Part shown: in pieces, positions 1 through 64,000 of the stretch
How the letters are laid out: every line of letters starts with the position of its first letter
How positions within the stretch are numbered: position 1 is the first letter of the stretch
Origin: a phage
Length of the DNA stretch: 64,000 nt
Direction: 5' to 3' (one strand)
NCBI GenBank assembly: GCA_020619395.1
Contig: GCA_020619395.1_4860.1
Notes under the pieces: model-generated
The model's database searches: none
What the model was told of the DNA's origin: nothing
What the model saw: the letters and a program-made list of their open reading frames with translations, nothing else
Position numbers and translations under genes: made by a program

Positions 1-126
1 GCCATTAGCCAGAGTGAGCAGATTGATAGTTTTCATTTTCATATTCCTTAAGTGATGGTCGGTTAAAAGATTACCAATGCAATCTCACCTAGGTAATATA
101 TATCTGAAATCTTTTCTAATCTGAGA

Positions 127-167
127 CAAAAAAAGAAAGGGTAAATCCCCCACCGAAGTGGGGGATT
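127..167 (-). terminator. rho-independent terminator after CDS 179..1438
   Basis: Seen in sequence: hairpin 145-166 (atcccccac / cgaa / gtgggggat) with an A-run on the + strand at 127-136, which is a U-run after the hairpin on the - strand. Confidence 0.6.
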
Positions 168-178
168 CGCCAGTCTAA

Positions 179-1438
179 TTACTTAGACTTTTCATACGCA
201 CCGATACCGGCGCTGATGTAGCCGTTAACGCCGGCGATCAGGTTTTTCTGGCCGGTTGCAACGCAACGTTCGGTCCAGGAGATGTACTGGTTCGCAACGG
301 TGATTGCACGACGTGCAACACGGACGTTGGAAGTCAGTTCAGCGTTGTCGTCGATCTTCACGCCGTCGATACGTTTCAGCAGCGCCTCAATAGCCCGCTC
401 GTACGATTCTTGAGCCTGGTTATTTTTGTGGTACGCTTTCACGTTCTCTTCGACTGCTTTACCCAGCTGGTTGAAGAACGCAACCAGAGAAGACAGCGTC
501 TGAGCAGACGGAGTAGAAACAGATTTTTCTACGCTGCCTTCAGCATCGATAACGGTGAAGGAAGCTTCCAGGTCATCCCCGTTCACTTTCACGTCAGCTT
601 TACCGATCTGGTTACCCAGCAGTTGAACTTCGCCCGCTTTGCCTGCAGTGGCTTTGTTAACCGCTGCTGCGAAGCCGCTGTTCAGTTTGCCGCCTTCAAC
701 TGAGCTGACCATGCGGGTTGCATCTTTGACCACTGCTTCCTGCTCGCCGTAGATGCTGCCGATAGTAGACAGAACACCTTTCAGTGCATTGATGTCGTCA
801 CCAACAAACTTACCACCGGTGGTCAGGTTCTTAATGAACCCACCGCTAATGGTGTCTTTCTTCTGCTTGCCCAGGCCACGCAGAGCCGCGTCATATTTCT
901 TAGCGCGTGCCTGAATGGATTTACCCTGGTTGCTGAACTTGAGCCAGCGATCTTTGATTTTACGGCCTTGTTCTTTCAGCCAGTCGAAGATACGCTGCAG
1001 GAACGCTTTGATGTCGTCCCACAGTGATTCGCGAGCAACCTGACGGCGTTTACGTGCGCCGTAAGATTCCTGCGCAACGCTTACGCGGTGATCGAATGCC
1101 CAACGCTTACGGATAGATTCCTGCGCAACGTCCAGCTGCTCAGCAGCTTCGTCAGGCATATCTTCTTCCACTTCCATTGGCTCTTCGCCATCTTCGCCTT
1201 CGCCGTCAGCGGCGGCTTCAGCAGCATCAACTGCATCCAGCTGTGCATCAGTTTCGTCACCGTCTTCTGCCAGCACGTCTGCTTCTGCGTCCAGCTGGTC
1301 GATCGGTTTGGTGTCATGCTCGATGTCAGCCAGAGTACCTTCCACGGACTCAGCCGGCAGCTCGATGCCATCTGGAACGACAGTGCCTGCGCCTTCGACA
1401 GATTCACGAGCGAGTTTACTTTTTACAAAGTTAGCCAT
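179..1438 (-). CDS. tandem paralog A; acidic N-terminal region then basic/Gly-rich body; candidate virion internal (protease-processed) protein
   Basis: 419-aa ORF; N-terminus MANFVKSKLARESVE, internal VAQESIRKRWA and LGKQKK-x-x-ISGGFI, and C-terminal G-x-NGYI-x-AGIGAYEKSK are shared with 1516..2793; own terminator. Function is inference. Confidence 0.6.
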   Translation of the reverse strand: MANFVKSKLARESVEGAGTVVPDGIELPAESVEGTLADIEHDTKPIDQLDAEADVLAEDGDETDAQLDAVDAAEAAADGEGEDGEEPMEVEEDMPDEAAEQLDVAQESIRKRWAFDHRVSVAQESYGARKRRQVARESLWDDIKAFLQRIFDWLKEQGRKIKDRWLKFSNQGKSIQARAKKYDAALRGLGKQKKDTISGGFIKNLTTGGKFVGDDINALKGVLSTIGSIYGEQEAVVKDATRMVSSVEGGKLNSGFAAAVNKATAGKAGEVQLLGNQIGKADVKVNGDDLEASFTVIDAEGSVEKSVSTPSAQTLSSLVAFFNQLGKAVEENVKAYHKNNQAQESYERAIEALLKRIDGVKIDDNAELTSNVRVARRAITVANQYISWTERCVATGQKNLIAGVNGYISAGIGAYEKSK

Positions 1439-1515
1439 CTTTTTCTATCCTCTAGGCGGTACGCCGTGTACCGCCATTAATGATTTGTCAACTGACGTTC
1501 AGTACGTAAAGCGGA

Positions 1516-2793
1516 TTAAGCTTTAGACTTTTCGTACGCGCCAATACCAGCGCCGATGTAGCCGTTCAGGCCGCTAATAACAGTGTTACCAACGTGAGCC
1601 ACAGCACGGTTCAGAGTCTGGTAGTTACGCACAGCCTGGTCAGCTGCAGTACGTGCATTACGCAGCGCTTCCCACTCACCTTCGTCGTTGGATTTTTTCA
1701 GAGCGGCAGCAGCTTTGGCAGCAGCCTCTTCCAGTTTCTCAACGTCAGCGTCGTAGCTGCGGAAGTCTTGCAGGACTTTCTCGAAACCTTTACCGATAAC
1801 GTCCAGGGCAGACGCAGCAGATGCCAGTGCAGAAATAGCCGGAGTAGCGATTTCTTTCGTTTCAGAAACGTCACCCGTCGACAGGAAGGCCACTGCGGTG
1901 AATTCCTGGCCGCCTGCCAGAGTTTTGCTGCCGGTCTGTACATAGGCGTTGCCTGGCAGTGCCAGAACTTTCTGACCGCCTTCGCCGTCTTCGAATTGCG
2001 GCAGTGCGCGCAGTTTCTTCGCAGCGGTACCAAACAGGGCAACGTCAACAGCGCCTTTAGCAGCGGTTGCGGTACCGTCTGAAGTTTTGGTGATCGCTAC
2101 AGCAGAGTCAGCCGCCTGAGAGGACAGCTTGTTGATGGCATCTTTCGCTTTACCGCCGGTCAGCTCTTTCGCGATAGCGATAGAGTTGGCCACATCGAAT
2201 TCACCTTCGATAGACAGTTTGCTAATAAAGCCACCAGAAATGTTTTCTTTCTTCTGTTTGCCGAGCTTACGCAGCATCTCCTGGTAAGCTTTCGCACGTT
2301 TCTGCGCGGACTTACCAACGTTGATGTACTTCAGTTTCAGCTCTTTCGCTTTCGCGATAACTGCTTTACACAGTTCAACGAAGCGTTCGAACAGATCTTT
2401 CAGGGTTTCTTTCCAGCCTTCCTGAGCTGCTTTGGTCATGCCACGGCCACGGCGATAAGATTCGCGCGCCAGTTTGGTACGATCGATAGCCCAACGTTTA
2501 CGGATAGATTCCTGCGCCACTTCGGTGTGAGCGATGGCTTCTTCAGGCATCTCTTCACCGTTTTCGATTTTTTCGTCAGCAGCGTCGATAGCAGCTTCGG
2601 TACGCTCGGTATCAGCAGCCAGAGTTTCCTGGTCGCCATCGAGCTGTTCCAGCTGACCGTCGATAGACGCAACTTCTGCCAGCTGGACGTCGATGTTCTC
2701 TTCTGCCGGTTCAACGTTGCTCAGACCGTCGATTACGTCGCCGGTAGCTTCAACGGACTCGCGGGCGAGTTTACTTTTTACAAAGTTTGCCAT
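1516..2793 (-). CDS. tandem paralog B of 179..1438; candidate virion internal protein
   Basis: 425-aa ORF with the same conserved N-terminal 15 residues, central blocks and C-terminal GAYEKSK motif as paralog A. Confidence 0.6.
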   Translation of the reverse strand: MANFVKSKLARESVEATGDVIDGLSNVEPAEENIDVQLAEVASIDGQLEQLDGDQETLAADTERTEAAIDAADEKIENGEEMPEEAIAHTEVAQESIRKRWAIDRTKLARESYRRGRGMTKAAQEGWKETLKDLFERFVELCKAVIAKAKELKLKYINVGKSAQKRAKAYQEMLRKLGKQKKENISGGFISKLSIEGEFDVANSIAIAKELTGGKAKDAINKLSSQAADSAVAITKTSDGTATAAKGAVDVALFGTAAKKLRALPQFEDGEGGQKVLALPGNAYVQTGSKTLAGGQEFTAVAFLSTGDVSETKEIATPAISALASAASALDVIGKGFEKVLQDFRSYDADVEKLEEAAAKAAAALKKSNDEGEWEALRNARTAADQAVRNYQTLNRAVAHVGNTVISGLNGYIGAGIGAYEKSKA

Positions 2794-2849
2794 TTGTTTC
2801 GGTTCCTTTGGTTATAACCCAATTACACGCCCCTAGATAAGGGGCCCCC

Positions 2850-3407
2850 TTAGGGACGTGCGATTTTTAAAAACACTGCTAACGACGAGATCATATCGGA
2901 TAACCCGTTCGGACGTGTCAACCAACGTGCCAGCAGTTCGTGGTCTGCATAAGATAATAGACGCCGGTCAGGCGTGTACGTCTGATGCGCAGTTCCCATA
3001 CGGCGAACTTGCCCACTACGACCGTAAGCCGCAGCAAGAAGTCGTGAGCCCAGGGAACCGGTTCGCTCTACTTGCTTAGTAGAGTGGATATCGTTCATGT
3101 ACGATACCAGAAGAACGGACCACTGTCCTGTTGACACTGTACGGCGTTTACCGTCAAGTATGAACGATGCAGATTCGTTATAAAACGTATTAAACGTAAA
3201 ACCGACCTGCGGATATTCGTCATATAATACTTGTTGGACAGAGTCAGCGCCCATCATGCGGAAATACGGCAGCACAACGGCTGCAGCTTCCAGGGTTTCA
3301 TGTATCAGTTCGTCGTCATGAACCAGCACGGGGTTTTGGGTCAGTTTCGCCATGTAGTTTTTAATCAACTTCTCGGCGAGGTTAAAATTCTGGTCATTGT
3401 CAAACAT
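2850..3407 (-). CDS. hypothetical protein
   Basis: 185-aa ORF in the minus-strand gene block; no motif recognised. Confidence 0.55.
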   Translation of the reverse strand: MFDNDQNFNLAEKLIKNYMAKLTQNPVLVHDDELIHETLEAAAVVLPYFRMMGADSVQQVLYDEYPQVGFTFNTFYNESASFILDGKRRTVSTGQWSVLLVSYMNDIHSTKQVERTGSLGSRLLAAAYGRSGQVRRMGTAHQTYTPDRRLLSYADHELLARWLTRPNGLSDMISSLAVFLKIARP

Positions 3408-3430
3408 GAGACTCTCCTGATAATACGGCC

Positions 3431-4363
3431 TTAAACCAGACCGTATTTTTTCTCCAGACGTTCACGTTTGTACTTGAGTTCCATCAAGCGCTTTTCGTGT
3501 GCTTCGATGAGTTTCTCAATGTGCACGTCCCCTTCACCGGCAGCCTGTTGTTTCTTGTACAACAGAATACGCAGCTCAGTCGCTTTCGCGGCTTCCACGC
3601 ACTCGTCATAACGATCCATTTGCCATTCTGCAATATTCAGACGCACGCGGTAGACAATTGACAGCGGGAACGGAACGGAGGACATACCCAGTGGATCAGT
3701 GGTGTTCGAACCGAACTGCTGAACCAATTGGCTATATGTCTCTTCGTCAAACACCGCTTCAGGTATCTCAGCGTAGTCTGCTTTCAGTTTGGTAATGGGG
3801 GTTGCCAGGACGCGCACCGCAATACAGAAAGACGTCTTACGGGTTTGCAGATACTGAAGGTCTTTCGGACCGATTCCCTTCACTGCAATGTTCGAGTCTT
3901 GTACAGCGGCAATCTCTTCGGCCGTGATGTAGTTAATCAGGGTGCTAGCGTAACCGACGAAGAATTCGATCATATCCAGCAACTGCAACACGGTTTGTTT
4001 GTTGAACGTTAGAGATGAAGTCACCAACGTCTTCCCGATGTCGCGGTCGATACACTGCTCCAGGAAAGGTCGCAGCGCCTGTACGTTCTGCATAGACGCG
4101 ATGACGTACTCCAGCATACTTGCGTTACGTAACCCTTTAACTTCCAAACCGGAGCTATGCAGGTACTTAACGATTTCAGTAGAAAGGTCTGCAACAGGCT
4201 TCGCTTTAAATGGCTTACCCTGGACACTTCCCACCAGTTCCTGGAGGTTCTGGAACTGTGGCTCTAACGCAGCAATCGAGTCGCAGTTAGATGACAGTTG
4301 GTTTTTTAAGTTCGTGGCTTCGAAGCTCGGCAGCAACATCGCCAACATATTCGGAATCGGCAT
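3431..4363 (-). CDS. hypothetical protein
   Basis: ORF-track 3431..4408 trimmed to the internal Met (ATG at 4363) that has an upstream AAGGGGA Shine-Dalgarno-like tract and removes the overlap with 4374..5492. Confidence 0.5.
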   Translation of the reverse strand: MPIPNMLAMLLPSFEATNLKNQLSSNCDSIAALEPQFQNLQELVGSVQGKPFKAKPVADLSTEIVKYLHSSGLEVKGLRNASMLEYVIASMQNVQALRPFLEQCIDRDIGKTLVTSSLTFNKQTVLQLLDMIEFFVGYASTLINYITAEEIAAVQDSNIAVKGIGPKDLQYLQTRKTSFCIAVRVLATPITKLKADYAEIPEAVFDEETYSQLVQQFGSNTTDPLGMSSVPFPLSIVYRVRLNIAEWQMDRYDECVEAAKATELRILLYKKQQAAGEGDVHIEKLIEAHEKRLMELKYKRERLEKKYGLV

Positions 4364-4373
4364 TCTTTTCCCC

Positions 4374-5492
4374 TTACAGTACCGGATTCGCGCCGACGCG
4401 ATAGGCATCGATGATTTTGTTTACATCGCCGCTACCGGACTTCGCCTTGCTAAAGTCTGATTTGTCGAGTTCTTGAGACCCGGTCTGACCACGCGTATAA
4501 ATGGTTACACGGTTCCAGGTCTGGTCGACAACCACGTAGTAAACAGTCAGGGTGTCTTTGAACACACGCTGGCGGATATTGTAATCATCGAAGTCACCGC
4601 CCAGCTGAGCAGTCAGATCGTCGATAGTTTCTTGAGAAACCACCATAACCGAAGACGCGTTGTTGATGGATGGGCTCAGCGTCAGCAGGCCAGACAGCCA
4701 GTTGGCGTTTTTCTTTTCCATCATCTTACGGTAATAACCGGACTTATCACGGAAGCGGTTCTTACGGTATTCTTCAATGAGGTCATTACACAGCGCGATA
4801 TCTTTCGCGTAGCTGAGAGAACCGACCTTCGCACGCAGCACACGTTCCCAGAAGGTTTTGGTTTGATCGCTGAACGCAATGAGCGTTTTCATTTCGTCGG
4901 TCGGCAGAGACTTCACATCAAGACGCAGACGCATCGGCAGCTCGACTTTATTACCGTCACGTTCGAAGGTAACAGAGAACACTTTACCGTTGGACAGACC
5001 TTCTTGATCATGCAGGAGCTTCAGCGTGTTGTTCGGCAGCACAGAACCTGCGGACGATTCAGTCGCTACTTTGTTATCGGATTTCTGGCGACGGGATTCA
5101 CCGACCGCAAGCCCGATTTTATCGTATGACGGCAGCGTGTGACGGGAGGACTCGCCGATTGCGAAAGACGCTAAGCGAGAACCCGAACGTGCAGCCGCAT
5201 CGAGGGCATTACGACGGGTGCTAACCTGGTCAAGCGTACCAAGGATATCAACCTCAGGAACACCCACCAGAATTGAGATGGCGGTAAGTTGGTTGCCCGC
5301 GAGCAGGATTTGGATTTTCTCCAGAATACCTGGCAGGTAATCTAAGCCCAACAGACTTTGTTCAACCAGCGTGGTGTGCTCGTTGTACAGCACAGAGTTG
5401 AATTCTTCCGTCGATTCCGCCCGCTGGCGAAGCAGCATGGGAAACTTAGAAAGAAAGGAGACGAGCGATGTCTCAAATGTTTTTTCTGCCAT
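4374..5492 (-). CDS. hypothetical protein
   Basis: 372-aa ORF; divergent from the + strand gene at 5515 with only a 22-bp gap. Confidence 0.6.
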   Translation of the reverse strand: MAEKTFETSLVSFLSKFPMLLRQRAESTEEFNSVLYNEHTTLVEQSLLGLDYLPGILEKIQILLAGNQLTAISILVGVPEVDILGTLDQVSTRRNALDAAARSGSRLASFAIGESSRHTLPSYDKIGLAVGESRRQKSDNKVATESSAGSVLPNNTLKLLHDQEGLSNGKVFSVTFERDGNKVELPMRLRLDVKSLPTDEMKTLIAFSDQTKTFWERVLRAKVGSLSYAKDIALCNDLIEEYRKNRFRDKSGYYRKMMEKKNANWLSGLLTLSPSINNASSVMVVSQETIDDLTAQLGGDFDDYNIRQRVFKDTLTVYYVVVDQTWNRVTIYTRGQTGSQELDKSDFSKAKSGSGDVNKIIDAYRVGANPVL

Positions 5493-5514
5493 TTTTAACT
5501 AAACTCCGGAGTTA

Positions 5515-6777
5515 ATGATGAGTAACGAGACCGATAAGAACGATCCGGGGTATGACCCGAATACCGACTACGACAATTCGTATCAAAACCCGAATAATAT
5601 CGATGCAGTACCATCGGTCGCCGACTACTTTGACCGTCGACTGTCCGATGCGAAACCCACCACGGCGTACAACGTTAATGATGAGTTATCGGGTTGGAAT
5701 GACCGTATCCGTCTTACGTTAGGTTTGGGTCTGGCTGCGCAGCGTGTGACCAACCCCTACATGGGGTTCAACCATATGATGGCGTCGAACCCGACGCCTG
5801 TTAACCGTGAGTACGGTGGCCTAACCTTCATTACCCGCCCTGACTTCAACTTGTGCTTTGACAACATTGCCAACTCGCGCAAGATGTCGAACATGGCTTC
5901 TCAGCCGAAATCGTCACTCGACTATTCCATTCTGGCAGCGTTAGACCCAGATTTTGAATTGGGGTTCTCTGATTCACCGATGGAAGATGGGCGAAGAAAG
6001 AACCGTTTGGGCACGCCATTCATGAAGGACATTATGTTTGACAATCTTCAGGCATTCATACCATTGCTGAGTACGCAGATGCTGAGCCTCTCGGGGATGC
6101 CTGACCAGTCTGTCGATAACTGGATGTCTGAAGAAGGTTTAATGCGCGAACAGTGGGGTATGGTTGACTCCACACATGAAATCAATAACCAGTACAGTAT
6201 GTCGATGTCGCTGAACAACCCATACGGCAACCCTATCATGCGAATGATGGGCGTGTGGCTGGAGTATATGTCCGGCATTAAGATGGGTAAGTTCAAACCG
6301 AAGATGCGTAACTCCATCCAACGCCGCATTGACTACCAGTCGAGGATGTACGGGTTTAAATACGACGCGCTCGGAAACATCACTCGTTTCTGGACAGCGT
6401 GTGTTTGTTGGCCGATGAACGATAACGCCGGTCAAATGGCGAATGTCGATAACACCAAGCCTCAATTAAATGACGACACCACAATTAACCTCAACTGGCA
6501 ATGTATCGGGGCGCGCTTCGATGACCCATTGTACATGGAGATGTTCAACTTGACGGTGTCTATGTTTAACCCGGATATGATGCCGCAACCAGGGAGTGTT
6601 GCAGCGGGTAACTTTATCCCGATTGCTGAAGACCAGCTTGTGCCGATTGCACCACAGCTACTACCGCTGTTCAACTACTACGGCTATCCGCACATCGACT
6701 CCCTGCGTCGTAAACTGACCTGGTATGTTTATCAGGCAGATTACCAATTCATCCTTAAACGAGCGGGCTTACTGTAA
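5515..6777 (+). CDS. hypothetical protein
   Basis: 420-aa ORF; its stop overlaps the start of the next gene (TAATG at 6775-6779). Confidence 0.6.
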   Translation: MMSNETDKNDPGYDPNTDYDNSYQNPNNIDAVPSVADYFDRRLSDAKPTTAYNVNDELSGWNDRIRLTLGLGLAAQRVTNPYMGFNHMMASNPTPVNREYGGLTFITRPDFNLCFDNIANSRKMSNMASQPKSSLDYSILAALDPDFELGFSDSPMEDGRRKNRLGTPFMKDIMFDNLQAFIPLLSTQMLSLSGMPDQSVDNWMSEEGLMREQWGMVDSTHEINNQYSMSMSLNNPYGNPIMRMMGVWLEYMSGIKMGKFKPKMRNSIQRRIDYQSRMYGFKYDALGNITRFWTACVCWPMNDNAGQMANVDNTKPQLNDDTTINLNWQCIGARFDDPLYMEMFNLTVSMFNPDMMPQPGSVAAGNFIPIAEDQLVPIAPQLLPLFNYYGYPHIDSLRRKLTWYVYQADYQFILKRAGLL

Positions 6778-9737
6778 TGACTACGAAAACGTACGACGCA
6801 TTATCGAAAGACTTGCTGCTGATGGCACATAACCCATCGGCAATGCAGTCATTAATGCTGAACCAGCTCCAAGACGTGCAGGACGCCGACGGGCAAATCC
6901 TGCTACGTGACCCGACCGACCCGGTGGTCTACATGACCGAGGTCGGAATTACGATGGGCCACACTATTATCCAGGGCGATCGGGACACCATTCCGAAAAT
7001 GTTCCCCTCTATGGCACAAACTCACGATGATCTGTTCCGCCACATGTCTGACGTGGATTATGTCGATGTTTTTGCCCAGCCATCACAAGCGACCTTACTG
7101 TTGCTTCTAGATGTCGACTCTCTATTAGCGAAGGCGATGCCGTTAAACGTGGCAGGTATTCGTAAAGTCGTGATTCCACGGGATACCGTCTTTACTGTTT
7201 CAGGTTACAACTTTGCCATTCAGTATCCCATCGAAATTCGAGTGCTGCCGTATGGTACCGTTGATAATCCAGCCTTCCAGGTCTTGTGGATTACCGAAAC
7301 CCAGTCACCGATATCGCCCGTAACCACTAACGCGTTGGACTGGGAACTGACAAGTGTTCCTAGCACACCGTCGCAGATACTGGCTATCCGTATTCCGGTG
7401 ATGCAGTACAGTGTAAAGGACGAGAACGATACGTTGTTGGGGCAGAACACGTTTGTGATGACGCGCACGTTCACCAACAAGTTCTTCTACGCACGGGTGT
7501 GGAATAAACCGTCCAATTCAAACACCTGGACAGAAATCCACCACACGCACAGTCGTGACGTTTACGATCCAAACACGCCTACGGCGCTGATTCAAGTCGT
7601 TAACCAGTCCATTCGTTGTACGATACCGTCTATCTACATGGCGAAGAACCTGGTAAGTGGTGAAATCCGCATGGACGTATATACGACCATCGGGCCACTC
7701 GACCTCGACGTTTCTGCATTCCCGGCGGACGAGTACACCTTCTCATTGCGCGACTTGAACGGTGAATACGATGCGGGATACATCAACCCGTTAAAATCAT
7801 TCTCCATCAAAATGCTGGTTGCGGAAGAAGGCAGTTACGCCACCGGGGGCCGTACACAACTTTCGTTTGATGAGTTGCGTGACCGTGTGGTAAACAATGC
7901 AGTGGGGATTCGCAAACTGCCAGTAACAGAGAAGCAGTTAGAAGCCACGGTATCGGATTACGGCCTGACCTTGTCTAAGCCAAACGACTACGTAACTGGG
8001 CGTACTTACTTCCTGACTGCGCCGATGCCGGAGTCCACGTTATCTAAAGTGAGTTCCCCTATCGGGACCATCACCGCCCCGCTGTACTTTAGCTGGGATG
8101 AACTGGTGAAACTGCCGACGGTCCGTATTAACGGCAACCGTTTGACGATTGAGCCAGATACACTGTATCGCTTTACGGATACCAGTCTGCAAATCGATGC
8201 GGAGATGACCATCCTTGCGAAGACCATGCGTAAAGAAGATTTGGTTAACGCGGGTAACACTAACCGTTACCTGTTCACGCCGTTCCATTACGTGGTGGAC
8301 ATTAACAACAAATCTTGCGATGTTCGTATTTACCAACTCGATAAACCGCAGTTGAACTCAAAACGTTTCGTTAGCACCAACGTGACAACGGAGCTGAGTG
8401 TTGTCACTGCAGATTATCAGATTGAGAAAACGGCCGAAGGTTATATCCTGCGCACTGTGACTAAATCAGAACCGCCATACCAGGCGTTAAGTGATGACCA
8501 AGTCTTTGCGCAGATTTCCTTCTCGCCACGCAACGCAGACGGTAAGTTGGCGTACATCAACGGCACCTTAGTGGGTCGTCAAGGTTCGGAGCGTGTATGG
8601 GAATTCTTGTTGAAAACCAATCTCGATGTTGACCGTAACGATGAGTTGATTATCAACAACACCCGAATCACCACCGAAGTGGATGTGGACACACCTGCAC
8701 CGTTGTTAACCGAGTATAACGTGTTCTACGGCTGTACGGGTTACTACCCCGGTAATTACGAACGCGCTGAAATGGATACAATGATTGTACCGCCTGCGCG
8801 CGATGGTATTGGGATTACACATGAGATTTTCAAAATCGAGCTGGGTAAAGCCATGTCCTATTACTGGCGAAAAGCACGTGCAGTAACGGACAGCATCAAC
8901 TACGAATACTACCAGGAGGACGTTCTGGCGTATTGGGAAAAGGATGTTATTAAAACCAAAGACGATGGCGTAACACCTGAGTACACGTACGACCCTGATG
9001 CTGTTCCACCGTTGCAAATCACGTACCTGCATCGTAAAGGCGATCCGAAGATAGACCCGAAGACCGGTGAACAAGAAATCGCTCACCACATTGGGGAACA
9101 AATCTTCGACGGGAACGGTCAGCCTATTATTGCGAAGCCGCGCAGTATTAAGTTCCGTAGTGAAATGGCTGTATTCGATGCCCGTTATAAGTTCGCAACC
9201 TCGAAAGCGGTTAAAGCGTACCTTGATAGCGTGATTGACAATATCATCAACTACGTTACGGTGGTACTACCGAATCTGAAACCGCTGCTGTTGGAGCAAA
9301 CTGAAGGCTTCTTTGTTCCTATCACCACGATGGGTTATATCGATGTACGTACCGAAGACGGAGTTGTGTCACCGTTGCCTGCTGAAAACCAGTTCACTGT
9401 CAAATATTACCTCACGGCAGCGAACCGAGCAAACAGCGAGCTTCTGGCACAAATCCGGAAACGGACTTCGCAAGTCATTAACGACTATCTGTCAACACAT
9501 CTGACCGTTTCAGCAACCGAGATCGGTAATGCGTTACGCAATACGCTTAACGATGCCATTATCGGTGTTGAACTCGACGACATGGGGCCAGATAAAGACC
9601 TGCGACTGTTCACTGTCATTACCGAAGCAGCGCGAGCTACAATTGGTAAGAAACTCGATATTGAAGCCAACGGCGACATCGGTTTGAAAGATGACATCGT
9701 ACTGTCGTACAACCGTCACGATACCGAAAAAGAATAA
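6777..9737 (+). CDS. large hypothetical protein (986 aa), possibly structural
   Basis: Long uninterrupted ORF, translationally coupled to 5515..6777, followed by a strong terminator; no catalytic motif recognised. Confidence 0.65.
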   Translation: MTTKTYDALSKDLLLMAHNPSAMQSLMLNQLQDVQDADGQILLRDPTDPVVYMTEVGITMGHTIIQGDRDTIPKMFPSMAQTHDDLFRHMSDVDYVDVFAQPSQATLLLLLDVDSLLAKAMPLNVAGIRKVVIPRDTVFTVSGYNFAIQYPIEIRVLPYGTVDNPAFQVLWITETQSPISPVTTNALDWELTSVPSTPSQILAIRIPVMQYSVKDENDTLLGQNTFVMTRTFTNKFFYARVWNKPSNSNTWTEIHHTHSRDVYDPNTPTALIQVVNQSIRCTIPSIYMAKNLVSGEIRMDVYTTIGPLDLDVSAFPADEYTFSLRDLNGEYDAGYINPLKSFSIKMLVAEEGSYATGGRTQLSFDELRDRVVNNAVGIRKLPVTEKQLEATVSDYGLTLSKPNDYVTGRTYFLTAPMPESTLSKVSSPIGTITAPLYFSWDELVKLPTVRINGNRLTIEPDTLYRFTDTSLQIDAEMTILAKTMRKEDLVNAGNTNRYLFTPFHYVVDINNKSCDVRIYQLDKPQLNSKRFVSTNVTTELSVVTADYQIEKTAEGYILRTVTKSEPPYQALSDDQVFAQISFSPRNADGKLAYINGTLVGRQGSERVWEFLLKTNLDVDRNDELIINNTRITTEVDVDTPAPLLTEYNVFYGCTGYYPGNYERAEMDTMIVPPARDGIGITHEIFKIELGKAMSYYWRKARAVTDSINYEYYQEDVLAYWEKDVIKTKDDGVTPEYTYDPDAVPPLQITYLHRKGDPKIDPKTGEQEIAHHIGEQIFDGNGQPIIAKPRSIKFRSEMAVFDARYKFATSKAVKAYLDSVIDNIINYVTVVLPNLKPLLLEQTEGFFVPITTMGYIDVRTEDGVVSPLPAENQFTVKYYLTAANRANSELLAQIRKRTSQVINDYLSTHLTVSATEIGNALRNTLNDAIIGVELDDMGPDKDLRLFTVITEAARATIGKKLDIEANGDIGLKDDIVLSYNRHDTEKE

Positions 9738-9782
9738 AAAGCACTACCCTCTCCCGAAGGAGAGGGTAGCCTTTTATTTTAT
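9727..9782. terminator. bidirectional rho-independent terminator
   Basis: Hairpin 9744-9769 (ctaccctctcc / cgaa / ggagagggtag) with A-run 9727-9740 before and T-run 9771-9780 after; sits between convergent genes. Confidence 0.65.
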
Positions 9783-11512
9783 TCGCCGTCAAGCATGTTT
9801 TTGCGATTATTACCTTTCACCAACGGGTTACGTTTGGCCAGGTTCAGTATCGTCTGCAGTGTAGCGGCAGCACCGCAACAACGACGCACCAACGACAGGT
9901 TACGACGCAAGCCGACGAAGAGGTCTTCATCACCGTCTGGGGAGAATAACACCATCGAGAGTTCACGACCGTCGGTGCGCAGACCAGAAGGTTGATTAAG
10001 CTCGTTCATAATGACTTCGCTAATCAGGTTAACGTATTCAGCGTTATCCTTGGTTGCTTTCTGGAACTGCTCCAACACTTTAATCGTGTTATTAACCGCC
10101 TTATCCAGTGCACTGTAACGGTTCAGGTTAGTCGCGGCGGTGTCGTTGGTAAAACCTTGTTTACCTAGCGTTACCACCACGGCCAGCAGCTCACGTTCGT
10201 CACCAACCGATAACGTGCCCGCTTGGCGCATTTGCTCTAAGCACTCGCGTCCCAAGAACGCCGATGCTTGTGCATTAACCAACACTTTACCAGGCACGAA
10301 GTCCACACCATCGTCATGACCCACTAAACCACGAACTTTGTTTTCTGGGATAACGACCAAAGGTGCAGTAGCGTATTCGAATCCTTTGCGGGAAACGTCG
10401 CTGATGATGAAGTTCATCGTGGTGTTCAGCTGCGCTAACGCCTGACCGAAAATAAGCGCGGTGTCGTGTGCTGCTTTGTTAACTTGCTTACCGTTGTGCG
10501 TGGTGGTTGAACCTTGCTGATTCTTAAAACCTTCGGCGACGCTTGGGTCAATCATCGCTTTAAAGGCACTCTGGAGCGAGCCAAAGTAACCGATAAGTTC
10601 GCTGGCAACATTCGACATCTGTTGGAAGTTCAACAGGTTCGGAATACGCACACCGGCTTCACGCGCAGACTTCGGCAATGCCTGCCAGGCTTTCTTACCC
10701 ACCTCAATCGGATAGATACCGTAAGTTACGTTGTGTTGTAACAGGGTATCTAACAGGTCGTGAATAACCTGCTGGCTCGATTGGCGTTTCTTAGTGTAAC
10801 CTTTGAACAATTCAGTGAACGGCGAACGACCCAGCGCGCTGCTCAAGTCATTCAGATACTCTTCCGCGTTCATGTTCGTAAACACTTCGTCGGCCATCGC
10901 GATAGCCAAGTTCAGGTTTTCCAGGTCACGACCTTTCAGACCCTTAGAGGCTTCGATGTATGCATCTTTCACTGCGCTGATTTTCAGCTGACCGATGATA
11001 GTGTTTTCGGTCTGGGAGAAACTCTCTGCTTTTTCGCCGACTTTCTCAGCGTAACCTTCGCCGTCGAATTCGCCATTACCAGCAAACCCGTTACCGTTGC
11101 TGATAATCCAACCGATGATTTTGATAATCGCGGTCATGATTAACACAACCAATCCCACTTTACCTGCATTTGCCCAGGATTCGAGCGCAACAATAGTCTC
11201 TTTCTGGTGCGTGCGGGTATAGTTAGAGGTCAGGATTTTGCGGACAGCTTCGGGAATTGTGCCTGGGCGAGAAGATTCAACAGCGACAGCGACATCTTTC
11301 GATAGGCCAGCGCGTCGCACCTCATCAAGAATCGCGTCGATTTGCAGAATCAGTCGAGAGCCGTAGATTAAGTCGGCTTCGTTGCGTTGCATGTACAGAT
11401 TGAGCTGGTTGACAGAATCAATACGCTCGGCCATACGTGAACGCAGGACTTCACCGATCTCCCCCAAACGCCATTTGGGGTGGGTGGCGTTACCTGTCAT
11501 TTCCATGCTCAT
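9779..11512 (-). CDS. hypothetical protein with one predicted transmembrane segment
   Basis: 577-aa ORF; hydrophobic stretch KVGLVVLIMTAIIKIIGWII; no enzymatic motif seen. Confidence 0.6.
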   Translation of the reverse strand: MSMEMTGNATHPKWRLGEIGEVLRSRMAERIDSVNQLNLYMQRNEADLIYGSRLILQIDAILDEVRRAGLSKDVAVAVESSRPGTIPEAVRKILTSNYTRTHQKETIVALESWANAGKVGLVVLIMTAIIKIIGWIISNGNGFAGNGEFDGEGYAEKVGEKAESFSQTENTIIGQLKISAVKDAYIEASKGLKGRDLENLNLAIAMADEVFTNMNAEEYLNDLSSALGRSPFTELFKGYTKKRQSSQQVIHDLLDTLLQHNVTYGIYPIEVGKKAWQALPKSAREAGVRIPNLLNFQQMSNVASELIGYFGSLQSAFKAMIDPSVAEGFKNQQGSTTTHNGKQVNKAAHDTALIFGQALAQLNTTMNFIISDVSRKGFEYATAPLVVIPENKVRGLVGHDDGVDFVPGKVLVNAQASAFLGRECLEQMRQAGTLSVGDERELLAVVVTLGKQGFTNDTAATNLNRYSALDKAVNNTIKVLEQFQKATKDNAEYVNLISEVIMNELNQPSGLRTDGRELSMVLFSPDGDEDLFVGLRRNLSLVRRCCGAAATLQTILNLAKRNPLVKGNNRKNMLDGE

Positions 11513-11952
11513 GAAATCTGCCCTTTCAGTTCTGCCATGTAGAAACCAACCACTTCCATAAAGCGGCTAATCCACAGACCGACGGTTTCCCAGATATCTT
11601 CCCCGAGTGCCTGGTTGAAAATCTCACGAACTGAGAAACTTTCCAGAGCTTTAGCGCCGCCATACACGTTGCAGTAACGATTGCAGTACAGACCCACGGT
11701 CATGTCCTCAATCACGCCTAAATCAACACAGTACAGCTCGTTAACGTCAGAGACGATGTTACGCATTACCGGACGTAAAAACGTCCCAGCGGCCTCTGCA
11801 GCGCCATATTGGCCATTGTCAGCCAATACCGCGTTATACGCCAGTGAGAAAGCAACCAGACCGGTCAAAGCACGCTGGGCGTGTACACCTTTCCCTTCGT
11901 TGGTACGTTTGAAATCCAGTACCAGGTTATTTAAAGAAACTTTATGCGTCAT
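11509..11952 (-). CDS. hypothetical protein
   Basis: 147-aa ORF with a 4-nt stop/start overlap with the downstream gene. Confidence 0.5.
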   Translation of the reverse strand: MTHKVSLNNLVLDFKRTNEGKGVHAQRALTGLVAFSLAYNAVLADNGQYGAAEAAGTFLRPVMRNIVSDVNELYCVDLGVIEDMTVGLYCNRYCNVYGGAKALESFSVREIFNQALGEDIWETVGLWISRFMEVVGFYMAELKGQIS

Positions 11953-11967
11953 GTTAAGTACCCTTAC

Positions 11968-12405
11968 TTAAGAAACGGTAAGACCGGCTTCTTTGATGTG
12001 GTTGTGAATCGTGTCGAAGTAGACTTCTTCGTAGTCTGTCACGCCACGTGTGTAATATTCGGGGGAACCTTCGTAGGCTTGCTGCCAGGGTTCGGAGCAT
12101 TTACTAGGATCAATCCGATACAGATGCAAGCTGTCCTGCATCGAAATATTGTTCCAGTAACCGTTCGATTTCAACAATAGCTCGTTGCCGCGCTGTTGTA
12201 CGCGTACGGAAGCGATAGGCTGCCCCGGTGCCGATGAACGATTAGTTCGACAGGCATACTCGATGCCCGCTTTAACCGCCTCTGCGCGCGTCGCATACGC
12301 TTCGAGGGTCGGTGTGTCAGTTCCAATACGGTCACCGTATAAGTCACGGTCAATCTGACTGGCTGACAGCACCTTCCAGTGGTACGGCAGCATCACCCAC
12401 AACAC
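11968..12405 (-). CDS. hypothetical protein
   Basis: 145-aa ORF in the same block. Confidence 0.5.
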   Translation of the reverse strand: MLWVMLPYHWKVLSASQIDRDLYGDRIGTDTPTLEAYATRAEAVKAGIEYACRTNRSSAPGQPIASVRVQQRGNELLLKSNGYWNNISMQDSLHLYRIDPSKCSEPWQQAYEGSPEYYTRGVTDYEEVYFDTIHNHIKEAGLTVS

Positions 12406-12431
12406 GCGAGGTGATGTGGACGAAGATTCCC

Positions 12432-13781
12432 CTACGACTTTACCGTGGCGAGCTTCGCAGAAGCCACACGCAGGTCATTAGAAAGATAACGCTCCATCGT
12501 ACGCTGATAATCCACACCAGCGCGCTCACGGCGACCGCCAGGGGTCAGCGTTTTCATGATGAAGCTAAAGACGTTGTCTTTGTCTTTCACGGTTTTCAGT
12601 AATTCGTCGATAGACGCAATGCCCTGCAGAATACGTTTACGATGTTCGTTCGCTTCTTTCGTGGTGCTACCTTTTAAGGTGTTCAGCTCTTCCACTAAGT
12701 TACGACGCATCGTCTCAAAACGTTCCTGCGGCGGATCGTAGATGGTGTTGCGTGGGTCGTTCACAATCAGACCGAACGCCACCGAGATAGTCGTGAAGAA
12801 CAGGCCAACTGGATTAGTCGAAGCCACAATCAGCAGCGAAACGTTAAGCATTTCCAGCATCAGATGCACACCGTAGTTCATGTACGACGCGTTCCGGCAG
12901 AGATAGAATTGGGACGTTTCGATTTTGTACAGGGCTGACGCCAGGTACGGGGCTGCACCAAAACGAGCTGCGAAGTCATCTGCAGCACGTTCCCAGGTAC
13001 GGTTAGCGAACCCTTCCGAACCGGTAACAAACGGACGCTCAAGCAGAATGTCCGTCACCAGATGCATGTAGATGTTCTCTTTAGACATCTCTTTGCAGAT
13101 AGTTTCCGGCTGATTCACTTTGGTGTTCAGCATACGTTCAACGTCTTTTACGACTTTCAAACGCACTGTCGGGTCTTCGGTTTGCATCATGCGGTTCGCT
13201 GCAGCATCCGCAATCAGGTTCGTTACCACCGTACGCATCAAGGTACGGAAATAGTAATAGACGTGGCCGACTTCATGTAGAATAATCGCCGCGACTTCTA
13301 AATCCGTTAAGTCGATACTGGTCAGTAGTTTCGGGGTCAGCCAAAGTGGGGACGGCACCTTGCTGAGTTCGCCTGAAAGCTTCGCATTTTTATCGTCGAA
13401 CTCGCCGTTCAGTTCGTTCTCTTTTAAGAACTTACTGTAGACATCCAGGTCGGTGTTACCCTGCACCATTTTGCGTTGCAGGTCGGCGATAATTGGGTTG
13501 TTCGCGTCGAGCTTCGGTGGCTCCACACCCGCAAACACAACGTCCGCCACACCTAAGTCGGACCCGTTACGAGGCAGGACTGTAATACCGTTGTTGTCAA
13601 AGACCCAGGCAGCAATACCAGAACTCTGATAACCCGCTGGCGAGAAATCGCCCGCATCACGGAACTTACGTACCACTTCCGCCAAAGAGGCGAGTTTCTT
13701 TTTATCTTGGAATCCGATGGACTCCGAGGCCACGGCTTTCGCGTCGGCCAACGAGGTTATGTGCTTTTGCCAGTGTCCCAT
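12432..13781 (-). CDS. M48-type zinc metallopeptidase-like membrane protein
   Basis: 449-aa ORF with HEVGH (HExxH) and downstream ERAADDFAARFG (E-x-x-AD-x-FA, the third zinc ligand pattern of M48/HtpX/Ste24-type peptidases, recalled), plus hydrophobic helices such as VSLLIVASTNPVGLFFTTISVAFGLIV. Confidence 0.5.
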   Translation of the reverse strand: MGHWQKHITSLADAKAVASESIGFQDKKKLASLAEVVRKFRDAGDFSPAGYQSSGIAAWVFDNNGITVLPRNGSDLGVADVVFAGVEPPKLDANNPIIADLQRKMVQGNTDLDVYSKFLKENELNGEFDDKNAKLSGELSKVPSPLWLTPKLLTSIDLTDLEVAAIILHEVGHVYYYFRTLMRTVVTNLIADAAANRMMQTEDPTVRLKVVKDVERMLNTKVNQPETICKEMSKENIYMHLVTDILLERPFVTGSEGFANRTWERAADDFAARFGAAPYLASALYKIETSQFYLCRNASYMNYGVHLMLEMLNVSLLIVASTNPVGLFFTTISVAFGLIVNDPRNTIYDPPQERFETMRRNLVEELNTLKGSTTKEANEHRKRILQGIASIDELLKTVKDKDNVFSFIMKTLTPGGRRERAGVDYQRTMERYLSNDLRVASAKLATVKS

Positions 13782-13851
13782 TTAGACGTTCCTTTTAGAA
13801 AATACGTTACCCACAAATCAGTATAGCAGACACCATATTTGAGAGTAGACC

Positions 13852-15636
13852 ATGGAAATCAATACCTATTACGCACCCGAGGATGTCATCGCTAAAGAGT
13901 GCAAGCACGTCGCTTATGCGACGGACGAAGAAAAAGAAAATGACTTTGTCCTCATCAAAGAGGTCATCCATACTAAGGATGGCAGGCTTATCCCGCGCTT
14001 GGTAATGCGTGAGAATTTAAAGCGTCCGGTGTACGTTACCCGTGAAGAATATCGTAACCACCAGGAGAAAAAAGAGTTCGAAGAAAAAGGAAAATGTCAA
14101 GAACTCTGGACCACCGATGCACAAATGGCGAAGACGTTGCAGATGGGTTTAGGTGCACGTTTCCCTGACCCGAAAAAGAACCTGCGTCGTGTCTGTACTA
14201 GCCCGTACGTTTATTGGGCCGACTTACCGATTACCAGCTGGATTAAACAGAAATACTTAAAGCGCTGGCCGAACAATATCAGTCCTAACCGTCTTTGCGT
14301 ATACGACGTGGAGACTAACGAAATGGACGGCACGAAGGAACCGTGGATCGTGTCATTTATCTTAGACGACGAAATCCATTTCTTTGGTGCTAAGAACTAC
14401 ATGGACCGCATCGGTAAAAACGCGGAAGAAGTCATTCTCAAAAAAGCGCAGGAACTCTTAAGCAAAATCGAATTCGATGAGAAAGACAAAAAGACTGGCG
14501 AAAAGGTGACAAAGACCAAAGACATTATCAGTGGTTATAAAATCTTCACCTATACCTGCGCTACGGCAGGGCAGTGCATCGTCAGGATGTTCGAAGAGAT
14601 TCATCCGCGTCTTCCTGATTTGCTGGTCGCATGGAACCACCAGTTCGATATTTCACGCATGTTGGAAACCTTGCAGAAAGAAGGTATCGATCCACTGGGC
14701 GTCTTTAACCATCCGGATGTGCCGGAGAAATACCGTCGTCTGTGGTTTAAAGAAGACCAGGCGAACAAAAAGACGGAATCCAAGTCACTCACCAAAGCAC
14801 CGTCACAACAGTGGCACGTACTCTACTGTACTGCGTCTTTCTACTGTGTGGATGCCATGGTGTTATTCCGTTCGTTGCGTGTCCACGAAGGGCAACGTCC
14901 TTCGTACAAGTTATCTGCCATACTGTACACCGAACTCGGTTTACACAAACTCGACATTCCTGGACTGCCGTATGAAGATAACCTGCAATGGCACATAAAA
15001 GCACAACGGGACTACCCTGCCGAATATGCCGTATACAACATGATGGATAACTTGTTAATCGTGTTGTTGGATAAGAAGACGAACGACTTGTCTTCGGCAA
15101 TATCCATTCTGGCAGGTTTCTCGATGTACGATATCTTCCCGTCGCTACCAAAACGTATCTGCGTGGCCTTTACCTATTATCTGTATGACAAAGGATACGT
15201 CATCGGTTCCGTAGGGTCTGCAATGCGTAACGATTACGATGAAGAAGTTATCGGTACGGACGGTTGGATTGTTACCCTGACAGCATGTATGAATGCTGAG
15301 AACGGTCTGAACAACATTCTGGAGGAGATTGACGAATATTACTCTGCGTTCCGTGGACAAACTGCGGATGCGGACTTAACCCAGGCCTACCCTTCGGCCA
15401 CAAACATGATGAACCAGTCTCGTGAGACCACACTCATCGAACTACTGTCCATCAATGGGGTTAGTGAAGAGATTCGACGTCGCACGGGCGTCAACTTAAC
15501 TGCTGGGCGAGTTAATGCCATGGAAATAGCGACAGACTTCTTCTGCTTACCGGACAAAGACACTGTCCTGTCCACGTTCTTACGTAAGCAAGGGGAAGTA
15601 GTGACAGAGCCTATGGAGTACATCTGCGGGTTCTAA
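13852..15636 (+). CDS. DEDDy-type 3'-5' exonuclease domain protein; candidate proofreading part of a split family-B DNA polymerase
   Basis: 594-aa ORF with Exo I-like CVYDVETNE (D-x-E), Exo II-like WNHQFDISR (N-x3-F-D) and Exo III-like YNMMDNL (Y-x3-D) in the expected order. Confidence 0.5.
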   Translation: MEINTYYAPEDVIAKECKHVAYATDEEKENDFVLIKEVIHTKDGRLIPRLVMRENLKRPVYVTREEYRNHQEKKEFEEKGKCQELWTTDAQMAKTLQMGLGARFPDPKKNLRRVCTSPYVYWADLPITSWIKQKYLKRWPNNISPNRLCVYDVETNEMDGTKEPWIVSFILDDEIHFFGAKNYMDRIGKNAEEVILKKAQELLSKIEFDEKDKKTGEKVTKTKDIISGYKIFTYTCATAGQCIVRMFEEIHPRLPDLLVAWNHQFDISRMLETLQKEGIDPLGVFNHPDVPEKYRRLWFKEDQANKKTESKSLTKAPSQQWHVLYCTASFYCVDAMVLFRSLRVHEGQRPSYKLSAILYTELGLHKLDIPGLPYEDNLQWHIKAQRDYPAEYAVYNMMDNLLIVLLDKKTNDLSSAISILAGFSMYDIFPSLPKRICVAFTYYLYDKGYVIGSVGSAMRNDYDEEVIGTDGWIVTLTACMNAENGLNNILEEIDEYYSAFRGQTADADLTQAYPSATNMMNQSRETTLIELLSINGVSEEIRRRTGVNLTAGRVNAMEIATDFFCLPDKDTVLSTFLRKQGEVVTEPMEYICGF

Positions 15637-15688
15637 AACAAAAAAAAGAAAGGCCTCTCTACCCTAGGGTAGAGAGGTACTTTTATTT
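15636..15688. terminator. bidirectional rho-independent terminator
   Basis: Hairpin 15654-15677 (cctctctaccc / tagg / gtagagagg) with A-run 15636-15650 and T-run 15681-15687. Confidence 0.65.
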
Positions 15689-16262
15689 AACCGCCAAAGG
15701 CGTGCATAACCAGCGAACGCAGGTCCGGGTCGTTCAGGCGACGAGCCAGACGGTCAACATCGTTGGTATCACGGAAACGGCCTTTATCGGCGCAACGTGC
15801 GTAACGAATCAGCATGTTAATAAAGATAACGAAGACTTCACGCTCGTCACGATTCGGGAAGTTCTCACTGATACGGTTATTAGCAGCCGGTGCGTAGAAA
15901 ATACCGTTACGGTGCTTATTAGCCGCTTCTACAAAGGCGTAGAAACCGTCCAGGAAGGCCTGACCGCGCAGTTTAAACAGCTCACGGAAAGAGTGATGCA
16001 GCTTATTATACGCATCTTTCTCAGCCTGGGTACCAGATGCTTTACGTGGGCCGGCATTGTTACCTGCTTCATCGAGCATCGTGGTGATCAGTTTAACACG
16101 ATATTGGTCGTCGTTGCTGTAAGAAGCGCTATCACGGACCACGCCTTCTGTACGCGGGTCAAGGGTAGTAGTGTCTTTCTTAGTCATGAGGAAACAATCC
16201 TTAGGTGATGTGGAATTTAGGGATGTACTCTTTAACCACGGTTTCGCGACCGTGCATCGCAC
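15687..16262 (-). CDS. hypothetical protein
   Basis: 191-aa ORF; the start is uncertain because the ORF-track start overlaps the upstream gene by 62 nt (alternative Met at 16187). Confidence 0.45.
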   Translation of the reverse strand: MRCTVAKPWLKSTSLNSTSPKDCFLMTKKDTTTLDPRTEGVVRDSASYSNDDQYRVKLITTMLDEAGNNAGPRKASGTQAEKDAYNKLHHSFRELFKLRGQAFLDGFYAFVEAANKHRNGIFYAPAANNRISENFPNRDEREVFVIFINMLIRYARCADKGRFRDTNDVDRLARRLNDPDLRSLVMHAFGG

Positions 16263-17499
16263 CCATTGCAGTGGTCATAACGTTCGAGAAGCCGGAAGAG
16301 ATATCCGCAGCGATTGCCCGTGGCTCTTCTGCTTTGTGTGCAGAGGCGCACGCCGCACAACAGTCTACGTGACCTTGCTGACATAAGATGGGTCGGCGGA
16401 GTCGAACAACTTTACCAAATTGTGTTTTCAAATACTCTTCGGTGAGTTGGGTAACTTTACCGTTAATCATCGCGTTCATGCCAACATAACGCTTGTAGTT
16501 ATACTGGTTAATTACAAGTGCATGTGTCAGTTTTGTCCCGCAATCACCAGGTACGATTTTGTGGTTCTGGAAGATCATCTGGATGATACGTACTTGCTCC
16601 CCGCCCTTGGCAGTTTCTGCACCACGCATGAAGGAACCTTCTCGCGTATCATTGAACTTCTCTACCAGATACTTCATCCCGGTCTGATCAACTTCCATCA
16701 GACTCGTTGGGATTAAGGTAAAATCTGCACCTTCTTTAAAAGCGGTCTGAATACCATACATCAGCATCAGCTTACGGCGACGCATACGCGCTTTAGGAGA
16801 GCTGTAGAACTCAACGGACTGGTCGCCACTCAACCACTCTTTATCAAGTTCGTCGAGAGCTTTTTCAATCATAACGATAACCGCAGGGTTATCCAGTTCG
16901 TCTTTGTGCTTCAACAGCAACGCATCTCGTACCTTATACGCGTCAGGATGCGTTGTAAGGCTTCTAATAGTTCCTGTTGGGGCAATCCCACGACACAACG
17001 GAGCAAGCTCGTGTAGACCCCCTACAAAGCGTCCTATCATGTACGGTCGAATCGCGTCTTCGTTGTCTGGATCGGTGTCATCATATTCCACACAACGCTC
17101 ATACATCTCTTTACGGTAGGCTAGCGGGTCACGAGACTCTGCCAGATACGGGAGACGGGTACCGAAAGCGTAGTAGATAGCAATCCAGTTAAAGACATAG
17201 CGACCCACGGTAGTCGGAATGGGACCAGCTAAACCTGGGTACATCTCAGGACGCAATTCAAACTGCTCTTCCGGCACGAACAGCTCTTCATCTTTTTTGC
17301 ACCCTTCAATCGGCACCCACTTGGTTTCTTCGTTTTCCCAGTAGTGGGGTAAGCCGTCAATATAGTTCAGGTCGTATTGCTCAGGCGGCTCACCTTTTTC
17401 ATTAAAGATAGCCACGTTGAAAACCGCAATACGCCACACCAGTCTACGCCAAGCTTCTGCTTTACACGCAGCAACCAGATAATCAATCTTGTTCATCAT
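16201..17499 (-). CDS. hypothetical protein with a C-terminal Cys cluster
   Basis: 432-aa ORF; CQQGHVDCCAAC cysteine cluster near the C-terminus suggests metal binding; no further assignment. Confidence 0.55.
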   Translation of the reverse strand: MMNKIDYLVAACKAEAWRRLVWRIAVFNVAIFNEKGEPPEQYDLNYIDGLPHYWENEETKWVPIEGCKKDEELFVPEEQFELRPEMYPGLAGPIPTTVGRYVFNWIAIYYAFGTRLPYLAESRDPLAYRKEMYERCVEYDDTDPDNEDAIRPYMIGRFVGGLHELAPLCRGIAPTGTIRSLTTHPDAYKVRDALLLKHKDELDNPAVIVMIEKALDELDKEWLSGDQSVEFYSSPKARMRRRKLMLMYGIQTAFKEGADFTLIPTSLMEVDQTGMKYLVEKFNDTREGSFMRGAETAKGGEQVRIIQMIFQNHKIVPGDCGTKLTHALVINQYNYKRYVGMNAMINGKVTQLTEEYLKTQFGKVVRLRRPILCQQGHVDCCAACASAHKAEEPRAIAADISSGFSNVMTTAMGAMHGRETVVKEYIPKFHIT

Positions 17500-18367
17500 C
17501 TACCTCCGCGTCCCCACTAGCGTATATGACTTTCAACGCTTCCAATCCTTTCCGCAAGATTTCTCCAGGCGGGACGTTGTCGACGTTCAACAAGGCAAGG
17601 TTCTTTTCTAAGTCACCGTAAGCCCCGTCAAACTCCGCATGAGGAATAATCGATAAACCTACCGCATACATCGTCAGCAAATCAATTTCGCTAATGTCTT
17701 CTACGCGAAACTCTAACGACTGCTGCACTACCGTTAAGTCTGGCTCAGCAGGCAGATTCATAAAGACAAACGCTGACGGGTTCTCAGGGAACAACCGCAA
17801 GTAAGTGACGATACGCTCTTGGCGCACATCATCGCTGTTTCGTTTCTGGCTTTCCAACGACTCTGCTGCTAAGAAGTTTTCCATCACGGTAAGCACGCGT
17901 GGGCTGACAACAGTAATCAGGTCTTCAAAGTGCAGGTTTTCGTCACCGTAAACATAACGACACATGTTCTCCAGGATATACTCTGGTGTCTCACCAGAGG
18001 AGACGATCCCGTAAAGAGCGTCGCTGTCTTCGAACTCTTCGAAGGCTTCCAACACACCGTGAAGGATACGTACGGTTTCTTTCGGTTTCTGGAAGACGAT
18101 TTGTGGATTAAGTCCGATACCGAGGCGGTTGCCTAATCCAACCGCTACCTTCACGATAATGGATTCCAGACGAACAGTTTCGTCCGCAGGGTCAGACAAC
18201 GGGTTGCTATAAACATCGGATAACGCCACATCGTAACCGTAATCCATACCGAGCGTCACTAAATCTAGCATCGGTGCTGCACGACCTTCGTGACGGTTGA
18301 CTGTCAATACAGCCGCATAGTCGGTATAAATATCAATCATGGCTCTGTTCCATAGTGAAAAGGGCAT
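17483..18367 (-). CDS. hypothetical protein
   Basis: 294-aa ORF followed by a terminator. Confidence 0.55.
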   Translation of the reverse strand: MPFSLWNRAMIDIYTDYAAVLTVNRHEGRAAPMLDLVTLGMDYGYDVALSDVYSNPLSDPADETVRLESIIVKVAVGLGNRLGIGLNPQIVFQKPKETVRILHGVLEAFEEFEDSDALYGIVSSGETPEYILENMCRYVYGDENLHFEDLITVVSPRVLTVMENFLAAESLESQKRNSDDVRQERIVTYLRLFPENPSAFVFMNLPAEPDLTVVQQSLEFRVEDISEIDLLTMYAVGLSIIPHAEFDGAYGDLEKNLALLNVDNVPPGEILRKGLEALKVIYASGDAEVDDEQD

Positions 18368-18380
18368 TCATACCAAGGCG

Positions 18381-18418
18381 AATAAAAAAAGAAAACGGGG
18401 CCGAAGCCCCGAATTTCT
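18381..18418 (-). terminator. rho-independent terminator after CDS 18420..18791
   Basis: Hairpin 18395-18410 (cggggc / cgaa / gccccg) with + strand A-run 18381-18394. Confidence 0.55.
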
Positions 18419-18419
18419 A

Positions 18420-18791
18420 TTAATGTCCCGTCAGATCTTTCTCCAGCTCTTTTAGCGCACGTTCACCTGCCACCTGTTCGCCGGCTTTGGCGATAATCGC
18501 TTTGCGACGACGGATGTTGTCGAGCATCAGGAGTATCTGCCAGCGGGGGCGGTCGAGGAACTCGTCTATCGACATCCGGTAGTTTTCACCGACCTCTTCA
18601 CGTAAGTAAGTGGCGTACCAGATATCGTAAAGACTACCGTATACCGGGTTTTCAAAATCCGACAACCCTACCTGATGGTCGCCGGTATTAAGAGCCAGTG
18701 TACGGTCATACGCTTCCAGAAGCTCGTTATGGGCTTCCTGATACGTAATAGGACGTGTGCTACGCTGCTTGAAGAGAGAGGTGGTATCCAT
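18420..18791 (-). CDS. hypothetical protein
   Basis: 123-aa ORF with its own terminator. Confidence 0.5.
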   Translation of the reverse strand: MDTTSLFKQRSTRPITYQEAHNELLEAYDRTLALNTGDHQVGLSDFENPVYGSLYDIWYATYLREEVGENYRMSIDEFLDRPRWQILLMLDNIRRRKAIIAKAGEQVAGERALKELEKDLTGH

Positions 18792-18835
18792 CTTGAGCGT
18801 TGTAATGATTTGCTCGGACGGAACGTCTTCCTGGT

Positions 18836-20806
18836 CTAGCCAATATCGGCGTATTGATCCAGCAAGAATTTCTGAATCTCGGACACCACTCGAGAGAGCA
18901 CGAAAAAAACCCTGTCCGGTGAGATGGTAACAATACCACGATACAGACCGTCTTTCTCGCCGTGTGTTTTACCGCACGCCGGGCAGCGTTTACCCATGTA
19001 ACCGAATACCGCTAAACGTGTACGTTCGTTGTATTCAGCAATTGCGTTTTCAAACTGGCCAACGTAGATACGGTCGGAAGACAGCTCTTCTAGCATCTCA
19101 ACGATTTTCGCTGTGTCGGTTTCAGTTTGTGGGATAACCTGCATTTCACCGTTTACTTCACGTTGCTCGTTAACAGTGATAGATTTCACCATGTGAGCAT
19201 AGCGCGTTAAGCGACGGGCTTCCGCAGTTAAACGCATATGGGATTCACGTTCACGCTCGGTAGCAAATTCAGACAGCGCTGCCGTAGTTGACGCGTTAAC
19301 GTCTTCAATCCACTTCTCAGTGGAGTCAAAGAAGCTACCCAGGGTAGAACGGCCAAATTCAACACGCACGTCGTGGTATTCAAATACCGAGGATGGGTCA
19401 ACCTGATGCGCCGCGATATATTCGCGCTGTTCAGCAATAGAAATCACAGGACGCTCAGTACCGCGTTGACGTGCCCACAGTTGTTTCTGCAGGTCGCTAA
19501 ACAGACCGGAACCGAAACGGATACAACGCGCGATATTCAGCTTCACATCTTCCTGCTGAGTACAACCGTCCTCACCGCACATCAGCGTCCATGGAATACC
19601 AGACGGCCATTTCGCTTGCAGCGGACCCAGAATTACCAGCCAGTAGTCAGCCAGATCAATGGTATCCAACAGCACAGTACGCAGATCGTTACCCGCGCAG
19701 TCGATGGTTGCTTCAGTAACAAACTGAAGTGCGAATTCAACCATGTGACGCATGTACACACCAGAAGACGACGACAGCATCAAACCGTAGGTCTGCATAC
19801 CGATGGTCGCAGTTTCCAGTGTGAGGCGCATGTCGAAGTCACAAAGGTCACGTTCATGCGGTGCGCGGAAGCCCACGTAGATACCTGTGGCCGGCAACCA
19901 AACCATATTCGGAATACCCGACTTACGTACACGGCGCAAAGCAGCCAGCGCGCCAGTGTGCATATTGTCACGCGGTGCAATAGCACCAGATGCCTTACCG
20001 TCCGGCAACATCACACGCTGTTCCCAAGCGGTGTCGCCACGGTCCAGTGCACCCGCGAATGCTGGTACGCCGTCCTGTAGACGTGGCGGGGTCATGTTCA
20101 AAGCACGATAGATGTCGTCGTATACCTGTTGCTGTTCAGGGCTTTCGAATAGCAGCCGGCCGTCTTTCGGTGAACGTTTAATATTACCGAGGAACTTTTG
20201 CAGGGAGTCTGCAATGATGTTAGGGTCTTGTTTCAGACCAATCAACATCTTCGACTGTGTCAGAATACGATCAGCTTCGTCTTCACCCATTTCGGCAGTT
20301 TCAGCTAAATGGGTATTACCGAAGTTAATCTCACGCACCTGTTGTTGTTCCGGAACCTTCGGTGCTGCATCTTCCATTTCTTTTACAGCCGGCTGGGCCG
20401 GTGCAACCGCTTCCGGAGCTTTTGGCTGCGGAGCAGGTTCTACCGCAGGCGCTTTCTCTACTACCGGTTCCGGGGCACGATGTAGGTGCTCCTGCACCTG
20501 TTCAGCAAAAGTCTGAGGTGCCGGTGGTACAGGCGCAGCAGGTTCAGGCAACGCCTCTTCTACAAACGTCGGACGCTCAAGCTTAGGCTCAGGACGATGA
20601 TAGTGTTGGTGATAAACTTCTTCTGCACGGGCAAAAGAAAAATCGGGATTGGCTTGTTTAATAGCCATGATGATTGCATCCGAGGTCGCGTCATCAGGCA
20701 CGGTCGGAAGAATCATCTCTTGTTGGGTAGCAGCCGCCACAGGGGCTGGCTGGTCGGGATTAGGGCGACGGGCATTACCCGGACGCTGATCTTGGATCTC
20801 AGACAT
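18836..20806 (-). CDS. hypothetical protein with Pro/Ala-rich linker and C-terminal CxxC pair
   Basis: 656-aa ORF; about 90-aa PEPxxP-rich low-complexity region near the N-terminus; C-terminal CPACGKTHGEKDG. Confidence 0.6.
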   Translation of the reverse strand: MSEIQDQRPGNARRPNPDQPAPVAAATQQEMILPTVPDDATSDAIIMAIKQANPDFSFARAEEVYHQHYHRPEPKLERPTFVEEALPEPAAPVPPAPQTFAEQVQEHLHRAPEPVVEKAPAVEPAPQPKAPEAVAPAQPAVKEMEDAAPKVPEQQQVREINFGNTHLAETAEMGEDEADRILTQSKMLIGLKQDPNIIADSLQKFLGNIKRSPKDGRLLFESPEQQQVYDDIYRALNMTPPRLQDGVPAFAGALDRGDTAWEQRVMLPDGKASGAIAPRDNMHTGALAALRRVRKSGIPNMVWLPATGIYVGFRAPHERDLCDFDMRLTLETATIGMQTYGLMLSSSSGVYMRHMVEFALQFVTEATIDCAGNDLRTVLLDTIDLADYWLVILGPLQAKWPSGIPWTLMCGEDGCTQQEDVKLNIARCIRFGSGLFSDLQKQLWARQRGTERPVISIAEQREYIAAHQVDPSSVFEYHDVRVEFGRSTLGSFFDSTEKWIEDVNASTTAALSEFATERERESHMRLTAEARRLTRYAHMVKSITVNEQREVNGEMQVIPQTETDTAKIVEMLEELSSDRIYVGQFENAIAEYNERTRLAVFGYMGKRCPACGKTHGEKDGLYRGIVTISPDRVFFVLSRVVSEIQKFLLDQYADIG

Positions 20807-21461
20807 TAGCCGCTTCCTCGGTTTCTACTACAACGTCGTTGTGATCGACGATGGCGTTTTTAGGGAGTTCTTTCGAATTATTAGCCAAAGCTTCGGCCAA
20901 CAGAACTTCGGCTTGTTCCACGGTATGACCGTTATTCAGCGCCTGCTTCACGAACTTCACTTTCGCGTTATACGTGGAGAAGATTTCGATACTGGTGCCC
21001 TGAATATCCATCGCAAGCATGTTTGCCCGCTGGTCAATCAGGGACAGTTCGGTGTGGTCGACGTGGAACTGGTCTTTGATTTCTTTCCACGTTTTGCTGT
21101 TATCGTTCAGCATGTCAAACACCGGCACAGCCTTAGCATCTGCCTCAACAATCAGTTTACCGAACAGCTCTTTGCCCTGTTGGCACATGCCAAGGAAAGC
21201 CGCCTGTGCTTCATCCAGCGCTTTCAATGTGAAAGCTTTCAGCTCTTCGTGCGCAATGGCTTCAGTTACTTCACGCTCCCGATCAATTTTGCCTGACAGG
21301 AATTCGGTACTTTCGATAAACACAGCTTGTTTTTTCAACACAGACTGCATCATCGCCTTGACGAAATCGCGTGCGTCTTTACGTGGGTTATAAGCGGGTT
21401 TCTTTTTGCGACGACTCATCGTAATAATCCTTTTGCAATTAGGGGTTGGGTGTATACACAA
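20799..21461 (-). CDS. hypothetical protein
   Basis: 220-aa ORF; the true start may be the Met at 21419 (MSRRKKK...), just downstream of the palindrome at 21446-21472. Confidence 0.5.
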   Translation of the reverse strand: MCIHPTPNCKRIITMSRRKKKPAYNPRKDARDFVKAMMQSVLKKQAVFIESTEFLSGKIDREREVTEAIAHEELKAFTLKALDEAQAAFLGMCQQGKELFGKLIVEADAKAVPVFDMLNDNSKTWKEIKDQFHVDHTELSLIDQRANMLAMDIQGTSIEIFSTYNAKVKFVKQALNNGHTVEQAEVLLAEALANNSKELPKNAIVDHNDVVVETEEAANV

Positions 21462-21479
21462 TATACACCCAAAACGTGA

Positions 21480-21863
21480 TTAACTTGCATCGTGTGGAAC
21501 AGTCACCCAATCGTGCCATTTTTCAGAGTAAAGACGATAAGCCATCTTTGGATTCTGATCGACGCTGCCGGCCGGGTTCTCATTCCACAACACGTACGTA
21601 TATAACTCGTACGACGAAGTGTTACGGATACTTGACGTGCGGGTGACGTAGTACGTCAACCCGCGTTGGTTAAGGAACAGGCCGCTGTAATGTTCAGTGA
21701 CCATGTAGTAGTGAAACGCCTGGTTGATAGTGGCGTCGGTGCAGAGTTTCTTAGCGACGTCTTCTACGCCGGGATACGCCTTTAGAATGTTTTCGAGAAA
21801 ACTTGCTAAAGTCATTCCGATGTAGGGTGGCAGCGGCTCTGCTGGACGCGGCGGAGTGAGCAT
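21480..21863 (-). CDS. small hypothetical ORF overlapping the 3' end of the helicase gene
   Basis: 127-aa ORF in another frame over 21751..21863; could be real or a shadow ORF. Confidence 0.25.
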   Translation of the reverse strand: MLTPPRPAEPLPPYIGMTLASFLENILKAYPGVEDVAKKLCTDATINQAFHYYMVTEHYSGLFLNQRGLTYYVTRTSSIRNTSSYELYTYVLWNENPAGSVDQNPKMAYRLYSEKWHDWVTVPHDAS

Positions 21864-24495
21864 GTGATTTCCTTACAACGTAGGGGGATGTCGCGATACG
21901 GAACGACAATACGACATCCTTGAGTGATTTCTGGCGGGCATTCAGGTAATTGCAATGCTTCGGTACGTTATACGCATGGAATAACCACACCGTTGGGTCT
22001 ATTTCACCCCACTCGTTGTGGAGAATCTTACGTGGACGACCGGCCATCTGTTCGTTCAGTTGCTGGTCTTCTACCGGGGTTGAGATGTACATGTGCACCA
22101 ACCCAGGTTTATCGACCGCAGTCCCCGCTTTCCCCGGTGTGGAGATAGAGAAGTCTGCTTGGATAAAGTCGTCATACGAATCGCCTGCATTATATTTCGC
22201 CACCATGAGTGGATGGAATACAGGGTCACGCGATAACTTATCTTTCACATACTCGGTAAAGAACTCACACATTGCAACCGTAGCAAATAGCAGCAAACAC
22301 TTCTGGCCGGGTTGATACCGTTTAAGGAACGATTTCTCAACCACATCCCAGATCATGTTCGCGTATTCTAAATGCAAGTTCTCTTTAATCAGCTTCCCTT
22401 CGAAGAGTTTGTGGTTATACGGCGTCATCTTCGACGCCCACCACGCGAACTTCTTATCATCCAGTCGATAGTACAACGCTTTCACGTCAACCACCGGAAT
22501 GATTGGAATACTGATTCGGTACTCCATTGGGAAGCGTTCTAAATACCGCTCCGCGATAAAGGCTTTACTGCTACCCGGTTTAAGAGTTGCAGACATCTCT
22601 ATCGATGCCGGCGGGTTCAACATTATACCAGCCATGTAAACGAGGTGAAAATGCTCGTGCACCTCATCCATCGCCACCAGACCCACACCCAGAACATCAT
22701 AAAACGTATCCAGGTCCACAGGGTTAGTCGCAGCAGTGTTAATGTACTCCTTCAGGAAACGCTGTAGAGAGACCGTGGGGAGGATTATTACCTTAATACC
22801 GCGTCTATCTAGCTCTCCCGACTTACCCATCTCCAGCGCGTCGTAAATCGCCTGTACGCCTGTACAAACTAACACCTCGTCACGAAGTATACGAAGTCCT
22901 GTTTCATCATCACAGACGTCAAACAGCCATTTGGGAACGTATGACGGACGGTGAATCAATGCGGTACGGGTTCCCCGTTTAACCATCGACTTCATACAGG
23001 TCTTGGTGTTGTGCGTAACGATCCACTTGTCCACCACAAACAACGCATCGTCGTTCTCGACACGAATACACGTGGCAAGATCACGACCAATGGGTTCGAT
23101 AGACTTAACACGGAGTTTCAGTATATCGGTGTATTGTCCGTTATCACGACACAGTTCTTTCTTCCTTGGAAGATGGAACAGTTTCGATGGTGTTTTGTGG
23201 CGGATGGAGACGTTATAAGCCAAACGACCTTCACGACGTTCGCCGTTGTGTGTGAAGAACGGACGTTTCTCGCGTAGTGTTGCAATCCCTCCTAAAGACC
23301 GCACAAGTTCCTGAACACCTAAAGCCAATTCTTTACTGGTGGAACAGAAAGAAGGCGTACCACCATCCTTATCCACAGTACCGTCAGTATCCATCAAGCC
23401 ACGCAACAACTCCCACCGTTGTTCGATGGACGTTTCGAAGTAATCTCCAGGTATGAACTTTTCCCAAGACCTGCAGCCAATTAACCCTAACCGCTCAAGC
23501 TCTCTGCGGACAAGGTTAACACCGCCGGGACAAGAGATGCACTTCGTTATCCCATCGCTGTACGATGAATCATGGATTGCATGTCCAGCGGGCATGACCT
23601 CAGCAACACGGTCACGAATCTCCACATCGCCTTTGGTGTATAAAACACCAGGCATCGATAGGGAGCCATCACCCAAGAGGATACCGAGTAAATACGGATG
23701 AATGACAAAATCCTTAGCTGGCTTTTCCTCTGGTTCTGGTAATGGGATGTATACCCGTGGATTAGGCATCGAAATTAAACGTTTCATCTCTAGGGTATCA
23801 CGTACACCCCAGCGACGATTCTCGGTGGTATTAACGTAGTAGCTTTGCCACAAGTGCTCGCCACATACGTCAACACTCCTACCATCCCAAAACGTCACCT
23901 GATACAGGTCAACCACACCCTGTGGGAACACTCCAGAGACCATTGCTGGTTTTCCGTCACGCCCCGTAACGTAATCACCTAGCTGTATATCCTCAATGTT
24001 CTTCCAACCACCCGGTACACGCACACGCGTACCATGCGCGAGAGCTTTTCCTCTTCCTGTTTGTATCGCGAAAACCGTTTGTGAGCGCGATGGATCTGTT
24101 GCGGCGGCTACGACTTCATTCTGATAATAGAAACGCGACTCTGGGTCTGTCTCTTCCATCTTGAATCCGTAATTATCAAACGTGCACTTATAAGGTGTTC
24201 CTCGTACAGGACGGTGCTCTGTTAGCTTGTACTGAAAAGCGTATTCAATTGCTGCTCGTTGGAGGATATGTTTAATCTTCTCAGCGAACACTTTATGGAA
24301 AATGAACGTCCTTAAAGACGGAATGTGGGCGTAGTACGCGTCACCGCGTTCCGTGGTTATTCGTCCATGTTGCTTGCCCATCTTTGGGGCGTGCATATTC
24401 TCTTCGGCCCACGCGAGTATGGCCCTTTCAGCCTGGCGGATAGGGACTTCAACCCGTACCCCCATACTCGTGTAAGTCATTTGAATTTCTACCAT
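21751..24495 (-). CDS. SF2 DExH-box helicase, intein-containing precursor
   Basis: Walker A is split as ...AIQTGRGK / TKTC... by the intein; downstream DEVH (motif II), MSATL (motif III) and QMAGRPRK (motif VI-like). Start set at ATG 24495 because the upstream gene's terminator (24512-24538) lies between it and the ORF-track start 24552. Confidence 0.65.
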   Translation of the reverse strand: MVEIQMTYTSMGVRVEVPIRQAERAILAWAEENMHAPKMGKQHGRITTERGDAYYAHIPSLRTFIFHKVFAEKIKHILQRAAIEYAFQYKLTEHRPVRGTPYKCTFDNYGFKMEETDPESRFYYQNEVVAAATDPSRSQTVFAIQTGRGKALAHGTRVRVPGGWKNIEDIQLGDYVTGRDGKPAMVSGVFPQGVVDLYQVTFWDGRSVDVCGEHLWQSYYVNTTENRRWGVRDTLEMKRLISMPNPRVYIPLPEPEEKPAKDFVIHPYLLGILLGDGSLSMPGVLYTKGDVEIRDRVAEVMPAGHAIHDSSYSDGITKCISCPGGVNLVRRELERLGLIGCRSWEKFIPGDYFETSIEQRWELLRGLMDTDGTVDKDGGTPSFCSTSKELALGVQELVRSLGGIATLREKRPFFTHNGERREGRLAYNVSIRHKTPSKLFHLPRKKELCRDNGQYTDILKLRVKSIEPIGRDLATCIRVENDDALFVVDKWIVTHNTKTCMKSMVKRGTRTALIHRPSYVPKWLFDVCDDETGLRILRDEVLVCTGVQAIYDALEMGKSGELDRRGIKVIILPTVSLQRFLKEYINTAATNPVDLDTFYDVLGVGLVAMDEVHEHFHLVYMAGIMLNPPASIEMSATLKPGSSKAFIAERYLERFPMEYRISIPIIPVVDVKALYYRLDDKKFAWWASKMTPYNHKLFEGKLIKENLHLEYANMIWDVVEKSFLKRYQPGQKCLLLFATVAMCEFFTEYVKDKLSRDPVFHPLMVAKYNAGDSYDDFIQADFSISTPGKAGTAVDKPGLVHMYISTPVEDQQLNEQMAGRPRKILHNEWGEIDPTVWLFHAYNVPKHCNYLNARQKSLKDVVLSFRIATSPYVVRKSHAHSAASSRAAATLHRNDFSKFSRKHSKGVSRRRRRR
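23008..24045 (-). mobile_element. intein (346 aa, class-3-like, with LAGLIDADG homing-endonuclease domain) in the helicase P-loop
   Basis: Block A ALAHGTRVRV starting with Ala (codon gct, - strand, 24043-24045); block B ...GEHLW; LAGLIDADG-like LLGILLGDGS and LLRGLMDTDGTV; block F DLATCIRV; block G WIVTHN followed by +1 Thr; excision restores TGRGKT. Confidence 0.7.
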
Positions 24496-24511
24496 GCTGC
24501 CCCTCTTCGCA

Positions 24512-24538
24512 CAAAAAAAGAGGGGCGCAAGGCCCCTC
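24512..24538 (-). terminator. rho-independent terminator after CDS 24542..26647
   Basis: Hairpin 24520-24538 (gaggggc / gcaa / ggcccctc) with + strand A-run 24512-24519. Confidence 0.55.
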
Positions 24539-24541
24539 GGT

Positions 24542-26647
24542 TTACAACTCAATTACCACAGCGGCTCCTAGGTCATCGTACAACGATGCCGGGATTTTGT
24601 ACTCGGTATAAAAACCAACGCGATCGATATTCCCCTGCTGTCCTTCAAACAACAACATCGGAATTGCCGAGCGCAAACTAATGAGCGTGTTGTGATCGAC
24701 AAACCGTTTCCCGGTGGCATTAGTAGAATCCTCACTGTCAAATCCTACTGCCGGGAACGGATTGGTTGGTGACTCTACACGAGATATCGCCAACATAATC
24801 GCAATGTGCGTCATCGGTATACCGCTCAGCTTACGCTGGATGTACTTAAACGTATCCATCAACGCATAAGTACACTGTTTCTCTGTAGCACCACCCATTT
24901 CAACCAACGTTACCGGTTTCACACGACCTTGTTTCTTGTTCAACTTCACAGTCGAGGCTGTGTTGATGATTTCCACAATGTCTTCGTTCTTATCGGCTGC
25001 GATTGAACGTAGCTTGGTTTCTAACCCTGCCACGAATTCTGCCATCGATTCAGAACGGTTGGTGTAGACCAGTACCGGGTGTTTCGGGTTCCATCCTTTC
25101 AAAGGAATCTGAACCGTCTTCTTCTCGATACGAATGTTCGCACGTTGTTTCAAGAAGTAATGCAAGAACGGTTTAGAGAAGTTCCCACAAACACCCATTC
25201 GCACATCGATAGAATCTGCAGCGATGATTTGCCCATCTTCTAAACGACGCTGGAATGTCAAGTCGGTGATTTCCGGCAATGCTGTTTCATCGATTGCATC
25301 GAGATCTTCATGATACGCAATCTGGCTCAGCTCCGAATAAACTTTGTCGGTAACGACCAACTCGTATTCTGACCAATTACCACGCTGTGGTTTTGGTAGC
25401 AAGCACAACCCTTTCAGAGAGTTATGTTTGTATTCGGTCATGTACTCACGCATTCTCGGCGTGAGTACCAGGTTGAGCAGATAACGCAAGAAGTCAAGGT
25501 GCTTGGTAGAGAGAATTCCCTGTGTACCCTTTTCCGAGATGGACGTGGACGCCAGGTGACCTGGTGACGTACCTTCAGAGAGGTTATAAATCAAATCCCC
25601 CATACAGGTCGCACAGATGGACTGATTCGCCATCTCTTTACAGGTCATGGCACTACGGAAGACCAGCGGTTTGCCAACCAGGTCTGCGTATCCGCCTTTC
25701 TCAAATCTCAACCACGGACCATTATCACCTTCTAAACGATAACGCATCCCCACCATCGCTTTATAGGCACGCTCATCCAGCTGCGTATCCTTAAACGTGT
25801 AGCGGTGTGCGTGAGTTGTACCGCAGTCGTCGTACGTGAAATACATCAGTACGTTTGCTGCCAACTGCAGTTTACGTGAGGCGTATTCTGCTTCGGCAAT
25901 CTTGTCAGTGTTGTACAAGTGGGAACGTGAAGTTGCACCGGATTCTTTCAAACGCGAAATAACCGAGTGCATTCCGGTAAAGAAGCCTTCCCACACCTGA
26001 TTGGTGTATACACGTGAGTCAATTTCTGACGTTTTACCACGCACGAAGGCTTGCAGTACCTGGTTCATCTTCACAGTACCGTCCAGTACCGACATCACGA
26101 CCGGGTTATACCGTAGCGCAGGGTCTTTGAAGATTTTCTCGATAAGCTTGTACGCTTCTTCAACCATATCCCGACCATCTTCATCGTAGCCAGTAGGATA
26201 TTGCACTTCCCACTGACGGATGAGTTCGAAGTTCGGATGGTCGTAGATCTCCATCATCGTATCAAAGTCGATTGTCGTACAATAGGACAGCAAGTTCTTC
26301 ACTGTCATGTTGAACGCATCGGCGTAGACATGTTGACTCAGGATATAACGCGTTTCAGCAAGGTCGACGCCTGCTTTACGGGCCAGTACCGCTGCTTCCG
26401 ACATAAAGTCCAGATGCAGGTCATCTGTTGCTACCTGACCTGGACGATACGCCATGGTCGATGGAGTGGGCACCTGCGGATACAGACGCGACACACCCCA
26501 ATACGGCCAGCTGAGTTTGATGTGGCGACTAGACATTTCCAACGACTTACCATCGTCGAATGTCACGTAATAACGCCCGCGTAGTTTCCACACCTGATCA
26601 GAGTTAAGCATACGCAAATCACGTACGTGTACAGAACGACCCGCCAT
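24542..26647 (-). CDS. multisubunit RNA polymerase beta-prime-like, C-terminal part (candidate)
   Basis: 701-aa ORF directly downstream of the beta-like gene; SEKGTQGILSTKH resembles the beta-prime trigger-loop motif E-P-GTQ-L-T-M-R-T-F-H (recalled); the rest is unassigned. Confidence 0.45.
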   Translation of the reverse strand: MAGRSVHVRDLRMLNSDQVWKLRGRYYVTFDDGKSLEMSSRHIKLSWPYWGVSRLYPQVPTPSTMAYRPGQVATDDLHLDFMSEAAVLARKAGVDLAETRYILSQHVYADAFNMTVKNLLSYCTTIDFDTMMEIYDHPNFELIRQWEVQYPTGYDEDGRDMVEEAYKLIEKIFKDPALRYNPVVMSVLDGTVKMNQVLQAFVRGKTSEIDSRVYTNQVWEGFFTGMHSVISRLKESGATSRSHLYNTDKIAEAEYASRKLQLAANVLMYFTYDDCGTTHAHRYTFKDTQLDERAYKAMVGMRYRLEGDNGPWLRFEKGGYADLVGKPLVFRSAMTCKEMANQSICATCMGDLIYNLSEGTSPGHLASTSISEKGTQGILSTKHLDFLRYLLNLVLTPRMREYMTEYKHNSLKGLCLLPKPQRGNWSEYELVVTDKVYSELSQIAYHEDLDAIDETALPEITDLTFQRRLEDGQIIAADSIDVRMGVCGNFSKPFLHYFLKQRANIRIEKKTVQIPLKGWNPKHPVLVYTNRSESMAEFVAGLETKLRSIAADKNEDIVEIINTASTVKLNKKQGRVKPVTLVEMGGATEKQCTYALMDTFKYIQRKLSGIPMTHIAIMLAISRVESPTNPFPAVGFDSEDSTNATGKRFVDHNTLISLRSAIPMLLFEGQQGNIDRVGFYTEYKIPASLYDDLGAAVVIEL

Positions 26648-28884
26648 TATTTATCCTCCCGAATTGGACGCACTAATTCAAAACCTTCACAGCGATGGAT
26701 GTTACGTATCATCCTGTCAATCTGCGAATCTCCCATTGGCAGTTTCTTACGATCGACCAGCACCCCCGGATTGGTTGGTGTTGGCGAGTTATACAGCCCC
26801 GTTACGATCGCACGGTGTACCGCAGGGTTATTAGCGCGGTCATGAGTTTCGGGGAAGTTGCCCGGACCAAAGCCGTCGGTAAGACGCTGCTCGGAAGGAC
26901 CACCCCACTTCAACCCTTTCAGGTTAATCGGATATGAACCACGTCCTTGGTTGGATGCATCAATACAACCCAAATAGTTCGTGTACATCGACGAGATACT
27001 GGAGAACTCACGACCGGTTTTATCCAGGCGCAGAGTCTCTACCATGCCGACGTAGAACTGGTTCTTCGTCCACTCTTTCTCACCCTGATAGTTAGTAATC
27101 AGTAGCTTAGACTTGCGTGGTGCATACTCGCCTAGAGCACGGCAGATTTCTACCTGGGTGGCATTCAATTCGTGGGGAAGCCAGATACGAATCGTGAAGT
27201 CGTAAATCTCTTTAAAGAGTTCCAGACGTGACTCAGTATCTGGGTGACTGGCATTGAGATAGAATGTCCAGCGTGGGTTATAGCGATCGATATAGTCCAT
27301 CAGGATTTCCCAGGCTTCATCAACCTGGTTGGCAGCAAGTAATGGTTTCAACCGCATCTTCAACTGCTCGGATGCAGCAGACCAATACATGTGGAACAGC
27401 GCAGCATAAGTCGAACGACGAATTACGGCGTTCATGGAACGAATGACATGCACACGTTCTCCGAACTCGTTAATCGGCATTTCTTCATCAGGCCGCACTG
27501 CACCCACGATACCTTTTGTACCTGAACGGTCGGTGATTTTCGATGAGACGGTAACTGGGATTGGATAACGTACCACGATGCGTATCGTGTAACTACCAAT
27601 TGGGTCCCAGAGACCACGCTGAACCGGCTGCGCCAGTTTGTTTAACACGTTCTTATCAGCAGAACGGTTATACTCGCCTTTGCGCATGGCTTCATCGTAT
27701 TCACGACCAATCTCTTCACGGAAGTCGTTATAGACTTCATACGTCTCAGAACAGAACGCCTTGTCAAGAATCTCAAACGCTTTCGGTGACCAGACAATAT
27801 TCTTGTCCTTGGACATCGCAAAATAGAACCGCACGATATCATTGTAAAAACGTTTCAAAGCGTTCGCGTAGTGATCTAACTCGCGTTTGTTCTCTTCGGT
27901 ACATGCGATATTGTTAACACCACGATCGCATTTGGTTTCGTCCCGCCATACCTGAATATCAACGACACGAGAACCAGTACGTTCCATCTTTTCAAAGTCG
28001 CCAGCCTGACGCGCTTTGTAATGCTCAGGGTCAGCATCAACATACTCACAACGGTCGAAGTGCGGAGAGATATGTTGTGTTTCACCTACGTGCGAGTCAA
28101 TGGCTGCCCATAGCTTATCGAAACGGCGCGCGGCAATAACCAACCCATCATCACGAATTGCCTGTCCTTTATTGGGCAGGTACTGTGGTCGACGAACGCC
28201 ATCAATACCCGTTGTCCCATACGTATCAAGCAGGTACTCGTCGTCGCGCAAGGTAAAGTCGATTGCACGCAAACCATAAGCGTGCATCGCTTTCGCTGCA
28301 GTTTCGGAGATGGTGTACGAGTCCTCGATAATGTCCGGGTGCGACATTGTCACAGTGTGCAGGTTGACCCCATCGACAAACTCACCGTCTTTCTGTGCCG
28401 GCAGTACGGTAAGCATTTCATCTTTTTCCAGGTGCTGCGTCTGCCCGCGCAGCAACGCCTGAAGTTTCCCAGTAGCCTCTTTCTTAGACGAGAAAATGTT
28501 ATCGTGGTTGGTGTAATACTTAATATCGATTACATCAATCATCACTTTGCGCTGGTTGGTTAAATCTGCGCGCGTGAAGAAGATAACATGCTGGAGCGGT
28601 TCGTGATCCCCTTCACGACCATAGCGTGCAAAAACAGCTGCACGAGTAACACCTTCTTTGGTTGTGTAACTGCACACGGTACCACTGTCTTCCACGATAT
28701 CGTTAAAACAATAATCGTGGTAGTTCACATCAGCGCCGGTAAAATGGATAGTCGGATCTGGATTGTCCAGTGGTACCGCCGACTTCATATGTCCACCCAC
28801 CATTGAGGCACGTGCCCCAGATACGCCAGTGATATTCACCTCACGGTCAGCAACGCTTGACATGAGTTCGACTGGTGTTTTCAT
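26647..28884 (-). CDS. multisubunit RNA polymerase beta-like subunit (C-terminal catalytic part)
   Basis: 745-aa ORF; ITDRSGTKGIVGAVRPDEEMPINEFGERVHVIRSMNAV lines up with the bacterial beta motif GDK-x-AGRHGNKGV-x(5-6)-EDMP-x(3-5)-G-x-x-VD-I-V-LNPLGV (recalled from E. coli RpoB). Confidence 0.7.
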   Translation of the reverse strand: MKTPVELMSSVADREVNITGVSGARASMVGGHMKSAVPLDNPDPTIHFTGADVNYHDYCFNDIVEDSGTVCSYTTKEGVTRAAVFARYGREGDHEPLQHVIFFTRADLTNQRKVMIDVIDIKYYTNHDNIFSSKKEATGKLQALLRGQTQHLEKDEMLTVLPAQKDGEFVDGVNLHTVTMSHPDIIEDSYTISETAAKAMHAYGLRAIDFTLRDDEYLLDTYGTTGIDGVRRPQYLPNKGQAIRDDGLVIAARRFDKLWAAIDSHVGETQHISPHFDRCEYVDADPEHYKARQAGDFEKMERTGSRVVDIQVWRDETKCDRGVNNIACTEENKRELDHYANALKRFYNDIVRFYFAMSKDKNIVWSPKAFEILDKAFCSETYEVYNDFREEIGREYDEAMRKGEYNRSADKNVLNKLAQPVQRGLWDPIGSYTIRIVVRYPIPVTVSSKITDRSGTKGIVGAVRPDEEMPINEFGERVHVIRSMNAVIRRSTYAALFHMYWSAASEQLKMRLKPLLAANQVDEAWEILMDYIDRYNPRWTFYLNASHPDTESRLELFKEIYDFTIRIWLPHELNATQVEICRALGEYAPRKSKLLITNYQGEKEWTKNQFYVGMVETLRLDKTGREFSSISSMYTNYLGCIDASNQGRGSYPINLKGLKWGGPSEQRLTDGFGPGNFPETHDRANNPAVHRAIVTGLYNSPTPTNPGVLVDRKKLPMGDSQIDRMIRNIHRCEGFELVRPIREDK

Positions 28885-28913
28885 TCGTAAATGCTCCTTT
28901 TGGTTACCTCGGT

Positions 28914-28930
28914 AAGATAATATCTATCTG
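28914..28930. promoter_or_regulatory. recurrent AGATAATATCTATCT-type promoter-like motif
   Basis: aagataatatctatctg between divergent starts 28884 (-) and 28951 (+); same motif family as 32657, 34073, 42181, 42274, 50184, 53150. Confidence 0.3.
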
Positions 28931-28950
28931 TTTTATTTTAAGGAGAGACG

Positions 28951-29274
28951 ATGCTAGATAAATTTGCTACCTTATCCGAAATAATACCTTCGCCTGATTC
29001 GACCAAGTATAAGGTGTTGCATGACTATACAGACTTCCTTCGCAAACACCCAGATACTACAGAAGAAGTTGTTGACCCAAAATATGCCTACCCAGAGGTA
29101 CACAGTTTCTACGCGTACTGTCGTCTCAAACAGTACGATAATAGTATTATTTATCCGATGATGTTAATGAACGGAATTTCTACTCCGTTTGATTTCACGC
29201 CAGAGATAAGAACCTTATTGGTTCCTAGTGTCGGCGTGGTAAGTAACATCTTATCGACTATCGTAGAATCTTGA
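28951..29274 (+). CDS. small hypothetical protein
   Basis: 107-aa ORF with AAGGAGAG Shine-Dalgarno 7 nt upstream, followed by a terminator. Confidence 0.55.
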   Translation: MLDKFATLSEIIPSPDSTKYKVLHDYTDFLRKHPDTTEEVVDPKYAYPEVHSFYAYCRLKQYDNSIIYPMMLMNGISTPFDFTPEIRTLLVPSVGVVSNILSTIVES

Positions 29275-29306
29275 AAAAAAGAAGGGACGCCCAGTCCCTT
29301 CTTTCT
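29274..29306. terminator. bidirectional rho-independent terminator
   Basis: Hairpin 29281-29301 (gaagggac / gccca / gtcccttc) with A-run 29274-29280 and T-rich 29302-29305. Confidence 0.6.
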
Positions 29307-29311
29307 AACGC

Positions 29312-30679
29312 TTAACGTAAATTAGCTGATGAGAATGGTAGGTTGCCTAAACTGCTGCTACTTCCGCCACCTAAACCACCCAGACCACCTAACACGTCAC
29401 TACTCCCTCCTAAGAGGTTGGTGCTACCGCCGCCCAACTGCGTGCTACCCCCCAAGAGATTATTACTACTTCCCAGCAAACCAGAACCCAGACCACTTTC
29501 TTTCGTCACCGCATTACCACGCAGCGCCTCACCGAGAGACAGTTCTTTAATTGTCCCTTTCGGTAAATGGCCGTTGTTCTCACGCAGCGCTTCCTGAATC
29601 TTCGGTGCTAACGCATTGAAGCTATTAGCTGAAGACGCCTGTTGCGCTTTCTTCGCACGGAAATAGTTTACCGGATCGTTGAGATCAAGATTTTCCTGCG
29701 GAGCTTGTTGAGAAGCTAAAGCAACGACCGGCTTTGTGCCGGCAGGTGTACGCCCGATACGGAAATCCGTTGCGGTGGTGTCTGTTGCCTGATCGGTGCG
29801 TGGGCCGGTATTATACGGCAGAGTTTGGATAACGTTATCATAAACGCTCATGTTATCCAGTTGGCCAATCCATTCTTCTTCTAACGGACGCAGTGGAGTG
29901 TGGTCACGCAGACCACGAACCACTTGATTGTAGTTGGTCACGTATTGTGCCCAACCGCGTGCCAAAGAACCGAAGTACGGACGCGGATCGTTAGAACCAG
30001 TAACCGAAGGATACCAACCAAACACTGCAGTTAGCAGGTTAAAGATAATGACCTTATCCTGCTTACGCTGGAGCTTGGCACCGAAGAATGTTGCCGTACC
30101 ATCCAGTGACTCTTCTTCAAACATGTGTTTGTAGTTCGCCACACGGATATATTTGATACCTTCAATGGTCATATCGCTGGAGATGAAGATACTGGTGATC
30201 TTTGTCTTTTTATCTTCTTCCAGCAACCCGTAAACGTAGTTCTTCACTGCGTGCCAGCTCTGAACCAGTTTCTTATCCATCGTTGGATCTTTCAGGTCAG
30301 CACAAACCACATCGCTTAAAAACTTCTTGTACGCTGCCAGACGGATATTTTTTCCTTCGGCTGCTGTTTCCAAAATCGCATCGATTAGCTCGAAGCTTTT
30401 CAGGAAGAGGTTCGCGTTGATGGCTTTCTTCAGGAAACGAATCGTTCCAGATTCGCCAGCCAGCACCGATTCACACAGCGGGTGGAACGCATGACATTCA
30501 CTACCTTCGTCATCTTCCAACCCACGCTTAATCATCGCTGCAGTTGGAAGCACCAAGCGGCGCTTCACTTTGTTGTAGGTGAACATTGCCGGATGACCAT
30601 CATCGATAGTCAGCATGTCACCTTCGAATCCGTATCCGAGCGAGGTCAGAAACGAACGGTAGAATTCAATCAATTTCAT
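29312..30679 (-). CDS. hypothetical protein with Gly/Leu/Ser-rich C-terminal tail
   Basis: 455-aa ORF; last ~60 aa are LGSGLLGSSNNLLGGSTQLGGGSTNLLGGSSDVLGGLGGLGGG... low-complexity repeats. Confidence 0.6.
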   Translation of the reverse strand: MKLIEFYRSFLTSLGYGFEGDMLTIDDGHPAMFTYNKVKRRLVLPTAAMIKRGLEDDEGSECHAFHPLCESVLAGESGTIRFLKKAINANLFLKSFELIDAILETAAEGKNIRLAAYKKFLSDVVCADLKDPTMDKKLVQSWHAVKNYVYGLLEEDKKTKITSIFISSDMTIEGIKYIRVANYKHMFEEESLDGTATFFGAKLQRKQDKVIIFNLLTAVFGWYPSVTGSNDPRPYFGSLARGWAQYVTNYNQVVRGLRDHTPLRPLEEEWIGQLDNMSVYDNVIQTLPYNTGPRTDQATDTTATDFRIGRTPAGTKPVVALASQQAPQENLDLNDPVNYFRAKKAQQASSANSFNALAPKIQEALRENNGHLPKGTIKELSLGEALRGNAVTKESGLGSGLLGSSNNLLGGSTQLGGGSTNLLGGSSDVLGGLGGLGGGSSSSLGNLPFSSANLR

Positions 30680-30691
30680 GGTTAATAATCC

Positions 30692-32392
30692 TTAATCAAT
30701 GAGACCGTTGCCGAGTCCGTTTCCGCCTATACCGCCTAAGCCACCACCCAGGTCAAGACCTCCAAGAGGATCTAAGCCACCTGTGTTAGTTGGAATGTTA
30801 GATAGCATTCGACCCCGGCCTTGGCCTTTCTCGAATTCTGTATAACCTTCTTCCACGGCTTTCAACAGCGTTGCGGTGTTCTGTGCCAGCTCACCAACGT
30901 ATTTGAGATCGGTGGTGTTGCCGGTATGGAGACGGAATTGCATAAACGACGCGTAGGTGTAATATTCCAGCGGTTCGTCGTCGACACGGATTTCAATACG
31001 AGTAACGGTCCCCAACAATGCGGTGACCAGCATGTGGCAGCGAATATGGTTATGTTTAGTAACCTGAACCATCGCTTCTTTCATGTTCTGCAAGAAACGA
31101 CGACCTAACGCAGCAGGTAACTGATGGTGCGTGATGCTGCTGACTGAGTTAGGAATAACTTCCAGCGTAGGCTCTATCATGATATCTGTGTTGCGGTTAT
31201 CAAAGACAAAGCTCACTTCACCAATCAGGTTACGTGACATAATCGGCCCGATAGACATAGCCAGATCATACGCAACTAGACTACCCTGCGTGGAGAAGCC
31301 ATTACGTCCAATCCAGTGGTCGGTTTGGTTAACCAGCCCTGCACCCAACCCACGGCGACTTGCCAGCGCCAGCGATTCACGGATACATTCATCCAACCGC
31401 ATTGGGTTGACAATCGCATTACGCAAATCAGCCAAACGGAACGTCGCCTTACTGGTTGCTTTCCAGCCGCCAGATACATCAGACATCCCGTTCTGGAGTG
31501 CTTGACGCATCGCAGCAATCAGTTCGTGGTTGCTGTAGTTACGGATAACACCACGTTGCTTCAATTCAGATTCAACGCCGATGGAGTTATTACCTGCAAA
31601 GAAGCTTTCCACGCTACCGAGTTCGGTATCTACCCCAGAGCTTGCCAGATACGCATTACTGATGGCAGATACGTAGTTTTCTGGACGCTGGAGTTGGGAT
31701 ACCATCAACTGTGGTGCAGAGCTACTGGTTGCGGATAGCACAGAGTCGCTCGTTGGGACGAACTTCTCACCGCTATTCATTTCAATACGTTTTACCATAT
31801 CCGCCGCTTTCGCGATCGAAATGATATCTACCGTACTTTCCGTTTGACCTTCAACAGACAGCGCTTTCGATAAAACGTAGTTATCCAGTAGACGGAATGA
31901 GTCTGGGTTCAATGTTTTGCCGCCCAGGGCATCGTGTGTATACGTTGCCTGTAAGCCGTAGATGTCGTTAATGTACAACACCATATCGTCAGGCAGCAAG
32001 CTACCCAGGCTGGTTTCTGCCTGACTGGTATAACCGGATACGATGTATTGCGTTTCCTGAGTGCGTGTTGCATTCAGAGGTTTAGCAATAAACACCGCCA
32101 CGAAGTTAAAGATACCGGTATCACGTGATTCCCATTGGAACTGTACAGGACGATTGTCATCATCGGACACGTTGATGAATGGACGCTCAAAACCATTCTG
32201 GGTGCCATCGAAGCCCACGATGGCAGATAATGCTTCTTGATACTGCTGTGTTCCCACAGCTTTTTCCCCGCCCAGTTCAACCGCTGCTGCTAAGTCATCC
32301 AGTGCACCCGTCGATGCGTTAAAGCCGATGCGGCGACGAACTTGCTCTGGAACATCGTAGACCGGATACATCAGTAGATTTACAAGCTGCAT
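30692..32392 (-). CDS. hypothetical protein with Gly-rich C-terminal tail
   Basis: 566-aa ORF ending ...TGGLDPLGGLDLGGGLGGIGGNGLGNGLID, similar in style to the tail of 29312..30679. Confidence 0.6.
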   Translation of the reverse strand: MQLVNLLMYPVYDVPEQVRRRIGFNASTGALDDLAAAVELGGEKAVGTQQYQEALSAIVGFDGTQNGFERPFINVSDDDNRPVQFQWESRDTGIFNFVAVFIAKPLNATRTQETQYIVSGYTSQAETSLGSLLPDDMVLYINDIYGLQATYTHDALGGKTLNPDSFRLLDNYVLSKALSVEGQTESTVDIISIAKAADMVKRIEMNSGEKFVPTSDSVLSATSSSAPQLMVSQLQRPENYVSAISNAYLASSGVDTELGSVESFFAGNNSIGVESELKQRGVIRNYSNHELIAAMRQALQNGMSDVSGGWKATSKATFRLADLRNAIVNPMRLDECIRESLALASRRGLGAGLVNQTDHWIGRNGFSTQGSLVAYDLAMSIGPIMSRNLIGEVSFVFDNRNTDIMIEPTLEVIPNSVSSITHHQLPAALGRRFLQNMKEAMVQVTKHNHIRCHMLVTALLGTVTRIEIRVDDEPLEYYTYASFMQFRLHTGNTTDLKYVGELAQNTATLLKAVEEGYTEFEKGQGRGRMLSNIPTNTGGLDPLGGLDLGGGLGGIGGNGLGNGLID

Positions 32393-32404
32393 TTTAAATA
32401 CTCC

Positions 32405-34039
32405 TTAAGAATTAAACCATTCAACTTCTTCTAACTTGCGACGTGCATTCAACACCATAAACTCCGCCAGGCTATTGTGCAGTGACAAGTGAGGTATATA
32501 GTTTGGCTGATCCGTCTCACACTTCAGCAGCGCAGCTGCTTCTGGTGTAGCCCTGAGATGGAACAGATACGGGTTGATGTGATCCTTGTGTAACAAGGTC
32601 AATGATTCCCGTGGTGTAGATTGCGGTTCGAGATTACGCGGGTTGCGATACTCCTGAAGATAATATCTATCTAAATCTGCTTTGAGTTCAGATCGAATTG
32701 GGTCGGCTGCATAACCGGCAGACATCTCAGAACGCACCATATTGCAACTTAACAGTTGCGCAACGTCATACATTCCATAATTGAGATAAGTTGCCTGTGC
32801 CAACGCCATACCGTAGCGAAACGCTTCTGGTCCACATTCAGTATACGTCTTATAATGCGCGCTACGATGGAGTGCTAATGCGACTAACCATTCGTGCAAC
32901 GTATAGACAGGACCGTCATGTGTTGCCAGTTGCGAATCAATCAATAACTTAACATCTGCTGGAGCGGCATTATCCAGACGCATTGTTTTCAAGAAAGAGC
33001 GGTATTCTTTAAATACGTACTCGGTACGGACGTATTCTTTCATCTGTGCAGGAGAACGTGCCTGCACCAAATCCATGGCGTTTATCTTACCCTTTTCGCC
33101 ATTGAATACCACACTTTCCGGATGCGCTTTTAACAGCACCGGCTGGTTAGAGATTTTGTTTGCAAAACCTGTTTCAATCTCTTGTTTAACCAGAAAATAC
33201 ATGCCGGTGACGATATTGTTGTTAACCATGATTTCAACCGGTAATTCACCACCGACTTCACGGACAGCCAACAATTTAATAATAGCATACGCCAGGATAT
33301 AATCTTCCATCATATCCGTGCCATAGCCCCGCACCGTAGCCAGTACCGACAAACTGGTGCTGTTCGTACCTTTGTTTGCCAGTTCTTTTTCTACCTTTTC
33401 CATCACTGTCTGTAGGAACCCACGCAGTTTCGGAATAGCAGGTAAAGACATGACTTCCGTGTCTTGAAGCATCTCCAGACAGTATGTCAGATTGTACACC
33501 ATTTTCCGGTGTGTTTCGATTGGCAAGTTCTTACCTATCGGGAACGTCCCCATGGTGAGGAACACCGGAATATACGGTTTAATCATCAGGACCAGTATCA
33601 ACAACTCGTAATAGTCCGGACGAATGTACGTCATCGCTTCCGGATAATTACTGTTCATTTCATCGTGCGTATCTTCCATGTTCTGCGGAATCCACAGCTT
33701 ATCGATGGGATACAGCTTACGATACACTTCGGCCTTGTGGAACTTCGCAATCGTCTGCACAATCTTCGGCATGTGCTTACGCTGCGTTTCCGTCGATTCG
33801 TTTGCCAGCTCGTCCAGCATCAGATACGCCATGAACAGTTCATCTTGTTCGTCTGGCGTTAAATAATCCCACACGCGTTGTAATTCCATGAAGAGAATGT
33901 TGTCGCGTGCAATCTGTTTACCTTTAACAGTGATGTAGTCGGGTGCGTTGTTATCCTTCCGATAACGTAAGCCAATAAATGTGACCTCTTGACCATGATG
34001 CTCGATTGTCATCCGGTCTTTAATCTTCATAATTTTCAT
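32405..34039 (-). CDS. hypothetical protein
   Basis: 544-aa ORF; promoter-like motif 26-40 bp upstream (34073-34089). Confidence 0.6.
   Translation of the reverse strand: MKIMKIKDRMTIEHHGQEVTFIGLRYRKDNNAPDYITVKGKQIARDNILFMELQRVWDYLTPDEQDELFMAYLMLDELANESTETQRKHMPKIVQTIAKFHKAEVYRKLYPIDKLWIPQNMEDTHDEMNSNYPEAMTYIRPDYYELLILVLMIKPYIPVFLTMGTFPIGKNLPIETHRKMVYNLTYCLEMLQDTEVMSLPAIPKLRGFLQTVMEKVEKELANKGTNSTSLSVLATVRGYGTDMMEDYILAYAIIKLLAVREVGGELPVEIMVNNNIVTGMYFLVKQEIETGFANKISNQPVLLKAHPESVVFNGEKGKINAMDLVQARSPAQMKEYVRTEYVFKEYRSFLKTMRLDNAAPADVKLLIDSQLATHDGPVYTLHEWLVALALHRSAHYKTYTECGPEAFRYGMALAQATYLNYGMYDVAQLLSCNMVRSEMSAGYAADPIRSELKADLDRYYLQEYRNPRNLEPQSTPRESLTLLHKDHINPYLFHLRATPEAAALLKCETDQPNYIPHLSLHNSLAEFMVLNARRKLEEVEWFNS
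32657..32673. promoter_or_regulatory. intragenic copy of the AGATAATATCTATCT-type motif
   Basis: gaagataatatctatct inside the 3' end of CDS 32405..34039, about 265 bp upstream of the start of 30692..32392. Confidence 0.25.
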
Positions 34040-34072
34040 TATAGTTGAACTCCGCGAATAGTCGATTGCACT

Positions 34073-34089
34073 GAGATAATATCTATCTC
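34073..34089. promoter_or_regulatory. AGATAATATCTATCT-type promoter-like motif
   Basis: gagataatatctatctc in the intergenic region upstream of minus-strand start 34039. Confidence 0.3.
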
Positions 34090-34174
34090 AATCTTCTTAC
34101 AGTGTGTGTTGCAGGACCACGCATAAGCGTTAATAGCCCAAGGTTTCCCTTGGGCGTATTTTTTATTTTGTTTC

Positions 34175-34873
34175 TTAGAGGAATTCGTCGTAAGAATCAG
34201 TGGTTGCTGGAGGTGCAGATTGTTGCTGCTGTTGATAACCGCCGCCGCTACGCTGACCACCACCCTGGCCACCACCGTATCCACCACGACCGAAGCTACC
34301 ACCACCTTGCTGGAATTCACGCGGCTTATATTTCTCTTCCAGGTTCTGTAAGAACTTCTCGAAGTTAGTGATAAACGCACGTGCGCAGCGCTCGGCAAGT
34401 TCTAAATCAGAAACCTGCTGGCCGTCGCGGAAAATACGGAAACCTTTCGGGTAGGAGAAGTAGAACTTCTTCTGGCGGGCACCAACGCCCTGGATTTCAC
34501 CGGCAATAGCGATGAACGGTAACAGGTTGTCTTCACGGCCAACAATCAGACTAACGGGCGGTTTGTTGCCGTTTTCGTTAGTAAACTTCAGCATACTCTT
34601 TTCGCTCTTACGCAGACAATCCTGCAGAGCTTCGATAATGGTACGGCAAACCGTAATCGGCGCAGAGAAATAGAGACCTTCGCCCTTACCAAAGGAGTAG
34701 CTAAACTTCATAGTTTCAACATCACCGTTGAAATCATTCGGTTCGATGTTGAGTTTACGCGTACGGTTTTGCTGATCCGGTTCGGTCTGCGGGTAAAGCC
34801 ATTTGTCTTTGAAAATTTCTTGGTTAATCATCATTTCATCCTTTTCGGAAAAGCAGTCTAGTGGTTCACACAT
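34175..34873 (-). CDS. SSB-like protein (candidate single-stranded DNA-binding protein)
   Basis: 232-aa ORF; C-terminal Gly/Gln-rich linker GGGSFGRGGYGGGQGGGQRSGGGYQQQQQ ending in an acidic/hydrophobic tip DSYDEFL, like SSB C-terminal tails; OB-fold not verifiable by eye. Confidence 0.35.
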   Translation of the reverse strand: MCEPLDCFSEKDEMMINQEIFKDKWLYPQTEPDQQNRTRKLNIEPNDFNGDVETMKFSYSFGKGEGLYFSAPITVCRTIIEALQDCLRKSEKSMLKFTNENGNKPPVSLIVGREDNLLPFIAIAGEIQGVGARQKKFYFSYPKGFRIFRDGQQVSDLELAERCARAFITNFEKFLQNLEEKYKPREFQQGGGSFGRGGYGGGQGGGQRSGGGYQQQQQSAPPATTDSYDEFL

Positions 34874-34899
34874 GATGTCCCACTAACGTAAATTTTAAC

Positions 34900-35736
34900 T
34901 TACTTCATAAGCCTGCGGAGCAGTTCAATTACAAATGGCTCATTCACCAGTTTTAGACAGTTATAAATACGGTCCATTGTGGTATCCTGTTTCCAGCTGT
35001 ACTTCTCTGCGGTTTTTAACACCACCCCACGCGTTTTGCGATCGAGGGGTGAAAACATTATCCCGTCGCCAAACAACGTCAGGAACGCTTTGTTAAACGG
35101 AATATGTTGGGGTTTCCCGTTAAGTTTGGTGTACCACTCCAGTTGTGTTTTCACTTTACCGGTGTGCGATTCCAACAAACCCAGTTTAGGGAAATCTTTA
35201 CGTGCCAGGAGATCAGCTGGCATGTGGGTCAGTAACAGTGTGTCGCGGCTACCCTCTGGGAAAACATCGAATTGACGGAAGTCATTTTCGTGTTTCTCAC
35301 CGTACATTTTTAAGGTGTCGTGTTCCAGTGCATTATAGTGCAGCTGGTTTGGCGTCATCTTATCCTGACCGCCTGCAATGTTTTTGAACGAGGCTTCGGG
35401 AAACACTTTGTTAGCGCTACGATAGCTACAAAGGTACGGAACGCATAACACCGAAGGGGCTACCGCTCTCGCGGTAGCCGTAAGATTATTAATATCTTCT
35501 TCAATCGATGTTAGCATCACGTCGGGTGTTAACCGTTCTCTATTCTCTTCAAACGCATAGAAGGCGTTACGGAACAATGTCCGGAGATTCAGGTATATTT
35601 CCTGATAGGAATGGATAGGCAATTCGCCTTTCCAGTCGGCGTATTCGCCGGTATGCAGCAGACCTTCAAACGCCAGCGAACTGGCGATTGACACTGAATA
35701 GAACCCGAAAGTGCGATCAACACTGATTGGATTCAT
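34900..35736 (-). CDS. hypothetical protein
   Basis: 278-aa ORF with a 4-nt overlap with the upstream phosphoesterase gene. Confidence 0.55.
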   Translation of the reverse strand: MNPISVDRTFGFYSVSIASSLAFEGLLHTGEYADWKGELPIHSYQEIYLNLRTLFRNAFYAFEENRERLTPDVMLTSIEEDINNLTATARAVAPSVLCVPYLCSYRSANKVFPEASFKNIAGGQDKMTPNQLHYNALEHDTLKMYGEKHENDFRQFDVFPEGSRDTLLLTHMPADLLARKDFPKLGLLESHTGKVKTQLEWYTKLNGKPQHIPFNKAFLTLFGDGIMFSPLDRKTRGVVLKTAEKYSWKQDTTMDRIYNCLKLVNEPFVIELLRRLMK

Positions 35737-36884
35737 TCTATTTTCCTAATGATTGCAGTAACAACATCAGGGTCGTACTTCACTGATGTTAGCTCTTCGA
35801 GAACCAACCGTTCGAAGTTCTCAGGAGTAGGTTTTTCGTACACTGGGGCTTCGTTCGAAAAACTCTTTACTAACAACTCCTCTTCTTCAGAGGAGCGCAC
35901 ACGTTCTCCAGATATGTGGAACGTGTATTCTTTTTTCCACCGACTGACGTATTCGGCCATCGGTGAACCTGCGTAATACTCGACTTCAAATCGTCCAATA
36001 GCGGACGAAGGATGATTGTCGATGTATTCTAATGCAGAAAGACAAGCTGCTAACTGCGCATCAAAGTCTTCCTGTGCCCGAATCTTTTTCTGCGGGCACG
36101 CGCGTGGGTTAACCAGGAAATAATCCCTGGCAACCGTATCGGTGAAATCGACAAGAGCTACGCCTTTGTCCTCCTCTTCACCTTGAGATAGCCGCTCAGG
36201 ACTACCTACAACTCTTATCTTGTCTAATTCTTTAGGTCGATGGTCGTGCCCGATAAATATCAGGTGCTTGACTCTCGGCAACCAGAACTCCTCGTGGAAA
36301 GAACGAGGGGACTCGACAGGGAGTTGAAACTGGAAGCAGCCGTGCATGAAGATAAAGTCTAACTTCTCCAAGCCTCGTGTCGCCATCAGTTCTGCCATTT
36401 CTGCCTCAGTGGCAGCAGCATTAATTTCATCGACGCCAGCAGCTTTATATTCGTCCTGCACCCAACCTACCATCGCATCGAGAGCCGGATCGTAAAATAT
36501 CCCGATCCCTGCCAAATACAAACAGTCTGCGCCTATACTGATGTTCAGCGACTCAACTATTTTGGACTGGCCATGGTCATGGGACGGTGTTCCCTCAACG
36601 ATGCGAACTGCGGTATTAGTGGCCTTAGACCACTGGAGCAACCACGTCAAGAAGCCCACAGCTTCTTGAGAATCTTCCTGGCGAAGATGTCGGGAATCAT
36701 CAAATAAATCCCCTGCTATATAAAAGGCATCAAGCGTATTTTCGCAGCTAATGAGTACCTCACGTATCACATCCACGATGTGCCAAGTAGGCACACGTTT
36801 ATGCAACAAATGGATATCGTTAGTGTTCAAAAGGCGCTTAACGCCTTCTGGTTTCTTAGGAGGTTTAGTAATCTTCTCCATCAC
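35733..36884 (-). CDS. calcineurin-like metallophosphoesterase, SbcD/Mre11-like nuclease
   Basis: 383-aa ORF with the ordered phosphoesterase motifs NTNDIH (D-x-H), AGDLFDD (GD-x-x-D), GTPSHDHG (GNHD-like), FMHG and IGHDHR (GH-x-H). Confidence 0.6.
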   Translation of the reverse strand: MMEKITKPPKKPEGVKRLLNTNDIHLLHKRVPTWHIVDVIREVLISCENTLDAFYIAGDLFDDSRHLRQEDSQEAVGFLTWLLQWSKATNTAVRIVEGTPSHDHGQSKIVESLNISIGADCLYLAGIGIFYDPALDAMVGWVQDEYKAAGVDEINAAATEAEMAELMATRGLEKLDFIFMHGCFQFQLPVESPRSFHEEFWLPRVKHLIFIGHDHRPKELDKIRVVGSPERLSQGEEEDKGVALVDFTDTVARDYFLVNPRACPQKKIRAQEDFDAQLAACLSALEYIDNHPSSAIGRFEVEYYAGSPMAEYVSRWKKEYTFHISGERVRSSEEEELLVKSFSNEAPVYEKPTPENFERLVLEELTSVKYDPDVVTAIIRKIE

Positions 36885-37539
36885 CGATCCCTACGATTGG
36901 CTGCGTTTGAGCTGGGGCTTGCACCGAGGTCTCTGCAGCTGTCGCCGTGTTTTTACCGCCGGTAATTTTATCGACGTATTCAACCAACCCTTCCGGATAT
37001 GGCAATTGACCACCCACACCGTAGCGTCGGAAAATCCAGTTCAGCAAGTCAATAATGTACTTCGCACGAACTGAATTTTCAGCCAGTGACATATTTTCGA
37101 TCCCGGTTAGGGTGTAATCGATCATCTTGTACATCTGGGTTTCACCGACGGTTGCAATCACATCAACCTGACGACGGATGTACTCAGTCTCATCGGAGAG
37201 TGAAGGTTCGCCGTCAACGGTGATTAATGAGCGGCCGGTGTTCAACAGAGCAGGGATGGTAAATAGCAGTTTGCTGTTATCAGCATCGTCCACAATCTGC
37301 AGGGGTACAAATGGACTTCCTACGTAAGCCGTCCAGGTCTCTTCGTTAAAAGTACCATCAAGCATACCGGACAACAGTGGTAAGCCCTGGCGACGGAACT
37401 GTGCTTCGGTGAACACACTGCAAACGTTCTGGCTTTCCGCCAAATCGTTTTCAATCTCTTTGAGTTTGTTATACTCAAAGCGCATCTGCTCATTCATCTG
37501 ACTTAACGGTACACCGTTAAATGTAGGTTCCTGGCTCAT
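36865..37539 (-). CDS. hypothetical protein
   Basis: 224-aa ORF. Confidence 0.55.
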   Translation of the reverse strand: MSQEPTFNGVPLSQMNEQMRFEYNKLKEIENDLAESQNVCSVFTEAQFRRQGLPLLSGMLDGTFNEETWTAYVGSPFVPLQIVDDADNSKLLFTIPALLNTGRSLITVDGEPSLSDETEYIRRQVDVIATVGETQMYKMIDYTLTGIENMSLAENSVRAKYIIDLLNWIFRRYGVGGQLPYPEGLVEYVDKITGGKNTATAAETSVQAPAQTQPIVGIGDGEDY

Positions 37540-37925
37540 TACATATCCTCAATCGCACTCGACTCGGTATCCACGTACCGCTCAACATCGTACCATTCAC
37601 CGTCTACAACTTCTTGCACACGGACACTAATGAAGATGCGGTAGCGCACATCTGAATCTTTTAAAAACTCCCAGCTGGTTTCAACTTCAACGCCAGCAGG
37701 AAATACGTTCCCGTAGAGGTTCTCCAAATCCATTTTAATCTGGGCAACCATCCCGTCGGGATCTTGTGCAAACACAGCTTGCGTATACGCAAGTGATTTA
37801 ATGTTCCCACGATAAACCACCGATTGGCTATAGCCAGACTCGGTGTAATGGTTCATCAGCTCACGCGCCTTTTCCTGGGGTGTACGTGCCCAGCCACGTG
37901 TGGATAAGGTTCCTACCGCAATCAT
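37539..37925 (-). CDS. hypothetical protein
   Basis: ORF-track 37539..38045 trimmed to Met at 37925 because the upstream gene's terminator hairpin (37987-38000) lies inside the longer ORF. Confidence 0.45.
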   Translation of the reverse strand: MIAVGTLSTRGWARTPQEKARELMNHYTESGYSQSVVYRGNIKSLAYTQAVFAQDPDGMVAQIKMDLENLYGNVFPAGVEVETSWEFLKDSDVRYRIFISVRVQEVVDGEWYDVERYVDTESSAIEDM

Positions 37926-37975
37926 GTTAGCTCCTGTCAAATTCAAGGTAGGATGCTGCATACAGCCCCCAGTGA

Positions 37976-38008
37976 AGAAAAAAAGAGGGGCCGAAGCCCC
38001 ATCTTTTT
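37976..38008. terminator. bidirectional rho-independent terminator
   Basis: Hairpin 37987-38000 (ggggc / cgaa / gcccc) with A-run 37976-37985 and T-run 38001-38007. Confidence 0.6.
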
Positions 38009-38589
38009 TAACACGTCGCGCCAAGTTCCGAACAGGGATCACCATCTTCCCAGTCGAAAGCTGACATGCGTGCCCAGTTAAGTTGAATATCCACTTTATC
38101 GATTCGACTCAGTCGTACTGCACGATCTTCATTGGTAGCCCATTGCCAAATCTTATCTTCGTCGTACTTCGTCGAAATGCCCGATGTTGCTTCGCGGAAG
38201 TGGTCATCGGTACGCATATACGCATTGCCTTTGAACACATCCAACCGCGAAAAGCCGTTCTCATAACCAGTCGCCATACCGTCATTATACAACTTACGAT
38301 ATTCCGGCATGGCAACGAGGAATGGCTGTAAAGCAGCATTGGCGAACTGGAATTCACCCAACTCTTCGATCTGTCTTACCATCTCTACCGCATCGCTATA
38401 ACGTAATTTACGTGCGGTACTGAATGTTTCACGGAAACGCTCCAGTGAGATTAAGTCCTGACAATGTTCTTTTACACGGTCAACGAGATCGGGTGCCAGG
38501 CTAGACAGCGAAAACGATTCTTTGAATACGCTGAGTGCCCCGCTACCTTCGGTCTGTTTCGTCCACACCGTGCTACCTTGTAGCCACAT
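38008..38589 (-). CDS. hypothetical protein
   Basis: 193-aa ORF between the beta-prime-like gene and the terminator. Confidence 0.55.
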   Translation of the reverse strand: MWLQGSTVWTKQTEGSGALSVFKESFSLSSLAPDLVDRVKEHCQDLISLERFRETFSTARKLRYSDAVEMVRQIEELGEFQFANAALQPFLVAMPEYRKLYNDGMATGYENGFSRLDVFKGNAYMRTDDHFREATSGISTKYDEDKIWQWATNEDRAVRLSRIDKVDIQLNWARMSAFDWEDGDPCSELGATC

Positions 38590-38602
38590 TACAATACTCC
38601 TA

Positions 38603-40198
38603 TTAGCCCATCACCGCTTCCAACGGAATGCCTTCTTCATCATCCTCATCTGCTTCAATAAGGAACTGGTTCTGCATACTGATTAGCTCGTTATGTAAAA
38701 CCATGCCGTGTTCTACGCGGTCCACATCAGTAGAAGACATAAAGCCGTTATCTGGACGGAATTGGAGTGCCAACTTCATCTCAGTTTCATCGACTGGCAA
38801 ACGTACCTGGAACTGGTCGCCATCGAAATCTCCATTTGCCATCTTGATCACACGGTCAGAGATACGCAGCGAACACTGGTTAACATCGGTAACAACTTCA
38901 TCGATGTACAGCGTTTGAATAGACAACTGTACCAGCGTTGGGTTACGTAACGGTATGACCATGATCCCAAGACCGCCTGGGGATTCACGAATCAGTTCTT
39001 TAAAGATTTCATCTACAAGCGGGTCATACTGCATTGCCGCTTTCGCAACGATACGTTCACACTGCCGTGACGAATAACCGCGTCGTAGCAGTTTGTTCTC
39101 GATGTGGGTCGACATCAACCCAACCATCCAACGCCATGGTGCTTTTAACTTCCAGGCATCATGTGGTTCTGAGATAGGTGAGATGGTTGCACGACCACCG
39201 AACGGGATATGGGTAGAACCCAATTTCGCACGATAGTCACCCGGTTTACCTTCCATAGACTCACGACGGAAGTCCATGTGGAAGTACGTTAACTGACGGT
39301 TCGCCTTCAAAGCGCGACTAATCAGAAAACGTGGTTCGATCGCTTTACGCCGCGTATAGAGCAACGCGATATTTTTCACCGCATCAATAGCACCCGTGAA
39401 CACTGGGTCTACCATGACACCACGACGACCTTCCTCAGTAACGATAAGTTTAGAGGAGATTAGCGGTAAGTGTCTTGGGAAGAATGCGTGACGTTGCGTT
39501 TCGAATAGCTCCTTCCATTGTAAACGTAAGCGTTCACCTTCAGCGGCGTTATGCCGATTAGGTGCGAAGATTTCCTTCCAGGCTTCTGGCGTGGTAAGGA
39601 TGTTAAAGATACTAACGTGGTTATCAACCAGATTGCGCAAGCCACGAACGAAACCGTGTTCTTCCAATACACGTTTCACAGCATGTGCGCGTTTACCGTC
39701 TGGTTCTTCTATACGGTAATACGGGTCAATCATCCACATCATCAAGTCATTACCGCGTTCGATAGTGACCTTGTTACGTTCAAACTTCTTCAACTTGCTA
39801 TTAAAGAAAGCATTGAACATTGCCCAGAATCGTGGGTTGACGAAGTTACCCATTTCATCAGGTGCACGTAACCAGACATCGGATTCAATTCGATGTTCAG
39901 TTACAACATAGCCACACGTCGGACACTTACAACCGAGATTGTAACGATGCGCGATCGGTGCCGGACAATCCAAACTACAAATCGGTGCAGAGTTCAGTTC
40001 TTCGTCAACGATTCTGTTCTGTACCATGCGATCGATAAGTTCAGCAACTTCGATCGCATCCCCGTTAACGGCGACATCGTTAATAATAGTGGGTGGTTTA
40101 ATACCTTTGGCTGCAGCTTCTATTTGCAAATCGGACAAATAGTTATCCTGACTAACCAACCGGCCGGATATTCCGTAGAATTTTGGTACCTTTCTCAC
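38603..40198 (-). CDS. multisubunit RNA polymerase beta-prime-like subunit, N-terminal part
   Basis: 531-aa ORF with N-terminal zinc ribbon (CSLDC ... LGCKCPTCGY), LRNPTLVQLS (resembles conserved beta-prime NRQPTLHRLG) and catalytic MANGDFDGDQ (NADFDGD-type Asp triad). Confidence 0.75.
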   Translation of the reverse strand: MRKVPKFYGISGRLVSQDNYLSDLQIEAAAKGIKPPTIINDVAVNGDAIEVAELIDRMVQNRIVDEELNSAPICSLDCPAPIAHRYNLGCKCPTCGYVVTEHRIESDVWLRAPDEMGNFVNPRFWAMFNAFFNSKLKKFERNKVTIERGNDLMMWMIDPYYRIEEPDGKRAHAVKRVLEEHGFVRGLRNLVDNHVSIFNILTTPEAWKEIFAPNRHNAAEGERLRLQWKELFETQRHAFFPRHLPLISSKLIVTEEGRRGVMVDPVFTGAIDAVKNIALLYTRRKAIEPRFLISRALKANRQLTYFHMDFRRESMEGKPGDYRAKLGSTHIPFGGRATISPISEPHDAWKLKAPWRWMVGLMSTHIENKLLRRGYSSRQCERIVAKAAMQYDPLVDEIFKELIRESPGGLGIMVIPLRNPTLVQLSIQTLYIDEVVTDVNQCSLRISDRVIKMANGDFDGDQFQVRLPVDETEMKLALQFRPDNGFMSSTDVDRVEHGMVLHNELISMQNQFLIEADEDDEEGIPLEAVMG

Positions 40199-40212
40199 TC
40201 TGTCAACCTCAA

Positions 40213-40255
40213 CAAAAAAAGAGGGAAGGACGGAGGCGTTAGCCCCCGTCCGTTT
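40213..40255 (-). terminator. rho-independent terminator after CDS 40281..42134
   Basis: Imperfect hairpin 40228-40251 (ggacgg ... ccgtcc) with + strand A-run 40213-40220. Confidence 0.5.
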
Positions 40256-40280
40256 CCTAACTACTCAGTAACCGATTCGA

Positions 40281-42134
40281 TTACAGTTTGAAGTTGCTCA
40301 GAGACACGCCCAGACCGAAATCGGAACCGCTTGCAGACAGGCCGTTGCCAGACAGCGTGAAGTCTTCCCCACCGTTGTTGAAGAACAGAGAGGTCGCCAT
40401 CGTGTTGTAGGCATTTACACCAGTCATAGACCAGGTGCAGTTGTTACGGACGAAGTCCAGCAGGCATTTACCGAAGATCGGGTTGATAGCCATATCCAGA
40501 GATTCACCGGTAGCTTGCGGTGCTTTGGATGCGAACAGAGAAGCGGCCAGTTTCAGCATGTAGATACGCTGTTGACGCTCGTTCAGTTCACGGTGGCTGT
40601 AGGACTGTGCGTTCAGGTAGCTATAGACGTCGTTCGCGTTATCACCCAGTTTGGTAACAACGGAAATCAGGTCCATATCCTGGAAGCTACGTTTCTGTGC
40701 AGTACCGGTGTAAACACCGGAAACAGTCGGTACGGCTGCTTTCACGATGTGGCTGCAATGGATGGTACCATTGAAGGCATCGCCCAGCTGTGCTTTCAGT
40801 GCAGAAGCAAATACTGCAGTGAAGCTGGTCGCTGCAACAACTTCGCCGTTCTGATCACGCGGGGACATGGAATTCAGAATAGCGAGCAGCTGTTTCAGAG
40901 AGTTGTCGTAACCGACCGCAATTTCAGACAGCATAGTAGACAGACCACCCAGACCGTTACCGGCACGATGGCTAACTACCAGTGCTGCTTCACGCGGTGC
41001 GAACATATCCAGGCAACCTTCGATAGCTTCACGGCTACCGTCGATTTTGGATACATCAGGACGAGCGTCAGCACCCCAGGACAGGTATTCTGCCACACGG
41101 GAGAACTTGCGATCTTGTTTGTTCAGACGTTTCACAAACAGGTCACGCCAGCCACCGATTGCCGCGATTTCTGCAAATGCAGCCAGCAGCAGCAGTTGAC
41201 GTTCATACGGTGCCATTGCACCTTCAGTTTGAGAATCGACCAGACTTACTACGATTTCAGCCTGCAGCTGTTTCAGGTCGTAGACGCCGTTAACGACAGG
41301 CTTCTGACCGGTGAAACGCATGTTGACGAAACCAGTACCGGATACACGCGGATACACCTGTACCTGATTGGTGTCCAGCAGAGTCGGAGTGGCGTCGGAT
41401 ACGTTGCTTGGGCTGTGCTCAACGGTGATTGCGAAATCAGCACGTTGTGCGTGGCCGTTAGCATCCACAACCGCACCATCTTCCAGCGGCATTACTGCAG
41501 CCTGATAACGGTCATGCTTACGCAGGTTCAGCGTACCCAGGTAGCCTGCGATACGACCGAAGATGCCCATCATCATCTGACCCATCAGAGTACGTGCCCA
41601 CTCAGCATCCAGAACTTTACCCAGGTCTGGTACGGAGTTGATGATCATGAAGTTCGCATTGGTCAGACCATGCGCTTCCATGATGTTTTTCTGTACTACT
41701 GCCAGCACGTCTTTGTTGAACAGTTCAGTGATGGTGTAGTAGTCTTCCTGGCCGTTGTTGGTAGTTTCTTTCAGACGCAGAGACTGACCGCGTTCAAAGA
41801 AGATAATACCGTACAGCCAGTGGCCCTGCCATTGGCCTGCGACATACGCCGCGGAACCCATTTCGTTACCCACGCCGGCGATGGTGCCCCAGCGGAACGC
41901 GTTGAGGTATTCGTTGCTTTTCTTCAGCTCGTCCAGGAGGTTGACGAAGTGCATTGCATAGGTGCTGATGTTGCGGATGCCAAATGCGTTATCGAATTGG
42001 CTGACAGTAGAAGTACCCGGCACAGCAGTTTGCACTTTTACAGTCTCGTTGCCCAGACCGCCCAGTGGTGCGGTGTCTTGAGTCTGAGTGTTGTTCTGCT
42101 GAGCGTTGTTGTTAGAGTCAACGATTTTTACCAT
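40281..42134 (-). CDS. abundant-protein candidate: phage nucleus shell protein (chimallin-like); alternatively a major virion protein
   Basis: 617-aa ORF with no enzymatic motifs, own promoter-like motif and terminator; sits immediately upstream of the beta-prime N gene, the arrangement recalled for phiKZ shell protein gp54 next to nvRNAP gp55. Size fits chimallin (about 600-700 aa). Inference only. Confidence 0.4.
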   Translation of the reverse strand: MVKIVDSNNNAQQNNTQTQDTAPLGGLGNETVKVQTAVPGTSTVSQFDNAFGIRNISTYAMHFVNLLDELKKSNEYLNAFRWGTIAGVGNEMGSAAYVAGQWQGHWLYGIIFFERGQSLRLKETTNNGQEDYYTITELFNKDVLAVVQKNIMEAHGLTNANFMIINSVPDLGKVLDAEWARTLMGQMMMGIFGRIAGYLGTLNLRKHDRYQAAVMPLEDGAVVDANGHAQRADFAITVEHSPSNVSDATPTLLDTNQVQVYPRVSGTGFVNMRFTGQKPVVNGVYDLKQLQAEIVVSLVDSQTEGAMAPYERQLLLLAAFAEIAAIGGWRDLFVKRLNKQDRKFSRVAEYLSWGADARPDVSKIDGSREAIEGCLDMFAPREAALVVSHRAGNGLGGLSTMLSEIAVGYDNSLKQLLAILNSMSPRDQNGEVVAATSFTAVFASALKAQLGDAFNGTIHCSHIVKAAVPTVSGVYTGTAQKRSFQDMDLISVVTKLGDNANDVYSYLNAQSYSHRELNERQQRIYMLKLAASLFASKAPQATGESLDMAINPIFGKCLLDFVRNNCTWSMTGVNAYNTMATSLFFNNGGEDFTLSGNGLSASGSDFGLGVSLSNFKL

Positions 42135-42180
42135 TTTAAATATTCCTTAATAGTGATTGCAATCATAGTTCGGTTCGCAG

Positions 42181-42194
42181 AGATAATATCTGCC
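42181..42194. promoter_or_regulatory. AGATAATATCT promoter-like motif upstream of the chimallin-candidate gene
   Basis: agataatatctgcc, 47-60 bp upstream of minus-strand start 42134. Confidence 0.3.
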
Positions 42195-42273
42195 TGTAAT
42201 TTCATGGAATGCAAGTACGCCGTCGCTTACTTACAAGGCACATAGTCCAGACATTTCTCAGGAACTGTCACAT

Positions 42274-42288
42274 AGATAATATCAATCT
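42274..42288. promoter_or_regulatory. AGATAATATC promoter-like motif upstream of + gene 42320
   Basis: agataatatcaatct, about 32-46 bp upstream of ATG 42320. Confidence 0.3.
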
Positions 42289-42319
42289 GAGATATTTTTG
42301 ACTGTGACTGACTTCCTAT

Positions 42320-43408
42320 GTGGAATCTAAGGAGTCTGCCATGTTCAGCCAAGCCGAGTTAAACCAAGTGGCCATAAAGGGTCACAGCACGGACCCCTCC
42401 GCTATAACATTAGCGGCTCACGTAAAAAACAACAGCCAGCGTATACGCAACTACTACGAACAGCTTAATCGCAGTGCTGGTAATGGCCATTTGTTGCAAC
42501 AGGTGTTGTCTGCCATCGGCTATGCCGGTGAACCAGAGTACGAAGACATCGAATGGGCTTGCCGTCGCAAGCTTGTTCAGATTGGTAACGCCTTACGCTT
42601 GACGTCTGTTGGTGAGTACGGTCAAATCTTTAATAGCAAGTTTATCCAGGGCCAAGATGAGGTAATCTCTCTCGTAGCCCGCCCAGTAAATCCAGACCTT
42701 TCGTTCCGCGACTACACCCCCGCCCGTTACCTCTACCATGAGTATACCAACCTCAATTGGAAGTTCGGTGACGGACGGCCCCGAGGTGTTACGGTGATCG
42801 AAATCAACCTGGTTGCTTTGCTTTGGCAATATGTCAAAGGTCAGCAACACTACAGTCGCGGTACCGAACCTATTGCCACACCTGTGTATCTCCAACGACA
42901 TGTGATCTCTCGCATGTTGCCGAGCTACATGGATATCGCCTTTGTAAATATACATCGTGCGATAGCCTTCGGGAAAGAGATTGAACCGGATGAAACATTA
43001 CGTGTCATTCCTGTTCCACCGCTTCAAGCTTTAGCTGTGAAGCACGCAAAAGGCATCCGTAGTAAACTACTGGCTGCCAACCCGTTACCGGGACAAGTCT
43101 TAAACAACATCCCATTGTTCTTCCAACACCCTGATGAAGAAGGCCACACAGCACTGGAACTGATTGTCTTTCGAGAACCAGGTCAAACACTGCAGAACAC
43201 CTGGCACCAGAACATGGTGAACTGGTACTGGGCACTGTTTTGTCTTCAATACAACCAGGGGAATATGGAAAAGCATAAACGTACGATGTTGGTTGATTTG
43301 GCGCGTTATGTGGACTCTAAAGTCCTCACACGTCTGACCAAATCCTTCTATAACTTTATCCAACGGGATTTGATTATCCCGTTGACGACAGAGCTAGAAG
43401 AAAAATAA
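42320..43408 (+). CDS. hypothetical protein
   Basis: 362-aa ORF with AAGGAG Shine-Dalgarno upstream; terminator downstream. Confidence 0.6.
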   Translation: MESKESAMFSQAELNQVAIKGHSTDPSAITLAAHVKNNSQRIRNYYEQLNRSAGNGHLLQQVLSAIGYAGEPEYEDIEWACRRKLVQIGNALRLTSVGEYGQIFNSKFIQGQDEVISLVARPVNPDLSFRDYTPARYLYHEYTNLNWKFGDGRPRGVTVIEINLVALLWQYVKGQQHYSRGTEPIATPVYLQRHVISRMLPSYMDIAFVNIHRAIAFGKEIEPDETLRVIPVPPLQALAVKHAKGIRSKLLAANPLPGQVLNNIPLFFQHPDEEGHTALELIVFREPGQTLQNTWHQNMVNWYWALFCLQYNQGNMEKHKRTMLVDLARYVDSKVLTRLTKSFYNFIQRDLIIPLTTELEEK

Positions 43409-43455
43409 GACTTACTCTCTCCTCGCGAACACTCTTTCGAGTATTCATACTATAT

Positions 43456-43500
43456 ACAAAAACTACACACTTCGGTGTGTAGTTCTTTTTTTTATTTTTT
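43456..43500. terminator. rho-independent terminator (strong on +, possibly bidirectional)
   Basis: Hairpin 43462-43483 (actacacac / ttcg / gtgtgtagt) followed by a 17-nt T-run 43484-43500. Confidence 0.65.
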
Positions 43501-43506
43501 GTCTGT

Positions 43507-43707
43507 CTAGTATTTTATCGTCTCCGTGAAGTCACTTGCGTATGGTTTACCCCACACAGTGATACTACGTTTCCGTTTGGCATCCAATGCCGTGATATGC
43601 ACCGTTTCGCCTGCCTGATGTAACTCAATATCCACGCAACCCCGTTCTTCGAGGTCGCGACGGATTGCGGTTATCATCTCTGTGGACTTCCCACTATTTC
43701 GATACAT
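43507..43707 (-). CDS. small hypothetical protein
   Basis: 66-aa ORF; weak evidence. Confidence 0.35.
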   Translation of the reverse strand: MYRNSGKSTEMITAIRRDLEERGCVDIELHQAGETVHITALDAKRKRSITVWGKPYASDFTETIKY

Positions 43708-43763
43708 ACCCTTCCACCCCCGTAACGGTTATTGTTTGTGGTACACACGATCGTGACTTATTC

Positions 43764-46043
43764 TTACTCCTCCGCTTCTTCCCCATCCTCTTCCTCTCCA
43801 TCACGTTCAGATTTCTTAACGTACTCGCCGCTACCTAATTCTTCCTTGACCGAGTCTACGGACTCGCCGTAGTAATCCGAAAGCAGACGAGTTCTGTTCT
43901 TGTCCATCATGAAGACACCCAGACATTCCAGGATGTGATAGTAAGGTTCTACTGTGGAGAATGCGCTTCGACGTGTGTCTGCAGCATCAATCAGCTCCGG
44001 AGGAATACCGAAGTTTTCCACCAAGAACTCTGGCAGTATCAGAGTACGATAGGTGCGATAGTTGTTCTCTTCGAACCACCGTGTTGCAGTGGTCTTAATC
44101 ATCGGGTCTTTAATGTTTTCCAGCCACTCTTTAACGGCTGTTTTGTTCTCCAGGTTTACCGGAAGTTTCACGGCGTCATAAGGCGGTTCGTCCAGGTAGC
44201 CGTACTTCGGTCCAAAGATGGCGTTGTACATGCGGTGATAGTGGTAGCTCTTTTCATCATCTTCAGAGTACGCACTACGGTCTTTGACGTTGGTTGTTTT
44301 CAGGTAGCCTGCTTTACCAGCGCGAATAGAATCCACCACAACGTGCTCAATTGCAGCAACCTTTTCCAGCAGAGGCAGAATCTTAATCTTGTCACCACGT
44401 GCCACGATCTCACAGAGTTCTTTAATCGTGCGTTTGAACTCTTTCATGACCACCGGAGGAATGTTCGACGTACGTAAAGACACGCCCTTAACTTCTAACT
44501 CAGGGTCAGACTTCAACTGCCCTTCCTGGCCAGTGATGATGGAGAAATAGTGTTTTGCTTTCGTGGTTAACGCAAAGGAGTCGAACTTAAATTCGTTCTT
44601 CATTGCGTACAAAAACAGACGCTCTTTCGCCACACCGATATTCGCCGACATACTCGCCATCAGATGACGTAAGTGCTGGGTTGCGATATAAATCATCGCA
44701 TCCGATACGCGCGTAGCTTCACGACCGTAATGTTGGCCGGTATACCACTGCGCCCACCACTGTGCAGTCATCATCGTGGAGTCGGTATCAGACACCACGC
44801 CGACACGACGAACCACGTCGGGCATCCTGGCAATGTTGATTGGCAGGTTTTTGGTGGTCAGGATATTACGAATCAAGCACGCGTACTTACCGATGGTTTT
44901 CTGCAGATACACAGCTGAGCGAATCAGCTCTTTGTATTTTTCCTGCTTATCCCACGGTTCCGCTTTGTTCGTGTTTTCGTCTTTGAGTTTAACGTCAGAG
45001 AACGACTTACCTAACGGCACGATATCAGTACGGAACTGCGAGATAATGATCTGCATGTCACCGTCGATAGAGCGCTCAGCGGCATCCCAATCAGTGATCT
45101 CGTCTTCCATCTCCTCGGCAATCAGCGCGCCGATAAATCCGCGCATGAATTCATCGTTGTATTTCGCCAGGTGGTAGAAGTCACCCATGTAGACAAACGC
45201 TGCACGTACCAGCGGGCTACAATTACCGACGTAGTGACGAATGAACTCCAGCCCTTCGTCGTTACGGAAGTAAAACTCTGCAGAGTACATAACCACTTCC
45301 ATAACCTCGTCCACTGTTGGGTAGTGGAGGTTATAGAGTTCCATACACTTCTTGAACTCCGCAAAGTTAGTCAGTGTACCGATAGAAAGTAGGTGGTCGA
45401 TAACACGGGACGGCGTGTCGTAGTGACGATTACCGCCCAGTAGACGTTCGTTGCCCGCGTTACCGAACGATGTAGCCGTACGGCAGGTTGACGTCAATAC
45501 AGAGTGCGAGGACTGGTTAAAGATTACCGTGTACGGTGATGAGAATGCACCCGACATTCCGTTGTTCAACGTCTTAACAGCGTTCTGTTCGTTCTTTTTG
45601 TTAATACGCAGAACTTCATTACCCGCAGCACCTGCTGCGTACATCTCTTTCTTAACGACCGCACGCTTACGCACGTTCTCTGCGGTAAATTCAGCAAGCT
45701 TAGAGCGCTTGACGTGCTCAGGCAGATAAAAGGTCAGCGACGGTGCAGAAATAATCTGCTTATCAATCACTGTACGGAACAGTTTATCTACCGTGGTGTA
45801 TTTTTCTTCGCGATCGCCGGTCTTTTGATTGCGCACCCACATCTTACACACGGGGAATTCGTGTACTAACTCACCACCAGGTTGGAACATTTCTTCGACC
45901 TGCTGTCGACAGAACTCCAAAGAATATTTCCCGTTGGTGACGGTATGAATGTAGAGCGCCAGTTGTTCGTAGTACGCATCGATAACGTCAATGTCGCGAT
46001 GATACTCGTCTTGACTAAGACGAAATGGTGAATTGTAGTCCAC
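43764..46043 (-). CDS. family-B DNA polymerase, polymerase-domain part (candidate)
   Basis: 759-aa ORF with motif A-like SAPSLTFYLP (cf. D-x-x-SLYPS), motif B-like KTLNNGMSGAF (K-x3-N-S-x-Y-G) and motif C VVSDTDS (YGDTDS); no exonuclease motifs in this ORF. Confidence 0.55.
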   Translation of the reverse strand: MDYNSPFRLSQDEYHRDIDVIDAYYEQLALYIHTVTNGKYSLEFCRQQVEEMFQPGGELVHEFPVCKMWVRNQKTGDREEKYTTVDKLFRTVIDKQIISAPSLTFYLPEHVKRSKLAEFTAENVRKRAVVKKEMYAAGAAGNEVLRINKKNEQNAVKTLNNGMSGAFSSPYTVIFNQSSHSVLTSTCRTATSFGNAGNERLLGGNRHYDTPSRVIDHLLSIGTLTNFAEFKKCMELYNLHYPTVDEVMEVVMYSAEFYFRNDEGLEFIRHYVGNCSPLVRAAFVYMGDFYHLAKYNDEFMRGFIGALIAEEMEDEITDWDAAERSIDGDMQIIISQFRTDIVPLGKSFSDVKLKDENTNKAEPWDKQEKYKELIRSAVYLQKTIGKYACLIRNILTTKNLPINIARMPDVVRRVGVVSDTDSTMMTAQWWAQWYTGQHYGREATRVSDAMIYIATQHLRHLMASMSANIGVAKERLFLYAMKNEFKFDSFALTTKAKHYFSIITGQEGQLKSDPELEVKGVSLRTSNIPPVVMKEFKRTIKELCEIVARGDKIKILPLLEKVAAIEHVVVDSIRAGKAGYLKTTNVKDRSAYSEDDEKSYHYHRMYNAIFGPKYGYLDEPPYDAVKLPVNLENKTAVKEWLENIKDPMIKTTATRWFEENNYRTYRTLILPEFLVENFGIPPELIDAADTRRSAFSTVEPYYHILECLGVFMMDKNRTRLLSDYYGESVDSVKEELGSGEYVKKSERDGEEEDGEEAEE

Positions 46044-46083
46044 GTCTGGCCCCTTGGTTTTTTACTCAGCTATAAGACTTGCG

Positions 46084-46120
46084 GGATACGTGAAAAAAGA
46101 AAAAAAATAACCCACTCCGA
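46084..46120 (-). terminator. rho-independent terminator after CDS 46135..46545
   Basis: Hairpin 46102-46119 (cccact / ccgaag / agtggg) with + strand A-run 46084-46100. Confidence 0.6.
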
Positions 46121-46134
46121 AGAGTGGGCTTACT

Positions 46135-46545
46135 TTAACCGGCAATACTCTCAACGATTTCAAAATCGACGTCATTGAAACCATTGGCAGCCAGGGCACG
46201 TTTAAGGTCGTCAATCTCCTGTTTGTTATCCAGGGTGACGGTGAAGCGCACCTTCGTGTTTTCGATAATCTGAACATCACGAATCCAGGCATCGGCAGCG
46301 ACTTTTGGTTTGCCGTCAACACCTTTGAAAATCAGATACGTGTATTTGTTCACATTATCTTCTGGCTGGGAAACAATGGAAGAGTAGATATTCTTCTGCT
46401 CCGCCATCACATCCATATAACTTTTGGCCATCTCGTAGCCAACGCCGGTTGCCAGAATAATTACACGCGTCTCTTGCCCTTTCAAAGGGGTGTCGTAAAC
46501 AATGTTAACTTTTTGCCCAGCGACCAGTGTGCGTAAATCGAACAT
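46135..46545 (-). CDS. small hypothetical protein (last gene of a 9-gene small-protein operon)
   Basis: 136-aa ORF; start overlaps the stop of 46545..47144. Confidence 0.55.
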   Translation of the reverse strand: MFDLRTLVAGQKVNIVYDTPLKGQETRVIILATGVGYEMAKSYMDVMAEQKNIYSSIVSQPEDNVNKYTYLIFKGVDGKPKVAADAWIRDVQIIENTKVRFTVTLDNKQEIDDLKRALAANGFNDVDFEIVESIAG

Positions 46546-47144
46546 TATTCCTCCTCAGGAACATCAATAAGCAGCCTCATATCCAAAGCATTGGTCACTG
46601 GTGTTTTCGGGAAGTCCACCTTGAGAACCAACGTACGGATAGCGCCATTATGCGCCTCTAAGAACATCTTCACCGGCTCAACATAATGCGCCATAACTGC
46701 CTCCGTTACGGCGGTCGCCATTAGATCCAACGTGTAGTGCTTGAGCGTGGCCCAGTGTGAGCTGTCTTGCTCTTTGTACATCAACGCTAAATCTAACAAT
46801 GGTGTCAGCCCGTTAAAATGTGACTCGGTGCTGGCTTCCATTGCAACATTAAACTTCCACCGACGGTACTCGTCAGTCAGTAACGTAAAGAAGTCGTGCA
46901 AGAACGTAAGGTCGGTGCGAGGCAACATGCAACGAAACTCGTACGTATAGCTAGTCAGTGTTTCACGTATAAGTTCGTGTATCTCGTCCTGGTCCAATTC
47001 TTTTACGGGTATCTCCACGGTGATACGCGGCAGGCGGACTACGGTGTCAACCACCAAATCCAAAAACCGCATACCGTCCGGAAGATACCCCACGACCCCC
47101 AAGTCCACATTAATCAAGTGGTTGGCGATCACCTTGTAGATCAT
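46545..47144 (-). CDS. hypothetical protein
   Basis: 199-aa ORF in the operon. Confidence 0.55.
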   Translation of the reverse strand: MIYKVIANHLINVDLGVVGYLPDGMRFLDLVVDTVVRLPRITVEIPVKELDQDEIHELIRETLTSYTYEFRCMLPRTDLTFLHDFFTLLTDEYRRWKFNVAMEASTESHFNGLTPLLDLALMYKEQDSSHWATLKHYTLDLMATAVTEAVMAHYVEPVKMFLEAHNGAIRTLVLKVDFPKTPVTNALDMRLLIDVPEEE

Positions 47145-47153
47145 TCGTACTCC

Positions 47154-47585
47154 TTAACATTCAACACAGATGAGTGCGTTGCCAATTTCATTCATAAGGA
47201 GTGAAACCTTTGTCTTTTTTGCTCCGTCTTCTGGAGTCAAGCCAGCCATGCCCCACACACGTTCTATCACGGAAAGGATTTCATAGAACCGAACATCATC
47301 CTTAATCCCACTGCTCATGCTGTAGCAGTTTAGAGGCAGCACCTTTTCAGTACCCCACATCCCGCGCAACTGTTCCAGTATCAACGCAGGGTCTGGGGGA
47401 ATAAAAGTAAGAAAGTTCTTACCCTTACCTAGCCCATTAACAATAGAACGAACCGTTAATTCGGCGTAACTGGCCAGAAACAAATAAGCGACAGCGGGCT
47501 CGATCTCGCTAGTATCAGCAATCTCGGCCCGTGCCAACAACGACTCATATTTGAAGACTTCGCCTATGGTCATGTACAGTTTCAT
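47154..47585 (-). CDS. hypothetical protein
   Basis: 143-aa ORF with 4-nt overlap with the upstream gene. Confidence 0.55.
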   Translation of the reverse strand: MKLYMTIGEVFKYESLLARAEIADTSEIEPAVAYLFLASYAELTVRSIVNGLGKGKNFLTFIPPDPALILEQLRGMWGTEKVLPLNCYSMSSGIKDDVRFYEILSVIERVWGMAGLTPEDGAKKTKVSLLMNEIGNALICVEC

Positions 47586-48070
47586 TCGCAGATTAACACC
47601 ACATCGTTAAAACTATCACCTACATACGTTTGATATCGACCCGGATACAGCGACTCTATCAATCCAGCGAAACCAGTTAAGTTTGTTAACTCTTCGACCA
47701 ACAAACTTACCGCAGCGCCGAAGGCAGCTTGATGTTGTTCGGGCGAACCTTGTGCTGCCAGAAACGTCGTATCGACAGACATTTCTTTAGCGAACTGGTC
47801 AACGGACAGACCATCGGTCACCAACTCCCAATTGCCCAGAGGTTCAAGCGTGTCTTCCTGTAACAAATCAACCATTGTCGATGGGTCACGAGTTTTCACA
47901 CCGATGATATACGCAAACGCAAAACGTTGATAAAAATCACGTATCTGCGTTTCATCAATCTCCAGGTTACTGGCTTCCAATACACGCAATGCTGCTTCGC
48001 GAACGTGCTCGTAAAACCGAGTCGCGCTATATTGGTTCGCAATATCCGCCACATCAAACAGAACGCTCAT
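47582..48070 (-). CDS. hypothetical protein
   Basis: 162-aa ORF with 4-nt overlap. Confidence 0.55.
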   Translation of the reverse strand: MSVLFDVADIANQYSATRFYEHVREAALRVLEASNLEIDETQIRDFYQRFAFAYIIGVKTRDPSTMVDLLQEDTLEPLGNWELVTDGLSVDQFAKEMSVDTTFLAAQGSPEQHQAAFGAAVSLLVEELTNLTGFAGLIESLYPGRYQTYVGDSFNDVVLICE

Positions 48071-48576
48071 ACACGACCTCCGAGATTACCGATAAGCAAA
48101 TCGATAACAGGCAGAAGTTGTGGGGTGATTCGCTCGTACGCTTCCTGGCTGGCAAACTGTGGGAATTTATCACCACCGTTATAGTCTAATAAGAATTCGA
48201 CATCCGCCGGATTGCGCGTTGTGTATTGTGCACCGACCCAACGACCGTAGTGAGTAAACCAATAAGGAGACTGCGATACGGCGGTCATATACGCACGACC
48301 GATGTTTTGAATTGCGGTGCCGTAAGTGATTACTTGCTCATTTTCCAACACAACGCCGTGCGCATTCAGTGTACGAGAAACAAACCCAAAGGTATTGTTC
48401 ATCATAAACTTTAACTCACTACCAATGGTTCCACGTTCCACGAAGCTCATGGCGGTATTGATTATCGAGTTCAAATCGTCATTCACTTCGCGGAGCACAT
48501 CGTTTGGCGAAAACTCCGTTAACGGCCCAGCCAATAACTGATAGCCGGGGATATAAAAATGAGATCGCTCAATCAT
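48067..48576 (-). CDS. hypothetical protein
   Basis: 169-aa ORF with 8-nt overlap. Confidence 0.55.
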   Translation of the reverse strand: MIERSHFYIPGYQLLAGPLTEFSPNDVLREVNDDLNSIINTAMSFVERGTIGSELKFMMNNTFGFVSRTLNAHGVVLENEQVITYGTAIQNIGRAYMTAVSQSPYWFTHYGRWVGAQYTTRNPADVEFLLDYNGGDKFPQFASQEAYERITPQLLPVIDLLIGNLGGRV

Positions 48577-48976
48577 TGTAAGTAACCCCTGTAGTTAACA
48601 TTTTCCAGACACCGTCTCCTACATGCCAGAGGAGAAAGTCGGATTGTGGTAAATAAGTCATGTCCTCGTCGATTGCTTGCCAGATGCAATCGGTGTCCCG
48701 TATCAACAACTCAAATCGACAAAGAGCCCAGTATTTTGCCGACGTGGTTGGAGTAATGATTGGGTTATCGTGAACATACTCCATAAAGAACTGGCGTATC
48801 ATGCTATCGATAACGCCATATTTTTTCCGCAGAACATGCAACCGAACAATTTGCTCGATATAGTCGTCAAGCTCTACCGCAGCATCCTGGTAATCGATGC
48901 CGAGATTCTCTTTGACGAGTGCGGTGAGTCGGCAAGTCAATCGCACGAACTCAGTATAAACCGTCATCATAGACAT
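48569..48976 (-). CDS. hypothetical protein
   Basis: 135-aa ORF. Confidence 0.5.
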   Translation of the reverse strand: MSMMTVYTEFVRLTCRLTALVKENLGIDYQDAAVELDDYIEQIVRLHVLRKKYGVIDSMIRQFFMEYVHDNPIITPTTSAKYWALCRFELLIRDTDCIWQAIDEDMTYLPQSDFLLWHVGDGVWKMLTTGVTYND

Positions 48977-49259
48977 CTGTTACCTTACGTGGAATGAAAC
49001 GGAGAATTCTGTCTGCTTGATTATAATGATACCGATACCCTTTCGGAGGAATGCCCATTTCCTCACAGATAGCACGATGAACGTGTGACGCGATGGTGTG
49101 GATTTCCCGCGAATGACTTCTGGGACGATAACACCTAACAATCAGTGAGACTGTTTCTGTGTCCCACGCACCGTGTTCTGTAAATGTCGGAATCATGTAT
49201 TCGAGCATACAGAGAATGATATGCTTCAACCCCGTGTTAACATCATACATGCTGAACAT
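48951..49259 (-). CDS. hypothetical protein
   Basis: ORF-track 48951..49418 trimmed to Met at 49259, which removes a 146-nt overlap with 49273..49923; start uncertain. Confidence 0.4.
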   Translation of the reverse strand: MFSMYDVNTGLKHIILCMLEYMIPTFTEHGAWDTETVSLIVRCYRPRSHSREIHTIASHVHRAICEEMGIPPKGYRYHYNQADRILRFIPRKVTDVYDDGLY

Positions 49260-49272
49260 GATGTCGCTGGGG

Positions 49273-49923
49273 TCATTCAATATCCTGACGTATGCCGTCG
49301 AGGCAATGTGATCGATCAGTACCAGACGGACGATATCGTTTGTTTGGGAAGCATTGGCGGTAGTGGATGAATCTGATGTCTTCTCCAATTTGTAACTCCA
49401 GAGATTGCACCTGCCCACGACGGGTTATGTGTGGTTCCAGTTTAATCGTCGCATAACGATTAAACGGGTGTTTGGCGGCTTTCACAGCATTCTCCACAAG
49501 CGCATGGATACTGTCCAGGAAACTGTTGTAACAGTCTTCGAATGCTAATCCGATAAGATATTCGGTAGAACGTAAAATCGCTACGGTCTCTTTCGTCTTA
49601 TTAACCGGAGTACCCAAACCGCCACTGGAAACGTGTGTACGTTCCACAGGAACTGTTTTCGGTGGAAGTATGATCTGGTCAGCCACCAACATCATCGTGA
49701 GATTAAAAGCGTCAGTATAAGGTTCCAGCAAAGGTTCCATACGTGCATTAGGCATTTCCGGAACGGAGTAAAAGATATCTTCGAGCGCAGTGTGTAACAG
49801 TTGTACAGTTAACATCTCGCGTTCTTTTTGGCTCATCCGCAGAGCGGTAGCGTACTGGGAAGCATCGACAGGCCCCCAGAAGCTAGAATGAACCGCAGCT
49901 GGTTCGAGGTATATTCTGACCAC
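49273..49923 (-). CDS. hypothetical protein
   Basis: 216-aa ORF. Confidence 0.5.
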   Translation of the reverse strand: MVRIYLEPAAVHSSFWGPVDASQYATALRMSQKEREMLTVQLLHTALEDIFYSVPEMPNARMEPLLEPYTDAFNLTMMLVADQIILPPKTVPVERTHVSSGGLGTPVNKTKETVAILRSTEYLIGLAFEDCYNSFLDSIHALVENAVKAAKHPFNRYATIKLEPHITRRGQVQSLELQIGEDIRFIHYRQCFPNKRYRPSGTDRSHCLDGIRQDIE

Positions 49924-50153
49924 GTTTGCACAACTCCATTTTTGTAATGAAAGGGATAGCTATGGTTTCGGCCCAACGCCGAAATAACAAACCACGCTTC
50001 CGTGCCAAAATAACTTTCGGCAATGCGTGTCCACTCGCGTGGAAACTCATGCGTGCCGGGATAAATGACTTCTTGTATCGCGCACAGTAACATGTCCGCA
50101 GGCACAATCTGTTCATTTGTCCCTGGAGAGAAATTAAAGAACATGCGCGTCAT
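49833..50153 (-). CDS. hypothetical protein (first gene of the operon)
   Basis: 106-aa ORF; promoter-like motif 31-45 bp upstream; overlaps 49273..49923 by 91 nt so one of the two starts is probably wrong. Confidence 0.4.
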   Translation of the reverse strand: MTRMFFNFSPGTNEQIVPADMLLCAIQEVIYPGTHEFPREWTRIAESYFGTEAWFVISALGRNHSYPFHYKNGVVQTWSEYTSNQLRFILASGGLSMLPSTLPLCG

Positions 50154-50183
50154 CGAGAAATGCTCCTTAAGGATAATTCACGA

Positions 50184-50198
50184 AGATAATATCTATGC
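50184..50198. promoter_or_regulatory. AGATAATATCTAT promoter-like motif
   Basis: agataatatctatgc in the divergent region between minus start 50153 and plus start 50317. Confidence 0.3.
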
Positions 50199-50316
50199 AA
50201 AATTTCTTCGAGTATGGTGCGCACATAAAGGTCGTAAAACGTATTTTAATGTCAGGCAATGGGATAGCATTACCCGATGGTATGAGTTGTCCTACGAGCT
50301 TCATAGGAGCCTTAGA

Positions 50317-51129
50317 ATGAATGTTATCGACTACTGTCTGCGTAAAATCAGACAGCATATTCCTGCCCCGATTCTACAGGCGGCTTTTGTTCCAGAAAAC
50401 CTCAAGTTACTGGGAATTGCAAGCTCTGTAGATAACGAAATCCAACAACGTGTTATTCGTGAGATTCTGGTCCCTGAAATCTCCAGAATGGGGCAGTATC
50501 AAGAAGTAGATTTGCAAGGTGTCCCTTGGGATAACGACACGCAAGATTATTTCAGTCGCGTGTATTATCTCGACGACATCAAAACAGGCGGTCGTCCTAT
50601 TCTGGATGCCCACATTTCTGTAACACCCGTTGCCGGACAGGCGTACACCATGCCTCCCGCAGGTTCATATCTGGACGGTGCCACCTCTGGCGTATTAGCA
50701 TCCACCCAGCAAGTGGTTGATAGTCAGTCGGCGATGCCACGTATCGCCTCACCAGAGGTCGAGGTACTCGGCCCGAATACCATCCGTATCAAAGACCCAG
50801 GCATGTTCGTTTACTCTACCAAACTCGTGGTGAAGTACGAACTATCCCAGGAGATGAACGAAATCAAACCAGCATTCTATCCGGTTGTAGGTGAGCTGGC
50901 AGTCATGGCTGTTAAGCAATATATTTACAACACCATGATCTTCGACATGGATTCCGGTAAACTGGAAAATGGTATGGAGTTCGGTGCCTTCAGAAACGTT
51001 ATTGAAGGTTACTCGGACGCGGGTCAAATGTTCGAAGACACCTTACCGAAAATGCAACGTTGTCTGGTCCACAACGACAACATCGGAAACCGTTGGAACT
51101 ACATGAACGGTGGACGCTTCAAGTCGTAA
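50317..51129 (+). CDS. hypothetical protein
   Basis: ORF-track 50065..51129 trimmed to ATG 50317 (MNVIDY...), which has AGGAG 8 nt upstream and leaves room for the divergent promoter region. Confidence 0.5.
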   Translation: MNVIDYCLRKIRQHIPAPILQAAFVPENLKLLGIASSVDNEIQQRVIREILVPEISRMGQYQEVDLQGVPWDNDTQDYFSRVYYLDDIKTGGRPILDAHISVTPVAGQAYTMPPAGSYLDGATSGVLASTQQVVDSQSAMPRIASPEVEVLGPNTIRIKDPGMFVYSTKLVVKYELSQEMNEIKPAFYPVVGELAVMAVKQYIYNTMIFDMDSGKLENGMEFGAFRNVIEGYSDAGQMFEDTLPKMQRCLVHNDNIGNRWNYMNGGRFKS

Positions 51130-51184
51130 CAAAAAAAGAAAGATTCCGTACCTCTACGCGAGTAGAGGTACTTCTTCTTTTTTA
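51129..51184. terminator. bidirectional rho-independent terminator
   Basis: Hairpin 51148-51171 (gtacctctac / gcga / gtagaggtac) with A-run 51129-51140 and T-run 51172-51183. Confidence 0.65.
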
Positions 51185-51571
51185 ACCGGCAACACCCAAC
51201 ACATCCTTAAGATGGTGGGTAATGCCTGACGTCCACGCCTCACCTTCACGCACGATTTCTGGTTGAGCGTTAACCAGTCGGCGGAGAGAAATTGTGTGTT
51301 CCGCTAAACCCGCTACTGGGAACACAGGCGGAACGGTGGCTTGTTTAACATAATCGACGACATCATCAAAGCCTTCGTTAGAAGACCAATCGATTTCTAC
51401 GCCGTCGCAGACATCTAATTGACGCGTGTTGTTCTCTTCATCGGGGTGGAAAGTAAAACCCCATTGAATAGTATCCAGGAGACCACGGTCAAGTTCGTTG
51501 ACCACTTTAATTTTCTTGAGGGTATCCGGATGCGCCATAATCACGTCCAGCGGACGCAGTTTGTTTTTCAT
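51182..51571 (-). CDS. hypothetical protein
   Basis: 129-aa ORF. Confidence 0.5.
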   Translation of the reverse strand: MKNKLRPLDVIMAHPDTLKKIKVVNELDRGLLDTIQWGFTFHPDEENNTRQLDVCDGVEIDWSSNEGFDDVVDYVKQATVPPVFPVAGLAEHTISLRRLVNAQPEIVREGEAWTSGITHHLKDVLGVAG

Positions 51572-51638
51572 CGAGCATCTCCTTTGGAATCTATTACAGC
51601 ACAGACTCCCTACAAGATAGGTGCCTGCCGTAAAAAAG

Positions 51639-52055
51639 TCAGTGTAAGGTTCCGAGGGTTTTATAGTGTTTATAATTCATTGCGTGGATGCTGTCTAACA
51701 CAATGGCGAATACTTCCTCATAAGGTAGTCGTTTCTGCATAACTGCAGCGCACATCGAATCGAATAAAGAAGGCATTAGCTGCGGCATTTCATTTATCGC
51801 CGACGATTCGCTACGGGATAAACACTCGCTTGTATTTATTGTTGGTGTGTCTGACCCAGTGTAGATAGCCACAACATCTACCACATCTAGCGAGTCGAGC
51901 CACGGTTGGAATTGAGGCAACTGCATTAGCACCGGAAAGACCTCACTTGCAAGCATTCTTGAATAACTGCACTGCGGTCTTAAAGTCGTGGGTAGCTTAT
52001 TTTCTTCCAATGCTTTAAATAAATCTTGCGTCTGGTAATAGCACTGCGTAATCAT
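51639..52055 (-). CDS. hypothetical protein
   Basis: 138-aa ORF. Confidence 0.5.
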   Translation of the reverse strand: MITQCYYQTQDLFKALEENKLPTTLRPQCSYSRMLASEVFPVLMQLPQFQPWLDSLDVVDVVAIYTGSDTPTINTSECLSRSESSAINEMPQLMPSLFDSMCAAVMQKRLPYEEVFAIVLDSIHAMNYKHYKTLGTLH

Positions 52056-52091
52056 GGTAACTTCCTCCTATAAGATTCTGAGGCAGTCGTG

Positions 52092-52128
52092 AAAAAAGAA
52101 AAAAAAAAGAGGGAACCGAAGTTCCCTC
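52092..52128 (-). terminator. rho-independent terminator after CDS 52143..53090
   Basis: Hairpin 52109-52128 (gagggaac / cgaa / gttccctc) with a 17-nt + strand A-run 52092-52108. Confidence 0.6.
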
Positions 52129-52142
52129 AAAAGCATCGACTA

Positions 52143-53090
52143 CTAACCAAACTGATTTTCATACGCACGGAGCCATTGCTCATGCGGGAATAAATTATAG
52201 ACCTCTTCGGGAACGTGTAACATCAGCCACCTCACGCCAATACTGCTCGCGTACCACGAAGCGTATGGATAGATTGAATCCTTCGGTGGTGCTAACGGTG
52301 ATGGTAACTGTTGAACATCGGTGACAGGGTTACCGATAACTTCACCGCCGGGTAGTACAGCCGCTAGCATCCAGGTCGTTGGGTAGTAATTACCGCTATC
52401 TGTTTTAGCCAGATAACGTAAGTCTAAGTTTTCTGGCTCGAGCTGTTTGCGTAACGTTAAGAACAGGCACAACTCAAACGGTGCGATGTTCAATCTGGTG
52501 TTCGGGAGACTGTGTCCTTTATACCAGTTTGCATAGCCTGCCTGGAGAGCGTGGATTGCCAGAATCGGTCTATCCACATCCACAGGTAACTGGAGCGGTG
52601 TAATGTTCAAATCAGCTACAGTTGGAAACATTACCGGTTCAGGATTGATAAGCTGGTTATACGCTTCCCGTAAACGATTCATCTTGATGCGCAATGCACC
52701 GTTCGTTAACATCAGCCTACGTCCGTGGTTTTCATCTGTAGCCCGTTCCGTAAAGAGTGCATCGCCGAAATGGCGAACGAATTCGATACTTAAGAACCTG
52801 GTGTGGTACGTAGGTGAGGTATACTCAATAAACTCGTTCTGTTGGAATCCGAAGTAGTGGAGCAATTCGCCGTTACCCCATTTGAACACAAATCGGAATT
52901 CGAAGTTCTTGTACTGTAGTGCATCTTTTACAGCACGTATCGCTTCCCAAGCGTCGAAATTCGTTCTGTATAACGAACCGAAAGGGAAGAATCTGCGAGG
53001 TAAGAAAGGTCGAATGCGGGTTGCTTCTGCGAGGCTGAAGCCATCCTGGTTTAATCCTTCAATAGCACTAGGATTACTTGGTCTGTACAT
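52143..53090 (-). CDS. hypothetical protein
   Basis: 315-aa ORF with promoter-like motif upstream (53150-53164). Confidence 0.55.
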   Translation of the reverse strand: MYRPSNPSAIEGLNQDGFSLAEATRIRPFLPRRFFPFGSLYRTNFDAWEAIRAVKDALQYKNFEFRFVFKWGNGELLHYFGFQQNEFIEYTSPTYHTRFLSIEFVRHFGDALFTERATDENHGRRLMLTNGALRIKMNRLREAYNQLINPEPVMFPTVADLNITPLQLPVDVDRPILAIHALQAGYANWYKGHSLPNTRLNIAPFELCLFLTLRKQLEPENLDLRYLAKTDSGNYYPTTWMLAAVLPGGEVIGNPVTDVQQLPSPLAPPKDSIYPYASWYASSIGVRWLMLHVPEEVYNLFPHEQWLRAYENQFG

Positions 53091-53149
53091 GATGCTTACC
53101 TTTTATAGTCGAGTTGGGGGAATTCAGATGAGGCTTTCTCATCTCACTT

Positions 53150-53164
53150 AGGTAATATCTATCT
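53150..53164. promoter_or_regulatory. GTAATATCTATCT promoter-like motif
   Basis: ggtaatatctatctg, 60-75 bp upstream of minus start 53090. Confidence 0.3.
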
Positions 53165-53180
53165 GTGAATATTTGGAATA

Positions 53181-53224
53181 CAAAAAAAAAATAAAAGAGT
53201 TGTCCTCACTCCGAAGAGTGAGGA
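53181..53224 (-). terminator. rho-independent terminator after CDS 53316..54137
   Basis: Hairpin 53201-53224 (gtcctcactc / cgaag / agtgaggac) with + strand A-run 53181-53196. Confidence 0.6.
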
Positions 53225-53315
53225 CTTCCCTGGTGTTGGCATGTAAATCTACAAGGTCTTACAAGGTCAGACGAGGGCTAATCGTCAGGAACATAGCTAC
53301 TGGGCGTTAGCTAAT

Positions 53316-54137
53316 TCAGCGAAGGACGTCGGTAGTCTTACCGTGAGAGTTAACCACGTAGACTTCGTCGCCTTTATAAAACAGTTCGTACAACGCACCG
53401 GTACTGATCTGGTTATCAGGATCGTATCCAGATTCTTCTTCGATGCACATTGCGCCAATCAGTTCATCGACTGACCGGTCGCCAGGGCGAGCGCCTTTTA
53501 AAACAGTAACAACAGACTCACCGTTAATCCACTGCGACTGCTCCTGGACACCAGTGAACTCGATAGATGGACCAGGCTCTAATTCGACTTGTTGCAGTTC
53601 TTCCTGAGTGTAGACAATGATCGCCATGTCGCTATCAGGAGATGGTTTGTACCAGCCTAATTTCTCTGGGGGAGTACCGAAACCAACGAGTTCGCCGCAG
53701 ATACTATCCATGGCTTCTGGTTCACATAAATTTGTCGCCAGTACCAAGATAGCATTGCCCTTATTATCTAGCACGTAGCTAATAAACTCGCGTGCGTTGC
53801 AGTTAAACACCTCGACCGTTTCCAAATCGGGGATAATAAGGTTGGGGAAAAGCTGCCGCAAATACGTGTGTGCATAAACCTGACTTTTATATAATCTGTG
53901 CGACCAGCTGCAGTAGTCAGACAAATGCATGGTGTTCGGATCAGGCACATCAGGGGCAACGCGTTTTAACCCCGGATTAAGGGCTAACTTTTCATCATCG
54001 ACAACAATGTCGAAGCGCTCGTTCTCGAGCATCTTTAACGCCTCGCGGAATACACGAGACTTACGGTCACCGATACGAACTTTTTCATGTTCGGTAATAA
54101 TGCGGTCACCATCAATTACACGTTTAACTGTAAACAT
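53316..54137 (-). CDS. hypothetical protein
   Basis: 273-aa ORF; last phage-type gene before the island. Confidence 0.55.
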   Translation of the reverse strand: MFTVKRVIDGDRIITEHEKVRIGDRKSRVFREALKMLENERFDIVVDDEKLALNPGLKRVAPDVPDPNTMHLSDYCSWSHRLYKSQVYAHTYLRQLFPNLIIPDLETVEVFNCNAREFISYVLDNKGNAILVLATNLCEPEAMDSICGELVGFGTPPEKLGWYKPSPDSDMAIIVYTQEELQQVELEPGPSIEFTGVQEQSQWINGESVVTVLKGARPGDRSVDELIGAMCIEEESGYDPDNQISTGALYELFYKGDEVYVVNSHGKTTDVLR

Positions 54138-54517
54138 GTTGCTTCCTTCTTACTACTATTGCTGCTTCTATTGGTAGTCCACGACATATCCCTCGTGGGT
54201 GGGTTCGGTGTGTAACCGAATAAGTTTTTCTGTTCCCAGGGCAACGCACCAGGCTTAATTGATTTAGTTGGCAAACCAGGAACAGAAAAGGGGTATACAG
54301 ACTAGGGCGCGAGGTGGCTCTGGATGGATGCGTAAGAAAAACCCAAACGGCCCTGGCCTGTAAGTTGGCCCGAAGTCACCGTGTCGGAGGACAGCCCATG
54401 CAGGTAGGCGGCAATGGACACGGTGACCGCGGAAGTGGTTCGTGTTACCCTTGACCCGTGTGTGGATACGCGTCTTAATTCGAATGCCTTCGGGATAAGG
54501 GTAACACAAATGGGGCG

Positions 54518-54661
54518 AGCAAACGGACGGATTCGAACCGTCGAAATATCCGATTATGAGTCGGGTGTTAATTCCTCTAACTTCGCTGCTCTTGCTTTGA
54601 CCGGACTCGAACCGGCGACCTTCCTCGAAGAGGTTGCTCTACCTACCTGAGCTACAAAGCC
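54518..54661 (-). ncRNA. two tandem degenerate tRNA-like elements
   Basis: Element 1 (about 54518-54595): D-arm GTTA/TAAC, anticodon-like arm CCCGA-CTCATAA-TCGGA (CAU loop), T-arm GACGG-TTCGAAT-CCGTC, acceptor pairing imperfect. Element 2 (54593-54661): acceptor GGCTTTG/CAAAGC, D-arm GCTC/GAGC, T-arm GCCGG-TTCGAGT-CCGGT, but anticodon arm and variable region too short. Confidence 0.3.
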
Positions 54662-55706
54662 ATTGTTCATGGCATCATGATAGTTACACTCAACGTACCA
54701 CACCCCTACTGGTTTCCGTTTCGGGGGACTTAACCAGACACCATACGTCCAAGGTCGACGCTTAGGTGTGTTATCAGTTGCCTGACTGGAAATCTCTTAC
54801 GAGACGTCTACGTTGAACCGGCAAGCCGGCCATGATGTGAAGATGGGGGAACGCCCAGGCTTCCGCCCAGTCGAGTGAGGTACGAATCCTTCACTCCTGT
54901 CATCACTGATGGTGACAGCGCTCCCATTGTAAGGTGCCGGTGCATCCCGGCGTGTGTTAGTGCACTCAGCTCCCTCGGGCTTATCTGCGGCAACACGTTG
55001 CCCGGAGCACCGACATATACCACAGTAACCTCGTAAAGTCACTCTGGTATTGTTCGTTGCATACTACTAAGTTATCACGTAAACGATTTCATCACTTCCA
55101 TAAATAATAATTAACCTAAATTCATTTCTGAATGCGGGTGATGGACTTCTTCTTCTGAGCCTGGCCGCAAGGTCAGGTCTTAGCGCCTCCAAGCACCACC
55201 CGCTATCACGTACATTCGTGGCGTACCGGCCGTATGAGGTACCGCGCCTACGGTGACACACAGTCACCCTAACACTGGGAACTCAATCCCATTCGGTTAT
55301 CAGATTGTGGATTTACAGGCGTAGCGTAGCGGCTTAATGGGCCGGTGCTTGCCTGTCCCCTAGGGACGGTTGTCGTGGAGACGCCAGTCTGTAAGTGGGG
55401 CCCTTGCGGGAAAACCCATCGCCTGTAAACCAAACATGATTGAATACCCAGAACCGGACGTTGGAAATCAACATCCTGATGTACTGGAGTATTTCATGCA
55501 TAAACGTGTCTCGTATCGAATGAGGTTATGACCGGTCAGATACCCAGCATCCTGTACAAGCGACCTGGTGCTTTGTGTACCTGGCTGCTACGGATTTATT
55601 GGTCTACCGTAGGTCTGAGCTGCTACCGGCTCATGCGGGACATCAACCCGCACAATCTGAGTAAGTATCATGGCTCGAATAGGGTTAGTGGGCCGAAGCC
55701 CACTGT

Positions 55707-55961
55707 TTAGCCAGCATTGAACGATTCATGAACGACGGTCCCAGCAGGATAGTGCGTAGTGCCGATAAGAGTAACGGTCAGGGTAAGCCCTTCATCCCAG
55801 CGCTCTTTCGGTAACCAGCGGCAGTCCATCCAATGACCACAGTCGGGAGGAATTGCACACGCAGCTTGCTCCGTAGGAGCCGCCACGATTATGGAATCAA
55901 ATTCATCATACCCGATATCGTCAGTTCGTTCTAGCAAGTACAAATTCATGTTGTTCTCCAA
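55707..55961 (-). CDS. small hypothetical protein carrying one copy of the repeated NLY...VVAA..EQAA module
   Basis: 84-aa ORF with GGAG Shine-Dalgarno upstream; N-terminus MNLYLLERTDDIGYDEFDSIIVAAPTEQAA resembles two segments of 56671..57246. Confidence 0.45.
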   Translation of the reverse strand: MENNMNLYLLERTDDIGYDEFDSIIVAAPTEQAACAIPPDCGHWMDCRWLPKERWDEGLTLTVTLIGTTHYPAGTVVHESFNAG

Positions 55962-56013
55962 CAGTTGACAAATCTGTGTCTTCTGTGTTGAACCTGAATT
56001 CGTTGGCTAAATG

Positions 56014-56089
56014 TGGCGGGGGCACGAGGTTTCGAACCTCGAACCTTCGGTTTTGGAGACCGGTGCGCTACCAATTGCGCCATACCCCC
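56014..56089 (-). tRNA. tRNA-Trp (anticodon CCA)
   Basis: Hand-folded 76-nt cloverleaf: acceptor GGGGGTA/TGCCCCC, U8, D-arm GCGC-AATTGGTA-GCGC, anticodon arm CCGGT-CTCCAAA-ACCGA (U33, CCA, A37), variable AGGTT, T-arm CGAGG-TTCGAAA-CCTCG, discriminator G, encoded CCA. Confidence 0.85.
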
Positions 56090-56182
56090 AGAATTCTTTA
56101 AACGTGTTTATACGGATGCGCTACCCCGTTATCGCAGGCGATTGATGGGGTCAAGCTTGCGTGCTTCTGACTCCCGCATGAT

Positions 56183-56674
56183 TCACCTCCGTAATTCGTA
56201 AGTGCTAATCTCACCACCGGTGTAGATATCGCATTCAGACGCAATCTCAATAGCACGAACCGCACTCGCGCCCATCTTCATCGCACCCAACGCATACTCG
56301 TAACCGCTTCCGGTTGCCAGAGGTGGTGTGGCTTCACTCCACCACAACGTCACGTCGTCTTCACGTTTTCCGCCGACTATCGCTTTTCCTGAGGCCAAAA
56401 GCATCAGGAAAGTAAAATCCATCTTCGCAGGTAACTGCGAGCTTTGTGTTAACCCCTTGTAGCCGGGTCTCAAGCGGACCGTTTCCAGCAGGGCCAACTG
56501 TCCTGTGATGTCACCGCTTACTCCGAACGCCACAATCCGTTCACCAGTAATCCACCACTCCTCGTCAGGAGGACAGACGAATAACTTCTGGGTATTCAGG
56601 TTGCAGATATTCGACCCACGGGTTAACTGGCCGTCAGCAGCTAAGACTTTTCCATCGAACGCTATCGTCGTCAT
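56183..56674 (-). CDS. HslV-like N-terminal-threonine peptidase (proteasome beta-type fold)
   Basis: Start at ATG 56674 (GAGGAAGG Shine-Dalgarno; ATGA overlap with the upstream stop) gives MTTIAFDGKVLAADGQLT... (cf. E. coli HslV [24 protein letters not shown]), plus GSGYEYALGAM (cf. GSGGPYAQAAA) and DIYTGGEISTYEL (cf. DICIYTNHFHTIEEL); recalled from the E. coli sequence. Confidence 0.65.
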   Translation of the reverse strand: MTTIAFDGKVLAADGQLTRGSNICNLNTQKLFVCPPDEEWWITGERIVAFGVSGDITGQLALLETVRLRPGYKGLTQSSQLPAKMDFTFLMLLASGKAIVGGKREDDVTLWWSEATPPLATGSGYEYALGAMKMGASAVRAIEIASECDIYTGGEISTYELRR

Positions 56675-57246
56675 TGGGCCACCTTCCTCGGTGTGTACTC
56701 GAATGTCGTTTCCGTCAGGTAATCCTGGCGCATCCAAGTCAGCTCCTGGCCTTGCTCACACTTGATGTTCGTAACCAAACCGGCTTCAAGTGGTAGCTCA
56801 CAGACCGAAACGATTCCGGGTTTATCACCGTCCCAATGTGCGAATGCCGCCTCGGGGGTTGTTGCCCCGACGATGATTCCGGCGTCGACATAGTCTTCGG
56901 TAGCGACGTCGCTGTAAACCAGGTACAGCTTGATGATCGACGGTTGCTTGGCTTGGTAGCCGAAGTACACTCTGGTTTTACCCGTGGTAAGATTCCAGGT
57001 GTGTCTGGCGGATTCGGAAACAAATTCCAAACCGGGATGGGAATAATCATCCCAACGGCCTTGCTTCAGAACCACCCCAGGCGTAACCATCGGGGTAGAC
57101 ACAGCGCCGTCGTAGCAGCACGCAACCGCTGGACGCTCTGCGCTAACCGGCCAGAAGGATTTGGCCTGCTCCTCGTTTTCGGCTAAGACAACCAAAACCG
57201 ATTCAGGCATCTCGTTTCGGTAAAACCCGACGCGATACAAGTTCAT
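56671..57246 (-). CDS. hypothetical protein with internally duplicated NLY/KLY...VV-A..EEQA/PEAA..W module
   Basis: 191-aa ORF with GGAG Shine-Dalgarno upstream; segments MNLYRVGFYRNEMPESVLVVLAENEEQAKSFW and KLYLVYSDVATEDYVDAGIIVGATTPEAAFAHW are similar to each other and to 55707..55961. Confidence 0.5.
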   Translation of the reverse strand: MNLYRVGFYRNEMPESVLVVLAENEEQAKSFWPVSAERPAVACCYDGAVSTPMVTPGVVLKQGRWDDYSHPGLEFVSESARHTWNLTTGKTRVYFGYQAKQPSIIKLYLVYSDVATEDYVDAGIIVGATTPEAAFAHWDGDKPGIVSVCELPLEAGLVTNIKCEQGQELTWMRQDYLTETTFEYTPRKVAQ

Positions 57247-58164
57247 GGTTTAATTCTCCGTTTGGTTTATCATACCTCACGCAGAATCTGTAAATTTTAA
57301 TCAGCCAGGTACCGTCGTTTCTCAACGGGAGTACCCACCCCTCTCGTCTATTCCGAGCCGTCAAGATCCGATCACCCCACTTTGGAGTTATCCCCCAAGT
57401 CTGCGGTTCTACACGCAGACCCCTTTTCGACGCAACGCCGAATTCGAATCAGTTTTGGCCCGACGCCAGAGCGGAATCAGCGATAACTATCGGAGGTAAG
57501 TTCAACGACGTCTCTCCGCTGCCCAGTCCTCTGGCGCTGCCACGGTCAACTCGGATTTTGTCATGGGTGCGCAGTCGACTTTCTCGACACTCTCGCAAAC
57601 CGAACTACGCCCGACGTAGCACCGTCGGCAGGTCGGTTATTTACCGAGTACCTGAATGGGTGGTGATTGTCGGAATCCCCGCCGACGCTCACCGGTTCTG
57701 TTCCACGGCGAAAGTTTTCCAGAACATAATAAATCACGCAGTGTTAGATTGCGCTTTGTCGAAGACACCACGGTAGGTATTTTCGAAAAAGCGTCCTGGG
57801 TATCAGTCCCAGGACTTGGAGCCCTAGCGTGCAGGGTTTAAAAGTGATTGGACCATTGGCGCGGTCAATCGCTATTCGCATATAACAACAAACTCACGTA
57901 ATCAAAAAATTACCGGCTCGAGGCGTAGGCGTCCAGGAGCCGGTGAGTCACACAGCAGTGAGTCCCTCTGCGGGGATTTTCGTGGAGCTTGTCGTTGGAA
58001 TAAAAATCCGTCCCCGGACGGGTTGGTGTTGTGGGTCGACTTGTCAGAGTCTACCGACCAGGGAGGCGACCACCGAAGCTATGGGTTTTGGACATCGAGT
58101 GGTGGTCTGAACACACGATAGGGAAACCACGTAAAAAATACACAGGGTACCCAAACTAGGACTT

Positions 58165-58600
58165 CCGTCCGATCACGATCTCTTAATAAGGATCACGCGC
58201 GCGCCTGCACGCGTTTTAAGATCTTAATATATTAATATATTTATTTATATAAATAATTATAATAATTAAATATAATACCTAAAGGTATTATTATATTTAA
58301 TATTATTATATATCTTTTAAAAGATCCTGGAGGATACGGGTGTGCGCACGCGCACGCGTATAAGGAAAGGGTCTTCGACCCGATCCACAGGATCAATCTA
58401 AAAAACAATCTAAGTGATTGTTTTAAAAAGAAATTTTGAGAATTAGATTAAATTATCCCCTAAGGGGGATTTTAGAGCGAGTTAAACAACCCAAAGAACT
58501 CGTAAGTAACCGACAGTGTGTGTCGGTTACAGAACGATCCAGTTTTCACCCAGACATGGCACGAAGTGCTACCCAACGTGTGATCGTCGTCGCCGGCCGC
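58165..58600. other. origin/unwinding-element-like region: AT-rich core flanked by alternating CG tracts, GATC cluster, direct repeats and palindromes
   Basis: About 110-bp core with over 90% A+T (58213-58320) between cacgcgcgcgcctgcacgcg and gtgtgcgcacgcgcacgcg; 9 GATC at 58171, 58177, 58191, 58220, 58323, 58382, 58391, 58536, 58582; caatcta direct repeats 58393 and 58406; palindromes 58454-58470 and 58506-58530. Confidence 0.3.
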
Positions 58601-58958
58601 GACCGTCGTCCCGGAACCGAAACGGGAATGGCACTCTCGCGCTCTCAGCGGCCCGCTGGCGCGATTTTCCGGTATGGGGAACCCAAGTGTACTGGGTCTG
58701 AGTTAAATCTCGTTCTAGCGCTTTCTAGAGCGTTTTTAATAACTGGTTAAAAAACATACAATCCTGAATCCCCATTCCCTGAATTTCCTCGCCCCGACAA
58801 AAATAAATTCTCTGTCTCGATACATAACCCCCTCTAAAACGCACGTAACCGACCCTAGAAAACGATAAACTGCCAAAAACGAGCTACCCTACGTCGATAC
58901 CACCTAATCGTTTTCTGATGCTTCCCAGACCCCTTTAACCGGTTGGTTAAAAAGTAAC

Positions 58959-59009
58959 CAAAAAAATAAAAAAAAATAAGATTGGCGTACTCCCCGAAGA
59001 GAGTACGCC
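58959..59009 (-). terminator. rho-independent terminator after CDS 59017..59571
   Basis: Hairpin 58984-59009 (ggcgtactc / cccgaaga / gagtacgcc) with a long + strand A-run 58959-58980. Confidence 0.6.
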
Positions 59010-59016
59010 TAGTGAC

Positions 59017-59571
59017 TTAACACTTGATGGTGTAGCCATCAAGGCCAAGGTGTACTGGTTTTATCCATAACCCTGGCTCCCCGAAAATATTCAGGTCGTA
59101 AGTTTGGTAATGCATGATCTTTGCAGGAACATGCACACCCATGCGTTGCAGAAATTCCCAGACGGCGACGTAGCGTTCACGAGTGATGAACATTAGCCCG
59201 GAGTCGAACCCGGAACCGATGTCTAGGAAATTACCAAGAGAACTGTCAAAACTTGACACCCCATCTTGAGTAAGTGCGACCAACCCTTTAGTTAAATCTC
59301 TGTGGTTGTCAATGAAGTTACAGAGATCTACGATGGTTATTTGACCGTAAATACGACGGAGGACGGCAGCAACAGCCAAAATCTCGCTGGTATTTCCGTA
59401 GTCACCTAAAGGGTTATGGTCCATCATCGCAGTAATTATGCTTGTGTCGCAGAGGTCGATTAACCGCTGGTCATGTACCACCAGGTTAAGACCTTGCCCC
59501 ACCTGCACGGTTGGCGCAGTAAACATAGGAGGCTCCTTACGTTTTGACTGACTGTGAAGGTACTCTGGCAT
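59017..59571 (-). CDS. hypothetical protein
   Basis: 184-aa ORF with terminator immediately downstream. Confidence 0.55.
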   Translation of the reverse strand: MPEYLHSQSKRKEPPMFTAPTVQVGQGLNLVVHDQRLIDLCDTSIITAMMDHNPLGDYGNTSEILAVAAVLRRIYGQITIVDLCNFIDNHRDLTKGLVALTQDGVSSFDSSLGNFLDIGSGFDSGLMFITRERYVAVWEFLQRMGVHVPAKIMHYQTYDLNIFGEPGLWIKPVHLGLDGYTIKC

Positions 59572-60670
59572 CGTACATTAAAAAGATTTCCAGCAGGCTC
59601 ATACCCGTCGCGTAAAAGATTTGGTCTGTGATGACACTCACTAACGCATCTGGGTCAATCGCATCTACTGCAAAATCGCTGTCGAACTGCCAGAACTCGA
59701 CATCATCCCCCTTTTCAAACGTCGCGGCATACAATCCAGGTTTCACACCACGCCGGAACGAAAAGAGTTTTGCGTCAGACTCAGTGTCCTTACCATAAAT
59801 TTCCCCGTCGGTCCGTGTGATCGCTGCGCGTTTACACCGAGTTACCGTAAGGAGCGCACGGTTTGCAGATGCTTGCGATTTAAACGGATAGGGGCCATCG
59901 TATGTCGGGACATTCTGGTCGCCTAAGGCATCAAGTGCCTTACTCCGATAGACTACCGGAGACTTAAAATTACACAGTCGATTCCCTTCGGTAAACATTG
60001 TGTATTCGACCTTAACGTCGGTACCGACGAGGTCAGCAGGGGACACTTTGTAGTGTGCTAACTGTCCCTGCACGCGGCGAGAGAGCATCGATGCCAGGAA
60101 GGTATGGTTGCCCTGTGTACGCAAGACATAACCGAACTCTGTGCAGTCGACGATACGAGCGTCCATACGTCGTACAGGCTCTAGCCGGTAAGTCACATCA
60201 TTCGCTTCGATAAGAAACTGACTGATGCTAACATCGCGAGATCGATGTTTGATTGCTTCAAACACTTCACCCGCTTCCAGAATAGCTGGTTCAATTACAT
60301 TGACCTGGAATGGGAGGGGTTTCGTCGGCCGTTGACCCATTGTTGTCACTGTCATCGAACGTAGCCACGGATCGTCCTCGCTAGGGTCATTGGAAAGCCA
60401 ATGTGTTAACCAGCGAGAAAGGTTCTGAGGAATCGTTGCGGTTGAATATAAAATCACGGTACCCATTATACCTGCATCAGCTAGCAAGCGCGCGAGTACC
60501 GTGTTCATCGAATCGTATTTGCCATTTCGAAGAATAGGTAATCCCCCGACCTGGACCATTTCGCAGATGACGCCGTGCGGCAGCACCCACATCTTCACTT
60601 GTTGAGCAGAATGTATCTGCCCAGTGCGCAGCTTTTCTTGCCACGCGTGCTTACGTTCATAGTTCATCAT
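59537..60670 (-). CDS. hypothetical protein
   Basis: 377-aa ORF. Confidence 0.55.
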   Translation of the reverse strand: MMNYERKHAWQEKLRTGQIHSAQQVKMWVLPHGVICEMVQVGGLPILRNGKYDSMNTVLARLLADAGIMGTVILYSTATIPQNLSRWLTHWLSNDPSEDDPWLRSMTVTTMGQRPTKPLPFQVNVIEPAILEAGEVFEAIKHRSRDVSISQFLIEANDVTYRLEPVRRMDARIVDCTEFGYVLRTQGNHTFLASMLSRRVQGQLAHYKVSPADLVGTDVKVEYTMFTEGNRLCNFKSPVVYRSKALDALGDQNVPTYDGPYPFKSQASANRALLTVTRCKRAAITRTDGEIYGKDTESDAKLFSFRRGVKPGLYAATFEKGDDVEFWQFDSDFAVDAIDPDALVSVITDQIFYATGMSLLEIFLMYDARVPSQSVKT

Positions 60671-60742
60671 TGGGTAAAATCTCCTTCAGGTATACTCTCA
60701 GTATGATAACATATATCCGTAAATTTTTAGAGGTTTAGTGCC

Positions 60743-62119
60743 ATGTCTGAACTGGTTTATGATTTCAGTACCGGTTGTTATCGCGATACCGGAGTGAAGG
60801 TTGCCGTCGAATCATTCGGACGTGACCCATTCTTCGACGATGACACGTATTCTACGGGCTTGTATTACGACTATGGTTTTGGCGGCTACGTCCCGATGGG
60901 TTTGGTGGTTGCTGCAGAAGCCATGAAGAATGACCGATTACGTAAAGTGTTTGACGAATGTTTTAAACATGTCGTCATCGATCGTCGTTTTGCAAAGCAA
61001 ATTCAGCTTCACGTGGATAACATTCTTAAACGTGAAGGCAATGTGGAGTGGTTAGGGTCTAATCTATTAGGCGTCCACACCATTCGTTTCTACGATTCTG
61101 ACCGTAACCGCTTTTTTGAAGATGTCTTGAAAGTCGACGAAGACTATCTGTTCGAGATGATTAAAGAATCGGGCACGATTAACACCGACTGGGCAGTGGC
61201 GGGCGATCCGTATAACCTTTCCACGGTCTATACGCTACATCGGATGATGTCGAAGTTCGCCGATCGTGAAATTCATGCCGCGGCAGTGTCGTTGGTAACG
61301 TTGCTGCAATTCAAATTCTACTCCAGTATATATTACCACTTCTTCCCCAAGCCGGTCGACATGGCCGCCGCCGACGCCGCATACTCGATGTTGTCGTTAA
61401 AGTTCGATATCCGTCGTTTAGGCAACTGGGGCCTGCACATGCAGGAGCGTTCAGAATACTTCTGTTCTCCGGAGTACCCAAACTACGACGCGGTTAAACG
61501 TTTTGATACGCCAGACCTGGTATTGCGTTTTATCACCGACCTGAACACCCGTACCAAACAAACTGTGAAGGACTATTACGCGGTATTGGACAAAGTGCGT
61601 CGTGATAACAGTCGTGTAATTACGCAGTCAACCCGAATTGAGTTAGACGGTGAATCGATTATCCGTGACAAAGTGGGTGCGCTGGATATCGCTAAGCAGA
61701 ATTTGTTCGATGCGTCTTACGACATCAACAATCTCTACAAAGAGCAATTGGCAAAAGTGGTATTGGAGCTAGTACCCAAAGCATCTCCCGCGGCACTGAA
61801 AACTTTGCTGGCGTATATTGCAAGTCTACCGCTTGGCAAAAAGCGTGATGAGATTAACGCTATCATGGAGGACACGCTATCGCACGCGTTCGATGAGATT
61901 GTTACCTCTCGTCTGAACTTTAACGATGCGAGTACGGTTCTACTGCGTATGCGTTCGTTGTACCAGGCTTCGAAGTCCCCTAACCCATACGTGTTATCGT
62001 TGCGTGAACGGATTGAGAAACTGGCCGCACGGGAAACACACATCCGTCATGAAGCCGCTCTGGCTGCCTTACGTAATGCGTTACTGTTGTACTTCTTGAT
62101 CCGCTCTTTGCAGAAATGA
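60743..62119 (+). CDS. hypothetical protein
   Basis: 458-aa ORF followed by a strong terminator. Confidence 0.6.
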   Translation: MSELVYDFSTGCYRDTGVKVAVESFGRDPFFDDDTYSTGLYYDYGFGGYVPMGLVVAAEAMKNDRLRKVFDECFKHVVIDRRFAKQIQLHVDNILKREGNVEWLGSNLLGVHTIRFYDSDRNRFFEDVLKVDEDYLFEMIKESGTINTDWAVAGDPYNLSTVYTLHRMMSKFADREIHAAAVSLVTLLQFKFYSSIYYHFFPKPVDMAAADAAYSMLSLKFDIRRLGNWGLHMQERSEYFCSPEYPNYDAVKRFDTPDLVLRFITDLNTRTKQTVKDYYAVLDKVRRDNSRVITQSTRIELDGESIIRDKVGALDIAKQNLFDASYDINNLYKEQLAKVVLELVPKASPAALKTLLAYIASLPLGKKRDEINAIMEDTLSHAFDEIVTSRLNFNDASTVLLRMRSLYQASKSPNPYVLSLRERIEKLAARETHIRHEAALAALRNALLLYFLIRSLQK

Positions 62120-62120
62120 A

Positions 62121-62170
62121 ATAAAATGCCACCTCTCCAGTTTCGGAGAGGTGGCTACGTCGTATTTTTT
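62121..62170. terminator. rho-independent terminator after CDS 60743..62119
   Basis: Hairpin 62128-62155 (gccacctctcc / agtttc / ggagaggtggc) followed by tacgtcgtatttttt. Confidence 0.65.
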
Positions 62171-62185
62171 CGAGTTAAAGTTGAT

Positions 62186-62428
62186 TCAGGCGAGTGCTCC
62201 CGATACGGCAACTTGATGTAGGGTATACACAACGTGTAGCCCCGCGGTCGATAGTCCACCGATAAGCAATACGCCAAAGCTACAGATAATCTGACCGAGC
62301 CGCATTGTGCGTGTGCAGACATCGTGGCTTTGTGCGTGTATGCGTATTACTTCGATGGTGTGGCGTAAGCCAAAGTATAGGCAAATCCACATTACCAGCA
62401 CGATTGCGTAGTAGAGTTGAGTCATCAC
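62186..62428 (-). CDS. small predicted membrane protein
   Basis: 80-aa ORF with two hydrophobic helices (YYAIVLVMWICLYFGL and ICSFGVLLIGGLSTAGL); directly downstream of the terminase gene with a 4-nt overlap. Confidence 0.5.
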   Translation of the reverse strand: MMTQLYYAIVLVMWICLYFGLRHTIEVIRIHAQSHDVCTRTMRLGQIICSFGVLLIGGLSTAGLHVVYTLHQVAVSGALA

Positions 62429-64000
62429 TTCATCCTCTGTCGTTGGATTAGCTCTTTCAAGCTTTCCATCGATGCGACGTTACGAACGTCAGTGTTGAGT
62501 TGAGAGACGAGCGCTTGAATACGATTCTTGTACATGAGCTGTTGTACCGGGTCGGCTACAACTTGACTCTGCCTAATCATCGTTTCAATTTGCCCCATCA
62601 GTTGTTGTTGCTTTTCTTCTTCCTCGACTGCAGCCTCTTCATCGAATTCACCTGCCATGCCCCCGAGCATATTGCGGTTGCGCATCATCAGTCGGCTGTT
62701 ACTTATACCGTAGTGGCCTAAGTTGTTGCCGAACAGAAGTAACCACATTGCCAGGAGCCAGGATATTACCAGGTCATCGTGACCGGATGCACGGTGGTCT
62801 ATGCGCCCGTTTCGTTCGACGAGACCGAGGATTTGGTCGATCAATTCGCCTGACCGCAGTAAGTCCGCAGAAAGACGCAACGCCGTGGTAAATACTTCAC
62901 CATACAACTTACGGCGTTTATCCTGGTCGGTTGAGAAACCGATGTATTTACGGAATTTGTCCCAGAAGCGCTCTGGACTGCCCACAGGGCCACGATGGAA
63001 CTCTTTGTAAAGTTCATCGTTCCTTGAGTAATCCTGGGTCACTTTCACGTACAAACGACGATGCAAATCGCGAACCTTAGATTGCAGCTGCAGTATGATG
63101 GCATCTGCTACCGAGGAGCCGGTAGACCGTCGTTCCAGAATGAGTACCGTGTTCGGATATTCGATCATGAAGTCTGCTAAGTGAATCGCAAACCCGATGA
63201 CGTTTGTTTCGTTCACGGTGAGCTTGCCGGCATATTCGGCAGTGACAGAGTTGACGATTGACATGGCAATGGCGTCCCGCCCCACGGCTTCGGAAGTATC
63301 CAAACCGATGATGTGGCGGTCTTGCATTTTAACCAGCATCTGTTCTTCGGTGTAATACCAATCCGTTACGTAGTTGGAAGCAGAGATAATTTTCTGTGCT
63401 GCCCGAATACGCGAGGCGTTCATACGTCTTGCATCATCGCCTGAGAACGGTTTGTTGTAACCACCGGTTGTCCATTCACCACCGAAGTCACGGCGGATTT
63501 GGTCTGGTGTACCTGGGGCGTTCGCAATCATATCTGCGAGTTCTTCGTCCGTGGTACCGAGTTGGCGGTGGTTGTATTTCACGTAGAACATGATACGTGG
63601 AATCTTCGCAGTAGAGCCTTTGCGAATCATGTCAATCAGTTGTGCACGAGTCGGAATGTCGATATACCGTTCATCCCACGAAATCCCCGACGTCATCAGG
63701 CTGTACATGTACTCGCCTTCTTCTGTCGCCAAATCCCCAGGCGTTGTTGCGAAGACGTTGCCGTATGGAACACCTTCGGCTTCGTTAATACGACGCGCCG
63801 CGGTACCCGATGCTAGTGCAGCAGGGAGGATATGGTGGATGTTGTTGGTAAACGGTCCTTCATCCGAGAACAGGCGTCCGGCTGTGAGTCCACGGCCTAC
63901 CCCGTTCGCAGCTTCCTTATCGTTTTGACCGATGCCGGTGATAAGTTTGTTACCCTGCGCTAGACATGCAAATGTCTCACGGTTATCAGGATCGTCCGGG
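62425..64000 (-). CDS. terminase large subunit, C-terminal nuclease part (5' end of gene lies beyond the window)
   Basis: The reading frame stays open from 63732 to the window end; IIGLDTSEAVGRDAIAMSIV and GHDDLVISWLLAM match the acidic-residue motifs of terminase large-subunit RNase-H-like nuclease domains (recalled). Confidence 0.55.
   Translation of the reverse strand, partial: PDDPDNRETFACLAQGNKLITGIGQNDKEAANGVGRGLTAGRLFSDEGPFTNNIHHILPAALASGTAARRINEAEGVPYGNVFATTPGDLATEEGEYMYSLMTSGISWDERYIDIPTRAQLIDMIRKGSTAKIPRIMFYVKYNHRQLGTTDEELADMIANAPGTPDQIRRDFGGEWTTGGYNKPFSGDDARRMNASRIRAAQKIISASNYVTDWYYTEEQMLVKMQDRHIIGLDTSEAVGRDAIAMSIVNSVTAEYAGKLTVNETNVIGFAIHLADFMIEYPNTVLILERRSTGSSVADAIILQLQSKVRDLHRRLYVKVTQDYSRNDELYKEFHRGPVGSPERFWDKFRKYIGFSTDQDKRRKLYGEVFTTALRLSADLLRSGELIDQILGLVERNGRIDHRASGHDDLVISWLLAMWLLLFGNNLGHYGISNSRLMMRNRNMLGGMAGEFDEEAAVEEEEKQQQLMGQIETMIRQSQVVADPVQQLMYKNRIQALVSQLNTDVRNVASMESLKELIQRQRMK

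What the first reader, a model, noticed from the sequence alone, without database searches (positions are those of the whole stretch)
42181..42288. Recurrent AGATAATATCTATCT-type motif upstream of gene starts (candidate phage promoter)
Near-identical copies lie at 28914-28930, 32657-32673, 34073-34089, 42181-42194, 42274-42288, 50184-50198 and 53150-53164, mostly 25-75 bp upstream of start codons and often in divergent intergenic regions. The motif is partly palindromic (AGATA...TATCT), so it may act in both directions or bind a dimeric regulator.
Basis: seen in the sequence. Interest (0 to 1): 0.45.

Follow-up and report, generated by a model that had tools for sequence, protein, structure and literature searches.

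The report
Early promoters of a jumbo phage

Summary
All seven listed copies exist, two more lie at 91-105 and 60704-60718, and the 15-mer is about 10-fold over chance. The window is a SPN3US-like (Seoulvirus) jumbo phage. In the whole SPN3US genome a PWM finds 23 sites at 32-50 bits; nothing else exceeds 18 bits. All 23 are on the gene strand, 22 are intergenic (p~1e-25), and most lie 30-100 nt upstream of a start codon. The core, its flanks and its positions are conserved at orthologous genes in five relatives from four genera. The motif is homologous to the TSS-mapped phiKZ early promoter (TATATTAC): the SPN3US-trained PWM recovers five of six mapped phiKZ early promoters within 1 nt. The flagged interval holds two tandem copies upstream of chmA (chimallin) and an nvRNAP subunit gene. 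All four nvRNAP genes sit in motif-headed operons; no vRNAP gene does. The palindrome is incidental, so the dimeric-regulator and bidirectional ideas are not supported. This is a known kind of element and of modest interest. No RNA data exist, so start sites and polymerase identity are inferred.

The parts
42181..42195 (-). Proximal early promoter core of chmA (reads AGGCAGATATTATCT on the minus strand). Predicted +1 is the G at 42176, giving a 42-nt leader to the ATG at 42134.
   Evidence: 35.7 bits. Invariant island in the six-phage alignment. Start-site geometry taken from phiKZ TSS data.
42274..42288 (-). Distal early promoter core of chmA (AGATTGATATTATCT). Predicted +1 is the G at 42269, giving a 135-nt leader.
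   Evidence: 44.0 bits. Both tandem copies are conserved in all five relatives.
40281..42134 (-). chmA (chimallin, phage-nucleus shell protein; SPN3US gp22 orthologue), the first gene driven by the flagged promoters.
   Evidence: 66% identical over its full length to Asesino gp039, which was shown by GFP fusion to form the nuclear shell (PMC11724907). Synteny with PHIKZ052(-)-054-055. No direct BLASTP or PDB sequence hit to phiKZ gp54.
38603..40198 (-). nvRNAP beta'-N subunit gene (SPN3US gp23 orthologue), the second gene of the chmA operon.
   Evidence: Pfam RNA_pol_Rpb1_2 and PHROG 'RNA polymerase beta subunit'. Asesino gp040 is nvRNAP beta'1. It is not among the virion RNAP subunits gp42/218/240/241/244.
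28915..28929 (-). Early promoter core upstream of the nvRNAP beta / beta' genes (gp34-gp35 orthologues). Predicted +1 at 28910; ATG at 28884.
   Evidence: 33.2 bits. Conserved upstream of the orthologous RNAP gene in all five relatives.
26647..28884 (-). nvRNAP beta subunit gene (SPN3US gp34 orthologue).
   Evidence: Pfam RNA_pol_Rpb2_6 and PHROG 3295. The adjacent gp35 is the nvRNAP beta' C-terminal part.
34074..34088 (-). Early promoter core upstream of the gp30 orthologue (ATG 34039). Predicted +1 at 34069.
   Evidence: 37.6 bits. Conserved in all five relatives.
32658..32672 (-). Intragenic early-promoter core inside the gp30 orthologue, 265 nt upstream of the gp31 orthologue ATG (32392). 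Predicted +1 at 32653.
   Evidence: 36.3 bits. The 13-nt core GATAGATATTATC is invariant in six phages, including four synonymous codon positions (GAT AGA TAT TAT), while the flanking codons diverge.
50184..50198 (-). Early promoter core upstream of the gp9 orthologue (ATG 50153). Predicted +1 at 50179.
   Evidence: 40.2 bits. Conserved in all five relatives.
53150..53164 (-). Early promoter core upstream of the gp5 orthologue (ATG 53090). Predicted +1 at 53145. It is followed by a 5'-terminal hairpin (53144-53126) and preceded by an intrinsic terminator (53225-53202).
   Evidence: 46.8 bits. Terminator. Hairpin.
91..105 (-). Early promoter core (AGATATATATTACCT, which contains the phiKZ word TATATTAC) upstream of the gp55 orthologue (ATG 36). 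Predicted +1 at 86.
   Evidence: (45.3 bits). Terminator hairpin at 167-144 upstream; 5' hairpin at 86-67 downstream.
60704..60718 (-). Early promoter core (GGATATATGTTATCA) upstream of the gp263 orthologue (ORF 59537-60670, ATG 60670). Predicted +1 at 60699.
   Evidence: (39.1 bits).
42341..43408 (+). Divergent neighbour gene (gp21 orthologue), probably a late head-protein gene. It is not part of the early regulon.
   Evidence: Weak homology to the phiKZ structural head protein gp52 (E=3e-8) and conserved synteny.

Best explanation
The motif is the core of the early-class promoter of SPN3US-like jumbo phages, and is the counterpart of the phiKZ early promoter. It acts on the gene strand (the window minus strand). 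The promoter is an asymmetric element of about 35 bp. It has a near-invariant A at about -29, a T-run then C at -23 to -20, and the 15-mer AGATAGATATTAYCT at -19 to -5. The inner TA(G/T)ATATTA(T/C) of that 15-mer (-14 to -7) corresponds to phiKZ TATATTAC. Initiation is at a conserved G (+1) followed by A, 5 nt past the 15-mer. By analogy with phiKZ, the multisubunit virion RNA polymerase (orthologues of SPN3US gp42/218/240/241/244) is injected with the DNA and recognises these sites without host sigma factor. It transcribes about 23 early units. In this window these include chmA with nvRNAP beta'-N (two tandem promoters, which are the flagged interval) and nvRNAP beta with beta'. Making chimallin and the second polymerase early then allows nucleus formation and middle/late transcription. 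SHOWN here: recurrence, strict strand and intergenic bias, position relative to start codons, conservation at orthologous sites in four genera, and sequence and geometric homology to TSS-mapped phiKZ early promoters. INFERRED: the exact start sites in this phage, early timing, and that vRNAP rather than host RNAP is the enzyme.
For: (1) Enrichment: 10 matches against 1.08 expected in the window. (2) Whole SPN3US genome: 23 sites at 32-50 bits and nothing else above 18 bits; 23 of 23 on the gene strand; 22 of 23 intergenic in a genome that is 6.4% intergenic (binomial p=1e-25). Distances from the motif end to the ATG are 30-139 nt for 21 sites. (3) Asymmetric conserved flanks: A 94% at PWM position -9, and G 94% / A 82% at the 5th and 6th nt after the 15-mer. 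The predicted +1 is G in all 38 orthologous promoters examined. (4) Footprinting: in Asesino, pEa_SNUABM_29, pSal-SNUABM-04, Caitlin and Wellington every hit above 20 bits is on the gene strand. The hits sit upstream of the orthologues of gp5, gp9, chmA (both copies), gp30 and gp34. In the chmA upstream alignment the two cores are invariant islands. (5) Homology to phiKZ: TATATTAC is the top intergenic-only 8-mer in phiKZ (7 intergenic, 0 genic) and occurs verbatim in the strongest SPN3US sites. Measured phiKZ early TSSs lie 7-8 nt after its final C. The SPN3US-trained PWM's best hit in 50 kb of phiKZ is the PHIKZ054 (chimallin) early promoter. It recovers 5 of the 6 mapped early promoters there, with predicted TSSs of 45582, 29412, 23599, 44936 and 2175 against measured 45583, 29413, 23599, 44937 and 2176. 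(6) Architecture: conservation at the -10, -20 and -30 regions is how phiKZ and 201phi2-1 early promoters are described (PMC11512511; PMC8244752). (7) Gene logic: all four nvRNAP genes (gp23, gp34, gp35, gp77) are first or second genes behind a site. chmA has two sites. None of the five vRNAP genes, the major capsid gene or the tail sheath gene has one. (8) Terminators lie immediately upstream of sites 1 and 8, marking transcription-unit boundaries. (9) The review PMC7598289 states that such a motif can be found upstream of early operons in every RNAP-encoding jumbo phage, and that it proved to be the early promoter wherever it was tested.
Against: There are no transcript 5'-end data, timing data or rifampicin data for SPN3US or this phage in anything I could access, so the start sites, the early class and the enzyme all rest on homology. 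The inner hexamer TATTAT is a 5-of-6 match to the sigma-70 -10 element with the same spacing to the start, so use by host RNAP cannot be excluded from sequence alone. In 201phi2-1 not all nvRNAP genes have a nearby early promoter, so the gene-logic argument is suggestive rather than universal. Because 231 of 264 SPN3US genes are on one strand, the strand bias relative to gene strand alone is only p~0.05. The stronger argument for orientation is the asymmetric flanks and the low reverse-strand scores.
Confidence: 0.85

Rival explanations
1. These are host sigma-70 promoters of the '-10 only' type. Salmonella RNA polymerase would recognise the TATTAT hexamer and transcribe the phage early genes, as it does in most phages.
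For: TATTAT matches TATAAT at 5 of 6 positions, and the conserved G lies 7 nt downstream of it, which is the normal sigma-70 spacing. Wicke et al. call the phiKZ early motif an 'extended -10 box'. Rifampicin independence has not been shown for SPN3US.
Against: There is no -35 element. The positions 17 nt upstream of the hexamer are poorly conserved and are not TTGACA-like, and there is no TG extension. The sigma-70 scanner calls none of the motif copies in 41900-42500 or 49900-53400. About 20 positions are conserved well beyond a -10 hexamer, including in phages with different hosts (Salmonella, Erwinia). The homologous phiKZ promoters are used independently of host RNAP and of protein synthesis.
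Confidence: 0.07
2. The palindromic core AGATA-N-TATCT is an operator for a dimeric phage or host regulator, or a bidirectional promoter serving both genes of divergent pairs.
For: The 11-nt core is a perfect palindrome in 11 of 23 SPN3US sites. Six sites lie in divergent intergenic regions. At gp220/gp221 the reverse reading scores 17.9 bits and lies 31 nt before the gp220 start.
Against: The seven highest-scoring sites (AGATATATATTACYT) keep only 3 of 5 dyad pairs, so symmetry is not selected. The conserved flanks are asymmetric. Reverse readings score 18 bits or less against 32-50 bits forward. Seventeen of the 23 sites have no opposite-strand gene to serve. The divergent gene at the flagged locus has its own invariant TATG-containing block and is homologous to a head protein, which points to late expression.
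Confidence: 0.05
3. The motif is a middle- or late-class promoter read by the non-virion RNA polymerase.
For: Temporal class has not been measured in this phage. In 201phi2-1 some nvRNAP genes are served by middle promoters.
Against: phiKZ middle promoters (TACT at about -22 after an A-run) and late promoters (T-3 A T G+1) look quite different. The motif matches the early class specifically. It heads the nvRNAP genes themselves, which cannot depend solely on nvRNAP. Structural genes lack it and instead carry tAGTATGa-type words.
Confidence: 0.03

Closest known systems
phiKZ early promoters (virion-RNAP dependent; Ceyssens 2014, Wicke 2021, Putzeys 2024)
   Same: They share the core word TATATTAC at -15 to -8, the upstream AGAT and an A/T-rich, T-run region, and a start at a purine 7-8 nt after the C. 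Conservation is at -10, -20 and -30. They sit upstream of the chimallin gene and of nvRNAP genes. An SPN3US-trained PWM finds the mapped phiKZ sites within 1 nt.
   Different: The consensus differs in detail. Here most sites read AGATAGATATTATCT, with G and T replacing T and C of the phiKZ word, which creates an 11-nt palindrome. The start region is a conserved GTGA, against TTGA or variable in phiKZ. In this phage chmA has two early-type promoters in tandem, whereas phiKZ gp54 has one early and one or two middle promoters. There is no experimental mapping here.
201phi2-1 early promoters (ONT-cappable-seq, PMC11512511)
   Same: The same class and the same -10/-20/-30 architecture. Regulatory elements keep their positions relative to homologous genes across genera.
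   Different: In 201phi2-1 several nvRNAP genes lack a nearby early promoter. Here all four nvRNAP genes sit directly in motif-headed operons.
AR9 early promoters (Bacillus jumbo phage, vRNAP)
   Same: An AT-rich, highly conserved motif of about 10 nt centred near -10, first predicted bioinformatically and then confirmed as the early promoter.
   Different: A different consensus, a uracil-containing genome, and a phage that does not form a nucleus. It is only distantly related.
Bacterial sigma-70 '-10' element
   Same: A TATAAT-like hexamer about 7 nt upstream of the start.
   Different: There is no -35 or TG extension, far more conserved positions than in a -10 element, and presumed independence from sigma factor.
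N4 virion RNAP promoters
   Same: They are used by an injected virion polymerase for early genes.
   Different: N4 uses a single-subunit RNAP that recognises a DNA hairpin upstream of the start. Here the hairpins are downstream of +1, occur at only about 45% of sites, and are presumably RNA features.

Membership tests
phiKZ-type early (virion-RNAP) promoters of Chimalliviridae | A highly conserved AT-rich core of about 10 nt centred near -10, homologous to phiKZ TATATTAC | tested here: met
   The core TA(G/T)ATATTA(T/C) is present in all 23 SPN3US sites and all 9 window sites. Exact TATATTAC is present in 7-8 sites. TATATTAC is the top intergenic-only 8-mer in phiKZ.
phiKZ-type early (virion-RNAP) promoters of Chimalliviridae | Additional conserved elements at about -20 and -30 (T-rich / A-rich upstream region) | tested here: met
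   PWM: A 94% at about -29, T/T/T/C at -23 to -20, AGAT at -19 to -16. Described for phiKZ and 201phi2-1.
phiKZ-type early (virion-RNAP) promoters of Chimalliviridae | Cross-recognition: a model of one phage's sites finds the other phage's mapped early promoters | tested here: met
   The SPN3US PWM recovers phiKZ P001, P012, P017, P025 and P028 (5 of the 6 early promoters in the first 50 kb), with predicted TSS within 1 nt. Its top hit is the chimallin promoter.
phiKZ-type early (virion-RNAP) promoters of Chimalliviridae | Transcription starts 7-8 nt downstream of the core | not testable with these tools
   No RNA data are available. Indirect support: G is invariant at the predicted +1 in 38 of 38 orthologous sites, and 5'-hairpin starts peak exactly at that offset.
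phiKZ-type early (virion-RNAP) promoters of Chimalliviridae | Lies upstream of early operons, including nvRNAP subunit genes and chmA; absent from virion and structural genes | tested here: met
   Sites head gp22(chmA)-gp23, gp34-gp35 and gp76-gp77. There are none before gp42, gp218, gp240, gp241, gp244, the major capsid gene gp75 or the tail sheath gene gp256. Timing itself was not measured.
phiKZ-type early (virion-RNAP) promoters of Chimalliviridae | The phage carries a virion-packaged multisubunit RNAP | tested here: met
   The window is 99% identical to SPN3US-group phages. The SPN3US vRNAP subunits gp42/218/240/241/244 were found in heads by mass spectrometry (PMC5105663).
phiKZ-type early (virion-RNAP) promoters of Chimalliviridae | Use is independent of host RNAP (rifampicin) and of new protein synthesis | not testable with these tools
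   Shown for phiKZ, AR9 and PBS2 only. No data for SPN3US were found.
Sigma-70 host promoter | A -35 hexamer 16-18 nt upstream of a TATAAT-like -10 hexamer (or a TG extension) | tested here: not met
   None of the motif copies is called by the sigma-70 scan. The PWM columns at the -35 position are not TTGACA-like, and there is no TG.
Operator of a dimeric DNA-binding regulator | Dyad symmetry conserved across sites, and occurrence independent of orientation | tested here: not met
   The best-scoring sites keep 3 of 5 symmetric pairs. All 23 sites share one orientation, and their flanks are asymmetric.
phiKZ-type late promoter (nvRNAP) | T-3 A T G+1 at the start site | tested here: not met
   The start region here is n-n-G-T-G-A with no TATG. 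TATG-type words occur instead upstream of structural genes.

The most novel reading that the evidence does not exclude
A subset of these early promoters is part of a longer conserved 'early expression cassette'. It consists of the promoter, then a stem-loop that begins exactly at the predicted +1 (its sequence varies but pairing is kept), then the leader word AATCGAC(T/C)ATTA at a fixed 28-31 nt from the ATG, then AAGGAG. This would be a dedicated post-transcriptional layer for early mRNAs. It might protect the 5' end against host RNases, or be a recognition tag for a phage or ribosome-associated factor during translation around the early infection vesicle. No such layer has been described for chimalliviruses in the papers I could read.
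Probability: 0.2. Interest if true: 0.45.

Novelty: new member of a known kind. Interest (0 to 1): 0.22.

Why it matters
It gives a concrete, testable map of the early regulon of the SPN3US group: 23 promoters in SPN3US and nine in this window, each with a predicted start site. This group is the main genetic model for nucleus-forming phages of enterobacteria. The map shows that chimallin and all nvRNAP subunits are wired directly to the injected polymerase. It also shows that the early-promoter code is conserved from Pseudomonas phiKZ to Salmonella and Erwinia phages, closely enough that one phage's model finds the other's mapped start sites. Practically, it supplies orthogonal promoter parts and improves annotation, including an intragenic promoter and probable mis-called start codons. 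It is not a new principle. The review literature already states that such a motif exists in every RNAP-encoding jumbo phage.

Tried and rejected
(1) I tried to identify gp22 as chimallin by sequence. phmmer against PDB gave no hit, Pfam gave none, PHROG gave 'unknown', and BLASTP against PHIKZ054 was not significant. The question was resolved through the 66%-identical Asesino gp039, which has been verified experimentally.

(2) Literal-string literature searches for TATATTAC and GATATTATCT returned only unrelated papers. The two primary papers (Lavysh 2016, Ceyssens 2014) are not held, so I could not check whether the SPN3US logo has already been published. The supplements of two other papers are not held either.

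(3) RNAalifold on a MAFFT alignment of the gp5-leader orthologues predicted no structure, because MAFFT cannot align stems whose sequence has turned over. Per-sequence folding shows the hairpin instead.

(4) Mean MFE of the predicted leaders is no lower than that of random genome windows. Only the specific feature 'hairpin starting at +1' is enriched.

(5) The conserved gp21-upstream word TTCCTATGTGGAA is unique in the genome, so it cannot be called a recurrent late-promoter motif.

(6) I considered bidirectional use of the palindrome and rejected it as the main function. It is not excluded at gp220/gp221.

(7) An Rfam scan of the flagged interval found nothing. A repeat scan of the interval found no additional repeat families.

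Full report
OBSERVATION

The sequence at 42181-42195 (AGATAATATCTGCCT) and 42274-42288 (AGATAATATCAATCT) is as described. Searching AGATAATATCTATCT with up to 3 mismatches gives 10 matches in the window against 1.08 expected, and none of 100 dinucleotide-preserving shuffles reaches 10. All seven listed copies are present within 1-2 nt of the stated coordinates. Nine of the ten matches are on the + strand, yet nearly all genes in this part of the window are on the minus strand. That was the first sign that the motif had been written on the wrong strand.

WHAT THE WINDOW IS

The window is 98-99% identical to SPN3US-group Salmonella jumbo phages (genus Seoulvirus) and is the reverse complement of the SPN3US record over roughly gp1-gp56 and gp259-gp264. 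These are nucleus-forming relatives of phiKZ. They carry two multisubunit RNA polymerases: a virion enzyme injected with the DNA (vRNAP; SPN3US gp42, gp218, gp240, gp241, gp244) and a non-virion enzyme (nvRNAP; it includes gp35 and gp77, and by annotation gp23 and gp34) (PMC5105663).

ORIENTATION AND GENOME-WIDE DISTRIBUTION

On the gene strand the motif reads AGATAGATATTATCT and lies 30-60 nt upstream of minus-strand start codons. I assembled the whole SPN3US genome with its 264 annotated genes and built a PWM covering the 15-mer with 15 nt upstream and 12 nt downstream.

- Scores are bimodal. There are 23 sites at 32-50 bits, and nothing else on either strand exceeds 18 bits.
- All 23 sites are on the gene strand.
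- 22 of the 23 are intergenic in a genome that is 6.4% intergenic (binomial p=1e-25).
- For 21 of them the distance from motif end to ATG is 30-139 nt.
- The reverse-strand hits that a simple mismatch search finds are palindromic shadows of forward sites.
- The extended consensus is asymmetric: A(94%)A-a-a-a-a-T-T-T-C AGATAGATATTAYCT n-n-G-T-G(94%)-A(82%).
- There are two flavours: AGATAGATATTATCT and AGATATATATTAC(C/T)T.

In the window the PWM finds nine sites (33-47 bits), all on the minus strand. They are the seven listed copies plus 91-105 and 60704-60718. The last lies 33 nt upstream of the ATG at 60670.

CONSERVATION

I fetched about 40 kb of the syntenic region from five relatives: Erwinia phages pEa_SNUABM_29 (Seoulvirus), Asesino (Erskinevirus), Caitlin (Machinavirus) and Wellington (Wellingtonvirus), and Salmonella phage pSal-SNUABM-04 (Machinavirus).

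- Every PWM hit above 20 bits is on the gene strand and sits upstream of the orthologue of gp5, gp9, gp22 (both tandem copies), gp30 or gp34.
- In an alignment of the whole divergent intergenic region upstream of gp22, the two motif copies are invariant islands in otherwise diverged sequence.
- The one intragenic copy (32658-32672) has a 13-nt core that is invariant in all six phages, including four synonymous codon positions, while the neighbouring codons vary. That argues for selection on the DNA itself, so this is probably an internal promoter for the next genes.

COMPARISON WITH phiKZ

The review PMC7598289 states that in each RNAP-encoding jumbo phage a conserved AT-rich motif of about 10 nt, centred near -10, can be found upstream of early operons. 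Wherever transcripts were mapped it proved to be the early promoter used by vRNAP.

- In the first 50 kb of phiKZ the most intergenic-specific 8-mer is TATATTAC (7 intergenic, 0 genic). This word occurs verbatim in the strongest SPN3US sites.
- The flanks also align. phiKZ P054 reads aaaaaaatttgAGATtTATATTACtaaatTGA. SPN3US reads aaaagatttcAGATaTATATTACctaggTGA.
- ONT-cappable-seq TSS coordinates for phiKZ (supplementary Table S3 of bioRxiv 10.1101/2023.10.13.562163) place the start 7-8 nt after the final C.
- Carried over to this phage, +1 is the conserved G 5 nt past the 15-mer. That base is G in all 38 orthologous promoters I examined.
- As a cross-validation, the SPN3US-trained PWM was run on phiKZ. 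Its best hit is the early promoter of PHIKZ054 (chimallin). It recovers five of the six mapped early promoters in that 50 kb, with predicted starts at 45582, 29412, 23599, 44936 and 2175 against measured 45583, 29413, 23599, 44937 and 2176.
- With +1 set this way, the conserved blocks fall at about -10, -20 and -30. This is how phiKZ and 201phi2-1 early promoters are described.

WHAT THE FLAGGED COPIES CONTROL

The minus-strand gene 40281-42134 (SPN3US gp22) has no detectable sequence similarity to phiKZ gp54 or to any PDB chain. It is, however, 66% identical over its full length to Asesino gp039. Asesino gp039 was shown by GFP fusion to form the phage-nucleus shell, so it is ChmA, or chimallin (PMC11724907). 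The next gene (38603-40198) is the nvRNAP beta'-N subunit. The local gene order matches phiKZ gp50-gp52(-)-gp54-gp55.

The flagged interval therefore holds two tandem early promoters of the chmA-nvRNAP operon. Their predicted starts are at 42269 and 42176, giving leaders of 135 and 42 nt. Genome-wide, all four nvRNAP genes are the first or second gene behind a site (gp22-23, gp34-35, gp76-77). None of the five vRNAP genes, the major capsid gene or the tail sheath gene has one. This is the expected wiring: the injected enzyme must make the second polymerase and the shell.

RIVALS

- Host sigma-70. The inner hexamer TATTAT and its spacing to the start resemble a -10 element. But there is no -35 or TG extension, the sigma-70 scanner calls none of the copies, and about 20 positions are conserved across phages of different hosts. 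This rival is not excluded experimentally, because rifampicin independence has been shown for phiKZ, AR9 and PBS2 but not for SPN3US.
- Dimeric regulator or bidirectional promoter. The 11-nt palindrome is perfect in 11 of 23 sites, but the best-scoring sites keep only 3 of 5 dyad pairs. The flanks are asymmetric, and 17 sites have no opposite gene. The divergent gene at the flagged locus (42341-43408) is a weak homologue of the phiKZ head protein gp52. It has its own invariant block TTCCTATGTGG (42313-42325), with TATG ending 21 nt before its ATG. TATG with a start at G is the phiKZ late-promoter signature.
- Middle or late promoter. The motif does not resemble either phiKZ class, and it heads the nvRNAP genes themselves.

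SIDE OBSERVATIONS

(a) Ten of 23 SPN3US sites are followed by a hairpin that starts within 2 nt of the predicted +1, against 12% of random G-start windows (p=1.6e-4). The distribution of hairpin starts peaks exactly at the predicted +1. In the gp5 leader the stem sequence turns over while pairing is kept: GAGATGAG/CTCATCT, GAGATTA/TAATCT, GATTAC/GTAATC. The chmA-proximal, gp9, gp30 and gp34 leaders have no such hairpin.

(b) Several leaders share AATCGAC(T/C)ATTA at a fixed 28-31 nt from the ATG, just before AAGGAG. The only clear copy in the window is at 34067-34056, and it is conserved in Asesino and pEa_SNUABM_29.

(c) tAGTATGa words are enriched upstream of genes that lack the early motif, including the tail sheath gene and other structural genes. 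The phiKZ late promoter P003 ends in the same word.

(d) An invariant GCGACGGC block lies between the two chmA promoters.

VERDICT

The element is real and is very probably the early (vRNAP) promoter of this phage group. It is a new member of a well-known kind, and was probably already seen in the bioinformatic survey of Lavysh et al. 2016, which I could not read. Interest is modest. The start sites, the timing and the enzyme are inferred by homology, not shown.

Noticed in passing
window 53144-53126 (-) and 86-67 (-); SPN3US (L002-L006) sites at 4441, 56308, 65427, 92554, 94253, 114000, 161933, 165701, 223291: A stem-loop starts exactly at the predicted +1 of about 45% of early promoters: 10 of 23 sites against 12% of control windows, p=1.6e-4. 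The hairpin-start offset peaks at the TSS predicted from phiKZ. The stem sequence differs between sites and between orthologues while pairing is kept (GAGAGTTA/TAACTCTC, GAGCGTTA/TAACGCT, GAGATGAG/CTCATCT, GAGATTA/TAATCT). It may be a 5'-end stabiliser of early mRNAs.
   Followed up: partly
window 34067-34056 (-); SPN3US 65455, 94280, 114030, 167592, 223318, 224197, 57146, 56335: A conserved leader word AATCGAC(T/C)ATTA lies at a fixed 28-31 nt from the ATG, immediately before AAGGAG-TATT. With one mismatch or fewer there are 7 intergenic and 3 genic copies, all on the gene strand. It does not always follow an early promoter (gp56, gp184, gp251). The window copy is conserved in Asesino and pEa_SNUABM_29. 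Its function is unknown.
   Followed up: partly
window 42313-42325 (+): TTCCTATGTGGAA is invariant in six phages from four genera. Its TATG ends at 42320, 21 nt before the ATG of the divergent gp21 orthologue (a homologue of the phiKZ head protein gp52). It matches the phiKZ late-promoter signature T-3 A T G+1. The extended word is unique in the SPN3US genome.
   Followed up: partly
window 42219-42226 (+ strand GCCGTCGC, = GCGACGGC on the gene strand): An invariant GC-rich 8-mer lies between the two tandem chmA promoters, about 24-31 nt upstream of the proximal 15-mer, in all six phages. A conserved TATGTG lies about 33 nt after the distal start. Neither is explained. They could be a regulator site, an extra promoter or a leader RNA element.
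   Followed up: no
SPN3US 64412, 138209, 158704(-), 161426(-), 229224(-), 238194(-); window 60700-60705 (+) and 50211-50216 (+): tAGTATGa words lie 13-38 nt upstream of genes that lack the early motif (gp65, gp160, gp170, gp173, tail sheath gp256, gp262). The 7-mer TAGTATG is seen 5 times against 0.13 expected in upstream regions. The phiKZ late promoter P003 ends in cAGTATGA. These are candidate late (nvRNAP) promoters. At 60700-60718 one overlaps an early promoter on the opposite strand.
   Followed up: partly
window 32658-32672 (-): This early-promoter core lies inside the gp30-orthologue coding sequence (it encodes D-R-Y-Y). Its 13 nt are invariant in six phages, including four synonymous positions, while the flanking codons diverge. 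It appears to be a coding sequence under a dual constraint, probably an internal promoter for gp31-gp32.
   Followed up: yes
window 53225-53202 (-) and 167-144 (-): Strong intrinsic terminators (10-bp GC-rich stems with TTCG loops and T-runs) lie 35-40 nt upstream of two early promoters. Together they form terminator-promoter junctions that delimit transcription units.
   Followed up: partly
window 34039 (ATG, -) versus SPN3US gp30 annotated start at 23886 (L002): The SPN3US record starts gp30 27 nt downstream of the ATG that is used in the window ORF and in the relatives' annotations. That upstream ATG lies at the cassette-typical 28 nt from the AATCGAC element. The SPN3US start is probably mis-called by 9 codons.
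   Followed up: no
L003:22500-22545 (SPN3US 72500-72545): One of the two early promoters downstream of the major capsid gene is followed after about 40 nt by a strong SD and ATG (ttaaggagacagtaATG) where no gene is annotated. This may be an unannotated small early ORF upstream of gp76.
   Followed up: no

Follow-up and report, generated by a model that had tools for sequence, protein, structure and literature searches.

The block at 46135-50153 on the minus strand of the window (the whole stretch of 64,000 nucleotides that was analysed) is a single conserved transcription unit, gp9-gp17. The phage is SPN3US-like and belongs to the PhuZ-less clade of the Chimalliviridae, the nucleus-forming jumbo phages. 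The last gene of the unit encodes a tail baseplate protein, a homologue of phiKZ gp49 of the hexagonal ring HR1. The other eight genes, gp9-gp16, encode non-virion proteins restricted to the clade, and a role in the phage nucleus is tentatively suggested for them. Taken as a whole, the explanation of an early unit with a baseplate protein and eight clade-restricted proteins serving the nucleus is plausible, with the balance tipped slightly against it.

Organization and boundaries of the gp9-gp17 unit

The block consists of nine consecutive ORFs. Nine hypothetical genes are annotated in SPN3US (gp9-gp17) and in phage 1252, and the identity between SPN3US gp9-gp17 and the nine genes of the window was 99%. 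The block and its surroundings contain the following features:

50317..51129, plus strand: gp8, divergently transcribed; DUF7484 (PF24302, E 1e-96), homologue of phiKZ gp42 (portal adaptor)
50185..50195, minus strand: putative promoter motif TAGATATTATC of the early (virion RNA polymerase) type, followed after 32 nt by the gp9 ATG
49833..50153, minus strand: gp9 homologue, 106 aa; AAGGAG ribosome-binding site; phrog_9874 (unknown function), found in 19 loci, all in the clade
49273..49836, minus strand: gp10 homologue, 187 aa; its ATG at 49836 overlaps the gp9 stop in ATGA
48951..49280, minus strand: gp11 homologue, with two possible starts, TTG at 49280 (109 aa) and ATG at 49259 (102 aa)
48569..48976, minus strand: gp12 homologue, 135 aa
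48067..48576, minus strand: gp13 homologue, 169 aa, with the highest conservation among gp9-gp16
47582..48070, minus strand: gp14 homologue, 162 aa, pI 4.2, net charge -17
47154..47585, minus strand: gp15 homologue, 143 aa
46545..47144, minus strand: gp16 homologue, 199 aa, acidic; its stop overlaps the gp17 start in TAATG
46135..46545, minus strand: gp17 homologue, 136 aa; PF20287, phiKZ gp49 homologue, SPN3US virion tail protein
46093..46130, minus strand: intrinsic-terminator-like hairpin (9-bp stem, UUCG loop) and T-run directly after the gp17 stop
46069..46107, minus strand: T-run-CACG-N15-CTTATAG element, after the terminator and ahead of the DNA polymerase start
43764..46043, minus strand: gp18, divergent family B DNA polymerase (PF20286, E 4e-284), the next gene downstream

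With the likeliest starts, the product lengths from the first to the ninth gene were 106, 187, 102-109, 135, 169, 162, 143, 199 and 136 aa. The earlier note had counted the nine ORFs correctly and had given their sizes as about 100-215 aa; the value of 215 aa arose because the second ORF had been extended too far, to a GTG start.

The genes are tightly packed. The gp9/gp10 (ATGA), gp13/gp14 and gp14/gp15 junctions overlap by 4 nt each, the gp12/gp13 junction by 8 nt, the gp11/gp12 junction by 17-26 nt and the gp16/gp17 junction by 1 nt (TAATG), while a gap of 9 nt lies between gp15 and gp16. In the case of gp10/gp11, the TTG start gives an 8-nt overlap and the ATG start a 13-nt gap. The geometry of the gp9/gp10, gp13/gp14, gp15/gp16 and gp16/gp17 junctions was unchanged in most of 12 clade members, the last of them being -1 or 0 in most members of the clade. 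Due to this packing, the translation of gp9-gp17 is probably coupled. The operon proposed earlier, bounded by a promoter and a terminator and tightly coupled, was confirmed as one transcription unit whose junction geometry is conserved in the clade.

Judging from the motif, the unit begins at a promoter of the early class typical of the family. The AKATATTAYC motif was detected 8 times in the window compared with 0.26 expected occurrences, a count equalled in none of 100 shuffles. The motif TAGATATTATC also precedes the shell gene ChmA (42192 and 42285), gp5 (53161) and further minus-strand genes. Huxley and CR5 have it conserved upstream of the first block gene, and SPN3US, SEGD1 and phage 1252 carry it unchanged. 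Early promoters of chimalliviruses are read by an RNA polymerase carried in the virion. The phiKZ form of these promoters is TATATTAC, and the motif recurs before the shell gene both in phiKZ and here. The sequence upstream of gp9, TTTTGCATAGATATTATCTTCGTGA, fits the OBP/N1M2 consensus TTTYARRYAKATATTATYWWADTG at most positions, and TAGATATTATC agrees with the early-promoter consensus of N1M2, OBP and phiKZ (PMC7058600; PMC7598289). The promoter-like motif previously noticed at 50184 is real; it lies at 50195-50185 (minus strand) and, by its sequence, belongs to the chimallivirus early class, not to sigma-70. A sigma-70 site near 50184 was rejected, as the sigma-70 scan had no match there and no overall excess. 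In the searchable literature, no transcriptome or mapped transcription start was found for SPN3US-like phages. A baseplate gene closing an early operon is unusual, and further unrecognised promoters may be in use.

At the other end of the unit, the hairpin AGCCCACTC-TTCG-GAGTGGGTT was located at 46130-46109 (minus strand), with the T-run reaching 46093. The terminator scan counted 5 G-C pairs in the 9-bp stem and 14 T within the next 16 nt. The element consists of a GC-rich hairpin followed by a T-run, as in an intrinsic terminator, and is predicted to act as one. The terminator of the earlier note, placed at 46084-46120, exists with slightly shifted coordinates (46130-46093). The annotation of Moabite also has a terminator at this position. 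The adjacent T-run-CACG-N15-CTTATAG element may serve the polymerase gene as a promoter of a non-early class. A near-identical copy is found at 52108-52067, between gp5 and gp6, and four further members of the clade retain the T-run...CAC(G/A)...TTATAG portion ahead of their polymerase gene.

Assignment of gp17 to the baseplate

The search with gp17 against PF20287 (SH3DP) resulted in 120.9 bits (cut-off 25) and an E-value of 3e-35 over residues 8-124 of 136. In the earlier note no recognisable motif had been seen in any of the nine products, which is wrong for the last gene. Starting from gp17, jackhmmer reached 85 loci, phiKZ-type phages among them, and gp17 was aligned to phiKZ gp49 over the full length with about 19% identity. 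The profile of the gp17 family matched PDB entries 9xqs ('PHIKZ049') and 11lx/36za; as the profile included the phiKZ sequence, the 9xqs match identifies the chain and is not independent evidence.

According to the cryo-EM atlas (PMC13250141), phiKZ gp49 forms the baseplate hexagonal ring HR1 with 12 dimers. Knock-down of phiKZ gp49 abolishes plaques. In the mass spectrometry of SPN3US (Tables S1, S4), gp17 was represented by 21, 19 and 21 spectra in virions and by zero in tailless particles. The place of gp17 within the SPN3US baseplate would presumably follow that of phiKZ gp49. The earlier note had held that structural proteins found by profile search would speak against a block of host-takeover genes; such a protein was found for one of the nine genes, gp17.

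Both gp17 and phiKZ gp49 adjoin the polymerase gene on its upstream side. The name of PF20287 links the family to DNA polymerase by gene neighbourhood only. The adjacency was observed, but in each of the 16 chimallivirus loci folded a terminator-like hairpin lies between the stop codon of the gp49 homologue and the polymerase gene, and the structural evidence favours the baseplate.

Distribution, selection and predicted structures of gp9-gp16

The virion mass-spectrometry table of SPN3US passes from gp8 to gp17 and then to gp21, and gp9-gp16 are absent from it. These eight proteins are soluble, most of them are acidic, and the C-terminal tail of gp16 is acidic as well. They are confined to the PhuZ-less clade and occur in every clade genome examined; all 72 phage records with relatives of gp13 belong to the clade. 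In the case of gp12, the counterpart in the CR5 group was reached by profile-profile comparison only (hhalign probability of 95%). The content and order of gp9-gp16 were constant in 19 of 19 clade loci carrying the block, and the members sharing this order infect Salmonella, Erwinia, Cronobacter, Escherichia and Proteus.

The comparison of the window with SEGD1 across the block gave 88 synonymous and 11 non-synonymous differences (pN/pS 0.04), and on this sequence comparison the block is under strong purifying selection within the species. Across the clade, gp9-gp16 share 24-58% identity where the polymerase shares 69-85%. The block is situated in a core locus of the whole family, adjoined by the DNA polymerase, nuclear-shell and non-virion RNA polymerase genes.

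The gp9 homologue had zero matches in Pfam, NCBIfam, PADLOC and PDB, and the sequences of gp10, gp12 and gp13 had none in PDB. The comparison of cluster profiles with hhalign revealed no paralogy among gp9-gp16. Structure prediction, recommended in the earlier note for each product, was performed with gp13 and gp16 and resulted in confident alpha/beta folds (pLDDT 89 and pTM 0.86 for the AlphaFold2 model of gp13), but a convincing structural relative was not obtained. The gp16 model had no structural relative beyond its own family. In BFVD, the gp13 model matched its own family, A0A1S6L237 at a borderline level (TM 0.60/0.69; not traceable to a phage) and, weakly, small chimallivirus proteins. 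The Foldseek list of gp13 was enriched in the latter, including 201phi2-1 B3FK53 and B3FK54 and Phabio gp064 (287 aa), three proteins placed in the gp46/Imp2 families by size and adjacency only; this is a weak structural hint in favour of a link to the phiKZ block. The matches of gp13 to Imp2- and gp46-family proteins were insignificant (E 0.46-5, TM 0.18-0.38).

Possible role of gp9-gp16 in the phage nucleus

In phiKZ, the same slot, bordered by the divergent portal-adaptor gene (phiKZ gp42/SPN3US gp8) on one side and by the gp49 homologue with the polymerase gene on the other, is occupied by gp43-gp48, which include the nuclear-import factors Imp2 (gp47) and Imp4 (gp48). Like gp9-gp16, the phiKZ block encodes small non-virion proteins whose families are each limited to one lineage. 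An early transcription start of phiKZ maps at the first gene of gp43-gp48. Relevance for fitness is seen on both sides: the lineage-restricted Imp2 and Imp4 tolerate zero transposon insertions in phiKZ, and purifying selection on the SPN3US genes is strong. In contrast, the two blocks differ in gene number, and the gp16 model showed no relation to the phiKZ proteins. No match of gp9-gp16 to Imp2, Imp4 or the block families of other clades was obtained with jackhmmer over 95 loci or with hhalign cluster profiles.

Many other chimallivirus clades (clusters c9, 20, 23, 25, 26, 28, 45 and others) carry a superfamily of tandem paralogues upstream of the gp49 homologue. Its members occupy the same slot, are of similar sizes (120-200 aa) and are likewise tightly packed, but the hhalign cluster profiles gave no link between them and gp9-gp16. 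Position in the slot is in itself weak evidence, as the slot also holds the unrelated baseplate gene and, in other clades, the tandem paralogue family.

The gp9-gp16 proteins would work within the infected cell, on machinery of the phage itself. Their likeliest role would be to assist the phage nucleus as accessory or adaptor factors peculiar to the clade, for example in cargo-specific import, as Imp2 and Imp4 do in the equivalent slot of phiKZ; the proteins would co-evolve with partner surfaces specific for the clade. That gp9-gp16 are such factors rather than anti-defence proteins is proposed tentatively, as a possibility well short of a probable one.

A somewhat less likely explanation, in line with the earlier note, is that gp9-gp16 are early host-takeover or anti-defence proteins directed against the host, for instance its ribosomes, RNA polymerase, nucleases or defence systems. 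The early type of the operon promoter is consistent with it, as are the small size, acidity and lack of annotation or known relatives of the proteins, their fast divergence between genera and the richness of early genes of related jumbo phages in host-directed activities (PMC5312081). However, gene content and order do not vary over clade members from at least five host genera. Anti-defence islands usually gain and lose genes among close relatives. Neither variable content among close relatives nor matches to defence families, the marks of such an island, were found in the block, although the lack of PADLOC matches is weak evidence, since PADLOC covers defence and not anti-defence proteins. 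The strong purifying selection, the location in the core locus instead of a variable region and the import function of the characterised phiKZ genes of the slot argue in the same direction.

A role of some of the eight proteins, gp16 in particular, as non-virion chaperones or assembly factors of gp17 or of the tail is improbable. The conserved 1-nt overlap of the gp16 stop with the gp17 start, the multi-copy nature of the ring protein gp49 (12 dimers) and the absence of gp16 from virions would suit such a function, whereas an early promoter fits tail morphogenesis poorly, the phiKZ genes just upstream of gp49 encode import and not tail factors, and gp17 occurs throughout the family, gp16 only in the clade. 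Equally improbable is the assignment of gp9-gp16 as replisome accessory subunits around the family B DNA polymerase (processivity, single-strand-binding or primosome-like): the polymerase gene directly follows the block family-wide, chimalliviruses are not known to have recognisable clamp, clamp-loader or single-strand-binding genes, and gp14 and gp16 are acidic, the latter with its acidic tail, but conservation alongside the polymerase would be expected and the families turn over fully between clades in which the polymerase is 27-37% identical, a terminator stands between the block and the polymerase gene in every clade, and the PF20287 gene, long assumed to be polymerase-associated, encodes a baseplate protein.

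In the case of a nuclear role of gp9-gp16, a more specific and rather unlikely proposal is that the PhuZ-less clade swapped the whole block of the slot, which includes Imp2 and Imp4 in phiKZ and is a tandem paralogue array elsewhere, for eight proteins of new folds; these would form a cargo-licensing module or organise a nucleus that has no tubulin spindle. If this were true, the slot would be a hot-spot where each lineage re-invents its import specificity.

Organization of the gp9-gp17 operon

The 4.3-kb region was 97.6-99.4% identical, in reverse orientation, to Salmonella jumbo phages (species Seoulvirus SPN3US), which are members of Chimalliviridae, the nucleus-forming jumbo phages. The nine minus-strand genes of the block (46135-50153) correspond to SPN3US gp9-gp17, and the next gene downstream, gp18 (43764-46043), encodes a divergent family B DNA polymerase (PF20286, E 4e-284). 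All nine consecutive ORFs of the earlier note were present and, with the best-supported starts, the products of gp9 to gp17 were 106, 187, 102-109, 135, 169, 162, 143, 199 and 136 aa long. The stop/start overlaps reported there were found at six of the eight junctions (1-8 nt); one junction had a longer overlap and one a gap of 9 nt. Four of the junctions were kept in most of 12 members of the clade: gp9/gp10 and gp13/gp14 (ATGA overlap), gp15/gp16 (9-nt gap) and gp16/gp17 (TAATG overlap). This indicates that the tight gene packing is conserved and not accidental.

Compared with phage SEGD1, 88 synonymous and 11 non-synonymous differences were counted in the block (pN/pS 0.04), and 61 and 2, respectively, in the gp18 polymerase gene. 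The block genes are genuine, and strong purifying selection acts on them. In SEGD1 (locus L001, about 8040; about 50000 in the window) the loss of 1 nt from a CCCGG run shifts the frame of gp9, which is unannotated in the SEGD1 record; a sequencing error or a knock-out of natural origin would explain it. Several SPFM genome records (LR5359xx) gave fragmented, multi-piece protein matches to the block region, which suggests error-rich assemblies that also seed odd protein-database entries (P0006-P0010, P0053-P0057).

The promoter-like motif noted upstream of gp9 was present as TAGATATTATC at 50195-50185(-). The scan for sigma-70 promoters detected nothing upstream of gp9, and its hits were no more frequent than in shuffled sequence; related phages make no use of the host polymerase (PMC7598289). 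A sigma-70 reading was therefore rejected. With its flanks, the motif (TTTTGCATAGATATTATCTTCGTGA) fits the early-promoter consensus of phages OBP and N1M2 (PMC7058600), and the core of the phiKZ motif TATATTAC lies within it. Motifs of this kind define the early promoters used by the virion RNA polymerase (PMC7598289). The pattern AKATATTAYC had eight matches in the window with 0.26 expected, seven of them on the minus strand and upstream of minus-strand genes, one of which lies beyond the left edge of the window. The motif was also kept upstream of the first block gene in phages Huxley and CR5. Judging by this motif, the gp9-gp17 operon probably belongs to the early class. No SPN3US transcript map was found in the literature searched. 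Further early-type motifs in the window were located as follows.

Early-type motifs at other genes of the window
42192 and 42285, minus strand: tandem pair upstream of the gene of the nuclear-shell protein ChmA (40281-42134, minus strand); the second copy is farther upstream and slightly variant
53161: motif upstream of gp5
52143-53090, minus strand: gp5, 315 aa, at the PhuZ position of other chimalliviruses
61328-61337, plus strand, and 92-101, minus strand: matches ATATATTACC to the early-promoter pattern, the former inside a plus-strand ORF (60743-62119)

The tandem motifs of the ChmA gene recall phiKZ gp54, for which two transcription starts have been reported. An assignment of gp5 as PhuZ, suggested by its position, was dropped: no tubulin signal was obtained with Pfam or hhalign, and the clade has been published as PhuZ-less.

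The proposed terminator was borne out by a hairpin, AGCCCACTC-TTCG-GAGTGGGTT, followed by a long T-run at 46130-46093(-), directly 3' of the gp17 stop. When the 80 nt that follow the gp17-homologue stop were folded, a strong hairpin was found at the same place in 16 of 16 chimallivirus loci, including those of phiKZ, 201phi2-1, OBP, N1M2, Joad, Aphrodite1, RSL2, Deimos-Minion and Moabite, which makes the unit boundary before the polymerase gene ancient. Past the T-run, CACG-N15-CTTATAG precedes the polymerase gene, and a T-run...CAC(G/A)...TTATAG core was kept at this position in phiEaH2, Huxley, a Kwan-like contig and locus L019. The CACG-N15-CTTATAG element is a putative later promoter of the polymerase gene. 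The hairpin and this element recur together in the window.

Copies of the composite element (UUCG-loop hairpin, TTTTTTTTCTTTTTTCACG, 14-15 nt, CTTATAG)
46130-46069, minus strand: between gp17 and the DNA polymerase gene
52128-52067, minus strand: between gp5 and gp6

The two copies are nearly identical, and the composite element may represent a terminator fused to a non-early promoter.

The baseplate protein gp17

In the earlier note no product of the block was given a recognisable motif. This does not hold for gp17 (46135-46545(-)), which matches PF20287, the "SH3 fold domain associated with phage DNA polymerases"; the family was found in 85 of the collected chimallivirus loci. The label is misleading, the name being based on gene neighbourhood. 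With the profile of the gp17 family, two solved structures were found: PDB entry 9xqs ("PHIKZ049") and, as a further homologue, 11lx/36za. In the phiKZ baseplate, 12 dimers of gp49 form the hexagonal ring HR1 (2026 cryo-EM atlas of phiKZ, PMC13250141). SPN3US gp17 was paired with phiKZ ORF049 and marked structural in Table S1 of the SPN3US work, and in Table S4 its spectra numbered 21/19/21 in virions and zero in tailless particles. Since gp17 is found in virions and missing from tailless particles, it is a tail protein. The solved structures together with virion mass spectrometry show that the PF20287 family is a baseplate or tail component, and the Pfam reading of gp17 as a DNA polymerase partner was revised in view of the cryo-EM and mass spectrometry results. 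Knock-down of phiKZ gp49 abolished plaques, which is in line with an essential baseplate part. The anatomy of the operon is secure. Nine coupled genes lie between an early-type promoter and a terminator, and the last of them encodes a baseplate protein.

The clade-restricted proteins gp9-gp16

Table S4 of SPN3US runs from gp8 to gp17 and then gp21, so that gp9-gp16 were all undetected in virions. All eight products are soluble; for six of them the pI is at most 5.0, with gp14 and gp16 strongly acidic. Pfam, NCBIfam and PADLOC gave no match for gp9-gp16, and PHROGs only small groups of unknown function. No match was obtained among PDB sequences either, with gp13 and gp16 searched as profiles and the other six as single sequences. 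In iterative searches over 95 chimallivirus loci, each of the eight was found in 16-20 loci. For gp13, 72 phage records were collected, from phages of Erwinia, Salmonella, Escherichia, Cronobacter and Proteus, and the set carrying it matches the published PhuZ-less clade. Within this clade the presence and order of gp9-gp16 were constant, and their identity was 24-58% where that of the polymerase was 69-85%. When 1.84 billion representative proteins were scanned in full with the gp16 profile (HMMER), only 20 clusters were returned, the genuine ones all belonging to the same clade family; one low-complexity match of 6,790 aa was spurious. Paralogy among the nine block genes was not detected with hhalign, and links of gp9-gp16 to block families of other clades were limited, in jackhmmer and profile-profile searches, to the CR5-group counterparts of gp12 and gp15.

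The locus order was conserved in every clade: a portal-adaptor gene on the opposite strand, often PhuZ, 5-9 small genes and the gp49 homologue, followed by the DNA polymerase, a head-protein gene on the opposite strand, ChmA and a non-virion RNA polymerase subunit. In the window, gp8 (DUF7484) is the neighbour transcribed divergently from the block, and its phiKZ homologue is gp42, the portal adaptor. The small-gene block turns over between clades. In phiKZ the slot holds gp43-gp48, with an early transcription start mapped to the first of these genes. There a RecA-like protein depends for its import on gp47 (Imp2), which is imported as well, and host TopA depends for its import on gp48 (Imp4); transposon insertions are tolerated in neither, and both factors have been described as limited to Pseudomonas phiKZ-like phages. 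In many other clades (loci L040-L095, e.g. L086 at about 7000-9400) the slot upstream of the gp49 homologue is filled by 3-5 paralogues in tandem, with products of 120-200 aa. The array clusters c9, c20, c23, c25, c26, c28 and c45 were linked with hhalign probabilities of mostly 92-98%, the c25 links being at 73%, and links to other clusters were weaker. No relation of gp9-gp16 to the phiKZ-block or tandem-array families was detectable with hhalign.

The gp16 model (pLDDT 83, pTM 0.79) has a small sheet against a helical bundle, and in Foldseek searches of viral models its only relatives were of its own family. The gp13 model (pLDDT 89, pTM 0.86) had one borderline match outside its own family, A0A1S6L237 (BFVD; E 4e-3, TM 0.60/0.69). 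Erwinia phage Yoloswag was considered as the source of this protein; the first 50 kb of that genome carry non-chimallivirus genes (DnaB helicase, DNA polymerase I), and the assignment was dropped. The insignificant tail of gp13 matches was enriched in small chimallivirus proteins. Among them, B3FK53 and B3FK54 of 201phi2-1 (153 and 276 aa, adjacent accessions) correspond by size and adjacency to gp46-family and Imp2-family genes, and a 287-aa Phabio protein corresponds by size to the gene at the Imp2 position of that phage; a 168-aa match from Aeromonas phage D3 could not be assigned to any gene of the D3 block. The resemblance of the gp13 model to gp46/Imp2-family proteins may be taken as a hint, not as evidence of homology.

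Possible roles and significance

The reading of gp9-gp16 as intracellular factors working with the phage's own clade-specific machinery is favoured, and cargo-specific import or nucleus accessory roles are our leading, still tentative, guess. Both are based on the constant presence of the genes in the clade, their fast evolution under purifying selection and their position in the Imp2/Imp4 slot of phiKZ. Host-takeover or anti-defence proteins, as proposed in the earlier note, are a serious rival, itself rather unlikely. Helpers of baseplate assembly and replisome accessories are minor rivals and quite improbable.

Dozens of genomes already carried the block genes under hypothetical annotations, and the virion status of gp17 and the identity of gp18 had been published. 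The definition of the operon, the assignment of its promoter and terminator, the eight clade-restricted and always-present families, the positional parallel with Imp2/Imp4 and the demonstration that the Pfam label of gp17 misleads are new. A block of "nine hypothetical proteins" becomes a defined, probably early operon of a nucleus-forming phage. One of its genes is explained as a baseplate ring protein, correcting a misleading Pfam name, and the eight non-virion proteins make a short, well-delimited list of candidates that are always present within the clade. Should these prove to be common early proteins aimed at the host, the block would be routine. If they are import or nucleus accessory factors, SPN3US, with its amber-mutant genetics, would offer a second genetic system for a process dissected so far only in phiKZ.

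Follow-up and report, generated by a model that had tools for sequence, protein, structure and literature searches.

The gene-poor stretch at positions 54138-59016 of the analysed DNA, a window of 64,000 nucleotides, is a tRNA locus common to all SPN3US-like giant phages and not a foreign island; quite probably it represents an ancestral tRNA and structured-RNA operon of these jumbo phages and the control region upstream of it. The window belongs to an SPN3US-like jumbo phage (Seoulvirus), the locus being 96-99% identical to Seoulvirus genomes. By a greedy ORF map ∼89% of the window is coding, and all intergenic gaps elsewhere measure at most 355 bp. At this locus there are two long gaps, one of ∼1.57 kb (54138-55706), interrupted solely by a spurious plus-strand ORF over the tRNA-like genes, and one of 1.77 kb (57247-59016). 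The longest ORF listed in the two gaps has at most 84 aa, in agreement with an earlier sequence-only reading that had seen no convincing ORF at 54141-55706 and 57247-59016. An equally gene-poor homologous locus with the same flanking genes was found in Erskinevirus, Machinavirus, Wellington-like phages and IMG/VR and metagenome contigs; every related genus sampled has the same flanks and homologous gene-poor DNA, and relatives carry 6-16 tRNAs at exactly the same locus.

The sequence-only reading had offered two interpretations, an accessory island that may have been horizontally acquired, or a dedicated RNA or replication locus. The second stands as far as RNA is concerned, with a clade-wide tRNA operon and additional covarying structured RNAs, and its replication part is left as a candidate. 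The first, which has phage gene blocks interrupted by a foreign cassette of tRNA, protease gene and noncoding DNA, is already largely refuted and we now give it almost no credence. The paucity of genes, the presence of a tRNA, a slightly raised GC content (50.6% versus 48.8%) and indels that make the internal content vary among close relatives speak for such a cassette, but the locus and its flanks are syntenic across all related genera, and a comparison with related jumbo phages, one of the checks proposed in that reading, places the locus at the same position in all related genera sampled. A second proposed check, the composition profile, gave no foreign signature in the dinucleotides: the δ* of the region (0.061, compared with 0.041 ± 0.015 in genome windows, 12% of which deviate at least as much) is no outlier. 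The noncoding blocks (51-54% GC) do lie slightly above the window (48.8%; other intergenic DNA 38-52%), but the hand-counted 58-63% proved to be local peaks only. No integrase, transposase or other Pfam domain was found in six ORFs scanned in or beside the region, as the sequence-only reading had said of the first two. Bacterial and plasmid searches matched no host-derived DNA: there was no match in E. coli genomes, and among the eight listed of 24 matching plasmid records seven match at the tRNA-Trp gene and the remaining one is probably a phage record, none of them suggesting foreign DNA. The RNA elements are confined to this phage clade, with none in ∼100,000 bacterial and archaeal species genomes. 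A conserved, coding-poor homologous locus of unremarkable composition, encoding known structured RNAs, was what that reading had set against its own island; such a locus is what was found, except that most of its structured RNAs are not known ones.

Read along the minus strand, the proposed arrangement would begin with the terminator of the previous operon, followed by a ∼0.55 kb spacer, an AT core with GATC and alternating-GC flanks, a ∼0.7 kb hairpin-rich leader with three terminator-like units, the leader element B1, a variable ORF, an HslV-like peptidase gene, tRNA-Trp, an 80-aa ORF, a ∼525-nt composite RNA (5′ structured domain, 55-aa small ORF and 3′ structured domain), the tRNA array, the post-array hairpins, the next gene and a terminator. 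Both terminators that had been named as bounding the region were recovered on the minus strand, each with a U-run. The intrinsic terminator at 58959-59009, a UUCG-capped hairpin (11-bp stem with 7 GC pairs at 59009-58984), ends the upstream operon and forms the upstream boundary of the locus; the next one, at 53225-53202, lies just outside the region. Since no terminator-like site is present on the minus strand between 57793 and 53225, the DNA from B1 to the latter terminator is probably one transcription unit. No promoter was identified, and the early-promoter-like motif of this phage, AGATAATATCTATCT, is absent from the region.

The canonical tRNA-Trp(CCA) of the sequence-only reading is present at 56014-56089 (minus strand; 65.6 bits), and its two tRNA-like elements correspond to Rfam tRNA matches on the same strand. 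One of these (54592-54661; 40.9 bits) has canonical acceptor, D and T arms, with a CCUC-UUCG-GAGG hairpin in place of the anticodon loop; its loop is UUUG in SPN3US, and SPAsTU carries a 50-nt insertion at the same point. This anticodon-less RNA cannot decode and could be a pseudogene or serve as 'punctuation' in processing. The other (54518-54589; 30.6 bits) is a tRNA-Met/Ile2(CAU) relic with three mismatches in the acceptor stem, which ARAGORN did not call and whose homologue in pEa_SNUABM_29 is annotated as tRNA-Ile2. Judged against SPAsTU, tRNAs Tyr, Glu, Asp, Ile, Gln and Asn were lost by clean deletions, with junctions at 54930/54932 and 54510/54529 in the window; the locus looks empty because this lineage lost most of its tRNAs. 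Retained here are tRNA-Trp, the anticodon-less RNA, the CAU relic and X87, a non-tRNA RNA of 82 nt (54844-54925, minus strand) that forms a cloverleaf-like four-way junction inside the tRNA array and in Asesino lies between tRNA-Ile and tRNA-His. X87 is recognized neither by tRNA models nor by any Rfam family; over four lineages, five of its 28 pairs are compensatory and none is broken. A 257-bp deletion has removed it from SPN3US itself. Close relatives have lost or changed X87 and the tRNA-like elements, which may therefore be dispensable or in decay. Downstream of the array, a series of long hairpins occupies 54141-54517 (minus strand; z = -5.8, 0/100 shuffles). The first of these (UGUGUUACCC...GGGUAACACG) is conserved across genera in BLAST comparisons, and in a three-lineage alignment of the second the outer stem is fully compensated and the apex, GCCGCCUACCUGCAUGGGCUG, does not vary.

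RNA unit A (55134-55659), a composite of ∼525 nt, has three parts: a 5′ domain with several helices, a small ORF encoding 55 aa and a 3′ domain of ∼300 nt. The 5′ domain (55502-55659, minus strand) starts with hairpin P1 (conserved loop YUGRURU) and continues into a junction that holds an optional variable hairpin, P2 (loop CAnACCnnUAAGY) and P3 (with a conserved internal ACAAAGCAC) and is closed by ACGG/CCGU, a helix read by eye from the alignments and left unscored owing to a one-column offset of the Erskinevirus rows. In this domain 20 of 28 pairs are compensatory, pairing reaches 93.1% compared with 71.7% after shuffling (0/500 shuffles) and covariation 0.651 compared with 0.232 (slid controls ≤0.11); G-U pairs place the RNA on the minus strand. 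The 3′ domain (55134-55432, minus strand), the core of which is common to all genera and begins near 55353, contains the invariant blocks CAAGCACCGG, UAAGCCG, CACAAUCUGA, AUGGGAUURAGUUCC, GGUGCUUGGAG and GAAGAAGUCCAUC. Covariation, with compensatory changes in 16 of 50 pairs, is seen in the terminal helix of this domain and in three of its hairpins. It cannot be applied to the UUACAGGCG/CGCCUGUAA helix or to the pairing of CAAGCACC with GGUGCUUG, which are invariant or differ from genus to genus. Neither domain matched Rfam, and nhmmer finds both of them, as well as B1, a single time in each clade locus that covers their position.

The small ORF of this unit (55334-55501, minus strand; MHEILQYIRMLISNVRFWVFNHVWFTGDGFSRKGPTYRLASPRQPSLGDRQAPAH; phrog_26199, E = 1e-4) had been missed by the sequence-only reading. 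It is intact, with 55-69 aa in the same frame, in 15 of 15 lineages, shows 33-39% amino-acid identity across genera in its frame only and differs from SPAsTU by synonymous codon changes; its N-terminal half evolves like a protein, and its final 33 codons overlap the 3′ RNA domain. This one missed ORF, and the several small 'hypothetical proteins' called in the gaps by annotators of relatives, could suggest that the gaps conceal unannotated protein-coding genes, which we consider very unlikely: outside the small ORF, six-frame tblastn shows no frame or strand better conserved than another, so that the constraint is at the level of nucleotides and not of codons, and across lineages the small ORF alone keeps its frame. 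Among the longer minus-strand genes, the 191-aa ORF (56671-57246) has no Pfam match and is specific to the SPN3US-type lineage; other genera lack a homologue at this locus, and in other phages its slot holds different genes. The HslV-family peptidase-like gene (56183-56674), recognized from the sequence alone, matches phrog_1040 (E = 4.5e-38) and is kept at the locus in nine relatives from three genera. The conserved 80-aa ORF (55707-55949) belongs to phrog_5444; after it comes a hairpin with a UUCG cap but no U-run (55687-55704).

Upstream of the genes, a conserved leader domain of covarying hairpins spans 57301-57470 (minus strand). Its core element, B1 (57301-57367, ∼70 nt), lies immediately upstream of the operon's first ORF and consists of an invariant 28-mer, UCUUGGCGGCUCGGAAAGACGAGAGGGG, followed by a covarying hairpin with a GNRA loop; a second covarying hairpin, with the conserved loop UGUAGAAC, lies upstream of it. 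Compensatory changes affect 9 of the 18 pairs of B1, 97.7% pairing compares with 84.3% after shuffling, covariation is 0.467 versus 0.21 (slid controls ≤0.13) and many G-U pairs assign the RNA to the minus strand. Like RNA unit A, X87 and the post-array hairpins, B1 is a minus-strand RNA structure backed by strong compensatory covariation, and none of the four matches an Rfam family. B1 always precedes the first ORF by 17 to ∼60 nt, whichever ORF a given phage has there; this constancy in front of a changing first gene is why it is read as an operon-level leader, which might be a processivity/antitermination or regulator-binding RNA, for instance. The adjoining GC-rich structured noncoding stretch (57471-58160, minus strand) is conserved mainly within Seoulvirus, with stems retained in SPAsTU and pEa_SNUABM_29 and 14 terminator-like sites compared with 7.1 ± 2.8 expected. 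Three hairpin and U-run units in it (58008-58021, 57904-57943 and 57793-57815) are candidate small RNAs or attenuators. Alignment-fold z-scores for this stretch are about -2 to -9; over most of region B just three divergent lineages align and the hairpins score the same on both strands, and it is possible that they act at the DNA level.

The deletion of most tRNAs and the defective look of two remnants might also indicate that the locus is mostly decaying DNA, a wrecked tRNA array with dead genes in which the conserved hairpins are just terminators or neutral leftovers without RNA function. Close relatives differ in 54141-55706 by the 257-bp deletion and a ∼600-bp insertion, and region B is 5% divergent among phages that are otherwise 99% identical. 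However, genera with just 50-70% identity in these blocks have kept RNA unit A, B1 and the post-array hairpins, with abundant compensatory changes and invariant unpaired nucleotides; within the lineage RNA unit A is retained in full (98-100%) despite the loss of the downstream tRNAs, and the small ORF is maintained in 15 lineages. We therefore consider wholesale decay unlikely.

Between the leader and the upstream terminator lie an AT-rich/GATC element (58161-58400) and a distal spacer (58401-58958, minus strand). Only within Seoulvirus can the full length of the spacer be aligned, and little of its structure is conserved before about 58590. One motif in it, TCTTTTTAAAACAnnnACTTA (58411-58431), is single-copy in the genome, kept in all genera and promoter-like in appearance. 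The AT-rich/GATC element, noted in the sequence-only reading, is more pronounced than was stated there: its core, ∼100 bp long and 94% AT, has a small hairpin at its centre, and to either side of it lie alternating CGCG/CACG tracts and GATC sites, with 7 GATC in 225 bp. GATC is under-represented in the window (139 observed, 249 expected), and the chance of such a cluster anywhere in it is ∼4e-4. Both the AT content and the GATC density of the element are unique in the whole 239-kb genome of SPLA5c, a 98%-identical relative. Its architecture is conserved in all genera, CAGGATCTTTTAAAAG being nearly invariant across them and CGCGTGATCCTTATTAAGAGATC kept in most. The element is presumably a cis-acting DNA site and a candidate replication origin or pac site.

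Tentatively, region B could be primarily a replication origin, in which a promoter-like motif fires through GC-clamped flanks into the 100-bp AT unwinding element and GATC sites would couple firing to Dam methylation, in a manner reminiscent of T4 oriF/oriG, where an R-loop primes synthesis. The genome-wide uniqueness of both the AT maximum and the GATC cluster, the architecture kept in all genera, including a single-copy AT-rich motif ∼80 nt upstream, and a DNA polymerase gene ∼12 kb away favour this assignment; on the other hand, the element contains no DnaA-box cluster, iterons or other initiator-binding repeats, and the cumulative GC skew is monotonic, tracking gene orientation with no inflection at the site. 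It is more doubtful that the element is a P1-like pac site, with Dam clusters flanking a central cleavage region that gate the first terminase headful cut. The seven GATC are split 4 + 3 around the ∼100-bp core, recalling the 4 + 3 Dam hexamers of the P1 pac site, the terminase large-subunit gene is 3.4 kb away, a phage DNA methyltransferase is annotated and several independent GenBank assemblies have their first base within the AT core or at its edge (58221-58293 and 58430 in the window). However, assembly break-points in an extreme-AT palindrome explain these starts equally well, the GATC sites lack the P1 TGATC(A/G) consensus, and Machinavirus pEa_SNUABM_9, ChrisDB and Caitlin retain only 1-3 GATC around the conserved core; moreover, genomes of this phage group are reported to be circularly permuted, without a defined end. 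An origin, with promoter and unwinding element, is somewhat more likely than a methylation-gated pac site of the P1 type.

In Asesino and phiEaH2 the first tRNA begins 7 nt past the end of the 3′ domain of RNA unit A. We infer a single precursor transcript, along with its boundaries, processing and stability, in which the 5′ domain would act in cis on the small ORF in the manner of a riboswitch or protein-binding leader, and from which RNase P and RNase Z, by cutting the tRNAs and tRNA-like elements, would release the flanking stable RNAs.

The region at 54141–59016 aligns at 96–99% identity with SPN3US-type jumbo phages (genus Seoulvirus) of Salmonella, Escherichia and Proteus, and in the 98%-identical relative SPLA5c a terminase large-subunit gene lies 3.4 kb from the locus and a DNA polymerase gene about 12 kb away. 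The window is about 89% coding according to a greedy ORF map, with gaps of ∼1.57 and ∼1.77 kb inside the region and none longer than 355 bp elsewhere, confirming the sequence-only reading of this stretch as coding-poor. A search for hidden genes by six-frame tblastn excluded them, apart from one small ORF within an RNA unit. The bounding terminators were also recovered: at both 59009–58984 and 53225–53202 the transcribed (minus) strand carries a GC-rich hairpin with a U-run after it, the arrangement expected of intrinsic terminators. The canonical tRNA-Trp is present, the two tRNA-like elements correspond to Rfam tRNA matches (54592–54661 and 54518–54589) and the HslV-like gene matches phrog_1040. 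Integrases and transposases are indeed absent, since the local ORFs carry no Pfam domain of any kind. The reported rise in GC content is real but modest: the region has 50.6% GC and its noncoding blocks 51–54%, compared with 48.8% for the window and 38–52% for other intergenic DNA, and the values of 58–63% quoted earlier are local peaks.

These properties had been taken to indicate an accessory island, perhaps horizontally acquired. We reject this interpretation: the block occupies the same position in all related genera, its composition does not stand out and no donor was matched. Presence or absence of the block as a whole does not vary among relatives; only its internal tRNA and ORF content does. 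Its dinucleotide signature is not foreign (Karlin δ* of 0.061 against 0.041 ± 0.015, with 12% of genome windows at least as deviant), and the region has no match in E. coli genomes. Among the plasmid matches listed (of 24 records), seven of eight are to tRNA-Trp and the eighth is a phage-like record of 222 kb. NZ_CP134650.1 (Enterobacter ludwigii, 222 kb) is classed among non-mobilizable plasmids, but three of its blocks, at 87193–89012, are about 80% identical to the region, and it is probably a related jumbo phage or phage-plasmid. The present analysis supports the alternative put forward with the island, a dedicated RNA locus, and adds considerably to it.

Distant BLASTN searches with each noncoding half revealed homologous blocks in Erwinia jumbo phages of other genera, including Erskinevirus (phiEaH2, Asesino and Stratton) and Machinavirus (Machina, Caitlin, ChrisDB, Huxley and pEa_SNUABM_9), as well as in Wellington/Kwan and the divergent Seoulviruses SPAsTU and pEa_SNUABM_29; IMG/VR and metagenome contigs supplied extra lineages. 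The proposed comparison with related jumbo phages shows a locus that is syntenic and equally gene-poor in other genera: in the annotated loci the flanking genes keep their order and both long gene-free stretches recur. Records of several SPFM phages (LR535903–LR535908, LR535911–LR535913 and LR535917) match in ∼26 separate pieces of ∼60 nt per 1.5 kb, at 98–99% identity and on the strand opposite to that expected, as if each 60-nt line had been scrambled or reversed; this would be a record-formatting artefact.

In relatives the first gap holds 6–16 tandem tRNA genes. The window locus retains tRNA-Trp as its only intact tRNA, together with two defective tRNA-like genes, and is for this reason best described as a degenerate member of a tRNA cluster. 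Relative to SPAsTU, the genes for tRNA-Tyr, Glu, Asp, Ile and Gln have been cleanly deleted at 54930/54932 and that for tRNA-Asn near 54510–54529. SPN3US itself carries a 257-bp deletion and phage 1252 an insertion of ∼600 bp. Viewed as a whole, the locus belongs to a known kind of feature, the phage tRNA cluster, here in degenerate form. The T4 tRNA region embeds the stable species 1 and 2 RNAs (bands C and D), and the present locus, as it stands in relatives, resembles T4-like clusters in its tandem, co-oriented tRNA genes with interleaved non-tRNA RNAs, which would presumably be freed by tRNA-processing enzymes, and in a tRNA content that differs among related phages. It departs from the T4 region in that its extra RNAs are far larger (a composite of ∼525 nt) and include a small ORF, and in that the tRNAs have mostly been deleted in the lineage of the window; sequence similarity to the T4 RNAs is not expected. 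Genes annotated as tRNA-Ile(aat) within the array are unusually long in Asesino (121 nt, at 4378–4498 of its locus, L006) and Machina (97 nt, at 5305–5401 of L012) and may be further non-canonical or intron-containing tRNA-like RNAs.

Several elements of the array remnant (55133 to 54518, minus strand) are not ordinary tRNAs. The element at 54661–54592 (minus strand) has canonical acceptor, D and T arms, on which it scores 40.9 bits against RF00005 (gathering threshold 29), but its anticodon arm is CCUC-UUCG-GAGG, with a UUCG tetraloop in place of a 7-nt anticodon loop. ARAGORN rejects it. The loop reads UUUG in SPN3US and is the site of a 50-nt insertion in SPAsTU. Either this is a decaying gene or the scaffold may have been retained for a non-decoding use, for example as a cleavage signal. 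The neighboring tRNA(CAU) copy (54518–54589) has three acceptor-stem mismatches. A further RNA of 82 nt, X87 (54925 to 54844, minus strand), is 95% identical to its counterpart in SPAsTU and 90.6% identical to that in Asesino, where it is flanked by two tRNAs; this exceeds the conservation of its surroundings. It forms a four-way junction in four lineages (five compensatory pairs and none broken), and the arm at the T-arm position has a 6-bp stem with a GGAA tetraloop. X87 gave no match to tRNA (RF00005), tRNA-Sec or tmRNA at E ≤ 10 and is absent from SPN3US through a deletion. An encoded 3′ CCA was dropped as a feature of this RNA, as it is missing in pEa_SNUABM_29.

tRNA-like structures can act as processing elements, as in the mascRNA type and the mitochondrial 'tRNA punctuation' model. 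The 54592–54661 element, which keeps the acceptor, D and T arms without an anticodon loop, and X87, with its acceptor-like stem and four-way junction, resemble such elements, and both occupy tRNA positions in the array. Close relatives have altered or lost both of them, so a processing role is no more likely than simple pseudogene decay. Beyond the array, the RNA from 54517 to 54141 folds far better than shuffled sequences (z = −5.8). Of the post-array hairpins, the first is kept across genera; the outer stem of the second is fully compensated in SPAsTU and pEa_SNUABM_29, and its 22-nt apex is invariant.

A composite of ∼525 nt on the minus strand (55659 to 55134), here called RNA unit A, consists of a 5′ domain, a small ORF and a 3′ domain. 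An alignment of ∼14 distinct lineages with 50–90% identity shows a single conserved unit of 520–590 nt. The 5′ domain (∼155 nt) begins with a hairpin bearing the conserved loop YUGRURU, followed by a junction closed by ACGG/CCGU that encloses an optional variable hairpin, a 7-bp hairpin (loop CAnACCnnUAAGY) and a helix in two parts that surrounds the conserved ACAAAGCAC. Compensatory changes occur in 20 of its 28 pairs (RNAalifold), 93.1% of cells pair compared with 71.7% in shuffles (0 of 500), and the covariation score of 0.651 compares with 0.232 for shuffled alignments and at most 0.11 for slid partners. The ACGG/CCGU closing helix was read by eye, outside this scoring, because the Erskinevirus rows are offset by one column and the helix could not be scored.

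The small ORF encodes 55 aa in the window and 55–69 aa elsewhere, and is intact and in frame in all 15 lineages examined. Only this frame gives full-length cross-genus tblastn matches (33–39% identity); its product matches phrog_26199, and some relatives have it annotated as a hypothetical protein. The final 33 codons are overlapped by the 3′ domain (∼300 nt). Over this overlap the window and SPAsTU are 100% identical, whereas divergence is visibly greater in the N-terminal half, with synonymous changes relative to SPAsTU; the contrast points to an RNA-level constraint on the overlap in addition to coding. Long blocks of the 3′ domain are invariant. Covariation is seen in its terminal helix and in three hairpins, and 16 of 50 predicted pairs have compensatory changes. 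A long-range helix (UUACAGGCG/CGCCUGUAA) and a further pairing (CAAGCACC/GGUGCUUG) are plausible, but were left out of the supported structure because they are invariant or genus-specific. Also within the 3′ domain, at 55220–55248 (minus strand), lies a module of 29–34 nt, GGCGCGGUACCUCAUACGGCCGGUACGCC, that is nearly identical in the window, Asesino and four other relatives' loci (L015, L024, L032 and L053); the sister phages SPAsTU, phiEaH2, pEa_SNUABM_9 and Machina have unrelated sequence at this spot. This patchy distribution across genera suggests that the module has been exchanged by recombination.

Unit A has no Rfam counterpart, GOLLD and ROOL included, in cmscan searches at E ≤ 10 over 53000–59500 or with laxer filters over 55100–55700. 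A weak L17-leader match at 55220–55248 (E = 1, 22 bits against a gathering threshold of 34.9) is at chance level. More generally, Rfam 15 covariance models, searched at the gathering threshold and at E ≤ 10 over the whole region and its sub-regions, gave no family for unit A, the leader element B1 (57301–57367, minus strand) or the post-array hairpins, and only tRNA scored above threshold. Resemblances to RNase P CR-I, SRP, tmRNA, twister, hammerhead and group I introns were weighed by eye and dropped because a model match or a required partner sequence was lacking.

GOLLD and ROOL are multi-junction RNAs of ∼0.5–0.8 kb that are often encoded by phages or prophages and characteristically located beside tRNAs, with which they are possibly co-transcribed (PMC5737381). 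Unit A is of the same size class and adjoins tRNAs in phage DNA, a resemblance of context only. The first tRNA follows its 3′ end by 7 nt in Asesino and phiEaH2 and by no more than ∼180 nt in six other relatives; Machina has an annotated ORF in between and a gap of ∼500 nt. For eight of the nine relatives, the large multi-junction composite with its covarying helices is thus 7–180 nt from the tRNA array downstream. Unlike GOLLD and ROOL, unit A has no covariance-model match and is both interrupted and overlapped by a conserved coding ORF; it is found in jumbo phages of Enterobacterales, whereas those RNAs are known from Firmicutes and rumen organisms.

Region B, the second noncoding stretch (58958 to 57247), aligns over its full length in Seoulvirus lineages only, at 68–71% identity, and six-frame tblastn found no preferentially conserved reading frame in it. 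The part from ∼58590 to 57300 is rich in conserved hairpins (column-shuffle z of about −2 to −9) and includes three hairpin-plus-U-run units. In the same phage pairs (for example SPFM4/SPLA1a) region B is ∼5% divergent and the half containing the tRNAs and unit A 0.3–0.6% divergent, marking region B as a local hotspot of divergence or recombination. Its final ∼170 nt are conserved in all genera. The element B1 (57367 to 57301) combines an invariant 28-mer with a hairpin that covaries and ends in a GNRA loop. Compensatory changes affect nine of 18 pairs, 97.7% of cells pair (84.3% when shuffled) and the covariation score is 0.467 against 0.21 for shuffles. B1 always lies 17 to ∼60 nt upstream of the first ORF of the operon, and this ORF differs among phages, being a 191-aa ORF in the window, other genes in SPAsTU, Machina and ChrisDB, and the HslV-like gene in Asesino and Caitlin. 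A fixed position in front of changing genes argues for B1 being an operon-level leader.

Leader RNAs that act on RNA polymerase or on regulators include HK022 put, the boxA/B/C leader of rrn operons and riboswitch-type 5′ leaders. B1 is likewise compact (∼70 nt), with an invariant core and a covarying hairpin upstream of a first ORF; the likeness is one of position only, and B1 differs from these in having no sequence or model similarity to any Rfam leader. Exact-motif scans confine B1 and the 3′ domain of unit A to the SPN3US-like clade, with no match to the B1 motif in ∼100 000 bacterial and archaeal species genomes; about half of the pattern matches in metagenomes had arisen by chance and were discarded. 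According to nhmmer, the 5′ domain, the 3′ domain and B1 are each present in every clade locus that spans their position and never more than once per locus. The more distant loci L025–L029, in which the 80-aa ORF of the locus is 36–58% identical over the matched segment, have no copies of the RNAs detectable by BLAST or nhmmer.

Between 57793 and 53225 there is no terminator-like site on the minus strand, and on this basis B1, the ORFs, tRNA-Trp, unit A, the array remnant, the post-array hairpins and the next gene are probably one transcription unit. A general search for promoters found no enrichment of TTTTTAACCA, TTTTTTACGTG, TTACGTG or TTAC..AGTNKTRTG at gene starts, and a sigma-70 scan gave fewer sites than expected by chance. 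Transcription in jumbo phages of this kind relies on multisubunit RNA polymerases of their own, with short AT-rich motifs as early promoters (PMC7598289); any mechanism of B1 would be phage-specific for this reason. The recurrent candidate early-promoter motif AGATAATATCTATCT occurs six times in the window and is absent from the locus. On the plus strand, AGATAATATC(T/A)ATCT is found in a single orientation at 28916, 32659, 34075, 42182, 42275 and 50185, typically 35–130 nt upstream of the rare plus-strand genes, and its exact core GATAATATCTATCT has six copies in SPLA5c, again in one orientation; it is probably the consensus of the early (virion RNA polymerase) promoter of this phage. A near-consensus copy, GGTAATATCTATCTG, at 53149–53170 on the plus strand points into the minus-strand gene 53316–54137 and could yield an antisense transcript across the terminator at 53202–53225. 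Directly after unit A, at 55104–55132 (minus strand), is a sigma-70-like promoter (TTCAGA, 17-nt spacer, TATTAT) whose counterpart in SPAsTU and pEa_SNUABM_29 has a better −10 box (TATAAT). Transcription of the tRNA array by the host polymerase could start here, although other genera do not conserve the site.

Region B also contains a DNA element of a different nature at 58161–58400. Its core of ∼100 bp is 94% AT, whereas no other 100 bp of the 239-kb SPLA5c genome exceeds 75% AT, so that it has the uniqueness and AT-richness of a DNA-unwinding element. Seven GATC sites fall within 225 bp, four on one side of the core and three on the other, forming the densest cluster in the SPLA5c genome (the next has four). 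GATC otherwise occurs at about 0.55 of the expected frequency genome-wide (139 against 249 in the window and 495 against 932 in SPLA5c), the cluster at 58171–58395 being the exception. A DNA methyltransferase gene is annotated in SPLA5c at 110468–111262. In every genus the element has the same layout, namely an AT-rich single-copy motif, a variable GC hairpin, an alternating-GC tract and CAGGATCTTTTAAAAG, followed by the AT core with small hairpins, a second alternating-GC tract and CGCGTGATCCTTATTAAGAGATC. The GATC sites are reduced to 1–3 in the Machinavirus phages pEa_SNUABM_9, ChrisDB and Caitlin.

The closest known counterparts are the AT-rich, GATC-clustered unwinding elements of E. coli oriC and the T4 origins oriF and oriG on the one hand and the pac site of phage P1 on the other; the present element recalls them in being unique, with an extreme AT core, flanking GATC sites and a conserved architecture. 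To our knowledge, neither the replication origin nor the packaging start has been defined for these jumbo phages. The element differs from the known sites in showing no DnaA-box cluster or iterons, its sole repeat being the flanking pair of GC tracts; its GATC sites do not follow the TGATC(A/G) consensus of P1; and the alternating-GC tracts have no equivalent in any of these systems. Cumulative GC skew in SPLA5c is monotonic, with no inflection at the element, and is uninformative rather than contradictory because it is driven by gene orientation. Several GenBank records start within the AT core, which real DNA ends and assembly breaks fit equally well. We rate a candidate replication origin, comprising a promoter and an unwinding element, somewhat above a candidate methylation-gated, P1-like pac site.

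Full-text literature searches on SPN3US-like or jumbo phages turned up no specific transcriptome, ncRNA, pac or ori data and no description of these RNAs. A more ambitious joint reading would have unit A and B1 as new, clade-specific classes of functional RNA, unit A as a large ornate RNA with a sophisticated role of its own and the AT/GATC element as the origin or packaging start; taken together, this seems to us unlikely. The role of unit A would then be catalytic, ligand-sensing or that of an RNP scaffold with the basic small protein, comparable to GOLLD and ROOL but in a dual coding and noncoding format.

The locus loses its status as a foreign island, a false lead, and offers concrete, testable objects instead, in a phage family that is both a genetic model and a candidate for therapy. 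Its clean deletions, anticodon-less tRNA scaffold and defective tRNA represent the erosion of a tRNA array in progress, which bears on the reasons for tRNA retention and loss in phages. Strong covariation and no Rfam counterpart mark at least three RNA elements, one of them of ∼525 nt and overlapping a conserved small ORF; large, conserved, tRNA-adjacent phage RNAs of the GOLLD/ROOL type are a standing puzzle, for which a tractable example in a Salmonella or Erwinia phage would be useful. The single-copy DNA site, with an architecture kept across genera, gives the question of the origin or packaging start a specific coordinate in phages that transcribe with their own RNA polymerases.
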